The notes beneath the pieces were generated by a model, which ran no database searches, was not told the origin of the DNA, and was given only the letters and a program-made list of their open reading frames with translations. The position numbers were made by a program, and so were the translations under genes. Below are positions 1-64,000 of a stretch of 64,000 nt of DNA, piece after piece (positions within the stretch are counted from its first letter, which is position 1; each line of letters opens with the position of its first letter). The stretch is taken from NCBI GenBank assembly GCA_950097015.1, contig CATNEN010000014.1, positions 186,001 through 250,000 of the forward strand. The letters run 5' to 3'. Origin of the DNA: Macrostomum hystrix (taxonomy: Eukaryota; Animalia; Platyhelminthes).

Positions 1-3000
1 CATCATATTCCTAATCATTTCTATACTTGTGATGCCCAACGGTAAGTTCGTTAGCTTCTCTCTATCTATTCGCAGGGGGCCCGGGGCACTTGTCGCACAA
101 GCGACGGAGCGGCACGCCCCCAGACCGGCGCTTAGCGCCCATCGCGCCGCCTCCCCTGAGCAGGCACCACACACAGCAGCACAGACCAGCCGGTGAGGGC
201 AGGAGGCACCCAGAATAGGCAGCAGTGCCCCCACCTCAGCCCCACACACACAGAGCAGACCAAGCCGGGGCGGAAGGCTGATAAGAAATCGTGACTTGAA
301 AGGAGAATCGAACTAGCGTCCATTGGAGTGAGAGGCAGCGACGCTAGCTGCTGACCCACTCGCCCCCAAGTTCGTTAGCTTTGCACTATTGTTATTACAT
401 ATGTGATCTAAAGTATTTAAAGTTCTAAAGTATTTGTTTTTTAACAAAATCTAATCTATCTAATTACATTGAAACCTGACTTCGGCCTCTTCAAGGTCCA
501 TTCAATCGGCCTCATCCAGCAGTCTGGAGAATTGTGTTTGGTGAGCTACTAGATTTCGAATGGCGATTTCAAAAGCAGAGCCTGCTTAAGCCAAGTTACT
601 GAAAGCATGCCAGATTTTATTTGCCTTAACATGTGTTGTATTGCGCCTTTGTTTAGACACCAGGCGGCAGTGCGGCATACTAAAACAGACGGTAACATCC
701 AAAACTGCTTTGTTTTCCTCTGCCGTTACGCATCTCTGCGTTTTTACTTGTTAACAGAAGCAGCCTGACCAAAGTGGACACTCCACACTCCAATTTTGAT
801 ACAGCTCCTGATTAAAGCTCTTAATCTGAGATGGTTTATGCGAGTTTACCTGTATTGTGGCGCGAGTTTAACTAATTATTGTAGCGAAATTCATATACGT
901 CACCTAGCTAGGGACTGATGCTTTTCGGCTTGCTTATCAACTTGATGGTTTTGCTTGTCATTATCATTTCAATTTTTTACCTGAAGTGTTCAGTTAGTCA
1001 CTCATTTTCTCCTTCACTGTTAAGGTATGTGCGTGCATCTAAAATGATGTTTCTGACGGTCGTTACAGAAAGAACAACTAAACAACTGTGCAACACAAAC
1101 GCTTAGATGGCTTTTATCTAAGCAATATGTTTTCTGGAAAAATTATAGGCTACCGGGTACTACTAAGAGCTCACAGATCACGAGACCAAGTTGTGCTTTA
1201 CCTCCTGAGTCTTGGATTTTTATTTTACAATCAGCTATTAGTCGGTGACCGCGTTCTACTGATTACTTGTTAGTGTAGTCGCTGACTTTCTTACTTGTGC
1301 CGCAACTGAAACTTCAGCTTTGTCATTTTACTAAAATTCTTCGCTGATTGTTAAACTACAATTTGCTCAGGTGTGTTACTTGACTTTTCTGAAAACCCTT
1401 GTCGATTGTCCTTAACCCAAAACAATTGGTTCAGTGGCAGAAGGACAGATTAGAAATTATGTTTCAGATTTTACAGTGCTAAAAAAGAACATGCTATTGA
1501 CTCATTAATACACCTTTTTACATTTTTTACCGAACTCTATTTCAAAGAAACAATCGGAAGTTCATTTCAGACATTGCGATAAGGCTTATGTTTGCGGAAA
1601 TCCAATCGAAACAAGCTTCCTTTCTTTCAATTCAGTCAAATAAATCATGACGAGCAAAGCAGACGCGTTTGTTTATAGTTGCTTGGAAGTCTAGACATGG
1701 AAGGAGATGATCATGGGCTGTGAGGACGCTTTCAATGAGGAAGAAGGCGGGGAAACGTAATAAGCGAAATGGCGCTAAGGCTCACTAGCACCGGACGTAC
1801 AAGGTCAGTGGCAGCAACAGAGCTAGGCGCATAGGTACTTTTCATAGAAGGTAGGACTTTGCTGCTATCGCTCGACAGCTAGAGATCAAGCGAACAACGG
1901 CTTGCAAATTGTGCGATCTGATATAGTGTAGAAAGGTAAAAAGCCAGACCCAGACGAATCCAGTGAGATAGGGATATGCAGAAGTTGATTTGTGCTCAGG
2001 AGTGCAGGTCAAATCCGTTCATCACACGGAAGTAACTGAGTCTTGCGCCAAAACCTCATGTCACTGTGAAGACGATTGGCATTTGTAGTGGCCTTTTTAT
2101 CGTCTAATGTTTCTTTTGATCTTCTAAAATGAACCCGTGCGTCAGGTGCATTAAGGACGTGTTACCAGGGACTCAATGGTTGACTAAATTGAAAGGACTC
2201 TCTGAAAGGAAATGTTGTTTCAACTAAATTTCCGCAAGCAGACAGCCTTATCGCAGTGTCTGAAATGAAATTCCGATTGTTTAATTGTTTGAGGTAAAAC
2301 GCAAGCGTTCTAGTTTATCTAGGATGTTATTTGTTTCGTTAGAGCAAGCTAGAGCAAGAGTAGCTTGTATATTGTACACAGCAGTAATTATGATAGGTTA
2401 TCGGGTAAAATATATTCTCAATCACTAGAAGTGGATTGGTTAGAACGATATTTCAGCTGTACGAGTAACTGCCACTGCAGATTTTTAATTACAAATATTT
2501 GTAAGATTGGTTTCATTGTGTCTAGCCTTTATCATACTCTAGGCAGCTTCCCTCCTATTCGGCCTTATGTCCTCTGCAAACTGATAATTGCTAGTTTACT
2601 TGGCACACTTCAAACAAACGATGGTGCGTCTCATTCGAATTAATTCTGGCATAGTTATACACGAGTCTTTTAACTGACTTGCCGCTCCGCAGGCATCAGC
2701 GTGTTGTACTTTCTGGTCATGGCCTTCGTCTGCTTTTTGAGCTACGATGATGCGAGACGCGCGCTGCACTTTATGTACCCAGACCTACAAAAGATGACAA
2801 TTGACGACATTCTTGACAAAGTAAGGCAACAAGAATTACGTTTACACAAAATCAATTCATTTGATAACAAGTGTGGGCGAGCCTTTAACAGTGAAAAGAC
2901 CACGCTATTTTCCCCTGGGAAGATCACAGGGGTATTTCAAATACCCATGACAAGTGTGGGCGAGCCTTTAACAGTAGAAAGACCACGCTATTTTCCCTTG

Positions 3001-6000
3001 GGAAGATCACGGGTATTTCAAATACCAATGACAAGTGTGGGCGAGCCTTTAACAGTGAAAAGACCACGCTATTTTCCCCTGGGAAGATCACAGGGCTATT
3101 TCAAATACCCATGACAAGTGTGGGCGAGCCTTTAACAGTGAAAAGACCACGCTATTTTCCCCTGGGAAGATCACAGAGGTATTTCAAATACCCACTGCCT
3201 ACTTCACGATGGCTAAAAAAATTAATGACCGATTTTAGTGAAAGTCCACCATCTGAATCAAAATTTTCCACCCTTTACAATTAATTAATTTTCAAAGACC
3301 CTTGTGGCCAAGACAACTAACTTTGCTCTGAATAAACCTCTATGTGGAATCCATAGTACTTAAAAAATGAAAAAAATTAATCAATCCAAAATAGTAAAAA
3401 ATGATAGCCGACATAGTTACATGATTAAGAAAGAAATGAGAAAGCCAGAGAAGCCAGCAGAAAATATTCCTTTTTGGTGGTTTTAGCCACCAGACTCACC
3501 GACGAGAATCGTTGAATATCTTGACGTGCCGATGTTTCGTGATGCTGAAAGTTTTCCATCGGCGAGATACGCGCTAAATTTAGTCCTTGCTATGAATTTT
3601 CATGGTGATTGAATTAATATTTCAGGTGATACAGTATTCGAAATACCCCCAGTGGTCTTTCGACTGTTAACGAACTTAGTTTCTGAATTAATATTTCAGG
3701 TGATACCGTATTCGAAATACCCCCAGTGGTCTTTCTACAGTTAACAAACTTTGCGCCTGAATTAATATTTCAGGTGATACAGTATTCGAAATACCCCCAG
3801 TGGTCTTTCTACAGTTAACAAACTTTGCGCCTGAATTAATATTTTAGGTGATACAGTATTCGAAATACCCCCAGTGGTCTTTCGACTGTTAACGAACTTA
3901 GTTTCTGAATTAATATTTCAGGTGATACCGTATTCGAAATACCCCCAGTGGTCTTTCTACAGTTAACAAACTTTGCGCCTGAATTAATATTTCAGGTGAT
4001 ACAGTATTCGAAATACCCCCAGTGGTCTTTCTACAGTTAACAAACTTTGCGCCTGAATTAATATTTTAGGTGATACAGTATTCGAAATACCCCCAGTGGT
4101 CTTTCTACAGTTAACAAACTTTGCGCCTGAATTAATATTTCAGGTGATACAGTATTCGAAATACCCCCAGTGGTCTTTCGACTGTTAACGGACTTTGCGC
4201 CTGATGTATTTAAATAGACCTGTTTAGAAGATTCAAACAATGCATACGTCTGTTAAAAATATTAGAAAAATGTCGCAATGCTTCACTTACAATGTCTTCA
4301 AGCTTGCTTATCAACTTAGTGCGATATTTGTGCAAATAAAAAAGTGTCCTGAAAAAACCTAGATTACATTCAATTATTGAAAGTGCATTGTAATAAGTTT
4401 TCCCAGCTCGTTTTAGCGTCCCTCATCCCATTTTCGACTTGCAAACATAAGCGTGCTGTAGGTCAAGCACGCTAAAAAGGAAGAGAGAATAAAGATGTTA
4501 TAGATAAAGAGGAAATCGTAGGGAAATGTCTGACCGATGAGAAGCCGGTCATGAACTTTAGGCGTTTGCAGTCAGGCGCTTGTCGTAAACGAATCCTCGT
4601 GCAAGTGCTCAACTTCAGAGCTTTGCCTACGCACTTTATCTGACAGGACTACGCCGTAAACTGCTCAGAGGTGACGTTATCACGCATATACGCCCACTTG
4701 GATGGGTTCGCCGTAGCGCACCTATTCGGGTGGGTGATGAAGGCTGTCCTGTTGCGCCACTATGGCTTGGCCTGGCTACTGTCCGTCAACTGGGAAATCA
4801 CGGAGCTGGCCTTCTCCCACATCTTGCCCAACTTCCGCGAGTGCTGGTGGGACATTGTGCTTTTAGACGTGTTGCTGTGTAACGGGCTGGGTATCTACCT
4901 GGGCATGCAGTTGTGCAAGTGGCTGGAGATGCGCAGCTACCATTGGGAAAGCATCCGGTGAGCGACCTTACCTGACTGCGAAAGTCGGATGCGTACCCTT
5001 TGTTTACTTTCCTAGCTGTTTAAGATTAATAATTGCAGCATATGTGCTGTACATAAAAGGAAAATTAAACGCTCTTGTTGTTTATTAGGTCAATTAATTC
5101 TACCACCGGCAAGATCAAACGAGCGTTCTTTCAGTTTACGCCTGGCAGGTTAGTACCCTCTCATTTGCACTCTGCATTGATTCAGCTGTTGCTTTCAGGT
5201 TAGGGTTATTTTTCGCTAAAATTCTCCACTACTGCAGCTGGACTCCCACTCGTTGGCTGGACCCCGAGAGCTCTTTTATGCGTGTCATTGCTGTGTCCAT
5301 CCTAGTGGTTATGACCCAGCTGGCCGAGCTCAACTGCTTCTTCCTGAAGCACATCTTCCTGGTCAAGCCCAGCCACCCCACCACACTGGGCCGGCTGGTT
5401 CTCATCTCTGCCATCAGCGCTCCGGCTATCAGGTGAGCTGCACCTTCTGAGCCAAAACTGTCGAAGCTGTTGTTTGGTTTCCACGGTATGCTGAATGCTT
5501 CCCAGAAACCATACGAGCTCCTAAACGTGCTCACTTCAGGCAGTACTATTTGTACGTGACGGATCCTCTTGTCACACGAGTCGGTACTCAGCTCTGGGTA
5601 TTCGTGTAAGTTCTCGGCATATTTTTGCTTTTCTGACTGATCTGCCGTCCTCACATCACTGGACAGTATATCCAAGGATCCCATTTCTCATGCACAGAGC
5701 TGTGGTGGTGACCGAAGCCATAGTTTGTCTGAAGTTCGGCCGTCACTTCTTTGAGAAAACCGTCATGCTGAACATTTTTCTGTGGATTTTCTACTCGGCG
5801 AGTATTTTCATGAATAGAAAATGTATATGCATAGAATATGCGTTAACAAGGTGGTCTCTAGCAAGAAAAATTTTTCAAGCTATCTTTAGCTGACCACTCA
5901 TATCGAGCTCCACTGACCTTTCCACTCGCAGATCATGTCCTCCTTCTTCATCGTGTTCCTCTGCGTGTTCGTAGCCAAGGCCCGCAGCAGTCGGCGCATT

Positions 6001-6066
6001 GAAGCCAGGGCGAACGATGGTGCGGCACATAACTGCCGCATTTCAGATGGGAAAAAGCGCTTGTAA
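1..6066 (+). CDS. PTDSS1: Phosphatidylserine synthase (PTDSS1-like), 5'-incomplete, spliced. Exons 1-41, 496-540, 2693-2820, 4647-4957, 5089-5148, 5238-5432, 5540-5605, 5698-5797, 5932-6066
   Basis: Exon phases join into one frame: ...[29 protein letters not shown]...DYAVNC...HLFGWVMKA...NWEITEL...PNFRECWWD...LLCNGLG...[14 protein letters not shown]...[13 protein letters not shown]...[10 protein letters not shown]...KKRL*. This matches the recalled PSS-family motifs (PNGPFxRPHP, WExTEL, PNFxECWWD, ELNxFFLKH). All introns are GT-AG except the last (GC-AG). Confidence 0.95.
58..367 (-). mobile_element. tRNA-derived SINE, about 310 bp, in PTDSS1 intron
   Basis: 14-bp direct repeat AAGTTCGTTAGCTT at 44-57 and 368-381 (TSD). 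On the minus strand it begins GGGGCGAGTGGGTCAGCAGCTAGCG...GCCTCTCAC...GTTCGATTC (tRNA-like head with B box), followed by a GC-rich body and a short AATAGATAGAGAG tail. Confidence 0.8.
2868..3193. repeat. Tandem array A, about 82-bp unit x4
   Basis: CAAGTGTGGGCGAGCCTTTAACAGTGAAAAGACCAC...GGGTATTTCAAATACCCATGA recurs at 2868, 2951, 3032 and 3115. Each unit contains a near-perfect palindrome GGGTATTTcAAATACCC. Confidence 0.95.
3610..4203. repeat. Tandem array B, 74-bp unit x8
   Basis: TGAATTAATATTTCAGGTGATACAGTATTCGAAATACCCCCAGTGGTCTTTC... starts at 3610, 3684, 3758, 3832 and so on. Variant units suggest a 3-unit higher-order duplication. Confidence 0.95.
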
Positions 6067-6843
6067 TGTCAATACTTTTCATAGCCTGACTCGGAGGACT
6101 ATTGTGTCAAGCATCAAAGACATTCTATTATCTAGCTGTGATTATGACTGTGTTAGCCTCTCGTGTAGGAAGACTCTATCTATTATTTGCCATCGGCTAT
6201 TATTAAGTTCAATTAGTGTTCCTACACCAAGATGTAGTAGCGTATGACTATGATAAGAACCTCAACATCGAAGATTCATTAGCAGCTGCAAGAAGATGCG
6301 TTTGGAAATCAAGTTCTGTCGCAGTCGATTGTCATCGGTGCGCCTGATTAAGAAAAATAGACTGTGTAGTCAACTGAGGATGTCGCAAACGGGTCGACCA
6401 AGAGAATCACAAAGCTACCATCATCTGGTTCAGCGACTATTGAGACCAAAGGGCGATGTACATGAATGGATTTGAACTGATATTCCTTATCGTAACTGTG
6501 CAGTGTAGCTACAAAAATGGGTCCTTACCAGCTCACGTGCACAGTCGGTAGAGAGTTTTTTTATTATTAAAAATTTTTAGGAAAGGGAGTAGTTACAACT
6601 CACATCTAAAATGAGCTGGATGTGCTGTTTGCTGATGCATTCCGACAAGTTGACTGCACACACCATGGGCTGCTGACTAACTCATGTGTGTCTAGAGTAG
6701 CTCGGAATTCTTGATTTTGTTGCTCATGTGGCTCATACTGTTTCGAGCTACGATGCAAGTTTTTCTTTAGTCATTGCTGCCTTGATAGCTTAGGTCAGAC
6801 TTCTGGCTGGCTTGCGAGCTCAGGCAGCTGGGTTCGAGTTGAT

Positions 6844-8301
6844 AACAACAACAACAACAAAGGACGCCGAAGCCAAAGGGGCTGCCGTCAAAAGGCACGT
6901 GCAAGAGCAGAGTGGCGCAGAATTGTCAGTCCGCGGGGGTCGGAGATTCCAGCGTCAGTCAGTAGCAGTTCAGGGTAGCGTAGCGCCCTCGCCTGACCAC
7001 GCCGCCAGGGCCCCCGCAGGGAAAGCAGCTGCACGTCCTGCAGTGGCTCGGGCAGCGCTGCTCCGCACGAATGGCGTAGCCAGCCAGCTGCAGGCGCTGG
7101 ATGCGCAGCAGCTGACTTGGCCGGCAGAGCTGGGCCCGGTGATAGAGCTCATCGTTGCTGGTGTTGGTGACGGCAGTCGGCGAATAGTGGACGCCGAAGG
7201 CGGCTCGCAGGAGTCCGGCTCCTGCACAATGTGGTCCAGCTGTGCGAGTCTTTTTGTGGCAAACTTTCAACTGGCGTTCCTGGTCGGGCGCTTGCATCCA
7301 GTGAACGTTGCCAGCCTCACAGCTGGTTTCCTAAAGAGTGTGTTCGCTGAGACCAGATCGTACCGGTCCGCGAAATCCATTAGTGCACAGTGTTGTTGTT
7401 TTCGCGCGGGGTGACAAAGAGAGCTCGTTCAGACTTTCGCATAACAGCGTTGAGGTCTCCAAGCACCAGCACTGAGTCACGCTGAGCAACCGCCTCCAGT
7501 TGCGCCGAGAGGAACTCCAGAAATTGACGGTGCTCTATCGGGTGCGCAGCTGTGGGTGCATAGGCACGGAATAAGTGAATATTACGGGTGCGGAGACGAA
7601 GGTCGACTCGTAGTAGTCTTGGCGATAAGCTTTTGCATCGAAAACATTTCTGTAGCCGTGGGCTGGTGAGGACACCAACTACTCCTCGGCCATTTGCGTC
7701 TGCTGAAGTGAACTGAAGGAGCCAGCCCGCCACCGAGGTGCTCCTGATGGAGCCCCGGATCGGTTTTAATAGAGAGCTCCTGCAGCATTACAATTTCTAG
7801 ATGCAGATCGGTAGCTAATTTTGCCAGTAGATGTTGCCTCCAACCTGCTCGCAGAGTCCGGCAGTTTGAAGTCGCGACTCTTAGTTGTTGTTTCTGTTTA
7901 TACAGCGTGCAATTTGGTTCAGCTTGGATCCGTTGGTTGTGGACCTCGTGGTCCCCGGCGCCACCCGGAGGAACCGTACCACTGCGCATAGAGGTTCTGC
8001 CAGCAGTGCGACGCTCGCAGGCACGGTGTCGGCCACGGCAGTTTCACTCGTGGCGTCGTTCAATACGCCGACGCACACTGCGTTGTCCTCGTCTGCAGGG
8101 TGGTGTGCCGCTCTTGGCAGCCGCAGCAGGTGCGCGGCTCTCCGTTGAGGCCTTGGTACGCAATTCCATTGTTGGAGCAGGCATTGGCACCAGGAGGCGG
8201 CGGCGCTATTCAAACGCAGTAGCGTTTAAATAGACTGCAGCTTTAAATAGACTGCAACTTAAAAAAGACTGCAACTTTAAATAGACTGCAACTTTGATGA
8301 A
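6844..8301 (-). mobile_element. Internally deleted RTE-like non-LTR retrotransposon: 5'UTR, AP endonuclease, post-RT C-terminal segment and (TTG)n tail; RT absent; frameshifted
   Basis: APE motifs LRVATSNCRTL, MLQEL, AYAPT, VLGDLNA, DLVSANTLF and QLDHIV lie across frameshifts near 7725 and 7385. They are followed directly by LLRAAFGV..TNTSNDELY..RLQLAGYAIR, typical of the RTE ORF2 C-terminus. (AAC)n at about 6844-6860 is the 3' tail. 8-bp TSD GAGTTGAT at 6836-6843 and 8302-8309. Confidence 0.85.
8226..8294. repeat. 17-bp tandem repeat x4 in the 5' UTR of the RTE-like element
   Basis: TAAATAGACTGCAACTT-like units repeated four times at the element 5' end. Confidence 0.8.
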
Positions 8302-10856
8302 GAGTTGATGAAGGGCACCTAGTCTGAGTTCGCTTATATTTGCTTAGGCCGACTGCCGAGTGAATCGAAAAAATAATTTTTATCAACACAAGCATAATAA
8401 TGCTCTTAGTCGGTTGATTATTACTCTTTGGTTCTGGCTTGTTATCGCTTTTTAGTTTAATCGACTGTGTTGTATTTGTTATTCGTTAATATGCTTCTGA
8501 CGTTTCTAGCACCAGAGTTTACATCGTTTTGCGCAACGTCACTCACTACCCTGCACTCAAGCTTTAAAGATTTGTTTATTTTGTTATTCTGAGCCAGAAT
8601 CAGTAGCCGAATACGTTAAACTTTTTATGTATCATTACCAACAGATATTCCTAATTTGTATGTCTTTAGTGTCACAGTTGCAGTACCTTAAAAACTTTTT
8701 ACAATTTTCTAGCCATCAGCTTTTTTCAACGAACGCACAACTCTACTCTAATTTTCGCAGTAGGAATGGCAGTATTTTCTCATACTTCTCCTCTATTGTA
8801 TTAGCACCGCTCTCCTACTGGTCTGCGGCATTAGGCCGTTGTTTTTCGAGTTCGTGCATTTCTTCTACCGCTGCACTTGTTTTCGAATTTGGGGATTTTT
8901 ACTGACTTTTTGCCTCCGGCTTTAACGGTTGTGCTTGCGCGCCGCTTTTGTTTCTATGAGCCCCGGGACTTGATCCCGCCCTAGATTCCCAAATTTTCAC
9001 TGACCATGTGTTCCTACTGCACTTTGGTACTCTTGCTATCCATTCACTACATTTACCTACATTCTTTTTCCTGAGCTGGAGATCGTTGCTGCAAGCTGGA
9101 TTCTGATATTTCTGCAAGCATGTTAATCATATGCAATTAAAACACTTTTTTATCTGTTTGAGACAGTGCAAGTTGAGGTTGTCTCCAAAACGACTACCCG
9201 ATAGCCACCCCTAAACTCATTCAGTTGCAATAGAGCTGCGCCTCAAAGAGATCTGTATCTGTTAAAGTGGCATATCGCTTCCACTTCAGTTCTTTGGTTT
9301 GCGTAGCTCCTTTCATTATTCGGCAATATGCTTGACTACTACGAGTCAGTCGCTTACTCGTAATCGCTGGTATTACGTCACAAATGTCAGTTAACCGTAT
9401 TATTATATTACCAGCACTCTTCTAAAGCTTTTTCTTTTCATTTTCAAAGCAAAGCTATTATTGACTAAATTAATGTGTCCTGGCTTTGGCTTTGAAATTA
9501 TTTGTGCACTCTTTATCTAGTCTAAGTGTCTTCAGCGTCTCTATTCTAACTAAAAGAACCCTTAGGGCTGACAGTGTGTTCCTTAAGCTGCCCCAGGCTA
9601 AACTTCCGACGTCTGTGTCGTTTGTATCATTTTTTCTAGTCCAAGAGTCAGACTAGACCGAAGAAATGCTCTTCAATTTTGCTTTTCCGTTACGGCACAA
9701 ATGATTATGTGGCTGAAGTCAAAAGTAGAATAGACAGTAGCAGAGACATACTAGGCTATACTAAATATTATTACGAGCGTATAGTATATCAGCGGTATCT
9801 ACTGAAGCATTAGTAGGCCATAACAATAAACTCCAAATGTCATTGGACCGCTTTAATAATTGTAAGCAGCCAATTATTTTTCAACCGAATACCGACTTAA
9901 AAAAGTGCCGAATTCCTTTGCAGTCCGATGTGCTGATTGATAATAAACTTCTTTCGGTCCCTCTGTGCCAAGCGCGAACAGGAGCCGGAGGGGCCATCTG
10001 CTCGGCAGGCCAACAGCTCCGCCAGCAGTGAGAAATGCCATCTGGCTTCAGCAAAGCAGAGCCAGCGGTCGCCTGAGCCACCCGAAAAGCCAATCAACTT
10101 ATAACGAGATGGCCTATTATTGCTTAGACAATGCTACTTTGGGGTTTTAAAAAGCTGTTTTGTGCTGACTTTCTAGGACTCTTACGTGGTGATTCGCGGT
10201 GTTTAGGTTGTCGAAAATTTCATTTTGGGTTTCACTTCGGCCTAACCCAATTTACTACTCTAGCAAGCACCTGCTTTCCTTATCCTGGTTTCAGATGTCA
10301 GAATTGGTTAGTTTCTTCGAGTTCTGCAGTTGCAAATTTGTAGGTTGGGTAGCAGGTATTACGCATGTTCCCTACTCCACTGAGCATTGCAGTGGAGCTG
10401 CAGCTAAGCTGTGCACGTTTTTGCCCGATGACGGTCATACTGCCGAAAGCGCAATTGCCATAAGCGCAGGCTGTGACCCGACTATCTTTCACGTAGCTGC
10501 TGCTGCTGTTTCTGTGACTGCTTTGGCTTTATCCATCACGCTCGTAGACGTGATTGCTCCAAAAGTAAATGTTAGATCACTTACTTTATATTCACGTCTT
10601 ATTTGAAATCATTTTCATTAAATTACGTTTTAACGAGGATTTTACGACTATGTTGCATTGTATATCAGCGGCACTTTAGAAACACTCCGTTGCTAAATAC
10701 ACTCATATTCTGATTTGAACAAAGCCTTCAGTCCAGCATATTCAAGTTTTTATTCTATTCCATTCTTCTATTATTTATGCTTCTTCTAATTTCTTCTATT
10801 CTGTCATGTAGCAAATTTGAACTGTAGCATTTATAGTACAACTGCGAGCGTGGGAA

Positions 10857-11608
10857 ATTTTTTTGTGCTGCACCTGAACGGAGCAACGTAAGCACAAGAA
10901 TCACAGCAGTCAGCACAGCAGCTCTGTCTAGATAACGGTGCGTGACCACTGAAGTCGGAGATGATGCAGGCACATTCGGGTGACGTGCTGATAAATTTTA
11001 AAGGCCTGGCAAGGCCGCACTGAGGGGGGTCGGTGGCAGAGCGGTTATCGTGTTTGCCTCTCGCACCACGGTCCCTAAGTTCGATTCCACGGCGAGGCCA
11101 CATTTATTTGGGGCGCAGCCGCGGAGAGAAGGCTTGAGGGCTTGTCGTGCAATTTACGCCCTTTAGGGCCAACCTCCAAGGCACAGTGAAATGTACACTG
11201 CCTGGCGATGAGAAAGTCAGGGCAGATGTACACGCCTGTGTGAGCGTATGCCTGCGTACAGTATCTGTGTGCGTATGTGCTCAGGAGTCAGCGAAATGGG
11301 CAGAATTGCCTCCTCGCTGGCTGCGGGTCTAGTGTCACTAAATGATCTGCCACTGCCCGCAGACCTCCTGCAATTATTATTATTATTATTATATTAAGGC
11401 CGCACTGAGGCGCAGTACAAATTCGTAAATAAAATGCACTAGCTCTTTTAGGAAAAATCTGACCTTCGGCCAGAACCGATAATTATCTCGACGGTGTGAA
11501 CGTCTGGCGACTTGATTATTGTTTCAGAAGATGCGCAACAAAAAATTGGCTTTTGTTCTTCAGTTTGATGTATTTGCCTTGCTCCGTTCGGGTGCAGCAC
11601 AAATAATT
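10857..11608. mobile_element. Putative non-autonomous DNA element (MITE- or Helentron-like) defined by about 28-bp inverted repeats; carries the second SINE
   Basis: TTTGTGCTGCACCTGAACGGAGCAA (10862-10886) is the near-perfect reverse complement of TTGCTCCGTTCGGGTGCAGCACAAA (11579-11603). No clear TSD was identified. Confidence 0.5.
11026..11395 (+). mobile_element. tRNA-derived SINE, 370 bp
   Basis: 15-bp TSD AAGGCCGCACTGAGG at 11011-11025 and 11396-11410. Head GGGGTCGGTGGCAGAGCGG (A box)...GCCTCTCGC...GTTCGATTCC (B box); (ATT)n tail. Confidence 0.9.
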
Positions 11609-11769
11609 GTCTGGTTCCCCCCTGGTATAAAAAACGGGCAGCAAAAACGAATCGGTGGTCCTTACTGTTAACGTTTCACAGCAGTTCGGTTAATAAAAAA
11701 CCTTTGTTTTGGCTGTAGACAGGACCAAAAATACACAAATTTTAAGTTCAGCGTACAGTAACAAGTCCC

Positions 11770-14700
11770 ATGCCTTCAGCTCCAATGCTTGGCGACCACC
11801 TTCTGCTGCCAGCGCAAACCTTCTCCGACTGGGGTCTTCGCATTCTGCAGCCCGTCCTGCTGCAGTCAAAGCACTGCTGCTCGGTGTTTCCTTGCCCAGG
11901 TGCCACCCAGCAGCTTCAGAAGACTGCCATAAGTTCCAGGATTTGCCTCGGGCATCTGCCGCTGACTACCTGCCAGCGGTTTTGTCTCGATGCCGACCCT
12001 GCCTCGCCTCCTGCAGAGCTGGTACTGCATGTCAACCCGGCCTGCCCGAACCCCATCGTTGCTGAGGTTGCAACAGTGAAATTGGAGTGCGAGGCGATGC
12101 CCGCCAACAGAGGACTACTGCTTAAGATTCTGAAGCACAGGCTACGTAAGTATACTTATTTAATCAGTGGTTTAGTTTTTTATATCGAAAATTTTTTTTT
12201 CTGATAGCACTAGGAGATAACTGCGCCAACAAAATGTGCCCATCTGCTGCTTCTTTTCTTTCTGGCACACCTCAGGCAACTGCTACGTGACAGAGGGTAG
12301 CGTAAATAGCTTTAATATTCTTGGCGTTGAAGTGGCCTTGCGCTTCTCCAACATCTCGCCGCCACCACCGGCAGTCATCGCTGCCGTTGCATCAGCCGAC
12401 TCTGAGCTGACCCTGTCGAACTCGCTCGCTGCACACTGTTCCATCAGCGACTCTCCGCAGCCCCAGCCATCAACTCCGGAGCTGTCGTCTGCCTCGTCAG
12501 AGACGCCAAAGCGAAACCGCAAAACGCCACGAACTGGTAGCGGTGCGCCCGCCGAAGCAACTCCAGGCACAGGCACCTGTGCTGGCGGCCTCGACCTGTC
12601 AGACTATCGCCAGTTCTCCGTATCGCTTCGGCTCGCTGTCAGCACGGTTGATTGTCACCAGCCATACCGAATAGTTGACGACACCAGACTTGTTTGGGAG
12701 GCTCCGGACTCAGAAGTCACATCGCAGCCGACTGGCAGCGAAGAGTTGCCGGAACTGTTCGGCCTGGATTTTCAGGAAGAGCAGCTCCGTGCTGCAGTTG
12801 CGCAGTTTATGTCGGAACTGTCGAGCCATGCCGGCTTTGCCTTCACCGGAGTTTTCCTTTGCGGGCCGCGTGGCTGCGGCAAGGCTAGCCTCGCAACCAG
12901 CGTCTGCCGTCGTCTCCACTGCCCGCTGCTTCGGCTTGACCGGCACCGCCTTCTAGGCCGCTACCTAGGCCAGGCCGAGTCCAACCTGAGCGCAACGCTT
13001 CAACAGGCAGCCGCTGGGTATGCCATGCTACTGGCAGTAGTGAGCTAATTGCAGCATATTTAGTTTTATGTACCTTATTTTATGCTAGGCAGACTTCTGC
13101 TGTTTTAGACTTCTAATCGATATTGCAGGGTGTTGGAACCAAAGGGTATGAGCTCCCTATATTTAGGCATGATCCTGCTTGTGCCGTTACGAATTCGAAA
13201 AACTTCGGTGGTCAGGGGTAGGATTTTCGGTTTTGGTTTGACGTCCTATCTCGCCCGTCTTGCCACCTAGCTCGTTGACCTTGAACCCATCTATACATGG
13301 AACATTAACTCCTCCTCGTGGTCAGGCGTGGAAAAAATTCTGTTTTGTTTTGAAGCTTGAGGTAATTTTGCAATTGACAAGCCTTTTGCCTACTTTACTG
13401 CAGCCGCGGCACTTATTGTTGCGTTGCTTGCAGCTCTGGCGCAGTTGCGCGCCGCCTGTCGAATTAGCCGGGTTTGTCTGGTGTCCTTTCTTTGGAGCTG
13501 TGCTGCTTCCAATGGCGTGCAGTCTGCTGTGAAGCCTCGCCATGAAGACTCCGCCATATCGCTGGACGATCTTTGAGCAGACTCGAGATCCACAGCAAGC
13601 TTGATCCTCTTGCAGGAATGGTCGGAATTATCCGGATACTGATTTCGGTGTCGCTTCTCTAAAACCGAATTTTCAGTGTGTTAAGGCAGATATGAGGTTC
13701 GCCCGAAAGTTGGCAAAGGATTCACCCTTAAGCTGGCCATGACATAAGAATTCAGATAGCACTACAACTTTCGAGTTGCCAACTTGACGGCTCTGAAGAA
13801 CGTTGCTTATTCAGAATGTCCTTCGAGTCTTGGTAGAACTGGTTGCTTGGAATTGGCTTTTGATAAATCGATCTTGTTGCAAATATAATAGTTTTATTCG
13901 CTCTACGTTTATTGCGAATACGAAGTAAGTTACAATTGAGCTCTGTAATCCGACCTCATGACTTTATCGTCATTGTGACAGATTAAGCCCTCGACAGATG
14001 CGAGACCTCGTCTTTTATTGTACATTCCAGTAGAAAGGTTTTAACTTCTAAGAGTTTGCTAAGCATTTCTTGCTCGCATTTAGAGAAAATGCTCCGCGGG
14101 CAAATCTCGTCTGGCAATTAGTGTACAGTCAATTGATTTGCAGTCAAATCTCTTGCGGGCTACGCATCTGCAGTAAAATATGATAAGATAGAATCACATT
14201 GTGCGCTAATAGAAAATTAAGTGCAGTATCGAATGCATCAATGCACCTAAACACATTTTCAGACGTAGCTCCTGCCTTCTCATCGAGGACATCGACGACC
14301 AGTTTGGCGAAGCTAAGGCCAACAGCGCAGGTGTGGACAGCCGCTTGAGGCAGGTTCTCGCGTCGGAGCTCGACCGGCTGAGCCACGGCAGCCGCCTACT
14401 GCTTTTGGCCACCGGCTCGGACCTGAAGAGCCTGGATGAGCGACTGCGCGGCCTATTCCAGCTGCACATTCCCGTGCCGCTGCCCACAGGTGAAGCTAAG
14501 GCCAGGGTGAGTTGCATGAACTAGTATTTTGTTCTGGGCTTTGTTGTGGCTGTCACTGAATATTTTACAACTTCCGAAATCAACAGCTTATGGAGCGACA
14601 GCTTAGCCGCCTGCCAGAGCAGCTTCGTCCCTCCGATCCAAACCTGGTGCGGCAGTTCGCTTCCAAAGTGCATGGCTACTCAGCCTCTGAGCTCGTCAGT

Positions 14701-16208
14701 CTGTGCAAGCTGGGTGAGCCAAATTTTGTGTCTACAATGTTGTTACTATAAAGCCTTTCGTAAGTAAGTTCTTTATAGCAGTCTAAATTTCAGCCCTTGT
14801 GTTTCAAATTTGGTATGCGCAAGTTTTATGGGCTGGAAAACAGAATCTGGCTTTGTGCATGCCCCTCTAGCCCCTGAGCGAACAATGATATTTTCAGAAC
14901 AATTTCATATTGCTTAATGTTTTGCCTTGTTCTATTTTTAACCAGTTTTAACCAGTCAAAGCAAAAAGTTTGAACGTTCGCTCGTATCATGCTTGCTTAC
15001 CCAGCAACTTACCCCAAATCTAGTATAACTCTCTGTAATTTAATGCGTCATCCTTTAACAATAATTCTAATTTCCCCGACCTGCCAGCTGTGCATGTCAG
15101 CCGTACTGCCGGCCGCCCTCGTCTAGGTTCCTGCGACCTTAATGAGGCGTTACGCAGCTTCCGGCCCTCGGGTGTGCAGGCCCTGCTAACCAGCGCCGAC
15201 AGGGTTGCATGGGAGGACATTGGCGGGCTAGATGAGCTAAAGCGGATGCTGCGGGAGCGGGTTCTCGCGCCCCTGCTGGAACCCGACCGATTCGCCAAGT
15301 TTGGCCTGCGACCGCCAGCGGGTCTGCTGTTGTACGGGCCGCCCGGTTGCTGCAAGACCATGATGGCCAAAGCCGTGGCCACAGAGTGCGGTCTGCCCTT
15401 CATTGCAGTCCAGTGTGCTGACGTCTACTCGAGGTGAACGCTCAGTTTTCCCGCGAGCAGTTATCTGAAACGTTTACTTATAGGCTAGTTGTCATTGATA
15501 CTCTTTAGAAAAAAATAAATCCAGTATAGTTCTTCGTTGTCCGTTATCCTGGTAGTTCGTCCATTTGCTGCTCCTGCTGCTCATGCACTCTACAGATACG
15601 TTGGCGACTCAGAGCGGTCTATACGAGAGCTGCTAACCCGCGCTCGGGCAGCCGCCCCGGCCGTGCTGTTTCTAGATGAAGTTGATGCCCTCCTGCCCAC
15701 TCGCGGCAGCGGAGGCGGCGACTCCAGCGGCGACAGCGTCGGACATCGCGTGCTTTCGGAAGTGCTGACGCTATTAGACGGTGTATCAGGCCGGTCGCGG
15801 TTGTTTGTGCTTGCGGCCACGAACCGCCCGGAGTGCGTGGACCCAGCACTACTTCGTCCGGGCCGACTGGACCGCCTGATCTTTGTGCCGCTTCCCGATG
15901 AGGCCGCCCGTCGTAAGATCCTGGTTGTGGCCGCTGCCCGCATGCCCCAGTGCAATGAGAGCGAGAGTGATGCAGTTGAAGACGCAATTTCGAAGGTAGC
16001 GGCCCGCACCGAAGGATTCAGTGGAGCGGAGCTGACGGCGCTCGTGTCGGAAGCGGCGGCCGAGTCGGCCCAGGGTGGACTATCTGGCCTGAGCTGGCGC
16101 CTGGCGCTACAGCTGCTGGACGCGGGGCGAGTACGGCCGCGGACCTCTGCGATTGCAATGAACGGCTATATGAGATTCGCCGAGTCTCACGGCTGCGGAG
16201 GCTTCTGA
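11770..16208 (+). CDS. AFG2/SPATA5-family (CDC48-related) double-AAA ATPase. Exons 11770-12145, 12276-13017, 14263-14506, 14587-14713, 15088-15433, 15596-16208
   Basis: All phases join with GT-AG introns. D2 has WEDIGGL, Walker A GPPGCCKT (the GPPGCxKT form recalled for AFG2-type D2), YVGDSE, Walker B LFLDEVD and SRH ATNRPECVDPALLRPGRLD. D1 has GPRGCGKA and LLIEDID. AFG2A versus AFG2B is not resolved. Confidence 0.9.
13200..13900 (-). pseudogene. Degenerate Ty3/Gypsy gag fragment in intron 2 of the AAA gene
   Basis: Minus-strand QLKGESFANFRANL...*KFGF resembles the gag segment QEEGESIDAWHSRL...CKF of the intact element at 27-31 kb. A decayed zinc knuckle CKQRNNKCRGCSKVG..C follows. Stops and frameshifts are present; boundaries are approximate. 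Confidence 0.5.
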
Positions 16209-16368
16209 TTTTGTCAGCTAAAACTGGAATGCTCTGCTTGAAATGTATTGTACACTGGCCGTGTTAGTCTGCACTGTTCGAGTTATATACTGATGACTGA
16301 CAGTCGCTGCATTTGATTATCTTACTCCTTTCTGGAAATCCCGCCACTTACTCGGCTTGTCTCAGTTT

Positions 16369-17997
16369 TTTTCGGATGATATGTTTGAACGTGTGTTGCA
16401 CTGCATTATGCTAGTTATCAGATAAGTCCTATATTTTCGGATGATATGTTTGAACGCGTGTTGCACTGCATTATGCTAGTTATCAGATAAATCCTATATT
16501 TTCGGATGATATGTTTGAACGTGTGTTGCACTGCATTATGCTAGTTATCAGATAAATCCTATATTTTCGGATGATATGTTTGAACGTGTGTTGCACTGCA
16601 TTATGCTAGTTATCAGATAAATCCTATATTTTCGGATATGTTTGAACGCGTGTTGCACTGCATTATGCTAGTTATCAGATAAATCCTATATTTTCGGATG
16701 ATATGTTTGAACGTGTGTTGCACTGCATTATGCTAGTTATCAGATAAGTCCTATATTTTCGGATGATATGTTTGAACGCGTGTTGCACTGCATTATGCTA
16801 GTTATCAGATAAATCCTATATTTTCGGATGATATGTTTGAACGTGTGTTGCACTGCATTATGCTAGTTATCAGATAAATCCTATATTTTCGGATGATATG
16901 TTTGAACGTGTGTTGCACTGCATTATGCTAGTTATCAGATAAATCCTATATTTTCGGATATGTTTGAACGCGTGTTGCACTGCATTATGCTAGTTATCAG
17001 ATAAATCCTATATTTTCGGATGATATGTTTGAGCGTGTGTTGCACTGCATTATGCTAGTTATCAGATAAATCCTATATTTTCGGATGATATGTTTGAACG
17101 TGTGTTGCACTGCATTATGCTAGTTATCAGATAAATCCTATATTTTCGGATGATATGTTTGAACGCGTGTTGCACTGCATTATGCTAGTTATCAGATAAA
17201 TCCTATATTTTCGGATGATATGTTTGAACGTGTGTTGCACTGCATTATGCTAGTTATCAGATAAATCCTATATTTTCGGATGATATGTTTGAACGTGTGT
17301 TGCACTGCATTATGCTAGTTATCAGATAAATCCTATATTTTCGGATGATATGTTTGAACGTGTGTTGCACTGCATTATGCTAGTTATCAGATAAATCCTA
17401 TATTTTCGGATGATATGTTTGAACGTGTGTTGCACTGCATTATGCTAGTTATCAGATAAATCCTATATTTTCGGATGATATGTTTGAACGTGTGTTGCAC
17501 TGCATTATGCTAGTTATCAGATAAATCCTATATTTTCGGATGATATGTTTGAACGCGTGTTGCACTGCATTATGCTAGTTATCAGATAAATCCTATATTT
17601 TCGGATGATATGTTTGAACGTGTGTTGCACTGCATTATGCTAGTTATCAGATAAATCCTATATTTTCGGATGATATGTTTGAACGTGTGTTGCACTGCAT
17701 TATGCTAGTTATCAGATAAGTCCTATATTTTCGGATGATATGTTTGAACGTGTGTTGCACTGCATTATGCTAGTTATCAGATAAATCCTATATTTTCGGA
17801 TGATATGTTTGAACGTGTGTTGCACTGCATTATGCTAGTTATCAGATAAGTCCTATATTTTCGGATGATATGTTTGAACGTGTGTTGCACTGCATTATGC
17901 TAGTTATCAGATAAATCCTATATTTTCGGATGATATGTTTGAACGTGTGTTGCACTGCATTATGCTAGTTATCAGATAAATCCTATATTTTCGGATG
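16369..17997. repeat. Tandem array, 65-bp unit, about 25 copies
   Basis: TTTTCGGATGATATGTTTGAACGTGTGTTGCACTGCATTATGCTAGTTATCAGATAAATCCTATA. Very homogeneous, with occasional 3-bp-deleted units; starts about 160 bp after the AAA stop codon. Confidence 0.97.
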
Positions 17998-18107
17998 TCT
18001 TTTGCATGTAAAATTGGCAAGGCCGTTTTGTCACAATGGCACATAGCTTGTCACTCATTTGGTTTTGGCCACAGACAGACAAAGAAAACTTGATTCATTC
18101 GCAGTCA

Positions 18108-18210
18108 CAGATTCTATATTACCTAATATAGAATATTGGCATTCGCGTCTATATTCTATACTGTATTCTATATTCTATATTGTTATTCTATATTGGTAAT
18201 ATAGAATCTG
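18108..18210. repeat. About 100-bp inverted repeat / hairpin
   Basis: CAGATTCTATATTACCTAATATAGAATA pairs with TATTCTATATTGGTAATATAGAATCTG. The interior is made of ATTCTAT repeats. Confidence 0.75.
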
Positions 18211-20130
18211 TTTTCGCAGTAGCCCCTACTCGTATCAGAGGAGTGAGTCATATTGAGTTCAATCAGATTCAGTTATCATCAATTATTAAATTATTTTGCA
18301 ACCATGAAAAGTGCAATTTTGGAAGGCAAGCTTAGGCCCCGACCCGACGTTGATCTGCCTCGCCAGTGCTGACTCGTCAACAAACGTTCGCTGGGCGGCA
18401 CCAGGCTGCAGCGCAACTGCACCGTCATCTTCCCCGTGTAGCTGAAGCGCTGGTGCCATGGCTGCACTGAATTGTTGCAGTGAGCGATCCCGCCTCTTGG
18501 CTATGCCTTTGTTGTCCAGTCCTCAACGTCGCAGATTCAAGTTGTTCTTCATCTAGCAGCGACAGCGCCGTATTCGAGTTTTCTTGCACAAACTTCTTGG
18601 ATGCAGAAAATTCTTCGTCATGCCGATCAGCCACGGATGATTCCGATGATGAAATCCAACTCCGCGCGGGTTATACAAGTGTATTATCCAACTCGGGAAC
18701 CGGAAGGTTTTGTCAGTGAAAAGGAAATATGCTGTGCCATTACGATGGGTCAGTGCATGATTTGCCAGCGCCTTAATTGCAAATACTCCACTATAGACAC
18801 CGTGACGCGAATTTCTCCAATTTCACTTATCAAGCAAAAATACTAGGCGCAGCTCAACCACAGGACACCATCGCCTAGTCTGTCAACCAATCGGTCACCA
18901 CCCAACGCTTTTAGCATTAAGGCGCTGCCAAAATATATTCTAGTTAAATTCCCCCCAAATTGATTCAAAAACAGGCGGCAATATGGCTTGGTAGTAGCCG
19001 AGCGCAAAATGCTATTTTGAAATTATGAAATTATGTTACAATGTACATGCATATTTACGAGCTAGCTAGTAGATCAATGCAACGACGACGACGTTAAACT
19101 CTAAGAAACGAAAGCGGCTTTTGGCCAGAAAATAAACAGTCTACAGTCTTATCTGTAGATTTTACTGTAGTGGGCTACAACCGCAATATCCGAGGTTGAC
19201 CCCGTATTCATATTGTTAAACTTGCTGAAATTTTGTCTCGCATTACAAAAGTGAGGCACGAAAAGAATTATGAAAGTTTGGAAATATGTCATTTCACAAG
19301 AATAGTAGCAACAATGGTCTTGTGTTCGAGCGAGGAGAACTTTGGTCTTTATGTTCTACTTCCTTCATGTACAGTATGATCGGGCAGAATTCCATTGCAA
19401 CTTTCGAATTTAAAGATAAAAAAAATTTCTTACACTTGCAATTGTGCACCCATACTTTTGCATCTAGTCTTTTCGAACTATAGTTACGAGCAGCAGGAAT
19501 TTTTCATGCATATTTCTCGTCGAAAAAAAGAAACTTCATTTTTAGTGTGCTTTAGGCTTTAGTGGGTTTTAGGAAGTTTTAGTAAAATTCAAAAATATAA
19601 ATAATTTCTAAATTATAAATTTCTACATTTTTTCTACTTTTTTCTAAATTTTCTAAATTGCATATAGCAAATTTCTAAACTAAACGCAACCGCAATCAGC
19701 TACCAGTGTATTATCTGTAGAAGTTATGCGCATTTTTCAGTTGGTTATGAAAATTAAATCTGTTAATTGTCTAATATTTTCGCTCATCATATACAAACGT
19801 ATTGTATTATTGATCGACGCTAATAACCTTTCATAACTGCGGCACAACAATTTTATAGCAAATAAAACCACGCCCAAATAGCATATATAGAAATTCATAA
19901 ATAAATTCGTACATGTAATATGCATTTTGGTTTAGTATGCTTCAAATCTTAACTTTGAAATCTAAACAAGAGAAATAGCTCAGTGTTACTTAGTCAATTT
20001 TGTTTGTGCGGATATCATCACTTGAATGACAACTTGAACGTCATTTGCAAAGGCATTTTCAAGCCGGCCAATCACCACAAAACAATCGCGTTGTCAGCTA
20101 TGTTCAATGCCAATCAGAATCGTGGCATAA

Positions 20131-22675
20131 TTAATTTTCCGTCTTTGACGTGTCTCCGGCAGCAGCATCAGCAGCCTTTGATGCAGCGGATTTTGCCGCC
20201 TCGGTCGCGACGTCAGCCGCCCGCTTGCCGAACTTGGCAGTCAGTGCCGACTTCGCCTTTGTCTCTGCGTCCCCCAGGTTCTGTGCGAGGTCGTCACGAA
20301 GCTGGTCGGAGCGCCGGTCCAGCCGCATGGCGATGGAGGCCAGGTTGCCCAGGCTGGAGATTTCATCGCTGGCATTGGCTGCGGCCATGTCCGGCATCAC
20401 TTGGTCCAGCAGGTGGCTGTTCTCGTAGCACAGGTGGGAGATGTAGTACCTTTTGCGATTGGCAATTAAGTTTAATTGAGTTAGGGCTGTAAATTCTTAT
20501 TGTTTAAAAAAATTTATTTTATAGAATGAAAAAAAATGTTAGTAAACATTTTCACGCTTTTAGTAATATGAACCTAGGTGGTAAGGGAGCTACACCAATT
20601 CAGTTCCACATTAAGCCAATATTAGTGCCACAATAGATAGAAATCTCGATTCATCGAATCTTGTCGATGAATCGGACAAAATTCATCTGCGGATTTCGGC
20701 GTGGTGAAGCTAAAGCTATAGATGCTTGTCTCGTTTGTTGCGTGCAGAAATTAAGGCTGCAAGAATGATGTGCAGCTGAGAGAATCTTGAGCTGGCTCGA
20801 GATGCGTGTTTCCGACCGTAGTTAAGCCTGCATGCACTAGCTGGCTCATCCTCTCAGCCTGCACATATTTTTCCGCCTTCTTTCTGGGACAACCTCGTAT
20901 AAACTTCCTGAAGATCACTTTTTTGATAACTTCTTGACCGATTTTACCTTTTATTTCTACTCGTATGTGAGCGTGAAAAGTCAAAAGAAATGATTTTTTG
21001 CTTTATTCGAGTGTGTAATTCGATTCTGAGGTTCAACTAAGTTTTCTACCATACTTTTAAAAATAGTAGCGGTGCAAATATTGCCGAAAAATGTTATTTC
21101 ATTCTTGACTAAGAGCTAAAATTGATGCTTAAATGAGCTGAAGAAATTCATACCTGTCAGCGAGTCTGTGCGAGAAGTAATCCGAGCAGCCATCTTCCAT
21201 CTCAACGTACCCGGTGGCACCACCACTTCCGAGCAGCGGGAGGCCTTCGTCTGCAGAATCTCGCTTGGGCTGCACCACCAAGCCGAGAATTCTCTGAAAG
21301 TAGTGCGATCGGCACTCCTTGCCGCAGCCAATGAGACATCGCTTGGTGCGACACTGGCGGCAGCGGCAGCCGACCACGAAAGGGAAGTAGTAAAGCAACT
21401 GCCTGGCGGTAGCCAGGAGGCAGAAGGCCAGAAGGGACATGTTTGTAGACCAGCCGACCTCGTACAGACTGGCCTGCAGCAGTACGCAGCTAAAGCGGCT
21501 GTGTGCAGCGATACCGCGTGAGTAAGGTAGGAAGCAGGTGAACCGGTAGCGAATATCCTCGTGCCGGAATCCAGGAAAGAAACCATAGAAAGCCAGCCAC
21601 GCCGCAAGCACTGCCGCCCGCACCAGCTGGAAAGCGCAGTACTGACCTGTGTGCTTCGACTTGCAGTACCAACGCCGCAACCGCCGCTTGAGCGCCGCGT
21701 CGGTTAGTAAATCAGCTTTTGATGGCCTTCCCTGCTGCATCCTTCGATGTCGGCAAGTCTCCTCAGACTCACAGCCGTCGCCATCGCCACCCTCTGCTTC
21801 GTCAGCTAATAGCTTCTTAGATAGCTCCACCACGAACTGCACGTTTTCTCGAAGACACTCACCTGCCGTCTGACTCCAGATGTAATAGGGCAGATAGACT
21901 GTTCCTGCCTGCCTGTGTTTTGAGCATCAAGAGTTTTCACAACATTTCTGTTTGTTTTGCGGCCTTAGCTTATTACCTAAATTCGTTTTTTACTCGTATA
22001 AACAGCATGTTTTGAATAACAAAACATGCGCGAATTCATTTTACCTGGCCAGTAAAGGTAACGTTTCTAAAGACAAAAGTATTCGCAAAAGCACATTGCC
22101 TTTCCTGAAAGATGAACAAGAATGGCAAGTAGAACTGCAGCAGGTAGTGACGCAAGACTCCGTCAAAGCTGGCTGGAATGACTCCGTCCGGCAGGCCAGT
22201 TTGGTCAACGCCACGCGTATAGCAGTAGGACTCTGCGTAAGCTTTGTCCGCCACAGAGACCGTCGCTGCGATCGATGCCGTGCCATTTTCACTGTCTGCG
22301 CCTGCCTCCGTCGTGCAAGTCACCTTAGCTTCTGTAAAAGCAAAATCGAAGGAAAAGTGCAACGGATTAGTGGCCATTTAAGATCAGTACATATTACTTT
22401 CGACTCTGCATACTTCCTATATTACCTCTGTAAGCAACGCGTACATTGACATCGACTATTGGCAAAAAAATTATGAATCGCCATTGGCCCGTATCCTCTG
22501 AGCACTGTCACTTACGGGCTGCGAAGTTGGCCGCCAGAATCGCCACTGCCTGCACGATGACTGTCATGAAAGCAAGTCGGTTGATCAGCCTGTCTATGGG
22601 AAAACTCGCTTTCACGGCGTGTGGCTTGACGAACTGCTCGAGCGAGGACTGCAACGAATTGGCCAGGTTAGACAT
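20131..22675 (-). CDS. Innexin/pannexin-superfamily large-pore channel, pannexin-like. Exons 22675-22516, 22331 to about 22105, about 21908-21154, 20449-20131
   Basis: Spliced protein MSNLANSL...FPIDRLINRLAF(TM1)...AKVTC...AYAESYCY...LQFYLPFLFIFQ-AGTVYLPYYIW(TM2)...NVQFVVELSKK...YCAFQLVRAAVL(TM3)...RFTCF...FSCVL...(TM4)...[12 protein letters not shown]. It has four TMs and two Cys per extracellular loop, the innexin/pannexin topology. The intron 2 donor is non-canonical. Confidence 0.85.
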
Positions 22676-23276
22676 GATTGCTGACAGCGGCTACCCGATT
22701 AATTTTCTAGCCAAAGCCGCGAACCAGTCCACATCACTCAATTGAACTTCCCAGCATATTATAGACAGACAGTAAGAGCCGCAACAGCTGCACGTGCACG
22801 TGCTTCCAAATCCTGGCAACAGGTGCAGCTGAAATTTGGCTGCTCAGTGGAGGTTACGAGAGTCCTGAAGAGATCAGAGATTGTCTGTCGAGATCAAGTT
22901 TAGGCCATGGACGCCGTGAATCCTACGCAATCCTACCTGCATAGTTCCACTTTTCCCCACCGCTTTGACTGGCTAATCTCACATTGAGCTCGTCGGATTA
23001 GTGGAGGAAGACTAATCCCAGGGAATTATTTTAGAGTGCTCTGTCAGGTGCATTAAATGGATTCACCTCCTGCAGACTTAAAGAGTCCATGAGGTTTTAG
23101 CAGTGCTTGTACTATACACGCAGTTCGTAGTAAGCAGTTCTGGATTTAATACTCAACTGTCTGGCCGTCAGTTACTTCGGCGAGCTATCAAAAAGCCGTG
23201 CATGCTTCGCTGGTCAAAAATTAAGTAACTTGAAATAATCTTCAGAGAGCTTCAATAAAGTTAAGAAAGCAAAATA

Positions 23277-24018
23277 GTCTTCAGACTGCCGTTGCTTCAG
23301 ACAAGAGAACCATGGCCATGGTCTTCAGACTGCTGTTGCTTCAGACAAGAGAACCATGGCCATGGTCTTCAGACTGCCGTTGCTTCAGACAAGAGAACCA
23401 TGGCCATGGTCTTCAGACTGCCGTTGCTTCAGACAAGAGAACCCTGGCCATGGTCTTCAGACTGCCGTTGCTTCAGACAAGAGAACCATGGCCATGGTCT
23501 TCAGACTGCTGTTGCTTCAGACAAGAGAACCATGGCCATGGTCTTCAGACTGCTGTTGCTTCAGACAAGAGAACCATGGCCATGGTCTTCAGACTGCCGT
23601 TGCTTCAGACAAGAGAACCATGGCCATGGTCTTCAGACTGCTGTTGCTTCAGACAAGAGAACCATGGCCATGGTCTTCAGACTGCCGTTGCTTCAGACAA
23701 GAGAACCATGGCCATGGTCTTCAGACTGCTGTTGCTTCAGACAAGAGAACCATGGCCATGGTCTTCAGACTGCTGTTGCTTCAGACAAGAGAACCATGGC
23801 CATGGTCTTCAGACTGCTGTTGCTTCAGACAAGAGAACCATGGCCATGGTCTTCAGACTGCTGTTGCTTCAGACAAGAGAACCATGGCCATGGTCTTCAG
23901 ACTGCTGTTGCTTCAGACAAGAGAACCATGGCCATGGTCTTCAGACTGCTGTTGCTTCAGACAAGAGAACCATGGCCATAGTCTTCAGACTACCGTTGCT
24001 TCAGACAAGAGAACCATG
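23277..24018. repeat. Tandem array, 44-bp unit, about 17 copies
   Basis: CCATGGCCATGGTCTTCAGACTGCYGTTGCTTCAGACAAGAGAA. Each unit holds the 14-bp palindrome ACCATGGCCATGGT. Confidence 0.97.
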
Positions 24019-24599
24019 AGAGAACTTGGACTCAGGCTAGGGACTACTTTCTTTTTGAAGTTTTTGGAATGTAACTTTTTGCCGAAAGTTTCAGAAAAAA
24101 TAAAATACGTTGCTTTTTTGAACTGCTTTCGCTTGCAATTCTCGTTGAAATTAATGGTCTGAACATGGAATGAAATTGTCGATTTTTCTGTCTGATAAGC
24201 AGCTTCTAAATCTTTCCGGTCCGCTATGCAGCTGGGTGGCAAAACTACGAGTCCTCGTAACTTTGGAAGCTGTCCGACAGGAAATAAAAGACACAAATCC
24301 CCTGGCGACTCCAGTTCGGTAAGCAGCTTAGCCGCTGCCTCACATCGAGCCAGATCAACCTCCGGAGAAAACGTTTTCCCCACTGCACTAGAATTTGAAA
24401 AAATCAGTAAGCTGCGCTCTGAACAACGCAGCTGCCATTGCTGCCATCACTCAAATGGTCAATGATGGCATTTGATTGGCTGGCTATAGGGAATAACAGA
24501 CACGCATATAGCGGTTGCTACATGAAATTCAGAGTCATTGAGATAAGATCGAGCTAAAATTTGCTGCAGCTTTACCCTAGAGCTCACAAGACCGAAGTC

Positions 24600-27500
24600 A
24601 TGCACTGGAGTTTTCTCATCTTTGCCTTTGTTTCCGCTGTCCTGACGGATGAACGAAAAGTTGTCCATATTCTCTGCATAGTTTCTGACGCTCCAGAGTT
24701 CAGAATGGACAGAGACTATTTGAATTTCAGCTTTAAGTACGTCAATGTCAACCTCAGCCACTTGTTCCCGACCTTCCAGATGCAGTACCAACTAATCAGC
24801 ACTGATGGTGTAAGTTTGATGACACTTTTTAGCAACATTAGAGGGCAAATAGGATTTTTTTAGCCCCAAACTCATACCAAGCTTGAAATTGTGACAAATT
24901 ATAATATATTTTATAATATAGTATCGCGCCATTATGCAGTATTTTTGTTTTGAATAAGTGTGTCCGCTCCGTTACCGCTTGCTTTTATACTTCTAACTGT
25001 TGACAACTTCTCGGACAAAGTAGAGGCCGCCAATTTTTTTAGGCAAAGCCTCATTTTTGTTAAAATGAAGAGAAAAGCCACTACATTTTTTGTTTTTAAA
25101 CATTTAAAACCCTTTTTTCAGTCGGTGCTTCTCTGTCATCGATTTTTAATCAATATATCATTGATCGTTTTGATACTATGAGTATTTTAGAAGGTTCTTT
25201 TAAACTTACCATTCTGATTCACTTTTTGTCCCTTAAAGAAAACGTGTGTTTTTTTTAAACTTTGGATGCTTCGACTACTTTATTTTTTCATTTGTTCAGA
25301 CTCCAACGTTGCTTTGTGCTTTTACCGTGGCGAGACGAATAAAAAAGTTAGTCTTGTATAGAGTTTGATCGCTTTTGAAAATATTTTCTTGTTTATTCTC
25401 CCATTTAGAGCTCATTCATTTTGGTGCCCAGAACCCTAATTGACCTGCCATGACTCAGATGGACAGAAGAAGCCTGAATCCATATGAACACATCAGAAGT
25501 TGGACAGGAATTTTATTTCATTGGCGCTTGCAACTTGCAGCAAAAGTTGGGCAGCGCGGCCAAGGCCCTCATCGACGGCTACCTGCAGCCGCCAAACAAG
25601 GCGTTGGTGCTGGGCGCGGCCTTCTCCCACCAATCGCAGATCATAGCCGACATAGGCCAATACTACTACCTGCCTCAGGTAAGGCGTCAATAAGGTGCTT
25701 TACTGGCTAGGAGCCTCCTAGAAGCTATAGAAGTGCAGTAAAATGTTATCGCACACATTGTATCGCGCGTCCTTTTGCATAGGCTGTTTGCAGAAGCCAC
25801 TTTGAAGCTCAGAATTTGAAGGGCATGAAGTCTTAGGCTGAGGCTGAGCTACGAGCGCATGTTGCATAGGCTGTTTGCAGAAGCCACTTTGAAGCTCAGA
25901 ATTTGAAGGGCATGAAGTCTTAGGCTGAGGCTGAGCTACGAGCGCATGTTGCATAGACTGTTTGCAGAAGCCACTTTGAAGCTCAGAATTTGAAGGGCAT
26001 GAAGTCTTAGGCTGAGGCTGAGCTACGAGCGCATGTTGCATAGACTGTTTGCAGAAGCCACTTTGAAGCTCAGAATTTGAAGGGCATGTAGTCTTAGGCT
26101 GAGGCTGAGCTACGAGCGCATGTTGCATAGACTGTTTGCAGAAGCCACTTTGAAGCTCAGAATTTGAAGGGCATGAAGTCTTAGGCTGAGGCTGAGCTAC
26201 GAGCGCATGTTGCATAGACTGTTTGCAGAAGCCACTTTGAAGCTCAGAATTTGAAGGGCATGAAGTCTTAGGCTGAGGCTGAGCTACGAGCGCATGTTGC
26301 ATAGGCTGTTTGCAGAAGCCACTTTGAAGCTCAGAATTTGAAGGGCATGAAGTCTTAGGCTGAGGCTGAGCTACGAGCGCATGTTGCATAGACTGTTTGC
26401 AGAAGCCACTTTGAAGCTCAGAATTTGAAGGGCATGAAGTCTTAGGCTGAGGCTGAGCTACGAGCGCATGTTGCATAGGCTGTTTGCAGAAGCCACTTTG
26501 AAGCTCAGAATTTGAAGGGCATGAAGTCTTAGGCTGAGGCTGAGCTACGAGCGCATGTTGCATAGACTGTTTGCAGAAGCCACTTTGAAGCTCAGAATTT
26601 GAAGGGCATGAAGTCTTAGGCTGAGGCTGAGCTACGAGTGCATGTTGCATAGGCTGTTTGCAGAAGCCACTTTGAAGCTCAGAATTTGAAGGGCATGAAG
26701 TCTTAGGCTGAGGCTGAGCTACGAGCGCATGTTGCATAGACTGTTTGCAGAAGCCACTTTGAAGCTCAGAATTTGAAGGGCATGAAGTCTTAGGCTGAGG
26801 CTGAGCTACGAGCGCATGTTGCATAGACTGTTTGCAGAAGCCACTTTGAAGCTCAGAATTTGAAGGGCATGAAGTCTTAGGCTGAGGCTGAGCTACGAGC
26901 GCATGTTGCATAGGCTGTTTGCAGAAGCCACTTTGAAGCTCAGAATTTGAAGGGCATGAAGTCTTAGGCTTGTAATAGCTCAAGAGTCAAGCTGTGTGAG
27001 GTGCGAAGAAAAAGGTGAGCCCTCCAAGTAGGGCGAGACAGTATTTATATATTTGCCTCAACGTGCAACCGATACGATCAACGTGCGCGTGGGGGGCATG
27101 TACATAGTGAGCGAGAGTTAGTGATGCATGTACATATTAGATTGACCGGCAAAGCGATACGTGAGTGCTATTAGACTACGGCATGACAGTCCTCCTCAAG
27201 TGGATGAAAAATTATAGGGAATAAAATGAAAGAAGTAGTAGCAGGCAACAATATAATTGTTTTTAGAACAGTCCTTGTAACTTTAGTCTGTCAATCAAGC
27301 AATTCAGCTTCTGCGCAGGTCGGGTTCTCTGTAGTTCCTCTCTGGGTCCTTCGCCCGCCGGGGGTGGAGCCGGGCTGCGACTGGCTCCGCGAGCTCAGGG
27401 GCGTCGGGAGATTCGAGCGGCTGCTGATCGGACTGCTCAGGCTGCCCGGGCAGCCGCTTGACCTGCGTGGCGTGCCTGCGGCAGACGACGTCGTCGCGCT

Positions 27501-30500
27501 GCATGAGCAGAGAGTCGCCTTGCACCTCGGCCACGGTCCACGGCGCCGACTCGTAGAAGGCGTCGGTCTTTTGCCGGGACTGCTGGCGCCTGAGGACGCG
27601 GTCGCCGGCGCGAATGCCGTGGTCGGCGGCTCTGAAGCGTCGGTCGGCGTGCCGCTTCATAGCCTCCTTGGCCTGTCTGTCGCTGTCGGCAATGGCCGCT
27701 CGAGTCGCGTCGACGGGCTGCGAGTGTCGGAGACTCGGGATCACATCGTTGATCTGCCTGCCAAATAGCAGACTGGCCGGCGCGACGCCCGTGGAGCAGT
27801 GCGGAGTGCGTCTGTACGCTGCCAGGTACTCATCCAGGGCCAGTGTCCAGTCCCTGCCTTCGACGCTCGCTGCGCGGATAGCCTTGTTCAGCCCTTGATT
27901 GCACCGCTCCGTTGCGCCGTTGGCCTGAGGGTAGAGAGGCGTGATCCGATGGTGCCGTGCGCCCTGATCCATCAGGAAGCTGGTGAACTCGGCCGATGCG
28001 AAGGGTGGGCCATTGTCTGTGGTCACCTTTGTCGGCTGCCCGAAGATGCTAAACCACCGGCGTAGCACGTTGATGACGGCGGAGGCGGTGGTGCTGGCCA
28101 TGACCTCCACGAGCGGGAACCTGGAGAAGTGGTCCGTACAGACGAGCAGCGACTTGCCGTTTATCGGTCCGAGGAAGTCGAGCCCCAGCTCGAGCCAGGG
28201 GCCCTCCGGCAGTTCGGTCGGCTTTAGCGGCGTGGCTTTCGGTGAGGTCTCGCTGGTGCAGGTCAGGCAGCTGGTGCAGGCTGCTACGTGCGCCTCCACG
28301 GATGCTCGCATGCCTGGCCACCAGACCTTCGCTTGCAAGCGGTCGAGCGTTTTTTTGACGCCCTGGTGTCCCTGGTGGGCCAGCTGCATGCACCGGTATC
28401 GCAGAGTCGTCGGCATGTACAGCTGACTGCCGCGCAGCAGCAGGCCGTTCAGCTCGGATAGTTCGTGGGATACGCCATGGAGTCCCTGCAGACACGTGTC
28501 ACTCTTGTCCCATTGGTGGCCGCGGATGGCGTGTAGCGCTGCTTGTACCGTGCCGTCTCGTTCGGAGGCCGCCTTGATTGTGCCCAGGCTGATGGACACC
28601 GGAGTGGCAGCTTGGACTGCCGTGGCCACGTAGATCGCGTCCGCCTGCTCGCCGACGTTGTTTGGTGGCATTGGCAGCGGCTGGCGGCTCAGGACGTCAG
28701 ACGGGTTGCCGGCGCCGGGCTGGTACACGACCCGAAAGACAAGGTCTTGCAGTCGCAGCGCCATGCGCTCAATGCGGGGTGGCGGCCGAGACCCCGTGCT
28801 GAACAGGGATATCAGCGGCTTGTGGTCGGTGATGACCTTGAAACTGCCACCCCCGCTGAGGTAGTGGTAGAACTTCAGGCCGCCGTACTTCACCGCGAGG
28901 GCCTCTCGCTCCGTCTGGGAGTAGCGCTGCTCGGTCGGGCTGAGGCTGCGGCTCGCGTATGCCACCGGCCGCGTCGATCCGTCTGGCTGGACTTGGGCAA
29001 GGATGGCGCCGACACCCGTGGGGCTGGCGTCCACGATCAGCTGAGTCTGCAGCTCACTATTGAAGAATGCCAGCGCGTGGCTGCTGGCGATCGTCTGTTT
29101 GATGTCGTTGAATGCGGCCTCTTGCTTTTCGCCCCACGTCCACTCGGCGGCCTGCCTTGTCAGCTCGCGGAGTGGCCGGGCCCTGTCAGACAGGTTGCTG
29201 ATGAAGCGCGCCACGAAGGTGACGAGGCCGAGGAAGGAGCGCACCTCGGTTGCGTTGGTCGGCCGCTTGAAGTTGTTGATGGCCGCTACTTTCTCGGCGC
29301 TTGGGTGAATGCCGCATGCAGAGAGCCGCATGGCGAGAAAGTCGACCTCTGGTCGAGCGAAGCGGCACTTCTTGGGGTTCAATGTGATGTTGCTAGCCTT
29401 CAACCGGGCCAGGCAGTCTCGCAGGCGCTGGTTGTGCTCTTCAATGTTTTTCGCGTACACCAGGATGTCGTCGTGCACCCAGCGGACGCCGGGGAGGCCA
29501 CTCAGGACGGAGGTCATCACCCGCTGGAGGATCTCGGAGGCGGATGTGAAGCCCATGCAGAGCCGGCGCAGCCGCAGGAGCCCGATGGGTGAGGAGAACG
29601 TTAGCAGGTCTCTAGACTCCTCGGCGACTTCAATTTGGTGGAAGGCTTTGGCGACGTCCAGCTCCGAGAAATACGTCGCGCCCGCCATCTCGTCCGTCAC
29701 CTCTTCGAATATGGGTATAGGCTGCTTCTCTGGGATGACGTACTTGTTCACCTCGCGGAGGTCCTGGGTGATGCGAACCTCGCCCTGCTCGGCCTTTGGA
29801 ACTGCGACCATCCTGGAGCACCAGGCTGTTGGACCACGCACTCGTTCGACGATTCCCAGTGCCAGTTGATCTTCCAGCTCGTTGATTACAGCATTCCTTA
29901 GGTGAACGGGCACTCGGGATGGCGGCTGGCAGACTGGAGTGGCATCCGGCCTGAGCCTGATAGTGACGCTGACTCCCTTCACGCATCCGATGCCTTGAAA
30001 GCAGTCGCTGAATTCCGCCAGGATTGTCTGAAGTTGCAGCTGCTTGGGCAGGTGCTGGTCCTCACTGCTGGCCGGCTTAGCTAGGCTGGCCACCACCGCA
30101 GAGTTCGTGCTGACTTCAGGTCCGACTCTCAGCATGCCGAGCTTTGTGCTGGACGATCTTCCGAGAATCGGTGTGCAGTTGCTGCTGATGACGATGAAAT
30201 TGGCCTGCAATTCGCGGTGGTTCGCTCTGACAGTGAGCGTTGTTTGGCCGGCTGTCTTCGGTGGCTCGCTGGCACCAAGCGCAAAGACTGTGGTGCTGGA
30301 CGGCGAAAGCGGCGTGCCGGGCCGGCAGATTCTGTGGAACGTCGCCATGTCCAACACGTTGCAGCTCGCTCCGCTGTCGATCAGTGTGCGGACCGGACTG
30401 CCGTTGATTCTGATGACGAACTTGGCGCTGTCGTCCTTGCCGCTGAGCGTGCAGAACACCTCGTTGGGTGGTTGGTCGGCTGACTGGTCCTGCTCGGGCT

Positions 30501-33500
30501 GCAGTGAGTTAATCTTCGAGCGGCTGCTGAGGCAGGCCTTGGCCAGATGGTTGGCCTTGCCGCAGCTGCTGCATCGCTTGCCTTGCGCCCTGCTGCAGCT
30601 CTTGTGGCCCAGCTCGCCGCACCGGATGCACTTAGCAAATTGCTGCGACTCACGCGAAGGTTCCGGCAGCGGGTGGCGCTGGCGGCGCAGTTGCGCCACT
30701 TCCTCAGAGGCTGCCGCTGTCCTGGTCATGATGGCCGCCTGCTTCTCTGCTGCCTCGTGCGTCCTGGCCAGCTGGAGAGTGTCCGACAGGCTGATGTTGG
30801 GGATATTCAGCAGGCGCTTCCTCAGTGACTCGCTGCGACAGCTGGCCACGATTTGGTCCCTGATGAGCGACTGGCGGAGACCCTCGAACTTGCAGGCTTC
30901 CGAGGCGCTCCACAGTCTGCTGTGCCAAGCGTCTATGGATTCGCCTTCTTCCTGGAGACAGTGGCGAAACTGGTATCGAATGAAGACGACGTTATCGCGG
31001 CCTTGGAAGTGCGTGCTGAACTGTGCGATCAGCTGGTCGACCGTGGGCTCGGCTGCGGGCTCGCCTTCTTGTTGCTGCGACTGGGTGGCGATCTCGTTGT
31101 ACAGGTCGCTCACTTCTTTGCCTGCCGTATACAGAAGGATCTGGCGTTTCTGCGTCTCATCTTTGATGCCGGTTGCCGCCAGGTACCGCAGAAGGTTTGT
31201 CGACCACTCCTGCCAGCGCTTGCTTACAGAGTGAGGGTCGTCTCTGATGCTAAAGTGGGCTGGTGGAGGCAGTTGTAGGAAGGCCATGGTTCGGCCTTGC
31301 GACGCCAATGTAATAGCTCAAGAGTCAAGCTGTGTGAGGTGCGAAGAAAAAGGTGAGCCCTCCAAGTAGGGCGAGACAGTATTTATATATTTGCCTCAAC
31401 GTGCAACCGATACGATCAACGTGCGCGTGGGGGGCATGTACATAGTGAGCGAGAGTTAGTGATGCATGTACATATTAGATTGACCGGCAAAGCGATACGT
31501 GAGTGCTATTAGACTACGGCATGACAAGGCTGAGGCTGAGCTACGAGCGCATGTTGCATAGGCTGTTTGCAGAAGCCACTTTGAAGCTCAGAATTTGAAG
31601 GGCATGAAGTCTTAGGCTGAGGCTGAGCTACGAGCGCATGTTGCATAGACTGTTTGCAGAAGCCACTTTGAAGCTCAGAATTTGAAGGGCATGAAGTCTT
31701 AGGCTGAGGCTGAGCTACGAGCGCATGTTGCATAGGCTGTTTGCAGAAGCCACTTTGAAGCTCAGAATTTGAAGGGCATGAAGTCTTAGGCTGAGGCTGA
31801 GCTACGAGCGCATGTTGCATAGACTGTTTGCAGAAGCCACTTTGAAGCTCAGAATTTGAAGGGCATGAAGTCTTAGGCTGAGGCTGAGCTACGAGCGCAT
31901 GTTGCATAGGCTGCGCACACCTAAACTAATTACTATGGCTTTCTGTTGCCTTTTTAAGTTCTTTGTTCCAAACCGGTCTTAAAGGATCACGTTGAGTCCT
32001 TAAGCTACCAGCAAGCAAAACAGAGGTATATATTAACTTTGCTGAGTAGCACAGTAGCACAGTAGCACAGTGTGACCTTAAAATCGAAATATTCTAAAAG
32101 AGCTCTAGAAAACTCCAAACTCAAGTATATAATTTACCGCCAAAAAGGATACGATAGTGAAGGAGCAACAACCCCTCTAGTCTGTAATGTGATCTAAATT
32201 CAACTTCTCGAGATCTACTTTACCCCCCTCCCAAATCTTTTTTTCTGCTCACTGACTTGATTGTTCAGCGAGTAAACGAGCAGAGCAGATCTGATTCGAG
32301 CAGAAATTCTATGACTGAGAAGTCTCTAATTGCGGAAGCGACCTTTGAGTTATGCACGATTAACTATAAACCTGGGTAACTGACTCTCTGTCCTCAGATC
32401 GGCTTCTCAAACACATCCCCGCTGCTGAGCGACAAGTCCGCTTACCCCTTCTACATTCGCATGCCGGTCACGGGCAGCCTGTTTGTGGAGCCAACTGTGC
32501 GACTGCTCAACAGGTTCGGCTGGCGCAATGTCGGTCTCATCACAATGGACTTTGAGGTTGTGTACCCGGTAAGCAAAGCCTACATTCAATCAGAATTCTG
32601 TCAGTCAAATACCAGAGCACTCTATAAAATTAAGGACTTGATGGCGGAGCAAGTGCCATTGTTGCCAGTTAATTTAGGCAAGACTCAACTTAAGGCATGG
32701 AACTTTGCACTCGTAGTTTCATGTACTTGATTTGTTCGATGTCACATGACTTGTCCTGACAACTAATGGAGAAATAGAATAGCTAATGCATGCAGCAACT
32801 AACCCCTAACCCCTAATCGCTACTTCGACAGGGCATTCTACATGGCTGACTTCAATGTTTTCACAGGACAACATGAAAAATGCATATACTTCTTAGAGAC
32901 AATATTTGGACTAGTTCAGATTAGCATGGGGAATGGGAAGTTAATGAAATAAGGAAAGCCAGCTCTAACTCAAAACACATTGACGAACTGAAGGTGGCTC
33001 TATTGCTGGAGGCAGCTCTGGTGGAGAAGAACATCACCTACCAGAAGATGATCTACAGCGGTGATGTCACGGAAGCCATCCTCAACCTGCTGGTACGGAT
33101 GCAGACATTGATTAAAGCTGAACCATTCAGGACCCATCAGTCATTCAGGCACACCTCACCTTGCAGAAGAGCGATATCCGAATCTTTGTGGTTGTTCGAG
33201 CTGGAAATCAGGAGTATCCCGACAAGCGATTTGAATGCGTAGTAAGATTCTGCTTGGACTTCTGTGCTATAAATCTAATGGGCACTTTTGTCTTTAAAAG
33301 CAACATATTTTTTGTGAAAAACATTTTGACATACCTTGCATTTGTTAATAAGAAACACCAAATAATTTATTGAAACGATTTCGTTTCATTCGCTAAAATA
33401 CCAAGTTTCCTTTCCCAATGTAACCATCCTCTTAACAGCTAAAGCAGCTGGGTGTCTATGGGCCGAAGTATTTCTGGGTTCAGGTAGGCCTGCCATTCAC

Positions 33501-36500
33501 CGCCCAAGCCATGGTGGGGTCCTGCCCGGATTCGGACAGGGCTGAAAGTCTTGAGGGCTCCATCGAATCGGACACAGCAGTTATGGATTCTTCCATAGTG
33601 GAGACTCGCGTTGGTCCCGCTGAAAAGGTGAGCGCTGCAAGCATGCTTGTATATTTTTTTGCAATGTTAGAGTCATTTCGCGCAAAACCAAAGTCATATA
33701 TTTACCCTTGCATGATTAAAGCTAGACGTGCACTTCACCCATTTGTCAGACGCTTCCAGAGCTATTCAGCAAGTTTCTCGTCGAGTTCCCTGAACGTCAT
33801 GCCTATGCAATAATGAAGACTTTGTTCGGCTTCGATCTCCGCTTCGACTCGGTGATTTCGGCGGCCCTGGCGCTGAACAAGACGCTGCAGTCATGGAACT
33901 ACTCAGCCGAGCTGCAGTTTGGAAACTCATCATTCAAAACAGCCCTGCTGCAGAACATCCTGGAGTTGGACTTTGTGGGACTCTCTGTGAGTAGCGGACA
34001 TGGTCATATAGAAGCTTTTGGCTCAGAATTAATTTTGTGCAGAACAAAATTTTTTTTTCAGGGCAGGGTTATATTTGACAAAAATGGAGACCGAACACCC
34101 AAGGTCTTTTTGTACCAGCTGAGAAGTACGCCTCTCAAATATTTTTTGTTTTAGAATTAACTCGAATCTAAAAGCCAAGCAGACCCACCTTGCACTTTGC
34201 CAGACCTGACCAGGCGCCTGGTGGGCACGTTTGATCCCATAACGGGAGCCCTGAACTGGACCGCCGATCTGTGGTTCGCAGGTGAGCACGTTTTATCCTT
34301 CACGGGAGCCCTGAACTGGACCGCTGATCTGTGGTTCGCAGGTGAGCACGTTTGATCCCATCACGGGAGCCCTGAACTGGACCGCCGATCTGTGGTTCGC
34401 AGGTGAGCACGTTTTATCCCATCACGGGAGCCCTGAACTGGACCGCTGATCTGTGGTTCGCAGGTGAGCACGTTTGATCCCATCACGGGAGCCCTGAACT
34501 GGACTGCCGATCTGTGGTTCGCAGGTGAGCACGTTTTATCCCGTCACGGGAGCCCTGAACTGGACCGCTGATCTGTGGTTCGCAGGTGAGCCACTTTGGT
34601 GGCCTCTAGCTTTGCTTTGTTTTGTAGCGATTTTTTGCCCATAGTGGCCATCAAACGTAACTTTTTCATTGAAAAGTGCTGCATTCTCTGGCCTACTGTT
34701 AATAAACAGCTTATGTAACACAATTATTCACAGAAGTGGGCAGAACCAAAGGACTTGCAATTAGGTTAGTTGTGTTACATAGGAACGAATAGGAATAGGA
34801 ACTAGTCGAATAGGAACGCATATTCGAGTTGTTCTGCTGGTAAATTGGTTCAATAAATCATAGCTCTTCTGCTTGTCTTGCTTTGTGATTTTTCCAAAAT
34901 AATCTTGCTTTGCCGCCTGATCATTCGAGCCCGACCGTCTCAGATTCCAATCCGAAGAGTTAGCGGTAACCCCGTGGTAACAACCTGCGGGCTGAGTTTC
35001 GGGTCATAGTTTTATTTGCAGCAAGAAGCAGCCCGTGCTAATGAGCTCAGGCTCAGGTGAAATGCTTGGACCGAATCTGCGATTGGAGAAGGGGATGCGT
35101 TATTAACTCAGCCGATTCCAGCTACTCAGGTCATAATTATTCCCTGCTGATCATTATCATCCCAGTTTTACACTGAGAGCCTATTCAGTGCCTTAGTGAT
35201 TTGAGCTCGTGTTGCTAGGTGAGCGCTCTGGATATGCTCACCCCAGTAAAAACGTCGCGAACGGGTAGAGCCCGTTCACAGAATTGATTCCTAGCCTCGA
35301 AAGTGAACAAGATAACACAACCAAGATCTCTTTATTTTCTGTGCTGAACGCAGTAATGTCCATTGCTTCTAAAATGAAGGGATATAGAAAGCTGGAAAAC
35401 ATGTTCAGCCCATGGAAATCTTAAGATTGCTAAATCAGAAGGATGTTGAAAGGATAGGACACCAGACTGCATTTCTGCTTGAGTGGCAGCCAATGCTTCT
35501 GACTGACACTTAACAAGCTCGCATCCTTATTTGTTGAAGCTCGTGGGCTATGGACAACCGCCAAGGCGCACGCACGGATTAGCCGTGCTAATCTCTCTCT
35601 CTGGCCACAAAGCCCAAATCTATTCAAAATCGCAGATTCTCCAATCCAAAGATCTGCTAATAACGAATAAGTCCCCCTCCAAGCATTTTCATAATGATTG
35701 GTCCAAATCAATTCTGCACGTATTGATCAGATTGCAAGATTTTACCTGTTCTATTTAGCTAGAAAGTCAAAACTACGACAAAACACAAGGCTGGAGTACT
35801 TTCTAGCTATTAACTGACATTTTAATTTTGCGGTTTGAGATGAGTGCAGGCCCCAGTTTTTTACTTAGCTTTTGCTCAACCTGCTCTAGACATGCTTACT
35901 AGACGCGCATTATCCAGTTCTGTTCCAAGGCATGAACCAGTACAATCTAAAAAAATTAAGCTGTAATGAATTGTAATAAATAAAATGAACTGTAATGAAC
36001 CACCGCCGGCCAGGTGGCTCACCGCCAGTCGATGCACCTGATCTAAGAGTTGAGCAGCTGCAGCTGGGCACAGCGGGCATGGTCTCAATAACCACGGCCT
36101 CCTCAGTTGGCATTGCGCTGTCCGTGGCGGCGGTGGCAGTCAATTTTCACTTCAGGGAGCTGCGCCTCATCAAGATGAGCAGTCCTCTGGTGAACAATGT
36201 GATCGGCGCTGGTTGCCTCATGTGCTATGCGTCCTGCATAGTGATGGCCGTGAACTCCTACTGGCCAGTGAGCATTTTCAGGTGCTGGGCCCAGACGGCT
36301 CTGCTGACGCTCGGCTACTCCGCTGCATTCGGCGCCATGCTGGCCAAGACCTGGCGGGTGCACCGGATCTTCACCAACGTCAAGCTGCAAAGAGTGGTGA
36401 GTTACGTACCAAAATGAGCTTGCGTTTTGTTTTTTTGGTGGCACATTATGGTGTTGTTAGTCACGAAATTATTTTATGTCGCATACCTGACAGGCTATTC

Positions 36501-39500
36501 GGGATTCGCACCTGTTTGCCGTGATCCTGGCTGTGCTGGCTATGGATGCTGTGCTACTGTCGGCGTGGGCCTGCATCGATCCTCTGATCCTATTGAGAAG
36601 CACCTCACTAACGCTGGTGAGTGTTTGAGACGATTCAAGTAATGAGTTCGCAGATAAACGTCGCATTCATTCCTTGAATATATTTCCTAAATGTGCTCTC
36701 ATTCTTGAATCGTCTATCGTTTTTACAAAAGCGTCAAGTTCCAGTCTGATTATACATTTTACAATTCTGCCGCAGGAGTTAGAGTCACAGCCCAAACATT
36801 TTATGACCTTGAGTAAATTGACTTCCCAAGTGATTCAGTTCACCCTGTAGGGTTAGGGTTTGTTTGGCGGCTTGTCTCCAGTCCAAAGACTGAACAGCTG
36901 TACGCAGCCTTTTCAAGTTCTGCGCGATAGTTGCCTCTGGTAATTTTTTTCAATTGTATTCTATTCTCAAGGAAAATGAGCTGGCAGCTGAACCTAGGTC
37001 ACGAGAATTCAATGTATTGTAGTCACCACTGTCCACAGGAGAACAATGATGGATCTGTCACCCGATACACAATTGAGGAATGCACCTGCAGCAGAGTGAC
37101 CATATGGATCGGAATCGAGCTGGGCACAAAGGGTGAGAGCGCCAAACTTTGACCCTTGAAGGGAATTTACTATTATTCTTCACTCACTTTGACATTCAGA
37201 ATATGTCATATGCTAATGCAAGGGAGTTGGCTTTTTACTCACTACTCGTAAGAATGTATTTTTTGTTATAACTCTACTCCAAAAGGTTCTGAGCCTGACC
37301 AACTTAAAACAACGACACTTTTTCAGCAAAGCATCAAAGGACTACCTTTGATAAGTATTTTTCCTAGTGGTGGTCCTTGCAAAACATTTCGCATCATACG
37401 CGTCTATCAAGCGCGCTGCAGCATATTTTAAGCATGGCCGCTAGTCACTCGAATAATCCACAAATCAGCAATACATTCTGGTTCACCGTGAACAGCCGGT
37501 GAATTTCTGAAAAAAAACACAGAGCTCTGCAGTTCGCAGGTCATTGAGATCCAAACCAGCATCTCTGCCAGACTTCCAGCAGACTACCGAGCAGTTCGGC
37601 AAGACCAATCGAGCTGTACTGTCAGATGTCGGCAGTACTAACTGGTCGGACCGACGAACCCAGTGGACCCATGCGGAAGCTGACAGCCAGCACCCGCTCC
37701 TGTACTTAGTGGAGGACCTAGCCTGGGGCTGCAGGGAGTAGGTGGGACAATGACGCCGGGCTGAGGCAGTCGGTTTGTTCGCTTGGTCCAGTGTCTTGTT
37801 GATCCGGTTATGACCAGCAAAAGCAACAAGTACTGCTGCTGCGGGCCCTTGAGATGCCAAGGTCGCCAGGGCGGCGTACATAGCCCTGGCGAGCCCGCCT
37901 GGTGAGGCAATTCCTGGCTGAAATCTGGCTGAAATCTCACTTGAGTGGAAGTATACCTGCGTTCATCCAAGGCCAATTCGCTGCAGTGCCCGGACCCCAG
38001 ACGATTGAACCTGAAGGAATGGCGCACAGCTGTCAAGTGCATTGGAATAGAACACTCCAGTACGAGCCGGATATCGAAAAACTTCAATCCAAACTTTTAT
38101 CCAATAAGGCAGACCTCATTGGACTGTAGAAACAAGCGCAATCGTGACGCTCTAGCTCGTACCTGGCTGGTGGGTGATTGAGAGGTGACGACAATTGAGG
38201 CCCAAACAGGATCCAGAGCCTACCTGCGGATTTCGACATGTTCACCGACAGGGCTGCTGAATGGCAAGGCAGTTAGGCATGGTGGCCGAAAAATTGCGTG
38301 GAGGCCCACAGAAGATTCATTCGGGCAGGCCGCAACTGGCCCTCGACGCAAGCTTACATCAGGGAGGCCGTCATGTGAGAAAGGATGAAAGAGCCTGAAC
38401 ATAATCTGTGATACTTTGTCCGACTTTTTACACTCCTAGTAGTCAGCTACTTGAAGGGAGGCAAATGAAAACGGTGCATTATATTGGTGCTAGACTTCTT
38501 GTGCCCACAATCCAAAATGTTATATTTCCTATCTTTTGCGCAAGCAAGCCTTCAGCTAGCAACGCTGGTCTCATTTACATGTGTTTCGGCCCTATTTTAA
38601 GCATTTACTGGCAGTCGTGGCCGAATTAGGGACGACTGTTCCCCTTACATTCGAGACGACTGGTGGTATTGGGCGTGATCGTGAGGTTTGGTACGGTATG
38701 GTCTTGGTATTGGTCGCGAGGTTATGCTTGTAAGAATTGCGGGGCATGCTGGCATACAGGGCAGCGTGGAGGATGACAGGGATAACGAACCAAGGCCAGA
38801 CCGAAGTTGAGGAATCGTATAAAGGCGCCTACAATACGCTGCTCAAAAAGCGGCGACAAAGTAACAGACAAAAATAATATAGGTTTACCTAAACCACTCC
38901 AGCTAGCCCCAGACTCCATGCAGTTTTAACAAGATCATGCTGACTAGTGGGATGTAAGGACCGCCGCAGCAGGACTTTTCTTTCTCGAAAGCAGATAGCC
39001 ACAGTTGACTTCTCCTCTATAGCCTGATCGAACTCCCCGCGAGGAATGCTGAGTTGTGGTTCGGTTCTGCTGCACGGCAATGAATGAGGAGGATCGACAA
39101 GGCTGCTGTCACTGTGGCAAGGTTTCGGTGAACTGTCTATTTAGCCGGCTATAGTCACTTTCTCTTATTTCCGCATCTCAAGCGGGCGCTCCAGGGTCGG
39201 AAACTTGGCACCCATGCTGAAGGCTACAGCTAGGCGCCTTCGCCTAGGGGCCTTCGAAAAGTTCAAGGCTGCAACTAGAAGCGCTGCCACAAGTACGAGC
39301 TACACTTTTGCTGAGAGGTATTATTTCTCTTTTTCAGAAAGAAGAAAATTATAATTTATTTATTTTGCATCTCCTAAAATATTCAACTTATCGCCATAAA
39401 ATCCAGTAAAACGGGCTAGAATTTTCCGCTCTTTCCGATGAAAAAACTTTCATATTTATATTAAGCAATGTCAGCTGTCCATGTCACCAGGGTCTTCGAC

Positions 39501-40463
39501 AAGAATCGCCGAATATTTCGACGATGCTGACTCGACGGCTTTGAAATTGTTATTTAATCGTAAGTTTTATTCGAATGGTGGACTTTCACGAAAATCAAAT
39601 GGTGGCATTCGGCTTACGAGCTATCGTGAAGTAAGCAGGGGTATTTGAAATACCCCTCCTGTAATCTTTCCCCTGGGGAAAAATAGCGTGGTATTTCTAC
39701 TTTTAACAGGCTTTGCCAGTGTATCATATTCCGTACTAAATACTCTTTAGATTTAGTAGTCCCTGCATGTACCCCTCATGTTGATTCCAGGCTTTCTGCT
39801 CTTGATCGCTATTTTCCTCGCATGGGAGACGCGCAACGTACAACTGGAGGCGCTGAATGATTCGAAGAAAATCGGAGTTTGCGTGTACAACACCACTGTG
39901 ATGGGGCTGATCGGGGTGGTCATTCTATTCGCTCTGCCGCAGATGAACCTAGAGCTGCGGGTCATCCTCATCGCGAGCTGCATCATCATCTGCTCCAGCA
40001 CTACTCTGTTCATAGTGTTCGGAAGCAAGGTGTGTCTGTGAGAAAAGACTGATCATTCCAAATCATATCATCTGTACGGAATATTTTGCTTAGGGGCCAC
40101 CACAAAATCTGTGGCGAAATTACCGTTTTCCTCAGGTTTTCATGCTGGTTAAACATGGTCCAAACCGCGTTGACAACTTGGAAGTTGCTATGCAGGTCAC
40201 AGGTGGCATTTCGCTCGCGGCCAGCTAAGCGGTGCGATCCGCGACAGTATCGTGAGAATCGAAATGAGAGCGGCGAAATATTCTCGAAGCTAATTGAAGC
40301 TAATAAATTTACTGATGCAACCGAGACCCTAGTTAGTAGATGCAGACACTGCATAAACTATTCCTGCGATGCTGAAATGCTTTTTATGCGTCACGGCGAA
40401 TTGGTCAGCTTTTGTCATGTGGAAATACACAGCGTTGATTGCGTATTTCAACCAAAAAGGTGA
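24600..40463 (+). CDS. Class C GPCR, GABA-B-receptor-like (signal peptide, Venus flytrap, 7TM). Exons 24600-24809, 25541-25678, 32398-32568, 32994-33092, 33167-33241, 33439-33627, 33750-33986, 34062-34125, 34204-34281, 36014-36396, 36494-36616, 37039-37132, 39791-40029, 40203-40463
   Basis: Phase-consistent GT-AG exons. Signal MHWSFLIFAFVSAVLT. VFT motifs TSPLLSDKSAYP, RFGWRNVG, DFVGLSGRVIFDKNGDR. GABA-B-type 7TM motifs IKMSSPLVNN, FGAMLAKTWRVHRIF, FLAWETRNV..ALNDSKKIG..VYN. The last exon is less certain. Confidence 0.9.
25775..26970. repeat. 87-bp tandem array, left part (about 13.7 copies), GPCR intron 2
   Basis: GCATAGRCTGTTTGCAGAAGCCACTTTGAAGCTCAGAATTTGAAGGGCATGAAGTCTTAGGCTGAGGCTGAGCTACGAGCGCATGTT repeated; interrupted by the LTR element. 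Confidence 0.97.
26971..31526 (-). mobile_element. Full-length Ty3/Gypsy LTR retrotransposon (probably Mag-like), 4556 bp
   Basis: 218-bp LTRs at 26971-27188 and 31309-31526, TG...CA, identical by eye. 5-bp TSD AGGCT (26966-26970, 31527-31531). PBS-like TGGCGTCGCAAGG follows the 5' LTR; purine tract GAGGAGGA precedes the 3' LTR. Single intact gag-pol ORF. Confidence 0.98.
27304..31287 (-). CDS. Gag-Pol polyprotein (gag with CCHC knuckles, protease, RT, RNase H, integrase)
   Basis: CIRCGELGH..C and CSSCGKANHLAKAC; LIDSGAS; WVHDDILV; VDASPTG; HQGH..C..C, LDFLGP, TDNGPPF, NGATERCN. The PR-RT-RH-IN order is diagnostic of Ty3/Gypsy. First ATG at 31287. Confidence 0.97.
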   Translation of the reverse strand: MAFLQLPPPAHFSIRDDPHSVSKRWQEWSTNLLRYLAATGIKDETQKRQILLYTAGKEVSDLYNEIATQSQQQEGEPAAEPTVDQLIAQFSTHFQGRDNVVFIRYQFRHCLQEEGESIDAWHSRLWSASEACKFEGLRQSLIRDQIVASCRSESLRKRLLNIPNISLSDTLQLARTHEAAEKQAAIMTRTAAASEEVAQLRRQRHPLPEPSRESQQFAKCIRCGELGHKSCSRAQGKRCSSCGKANHLAKACLSSRSKINSLQPEQDQSADQPPNEVFCTLSGKDDSAKFVIRINGSPVRTLIDSGASCNVLDMATFHRICRPGTPLSPSSTTVFALGASEPPKTAGQTTLTVRANHRELQANFIVISSNCTPILGRSSSTKLGMLRVGPEVSTNSAVVASLAKPASSEDQHLPKQLQLQTILAEFSDCFQGIGCVKGVSVTIRLRPDATPVCQPPSRVPVHLRNAVINELEDQLALGIVERVRGPTAWCSRMVAVPKAEQGEVRITQDLREVNKYVIPEKQPIPIFEEVTDEMAGATYFSELDVAKAFHQIEVAEESRDLLTFSSPIGLLRLRRLCMGFTSASEILQRVMTSVLSGLPGVRWVHDDILVYAKNIEEHNQRLRDCLARLKASNITLNPKKCRFARPEVDFLAMRLSACGIHPSAEKVAAINNFKRPTNATEVRSFLGLVTFVARFISNLSDRARPLRELTRQAAEWTWGEKQEAAFNDIKQTIASSHALAFFNSELQTQLIVDASPTGVGAILAQVQPDGSTRPVAYASRSLSPTEQRYSQTEREALAVKYGGLKFYHYLSGGGSFKVITDHKPLISLFSTGSRPPPRIERMALRLQDLVFRVVYQPGAGNPSDVLSRQPLPMPPNNVGEQADAIYVATAVQAATPVSISLGTIKAASERDGTVQAALHAIRGHQWDKSDTCLQGLHGVSHELSELNGLLLRGSQLYMPTTLRYRCMQLAHQGHQGVKKTLDRLQAKVWWPGMRASVEAHVAACTSCLTCTSETSPKATPLKPTELPEGPWLELGLDFLGPINGKSLLVCTDHFSRFPLVEVMASTTASAVINVLRRWFSIFGQPTKVTTDNGPPFASAEFTSFLMDQGARHHRITPLYPQANGATERCNQGLNKAIRAASVEGRDWTLALDEYLAAYRRTPHCSTGVAPASLLFGRQINDVIPSLRHSQPVDATRAAIADSDRQAKEAMKRHADRRFRAADHGIRAGDRVLRRQQSRQKTDAFYESAPWTVAEVQGDSLLMQRDDVVCRRHATQVKRLPGQPEQSDQQPLESPDAPELAEPVAARLHPRRAKDPERNYREPDLRRS
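31527..31913. repeat. 87-bp tandem array, right part (about 4.4 copies)
   Basis: Same unit, resuming exactly where it was split (AGGCT|GAGGCTGAG). Confidence 0.97.
34221..34591 (+). repeat. 61-bp tandem array x6 spanning the exon 9/intron 9 boundary of the GPCR gene
   Basis: Unit GTGAGCACGTTTGATCCCATCACGGGAGCCCTGAACTGGACCGCCGATCTGTGGTTCGCAG. Copy 1 is coding exon. CAG|GTGAG donors at 34282, 34342, 34403, 34464, 34525 and 34586. Confidence 0.95.
39495..39722. mobile_element. Dispersed repeat related to the 2868-4203 element (single monomer plus flank, inverted)
   Basis: ATGGTGGACTTTCACGAAAATC, ATCGTGAAGTAAGCAGGGGTATTTGAAATACCCC and CCTGGGGAAAAATAGCGTGGT match the reverse complement of about 3140-3255. 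Confidence 0.65.
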
Positions 40464-40925
40464 GCTGTTAGGGAGAGCTCTTCAAAGCTCTGAACGTATT
40501 TATTTATTACACCTAAAAGTGTCTGGACGCCTACTGAATATTAAACAGGTTGAGCAATGAGCACGTAAATATGGAATTTCGAGTTCTAAAAGACATTCGG
40601 CTCGAAAATGAATTTTTTCATTGCATGCTCTTCATTGGGTGAAAGGACTTGACTATAACTTCATTTGCACTTCGCTGTGATTCGCATTCACTTCACTTCA
40701 CATCGTCTGTGATAGCCTTAGCTTTTTCAATCAGTTCTCGTAGCGCTTAAAATACGCACATTTAAGAAATGATAAATGTCTAACGTATCTGGGAGAAAAA
40801 ATAAAAGCATTTCATTACAGTTTACAAACTCAAGGAACTAGTAAGTTTAGTGCTTGTTAAATATGGGTAAATAAAAAGTACAGATATATACTAAAGTTTA
40901 AGTACACAGGTGCAGTGCATGTATC

Positions 40926-41198
40926 TCAACATTTGCAGCAGCAGCAGCAAAAACTGTTTTTTAAGCATTTTGGCCTGCCGCATAGGCAGCAGTAGCAGAA
41001 CAGGAGCAGTAGCACGGCGGCGATAGCGGCTGCCAGCAACAGAATGTAGGCCAGAGGCTTCCAGTTGTACTTGCAGGTGGCATGGCCGGATAGCAATCCC
41101 AGGTCCTTCTCGCAGTTGGTCTCAATCAGCGGGCTGTTGCCGGCTGCCAGTTGAACAGTCAGTGTCAGCAGGATCAGAAGAAGATAAAGCCCTAGCAT
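40926..41198 (-). CDS. Small (90 aa) type I membrane protein with Cys-rich cytoplasmic tail, intronless CDS, function unknown
   Basis: MLGLYLLLILLTLTVQLAAG (signal-like), a 2-Cys ectodomain, TM LAYILLLAAAIAAVLLLLF, then tail CYCCLCGRPKCLKNSFCCCCCKC*. The GC-rich exon-like composition matches neighbouring genes. Confidence 0.65.
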   Translation of the reverse strand: MLGLYLLLILLTLTVQLAAGNSPLIETNCEKDLGLLSGHATCKYNWKPLAYILLLAAAIAAVLLLLFCYCCLCGRPKCLKNSFCCCCCKC

Positions 41199-42111
41199 GT
41201 TTGGGCAGCTGCCAAGCAAATGAAAGATTGCGACACCGAAATATTTTCGAGTCCATAAGCTTTGGCTTAAATTGAAGAGCAGCGCACTCAGACCCGAGTA
41301 GCTGCAGGTCTGGGCTACCGTAAATACTGGGCTACAAGCGGCGCGTCTACAGTATCGAATCTGATACCGGGGAGAACTATTAGTAAAGGCAACTGCAGAA
41401 ACTTCCAAAGCGGCGAGTTAAGATAGGCTACATGCTGCTGACTGCATGAAAGCATTGTAGCAGACGAATATTAAAGCTGGTTCACAGCTACCGCTGGTGG
41501 GTAAATATTATACACTTTTATCACTGCGCCATTCACATGCAGCTGTCAGTCATGAGCTACATAACCCACGTGTGCGTGCTACAGGCCTCATACTTGGCAG
41601 AATGTAGCAATGCTCTGGCTGGAACAGAATCGGCAATCGAAATGAGCATCTCGGCATTAGAAAGACATTTTAATTATTCGATTTTCAGTCGGGTCACGGC
41701 GATAACTTTATACATTTTATATTTAAAACTATAATCACTTACAAAGCATAGAAAATAAACAACGGTCAAGTTAAACAATGCGAATAGTTTAAATATTTCA
41801 TTAGATCTGCCGGCATGGGGAAGGCCCTCCAGGGCAAACGAAGCTTGGATGGGACAGCAAAATGATGAACAATAAACTGGAGAAATAAAGCGAAGACTAA
41901 TTAAATTAACCAGGAGCTGTGGACCTTCAATTTACAGATGGCAACAGCGTGCGCTGATTAGGAATGCGATTGTAATGCAGAGGCCATCAGATGAGAAGAT
42001 TCGTGCACATTAATAAGCCACTGCGCTGTGTGCACATAAGAATAGTAAGCACGCAGCTTCAGGATCCCTTGCGAAAACAGAACGTCTTATTGATCGTAAA
42101 AGAAGTCACCA

Positions 42112-43361
<1,250 letters not shown>

Positions 43362-44120
43362 CTGGAAACAAAAAGGAATTTTTCGCCGTCAAATAGAAAA
43401 TCTCAAATAAATCCCAAGAATCCGATGCTACTCGAATTTCCTGTGTGGATCAAAAATTCAAAATCTGAATCCGAAGTCTCCTGGTCACCCTACGACTGCA
43501 TCTTCTAATAGCATAATAAGATGCAGCTGATCGGAGGGGCGCAGTGCATGCTAGTTGAAGCAGGGGTGACTGAGCTATAAATTAGACTGGATGCTAATTC
43601 CTACCAGCCGGTAAGAGCCATAGCAGAGACCACCCTGAGAATTTGGAACAGAAACAGTGAATTCTAAGGATATTATATTTGTCCACACGCACATGTAAGG
43701 TGCAAAAGAGAATATTGATAATCAAAAGAGGTGCAGAATTTACACATTACATTAGGAATATTCAGTAGTATAGGCAGTATATATCCATATAACATACTTT
43801 TTGTTTATAGTAGTCGAAGGAAAATTCAGAAAAGAACTGCCTGGTACATCCCAGACAGACAATAAGGCAGCCTAAGGCATTCAGCAACGCACCCAGCTCT
43901 CTGAACAGTCAAGTTGAGTAAAACACAAAACCAGAGACTCAAACCAGCAGCTTGGATGTGACTTCTCTGAGCTAAACGTAAAAATACGCATAGATAGAAA
44001 CATTCAATAGCTCAGACTATTAAAAAACTGATGGTAAAATGACAGACCACGACCCAATGGAAAATTTCTGATTTGGCAGTCCATGAGTGAACATCAATCA
44101 CTGTGCCATTGGACACTTGA

Positions 44121-44260
44121 CGAATAGAAAATAAACACGAATAGAATAGCAACGCCAGAGCTACGCTACTACGGCTAGTAGCAGCATGCACGAATAGTAA
44201 ATAAACACGAATAGAATAGCAACGCCAGAGCTACGCTACTACGGCTAGTAGCAGCATGCA
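44121..44260. repeat. 70-bp direct duplication (2 copies)
   Basis: CGAATAG(A/T)AAATAAACACGAATAGAATAGCAACGCCAGAGCTACGCTACTACGGCTAGTAGCAGCATGCA at 44121 and 44191. Confidence 0.9.
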
Positions 44261-44731
44261 AGGATTTTCGATAAAAAAAGAGCAGCAACAATAAAGAATA
44301 AAATTCTACTTGCCTGCCTAGTGGTATTAGCACACCGAATTCAGGCTAAAAAGCTGAATTACGCAATTCGCACAGGAAGCGCAGGAGGTGTAGCAGATGG
44401 GGATTGGCGCTGGTGCCTTCTAGAAAGGCAGAGCATTGTCAAGCCGGAATTACTGCTGTAAATATTGATTAATTGCTCGTATAATAAAATCAGCTCTGGG
44501 CACAGATGAAAGTGGCATCAAGGCAAAAACTGTTCACCCACGCAGATATCCCTGCATCTGGGAATTAGTAAATAAGAGTGCAGTTTGCAGGAACACATAA
44601 TAACCTAATGCTATATTGCGATTCCCTTGAGGGTAATGGAAAACAAACAAAACCGCTAACGCAGATACAATCAATCATCGAATATTAAAGGGAAGATCAT
44701 CTGAGTGCGCAGTTCAAAGGCCTATTCACTC

Positions 44732-54060
<9,329 letters not shown>

Positions 54061-57000
54061 CGCGAGCCTGCTGATTATGTCACTAGTAACAATATGCTTG
54101 TATTGTGGAGAGCAACGTTACCACATATCCACAGTGAGCTGCACAAGAGAGTGGGGAATAATATAAGAAATCGAAGTGATCACTGATCAACTATCAGCAA
54201 AAATACAAACCGTTAATGCTAGTCAGATGAATATAAAACGAATACAAGACAGTGATAAAAATGGTTTCGGGCTACTGGAATTTTCTCCAATTCTACCTTG
54301 CTTTGATGTACAAAATATTATACACAAACCCATTAATGTAGGCAAAAATGTTTAGCTCTAGCCAAAAATAGCAAACAAAATGAAAGTACAAAGTTGACCA
54401 AGGGCTATATACCCAAGCAAAAAAATATCTGATATGCATTTTGATACACATGAGACTCATATTAGATTAAATATATTGCAAGCACAAAGCCTGATTCCAA
54501 AACATTTGAAATCACTGGCCATTGAAAGGGTCACACCAAAAATAGCAGTATGTTTTAGATTATTTACATGGATACCAGTAAGACAGAGGATTAAGACACA
54601 TGTTTACTAACTATTTAGATCAAATCTCGTTTGGTATTGCTGCTCCTAACAACTAAAGTGAAAAGTTGCAGCATCCTTTTGACTACAAAATACTTCTATT
54701 ATAATAATCAGTAGTCTATATGCTCATATTCACAAATACAAAAATTAGAATTTTTCAACACATGATAGCAAATCTAAAAGCTAGCCAGTATTAACATAAT
54801 GATTTAATCTGTCTTAAAGAGTGCATTTGTTACATAAGTTGTGCAAAATGTTACATCCTTAACAAATGCAATAACAACCTAATTGGCTAGTGTGGACATA
54901 CCTAAAATAGACTCAGTGGCATATCAGACAACTAATCAATAGCAGATTAATTCAATCATTTGTGTGTTGTTTGCATGCATTCCAATACAAAAGAACACAA
55001 AATAAAAGCAAAGTTTTTGTCCCAGTCTTACTTTCCTACTAAGTAATAAAAAAATTATAAGGCTAATTAAAAATAAATTAGTCTAGCTAACTATATACTT
55101 ATATAGCTCTACTAGCATTAGCTAGACTTCAATATCAATAGCCATTTGGAATAAGTTTATCTTTTATTAAGTGCAGACATGCATTTATAGCATTTTTTCC
55201 AAAGTTAGGTTGTAGCAGAGTTAAGGCAGGTAGTGTCAAATGGTAGCTATGTTGAAGAGCAGGGGCAGCAGTGTGACCACCAAAGAAAAATAGAAATAAT
55301 TAGTGTAGTATAAAAAATACCACAGACTAAATCGAATATCCAATAGCATTTTTAAGAAGAACAAACTGTGCTTCAGCCTTTTTGGCTTCTATAAGAATTG
55401 TATGAGCCTAGGCATGTTTTGTCAATTTTCTGATGCTTAACCTATACCACTTCCAAAATTCCTTCTCTGCCCTCACTCTTCCTCCTTGGCCTATGCATGC
55501 CACATTGAGTTGAATTGCCCTTGAAGTAGCTAGAAATACTCTTTATACTAATTATAATTCTTGTTGCAATTCTTGCTATGATTCTTGGTGCGATTCTAGA
55601 AATTATTCTTAGTGTAATTCTAGCTACAATTTTAGAGCGATTTGAACTATGATTTTGGTACAATTCTAGCTACTTGTATGATTCTTTTTATGTAGTAATG
55701 AGCCTTCTTACATTTTAGCTACAAGTCAGTCATATTGAATCTAATTGCTCTTGAATTAGGCCTAACATGATAGCTCTTTTATTTTTATATAAGCTCAAGA
55801 ATCAGACTTGGCTTCAGCTAAGAAGCCATCAGCAATCAAGGCTGATTGCAACCATTAATGACTGCCATGAATTCAATTTTAGCCAAGCTTTATTGGCCAC
55901 CATAGTATAGAAGTTGTATGCTATACTAGAATTTTCCCACTTACATTAGGTTTTGAACCTAAAGTTGGTGTGCATTGTAAGATATGTTGCAGTGCAATTT
56001 GACTAGGCATGCAATCAGTGTGCATTATTGGCATGCACAGACTGCTAATAGCACCCTCAAAAAATATAATAATTTGGGATATAGCATTGTTTGGCGTGGC
56101 ACAGCATTAAATGTAGTTTTGTAATTAATGTATTGTAAATTTAAAAAATTCAGAAAATTAAATTAATGTTGACATCATTCTTGGACAGATTTAATTGTGT
56201 ATTTAACATAATTAACATAGGCCTAATTTATGGTGATTCACTGATTTAGATTTACCATTGGTGTGCAAGTTGTTGGTATGCAAGAATATTATTCTTGGCA
56301 TGCATCATTATGCACTCAGTAATTTTTTTAAATCATTTGCGTGTGCACCTAACATGATTGGTACTATGGATTGGCCAAAACATTTATAGGCCTAGCCAAA
56401 AGATCAATTTTATCACAATTTCATTAAATAGTGCACAAAATAGAACACTAGGCAGAACATTAGCTTTTTTTAAAGTAAAAAAGCACTATGGTCCCATTAA
56501 GGGGCAGGGCTGTGTTGCTATGCTTTTCTATGCTTTGCAGGGCTGTGTTGAGTCTTATTTAGTGGTAGGGCCTAGTGACAGAACTGTAGGCCTAGCCTAG
56601 CCTAGTGTGGTGTAGGCCTATAACACTAGGTGTAATGCTGTTATACATGGGACTCGAAAGAATTTATTAAAAATAGTACATTTTTTGTGTCCATATAAAA
56701 TAAGGACTAGACAAGGGCAGCCAAGCTTAATCAATACAAATCTATTCATTCACACATAGGCCTAATACACCCCATTTAGTGTAGGTCCCATAGCAAATGT
56801 ATAGGCCTACTAGTGAAACTTAACTAGGTAGATCAGGTCGATGTTGCAAATTTATTGTAAAAATGGTTAGCATTTTAAAGATAAACCCTTGAGTATTTTG
56901 ATGAGCATGTCTTTATTTACTGTAAATTATCATTACGTTTGTGAATAACTAATAAATTATATATTAACACTAGCTTTTTTTGCCCGTTGTTTTTGGGGCA

Positions 57001-57206
57001 GAAATTTAAAGCAAAGCAGTAAGCAATTCACGTCTCTGTATTAACTTTATAGTGAAGGTCACCATTTATTTATTTACTGCATTAATGAAAAGTGAAGAGT
57101 TTGTTTAAGGGCGTTTTAAGTAAAAAAGAAGTGAAAAGTTTGTCCAAACAGCCCCCTCTTGATTACTTCTTTAGAAACATGTCTCTTAGCCACTCCTCTA
57201 TACAGT

Positions 57207-57468
57207 CAGTGGCAGATCCAGGAATTTTGTTTTGGGGCGGTCTGTCAGGGGAGCGCCATGAGAATCACAGAGGGCCGAAAAAGGGCGCCAGGAGCCAAGA
57301 AAAGGCGCCAGCGGCTGAAAAACGGGAGCCAGCGGCTGAAAAAGGGGCGCCAGCGGCCGAAAAGGGGCGCCAGTGCTGCGACTGGCGCCCCTGGTGGGGG
57401 CATCTTATTCCCATGATTAAAATTTAGGGGGGCGGCTGCCCCCCCGCCCCCCCCTAAATCTGCCTCTG
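57207..57468. mobile_element. hAT-like MITE, 262 bp, nested in the Helitron
   Basis: 8-bp TSD TATACAGT (57199-57206, 57469-57476). Imperfect TIRs CAGTGGCAGATCC / CAGAGGCAGATTT. Subterminal GC hairpin ATTTAGGGGGGCGG...CGCCCCCCCTAAAT. Confidence 0.85.
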
Positions 57469-57620
57469 TATACAGTATGCATGTACACGCGTATACATAA
57501 GGAAAATAGCCATGGCATAACAATAACAATGTCAAAGAAACAAAATTAAACTGTTTCAGAGTTCAGAGTTAGACAGGTCAAGGTCAATTCGTGACTACTT
57601 TTCTATTAATTGCTTGCGAG

Positions 57621-58265
57621 TCATCTCAAGGCCTGGGGATACACCACATTCTTCGTTCTTCCCCTTGGTGCGAAAATGAATAGGCCAGCTGGAGTTCCAA
57701 CACGGGAGCAGGCGACATAAAGCTGCCCATGCGAGAAGCACGGAGTCTCCAGGTTGATGCCAGCCACCTTCAGCGACTGTCCCTGAGCCTTGTTAATAGT
57801 CATCGCAAAGCACACTCTCACAGGGAACTGCAGTCGCTTGAACTGAAATGGCAGGTCCGTGGGGATAATTGGAATCCGGGGAACGAACACAGACTCTCCT
57901 CTGCCAGATCCAGTCATTATCATGGCCTCAATCACGTGTGGGAAGAGCCGCCTGACTATCAGTCTGGTGCCGTTACACAGCCTTGGCGCATTCAGGTTGC
58001 GGAGGAGCATAATTGGTGCCCCAACTTTCAGCTGCAAGTTGTGCGATGGAGTTCCAGGAGGATCTAGAGAGTTCAGAAACTCAACAGGATACTCCACAGC
58101 GGTGTCATCAGTCAACGTTGTATCAATTGACTTGTAGGTGAAAACTGCACCTGGCAACTCCTGAAGCAGTTGGTAGTTAATTTCGTTGGCGGCATCATTT
58201 CTAGGACACAGAATTGCCCTCTCTGACAGCCAGTCAACGTCAGCATATCGAGAGAAATAGGCTGG
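57621..58265 (-). pseudogene. Helitron PIF1-like helicase C-terminal fragment (about 214 codons, no stops)
   Basis: WLSERAILCPRN, YPVEFLNSL, LKVGAPIMLLRNL, LCNGTRL, PRIP, FKRLQFPVRVCFAMTINKAQGQSL, FSHGQLYVACSRV, TKNVVYPQAL are classic Helitron helicase motifs. The Rep domain and helicase N-half are absent. Confidence 0.92.
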
Positions 58266-60168
58266 CTGGAGAGAAATATAAACCGGAGAGCCCTGCGCAC
58301 TGGGACGCCACCGCACTCACCGCACTCAGTCTCAGTGCTGCTTGGGGGCCAGTAGACAGTCTAGGGGTTTGGGCTGTGTACATTCACGGCTTGAAATACA
58401 ATGTACAGTCTGGGGCTTCGGCGCCCGGGGAAGGGAGGGGGTGGCTGTTATAAAATTTGGCCCGCAGAGTGGCGGAGGGGAGTTGGGGTGGCTGTCCTCG
58501 GAAAACAAAAAGTGACTCACTTTGAGATGATGCAGCTTTGCTCTGGATTGAGTAGAGATGTTCAAAATTGACAGCATTGTTGGAAAACATGTAAAGTGTA
58601 AGTGGATCAAATTTGGAGAAAATCTGACAAAGTGGGGCGACGATATGTCGAATTGAGTGATTTTTTGACGATTTTTGAGCAGTTTTTTGCACTTTTGAGC
58701 AGGAAGGAAATGATTTTTCGGGAATTTGAGTAGCCTATTGCACTCAGCGTAGGTGGTTTAAGGTATGTGCAAAGTTTGGTGCGATTTGGTTCAGCGGTTT
58801 CGGCGTCTATAAAGACAAAAGGTTGCACACACACACACACACACACAGACAGACAGAGTTTTCACTTTTATATATATAGATGCCCAGCATATCACGAACA
58901 CTGTCTCAGTGTCTCAAAGATAAGTTGACAGTTAATAACAATTTTATGCAAAATTTGCACAATGCCTCACTCAAGTGTGCCATAACGATAGGGTGAAATA
59001 AATAAATACTGACTAAGTCAAGGTTGTTTCCTGGTACATAGGCAATAAATGGAATCAATTTTCAAAGTACGCTAGTATTACTTCTACGAAAATATGTTGC
59101 GAAATTTGTTTGTAACAAACGAAAGTCTACTAGGTTTGTAATTTTCAGCAACGGCACAAAAAAGTTTAAAAAAATAGAAAAAGACACTGAAGGATTTTTT
59201 GTAACAGCTGTCTTACTTTTTGTTTTATTCATAATAGTACTTTTCTTGGAAAAGTCCGTCGCGAACTACGAATAATTACTAGGTCCTAATTTAATTTAAT
59301 TATTAACCACGAACATTACAAATTACAAAATTACAATTTTAATTTGCCTTCGATGCCCCACCGCGTATGCAAGTACACGATAATTTGTACAGGTTATTAG
59401 GGGCCATAATAACGATTACTAACTCTTGTTCTTAACTTCTTTTTGTTGACTTACTATCTGTTGTTGCTTTCAGGTCTATAACTTTCAAAATAATGATTTA
59501 TATGTAAAATAGTTATAGTACAAGTTTGCTCATAGTTGATCCCCATAGTTGTTACATAAAAAGCAAAGGCATCTGTTATTCATATGGTGATCATACAAAT
59601 AGCAAAATGGTTATTCATATAGTGAATGTTCGAATAAAAAATGGTTAGTCAAAGAATGACAACAATAAGTATCAAAAAGGCAATTTTCTTGATTCCTCAT
59701 GTAATTATTATTTTCATGCATTTTTGATTCTCTAAGTAGGCTAAGTAGTAGAATACTAAGTAGGCCCTACTCGTAGTAAGATTTTAATAAAGATAATGAC
59801 TTAGTACTACTAAGTTTTATACAGTAGGCCCCTACAGTTAAATATGTTGTTGTCTTGTAAGGCCTAACTGTTGTTGTGTGAATGCATTTTATCCATAATT
59901 TGACTTCATATAGTAATTATATGATATTGTTGGTCATTGCTACCACACAACCTCCATTGCATAGAAAGCAAAACAGTTGATTTTTAAACACACATGTGAA
60001 ACATTTGATGTGGCAATGCTGAGAAGCCAGAAGCCTCTATATGAAGGTATCAGACTTTTAATTAATTCTGCCCTCAGCCACTTTGATAAATTTCAAAATG
60101 CAAATTTCAACAACAAATATGGTCACCATACAAATAACCATTCTGATATATGTATATGTGTATATGTC

Positions 60169-62239
60169 CCATAGTCCAGATCATGTAGTGCATGCCAGAA
60201 TTTTCTGGAGTGCATTTGTTTTCAGCTGGCATGTATGGCGTGCATTGGTATATATTTTAAGGGTTGGCGTACACTTTGGGGTGCAAGGTGTGCATGGCCA
60301 TGGTGTAGTGTGAAATCGTACATTGCATTTAAAAAGAGATCAAATATGTGTTTTATGCATCTGAATGTACAATTACAAATATCAACTAATTATTTAATGG
60401 ACTTAGCATGACTAAAACAAAATTGTCTGTATCTGTAAAAACATTTTTAAGTTTTGTAAATTGGACTATAAATATAGCATTTTGTGTCCGACTTAAGTTT
60501 ATGGGCATTTCACTTGATCCACAGTGGCAGAATTCCACACTCAATGGCAACTGCTTTCCCAGTCTATGGCTCAAACGGGTGGCTGGCAGGCGATTGACAT
60601 AATCTTTGGGGCATGAACTTAGTCCATTTTTGCTCTCTAGTAGACTGAAAGCTGCGCTTCGCGCTCTAGCCTAAAGAGCAAAGGCAACAGTATGAGCTCG
60701 GAAGACGAAGGCAGCAACGCTAGGTATGAAACTGCCCCTGATGAGCAGGGTGACGGCCCACAACCTTGGACGTAGTCAATGATGAGCAATGAGAAACACA
60801 GCCTTGTCATAGACGCACTGGACAGAGGTGAGCGGCCGGTCGATATCGCGCGATGGATGAAGGTTAGCATCAAGACAGTCATGTCAATTAAAAGGCAGTA
60901 CGTAGTCACTGGACATCGCAATCGTCTCCCTCATGGCAGTGGCAGAGAACCGAAGCTCGGAGCAGTCCATGTTCAGTACGTGGTGGACAGTCGAAAATCC
61001 ACTTCTGACACTGGCGGAGATGAGGAACCAGCTGCAGGATCGGTTTAATCTACAAGTAAGCGAATCCACCATCAGTAGGGCGCTGGACAAGCAGCTGATC
61101 ACGCTGAAAAGTCTGGGGCGAGAAGCCAATGTTCCAGCAGCGCGCAACTTTCCAGAGAACGTGGCTCGGAGGCAAGAATTTGCTCACTGGTTGATCGGCA
61201 TTCCTCCCGAGCAGCACTTGCTATTCGTCGACGAGACGGGTTTCAACATGTGGACACGCCGATCCCAAGGACACAGTAGACGAGGCCAGCGAGTTCGGTG
61301 CGTGGTTGTTACACAGCGCGGAGCTCAACTGAACATCGTGCAGGCCATCTCTCCAAGCCTTGGCCTCGTGCATCACAAGATGGTTTCTGAGACGATGACG
61401 GCGGCCAGGTTTCAGACATTCGTCAAGGAGCTGATGCATGCTGTCAATAATCGCGGTGATGTGGGCGACGCTGAACGGTTTTGCATTGTGATGGACGGCG
61501 CTCGATTTCACAATGGAGTCACACTGCCGGAGCAGTTTGGAGCCAACTGGAGCATTAAGGTCCTGCCGCCATATTCGCCGTTTCTGAACCCCGTCGAGGA
61601 GGCGCACTCATGCGTGAAGGCGGCAATCAAGCGCGCACTGGCGCAGCATGAGGTGCAGTGTGAGCTGGACAGCCCGCCCCCACAGACGCCGCTGTACCAG
61701 TGGCGAATTCTGGTCATGCAAAGGATTGCTGAGGAGGCGACAGTGGAGGTCACGGCTGCAAAGTGCGGCGGATGGTACCGTCACTCACTGCGCCACCTTC
61801 CAGCCTGCATTGCCGGCCAGCCTATTTTGTGACCTTCAGTCGCTGAGTTCGATGAAGTTTTCCCGCTTGTATTTAAATTTTGTTCATTATTGCCGCCTGT
61901 GTTCCCGTTGCTGAACCTTTCTTGCCTACGTTCCCGATTCTTTTCTCGTTTGCATTCATTTTTGGTAAGCCTCGTGGCATCACATCAATAAATCACTTGG
62001 TCCTTGTCGCAACGCTGCCCACTAGGGCCTGCTTAAAAGCTTTCGGTCTACTAGAGAGCAAAAATGGACTAAGTTCATGCCCCGAAGATTAAGTCAATCG
62101 CCTGCCAGCCACCCGTTTGAGCCATAGACTGGGAAAGCAGTTGCCCTTGAGTGCAATTTGAAAAACTCAGCATCCTTGGCATGCAAACAATTTTTTACAA
62201 TTTTTTTCTGGCATGCAGCCAACATGATCTGGACTATGG
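60169..62239. mobile_element. Outer MITE (about 450 bp before being interrupted) with about 31-bp TIRs
   Basis: CCATAGTCCAGATCATGTAGTGCATGCCAGAA (60169 onward) versus TTCTGGCATGCAGCCAACATGATCTGGACTATGG (ending 62239). Confidence 0.75.
60538..62153 (+). mobile_element. IS630/Tc1-superfamily transposon with 116-bp TIRs; transposase about 60779-61832, DD33E, one frameshift near 60985
   Basis: TIRs 60538-60653 and 62038-62153 (4 mismatches seen). HTH DIARWMKVSIKTV; catalytic FVDETGF, IVMDGARFH, LPPYSPFLNPVEE, with 33 residues between the second D and E by my count. CA dinucleotide on both flanks. Confidence 0.92.
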
Positions 62240-62241
62240 TA

Positions 62242-63686
62242 CACTCAGCAACATTGAAAAGTTTCCACCCTCGCGCAAGTTGTATATTTAGAGTTTCAAA
62301 ACTGGTTTTTGTCGCCAGACTTGTGCCATAGACGATTGATGATTTCGTCAACACGCACTTGGGCCATAGAATTCAAAAACTTGGGTCATAGACGCCAGAC
62401 AAGTCGAAGGAAACAGTCACATGGAGCAGACAGCAGCATCTTACAGGAGTCTAAAATCCACGTTCGCAACCGAACGCAATGGTTCGCCAAATGACCGACC
62501 TGGAACGAGCGCGCGCCATTGGCATGCTGGACGCTGGGATGTCCATCCGAGCTGTTGCTCGCCAAATTGGGCGGTCACACAGCAATCCGCAAACTGCAGA
62601 TCAAGTGCAGAGAAACGGGCAGCGTGGCGCACGCCACGCGCGGCCTGCGGCTCAATATGCGCAGTACAACTAGGAGGGCGGACCGGCGATTGCTGCGAAT
62701 GGTAAAGGGAAGCCCCACATTGCCAGCCACCCTGCTACGGCTGATGTGGGCTGAAAGAAGCAGGCGAGGGAATGTCCTGAGCGCCCAAACCATCCGACGA
62801 CGATTGCGGGAGTCGGGGCTGCGATCCCGTAAGATGCGCAAACGGTCACGCCTGACCCCAACCCATGTGGCCAGCCGGGAACAATGGGCAATGCAAAGGG
62901 TCCACTGGAGGCAGCAGCAGTGGCGGCGAGTGATTTTCACAGATGAGAGCCGCTTTCGATTGTTCCGTGCCGACGGCCGCATTCGCGTGTGGCGCCAGCC
63001 GCGCCAGGAGATGCTGCCGCAGCACGTGCAAAACTCTGAGAGCCAGTCAGCTTCTATTCACGTGTGGGCAGGCATCACAATGCACGCGAAGACGGAGCTC
63101 GTGTTCCTGGATGCGACTGTGACTGCCGAGTCGTACGCCAACCTTCTACAGACGCGCCTGCTGCCCTTCATTGATGCTTCATGTGGTGGCGTGGGGAACT
63201 GCGTCCTCCAAGACGACAACGCCCCACCGCATCGCGCAGCCGCTGTGGCGCATCTGAAGGAGCTGCTGCACCTGCGAACCTTGCGCTGGCCGTCCCGATC
63301 ACCGGACATGAATCCCATAGAGCACGTTTGGGATTACCTGAAGCGCTCGATTCGGCGCGACAATCCGCCGCAAAATGTTGCCCAACTGCGCGAATCACTG
63401 TCTACTGCATGGCAACAACTACCGCAAGATTTTCTGCGACGCCTGGTTCTGGGGATGCCCCGGAGAGTGAGCGCTCTGCTGCACTCACGTGGCTGCTATA
63501 CGCGTTACTGACCCTGTTCTGGGCGAGTTGTCACCCATGCTCGCGTACTTTGTTTCTTTGCTGTTCCTTTGCTTCGGTCGATTCCGGATTATATATTTGT
63601 CTATGGCTCAAACCACGAATATCTCCACAGACCAAAACGTTGCCCCTTCGCGCGCTAGGGTGGAAACTTTTCAATGTGGCTGAGTG
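62242..63686 (+). mobile_element. Tc1-family transposon (DD34E), 1445 bp; transposase 62479-63511 with one frameshift near 62580
   Basis: TA TSD (62240-41, 63687-88). TIR CACTCAGCMACATTGAAAAGTTTCCACCCT. MVRQMTDLERARAIGMLDAGMSIRAVARQIG; VIFTDESRF, QDDNAPPH, WPSRSPDMNPIEHVW, GCYTRY. Confidence 0.95.
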
Positions 63687-64000
63687 TATATGTTTATTGT
63701 TTCCCTATTGGAATAACTGCTCGGACAGCGGACAACCATCTGCAGCATAATGTCTTTAATTTTGTTGCTACACCATGCCACCAGAAAATTAATTATATTT
63801 AGTGTATATTTAGCAGTTTTGCTATAAACGTCTGCTGCATAACATGTAATACTCATAAACATGTGCCTCACATCCACAGGATCTGAAATTGTATTCCAAT
63901 AGGGTGTTGCTGCTGAGGGGACATTAGTTCTCTGCTGCTGAGGCAATAGAATTAGCATGTACCTTAGTACCAGTAAGCTGAGTTGTATCAAACGTAAGTT

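Follow-up and report, generated by a model that had tools for sequence, protein, structure and literature searches.

Which kind of large-pore channel is encoded at positions 20131-22675 of this stretch of DNA? By the usual view, innexins belong to non-chordates, while chordates kept only pannexins, which count as innexin orthologues made non-junctional by glycosylation. An earlier note on the window (the whole 64-kb stretch analysed here) had called the protein pannexin-like rather than classical innexin-like, in what appeared to be a non-chordate. The host is indeed no chordate: it is a Macrostomum flatworm, with M. lignano the closest match. As set out below, the gene probably encodes a large-pore channel subunit with the pannexin/innexin fold, and belongs to a divergent lineage that comprises Macrostomum, the lancelet gene LOC118406090 and several metagenome genes, and that stands nearer to pannexins than to innexins.

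The locus is a transcribed and spliced four-exon gene

The coding span runs from 20131 to 22675 on the minus strand, where four open pieces join into one frame to give a four-exon gene. The parts of the gene, in the order of transcription, are as follows.

22675, minus strand: start ATG
22516..22675, minus strand: coding exon 1, with the N-terminus, the IDRL motif and TM1 (~22517-22576); RNA joint 22331/22516
22332..22515, minus strand: intron 1, GT..AG, phase 1, five codons ahead of the first loop-1 Cys; RNA joint
22105..22331, minus strand: exon 2, with extracellular loop 1, which has two Cys, followed by the first half of TM2 (HYLLQFYLPFLFIFQ)
21909..22104, minus strand: intron 2, non-canonical, GA..AG reading; RNA joint
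21154..21908, minus strand: exon 3, with the end of TM2 (LPYYIW), the cytoplasmic loop, TM3, loop 2, TM4, the Cys-rich stretch and the tail
20450..21153, minus strand: intron 3, GT..AG, phase 2; contigs skip 704 nucleotides
20131..20449, minus strand: exon 4 and stop, with the post-TM4 motif and a tail rich in Ala, Lys and Asp, for which a helical structure is predicted
20131-20133, minus strand: stop codon

Logan contigs from runs X5-X7 have no mismatches to the window and skip three stretches of it, and therefore represent RNA of the same organism. That the gene is genuine, transcribed and spliced, is thereby confirmed. The transcript covers at least 19900-22720: the RNA contigs end at 22704-22720, which carries the 5' UTR out to at least 22720, and the 3' UTR reaches down to at least 19900. 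Neither a second copy of the gene nor a canonical innexin is present within the 64-kb window.

The protein has the architecture of the pannexin/innexin superfamily

The product has 53 + 1 + 75 + 251 + 1 + 105 = 486 residues. It possesses four TM helices, a pair of cysteines per outer loop, and an I-D-R-L motif preceding TM1. The remaining landmarks are placed as follows.

22279..22287, minus strand: N-G-T sequon in loop 1, between its two cysteines
~21570-21641, minus strand: TM3, in exon 3
~21471-21569, minus strand: loop 2, with two Cys (F-T-C...F-S-C), in exon 3
~21369-21470, minus strand: TM4, in exon 3
~21312-21368, minus strand: Cys-rich stretch directly after TM4, six Cys within 19 residues
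20419-20448, minus strand: post-TM4 motif, opening (D-R-), in exon 4; common to the lancelet and metagenome relatives

TM2 reads HYLLQFYLPF; in alignment A2, innexins have YYQW or YYHW at this place, and the aligned position here is L-Q-F-Y. Hence the innexin YYQW motif is missing, as the earlier note had stated, and the N-glycosylation sequon that it had reported in loop 1 is likewise present. The sequon is kept in M. lignano, as N-G-S in the full-length homologue P0019 and as N-S-S in a second protein, P0002. The LPYYIW that opens exon 3, on which the earlier note is silent, is a TM2-end motif, also present in both pannexins and innexins.

Structure prediction with AF2 was run on the full-length M. 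lignano homologue (P0019:19-497) in place of the window's own protein. The resulting model, which is of low confidence (pLDDT 50, pTM 0.41, with the tail below pLDDT 50), places TM1 at 34-53, the start of TM2 at 107, TM3 at 217-241, strands at 253-274 and TM4 at 275-310. It has the features of the superfamily, namely four TM helices, outer loops built of a beta-hairpin plus a helix, and two cysteines per loop, subject to the low confidence of the model.

The gene is constrained and has a counterpart in M. lignano

Word-index protein searches returned M. lignano homologues as the only relatives, and a query with the mixed alignment A2 yielded nothing further. These homologues are P0001 (A0A1I8J165), P0002, which is 55% identical to P0001, and the full-length P0019 (PAA56329.1); the lineage thus contains two or more M. 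lignano genes. The description of the channel as unannotated stands for NCBI, where P0019 is a 'hypothetical protein', and fails for UniProt, where P0001 bears the automatic name 'Innexin'.

When the window is compared with the M. lignano locus, the exons alone align, at a DNA identity of 77-84%. Taken together, the four exons give a dN/dS of 0.076 at a dS of 1.26, which shows strong purifying selection on the channel gene. Its counterpart is Mlig034354, and the gene is old and constrained. The neighbourhood of the channel gene includes the following exon.

12236..13045, plus strand: AAA ATPase exon; this gene and the channel gene are convergent

This AAA ATPase neighbour lies downstream and convergent in both the window and M. 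lignano. Since it flanks the M. lignano counterpart too, synteny is conserved.

Profile searches place the protein nearer to pannexins than to canonical innexins

For the searches, the window exons were used singly, and P0019:19-497 again stood in for the joined spliced protein. As single queries, the exons have no match in Pfam or PDB; significance comes only from profiles. The sole Pfam match is that of P0001 to the Innexin model (PF00876), at 18.3 bits and thus under the gathering score of 25 bits, and P0002 has no Pfam match. In PDB, every weak match of P0001 and P0019 is a pannexin. Among solved chains, the A5 profile, built from Macrostomum proteins only, matches human PANX1 over residues 75-307 at an E-value of 1e-5, and has no match to INX-6, LRRC8, PANX2 or PANX3 at E up to 10.

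As a control, 37 non-redundant full-length innexin ORFs were collected from JGI metagenome contigs picked by an exact match to YYQWVPF. The Macrostomum profile gives each of these 37 canonical innexins 14.5 bits or less (median near 4), and the reciprocal search of the Macrostomum proteins with the 37-innexin profile gives 10-17 bits. A control profile made from 21 of the 37 ORFs reaches INX-6 at 7e-73 (249 bits) and PANX1 at about 1e-8. Evidently, INX-6 is easily found by real innexins. The A4 joint profile of the whole lineage, which includes the relatives described below, matches PANX2 at 3e-19, PANX1 at 5e-17, PANX3 at 1.5e-9, INX-6 at 1.5e-4 and LRRC8A at 9e-3. By hhalign, Macrostomum aligns with its relatives at an E-value of 3e-18 over 213 columns, versus 4e-7 over 32 columns for the innexins. 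These sequence comparisons clearly set the lineage nearer to vertebrate pannexins than to the canonical YYQW innexins, in agreement with the classification first proposed. Of four pairings with PANX1 given in the earlier note, two are reproduced by HMMER alignments to solved PANX1 chains (AYAESYC/AFVDSYC and IWSQTAGE...ELSKK/FWRFAAAP...EELDK); the N-terminal IDRLINRLA pairing falls outside the alignments.

Fold comparisons place the low-confidence model in the superfamily. The best 50 Foldseek matches are pannexin or LRRC8 chains throughout, and the neighbours in the ESM Atlas are chordate pannexin and LRRC8 clusters. The VIA Z scores are 11.3 for PANX2, 10.5 for PANX1, 10.2 for LRRC8A and 10.0 for INX-6, and with Z values lying within about 1 of each other they do not rank PANX against INX-6.

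The likeness to vertebrate pannexins extends to four TM helices, two cysteines per outer loop, the F-V-C...C of loop 2, a TM2 run of F/Y-x-P...Y-L-P...W followed by a conserved cytoplasmic helix, and an acidic motif ending in E-N after TM4. PANX2 and PANX3 also have a loop-1 sequon between the cysteines. Nevertheless, aligned identity to vertebrate pannexins is only about 12-17%, and in the flatworm protein loop 1 is longer, TM4 is followed by a Cys-rich stretch, and the tail is different and has no evident caspase-site plug. With canonical innexins (PF00876; C. elegans INX-6) it has in common the fold and topology, two cysteines per loop, the TM2 proline and the D-R-L before TM1; it differs from them in the absence of YYQW, in a Pfam score below the gathering threshold and in the lack of a sequence match to INX-6. 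The TM domain of LRRC8 has the same fold, with Atlas and Foldseek scores about level with those of pannexins; however, the flatworm protein has a low-complexity helical tail in place of leucine-rich repeats. Neither an LRR domain nor PF12534 was matched by the window exons or P0001, and since the LRR domain is absent, nothing ties the protein directly to LRRC8. A sequon in the loop does not by itself identify a pannexin: many non-chordate innexins carry one as well, some of them junction-forming (PMC8769644).

The nearest relatives are a second lancelet protein and metagenome proteins

An exhaustive HMMER search of 1.84 billion representatives, with a cut-off of E 1e-3, returned six matches only, with its own family counting as one. 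The further matches are P0004 (E 9e-9), the Branchiostoma floridae protein P0005/P0011 (LOC118406090; E 5e-5), P0006/P0015 and P0007/P0017. A chimeric nematode innexin model was rejected as a relative, its match resting on a short TM2 stretch that is present four times. True pannexins do not appear above the cut-off in this search. Against the Macrostomum profile, P0004 scores 51 bits, P0015 44, the lancelet protein 35.5 and P0017 33.5. P0004, P0015 and P0017 come from animal-like contigs of metagenome assemblies (ERZ26695794 ctg496982, ERZ25072724 ctg140517 and SRR10189779). Rfam has no match on these contigs, and the accessions gave no match in the papers searched. An SH2 exon adjoins one of these metagenome relatives and is only ~30% identical to vertebrate proteins. 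Used as single queries, P0004 reaches PANX1-3 at ~1e-6 and P0011 reaches pannexins at 5e-4, and neither P0004 nor P0011 matches INX-6.

The lancelet protein (XP_035661843.1) and the three metagenome proteins resemble the flatworm protein at 33-51 bits and 21-26% identity. In all relatives loop 1 has a sequon in roughly the same position, aligned with that of the window gene. Motifs common to the lineage are Q-A...P...W in TM2, F-V/L-C...C in loop 2 and N/D-D-x-x-L-I-x-x-x-C/S-x-E-N after TM4. In addition, a phase-1 intron lies upstream of the first loop-1 Cys, by five codons in the window and by six in LOC118406090; for P0004 a phase-1 intron five codons upstream is the only possible reading, and for P0015 (five codons) and P0017 (eight) it is the likely one. 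The relatives also differ from the flatworm gene, in that the lancelet protein has four cysteines in loop 1 and the metagenome genes lack further introns. The members of the lineage are thus joined by mutual similarity over TM2-TM4, by common motifs, by the phase-1 intron and by the tree split described below, and all of them have long branches.

A survey published in eLife in 2022 assigns to lancelets exactly one member of the pannexin/innexin family (PMC8769644). The B. floridae sequence of that survey, Ce_Bfl_01 (521 aa), is plainly PANX-like and unlike LOC118406090; by sequence, these are different genes, which rules out LOC118406090 as the known lancelet pannexin. Given that LOC118406090 stands beside a true pannexin in one genome, it more likely represents a paralogous lineage than pannexin orthology. 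The survey does not include M. lignano (PMC8769644), and our search of the literature found no paper describing such a flatworm gene or the lineage. Taken together, these results suggest an undescribed pannexin-like lineage that is not itself the pannexin orthologue. The proposal of a protostome lineage of non-junctional large-pore channels accordingly needs changing: because the nearest relatives are a second lancelet protein and proteins of metagenome animals, and not pannexins proper, the lineage is not confined to protostomes and is unlikely to be the pannexin orthologue.

A tree separates the lineage from canonical innexins

A tree of 44 rows and 380 columns was computed under LG+C20+F+G4, comprising three Macrostomum proteins, the four relatives and the 37 innexins; vertebrate pannexins, the true lancelet pannexin (Bf_124577) and identified flatworm innexins lie outside its sampling. 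Macrostomum and the four relatives split off from all 37 innexins with a support of 100/100, and within the lineage Macrostomum joins the lancelet protein with a support of 90/77. The tree tools warned that long branches meet at the lineage and that the composition of P0019 is odd. Since the branches of all lineage members are long, the grouping may partly reflect long-branch attraction. When the relatives are omitted, the attachment point of Macrostomum is the deepest and longest inner branch among the innexins, outside either main innexin group.

Alternative readings of the gene

The warnings on long branches and on the composition of P0019 bear directly on the possibility that the protein is an ordinary flatworm innexin whose evolution in Macrostomum was very rapid; its resemblance to pannexins, to the lancelet protein and to the metagenome proteins would then be long-branch or compositional convergence. 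Such a history would fit the automatic name of the M. lignano homologues, the Innexin model as sole Pfam match, and the position of Macrostomum when taken alone, on the longest inner innexin branch, much like a stray long branch. We nevertheless regard it as unlikely. The likeness to P0004 extends over 213 columns at E 3e-18 versus 32 columns for innexins; specific motifs are common to the relatives in loop 2 (F-V-C...C), in TM2 and after TM4, and so is the phase-1 intron; PANX1 is matched over 230 residues and INX-6 is not; and strong purifying selection is ill-suited to erratic evolution. Still less probable, in our judgement, is a direct orthologue of chordate pannexins, in which case a pannexin proper would have been present in the bilaterian ancestor and would have survived in Macrostomum. 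PANX1 is the only solved family matched by the Macrostomum profile, the Atlas neighbours include chordate pannexins, and loop 1 carries a sequon, all of which such orthology would explain. However, the exhaustive search ranks LOC118406090 and the metagenome proteins above the cut-off and the true pannexins below it, and the lancelet retains a separate, clearly PANX-like gene, which points to paralogy. The reading of a divergent lineage nearer to pannexins is therefore preferred to both.

The splicing of intron 2 raises a different doubt, namely that the copy in the window is decaying, having lost the GT donor of this intron, so that its transcripts stop early and the spliced RNA stems from a near-identical copy with an intact donor. 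At the same point, the donor reads CAG|GTAAAG in M. lignano and CAG|GAAAGG in the window. The RNA joint has a four-letter ambiguity, within which GT..AG, GC..AG and AT..AC are all impossible, and GA..AG is the sole reading with a normal acceptor. A canonical GT donor at 22044, which would add 20 residues inside TM2, is used by no RNA contig. By contig depth, intron 2 is spliced in ~70% and retained in ~30% (junction contigs 27.8/16.7/13.3 versus retained-intron contigs 12.3/11.9/7.3), and the retaining transcripts would run into a stop. Besides the lost GT and the retained share, the many recent duplicates in Macrostomum genomes speak for a decaying copy. Against it, the spliced and retained depths together equal that of the flanking exons, the contigs show no variant letters in any exon, and all four exon frames are open with dN/dS at 0.08; moreover, GA splice donors do work in rare cases. 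Of the readings weighed here, decay is the one to which we give the least credence.

Proposed function and implications

The protein probably has cytoplasmic N- and C-termini and outer-loop Cys pairs capable of forming disulfides. Its fold and conserved cysteines speak for a large-pore channel in the shape of a ring, in which, by analogy, seven or eight subunits would assemble and let through ions and small metabolites, ATP among them. Glycosylation of the conserved sequon in loop 1 is probable. As glycosylation of the loop hinders head-to-head docking in pannexins, the putative channel may be more likely to open outward than to couple cells. The Cys cluster past TM4 is a likely, putative site of lipid anchoring.

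A wider reading, which we offer only tentatively, is that the lineage may be a third ancient branch of the superfamily, nearer to pannexins, that predates the split of protostomes and deuterostomes and is found in Macrostomum, in lancelets beside the true pannexin, and in other animals. If this is true, the division between pannexin-type and innexin-type channels dates back to early bilaterians, and pannexin-type, probably glycosylated, non-junctional large-pore channels are not a chordate novelty. It would also render the statement of a single family member in lancelets (PMC8769644) incomplete, and would supply new outgroups for the origins of pannexins and LRRC8. M. lignano, a tractable and regenerating animal capable of transgenesis, would then allow canonical innexins and a pannexin-like channel to be compared in one animal. 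Finally, the GA..AG intron is of interest in itself, as a natural example of a donor without its T that is apparently still spliced.

Splicing of intron 2 and the cysteine stretch after TM4

Intron 2 of the channel gene (window 21909-22104, minus strand) begins with a GA donor, where its counterpart in M. lignano has GT. Among the RNA contigs, the exact splice of this intron accounts for about 70% of the depth and its retention for about 30%; in a transcript that retains it, the reading frame would end after 22 codons.

Directly C-terminal of TM4, the channel protein carries six cysteines within 19 residues (window 21312-21368, minus strand). This stretch, probably a palmitoylation cluster, is kept in M. 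lignano, whereas the alignments show no counterpart of it in the relatives from the lancelet and the metagenomes.

Relatives in other animals

The lancelet relative is encoded by a gene with two coding exons, whose loop 1 has four cysteines and a sequon:

L007 (Branchiostoma floridae CM022903.1), 3001-9749: LOC118406090 gene

The eLife 2022 survey of pannexins and innexins (PMC8769644) lists only one pannexin for the lancelet, and LOC118406090 differs from it. LOC118406090 is a second, uncharacterised lancelet member of the pannexin/innexin superfamily.

Pannexin-like genes are also found in animals represented by the metagenome contigs L001, L008 and L002-L005, some of them on HiFi contigs of 0.4-1.2 Mb with 15-40x coverage. 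Each is a single ORF, except for one inferred intron before loop 1. The ORF call of one of the metagenome proteins, P0017, runs through a TGA, and its N-terminus is therefore a gene-caller artefact.

The nematode innexin model matched in the exhaustive HMMER search, P0003 (Heterodera trifolii KAL3114031.1), consists of the same half-innexin four times over, fused to guanylate-kinase pieces. Its score in that search is inflated because of this repetition, and the gene model probably arose from an error in assembly or annotation.

Surroundings of the gene

About 550 bases upstream of the channel gene's 5′ end lies a tandem repeat (window 23277-24018; 44-base unit, 16.9 copies, 98% identity), which produces long spurious ORFs in three frames. 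The window also contains the following transposon-type ORFs:

27307-31308, minus strand: intact Ty3/gypsy-type pol ORF of 1334 aa (protease, RT, RNase H, integrase)
60933-61829, plus strand: Tc1/mariner-type transposase ORF (DDE_3)
62519-63508, plus strand: Tc1/mariner-type transposase ORF (DDE_3 and HTH_Tnp_Tc3_2)

The block around the pol ORF is G+C-rich (0.56-0.63).
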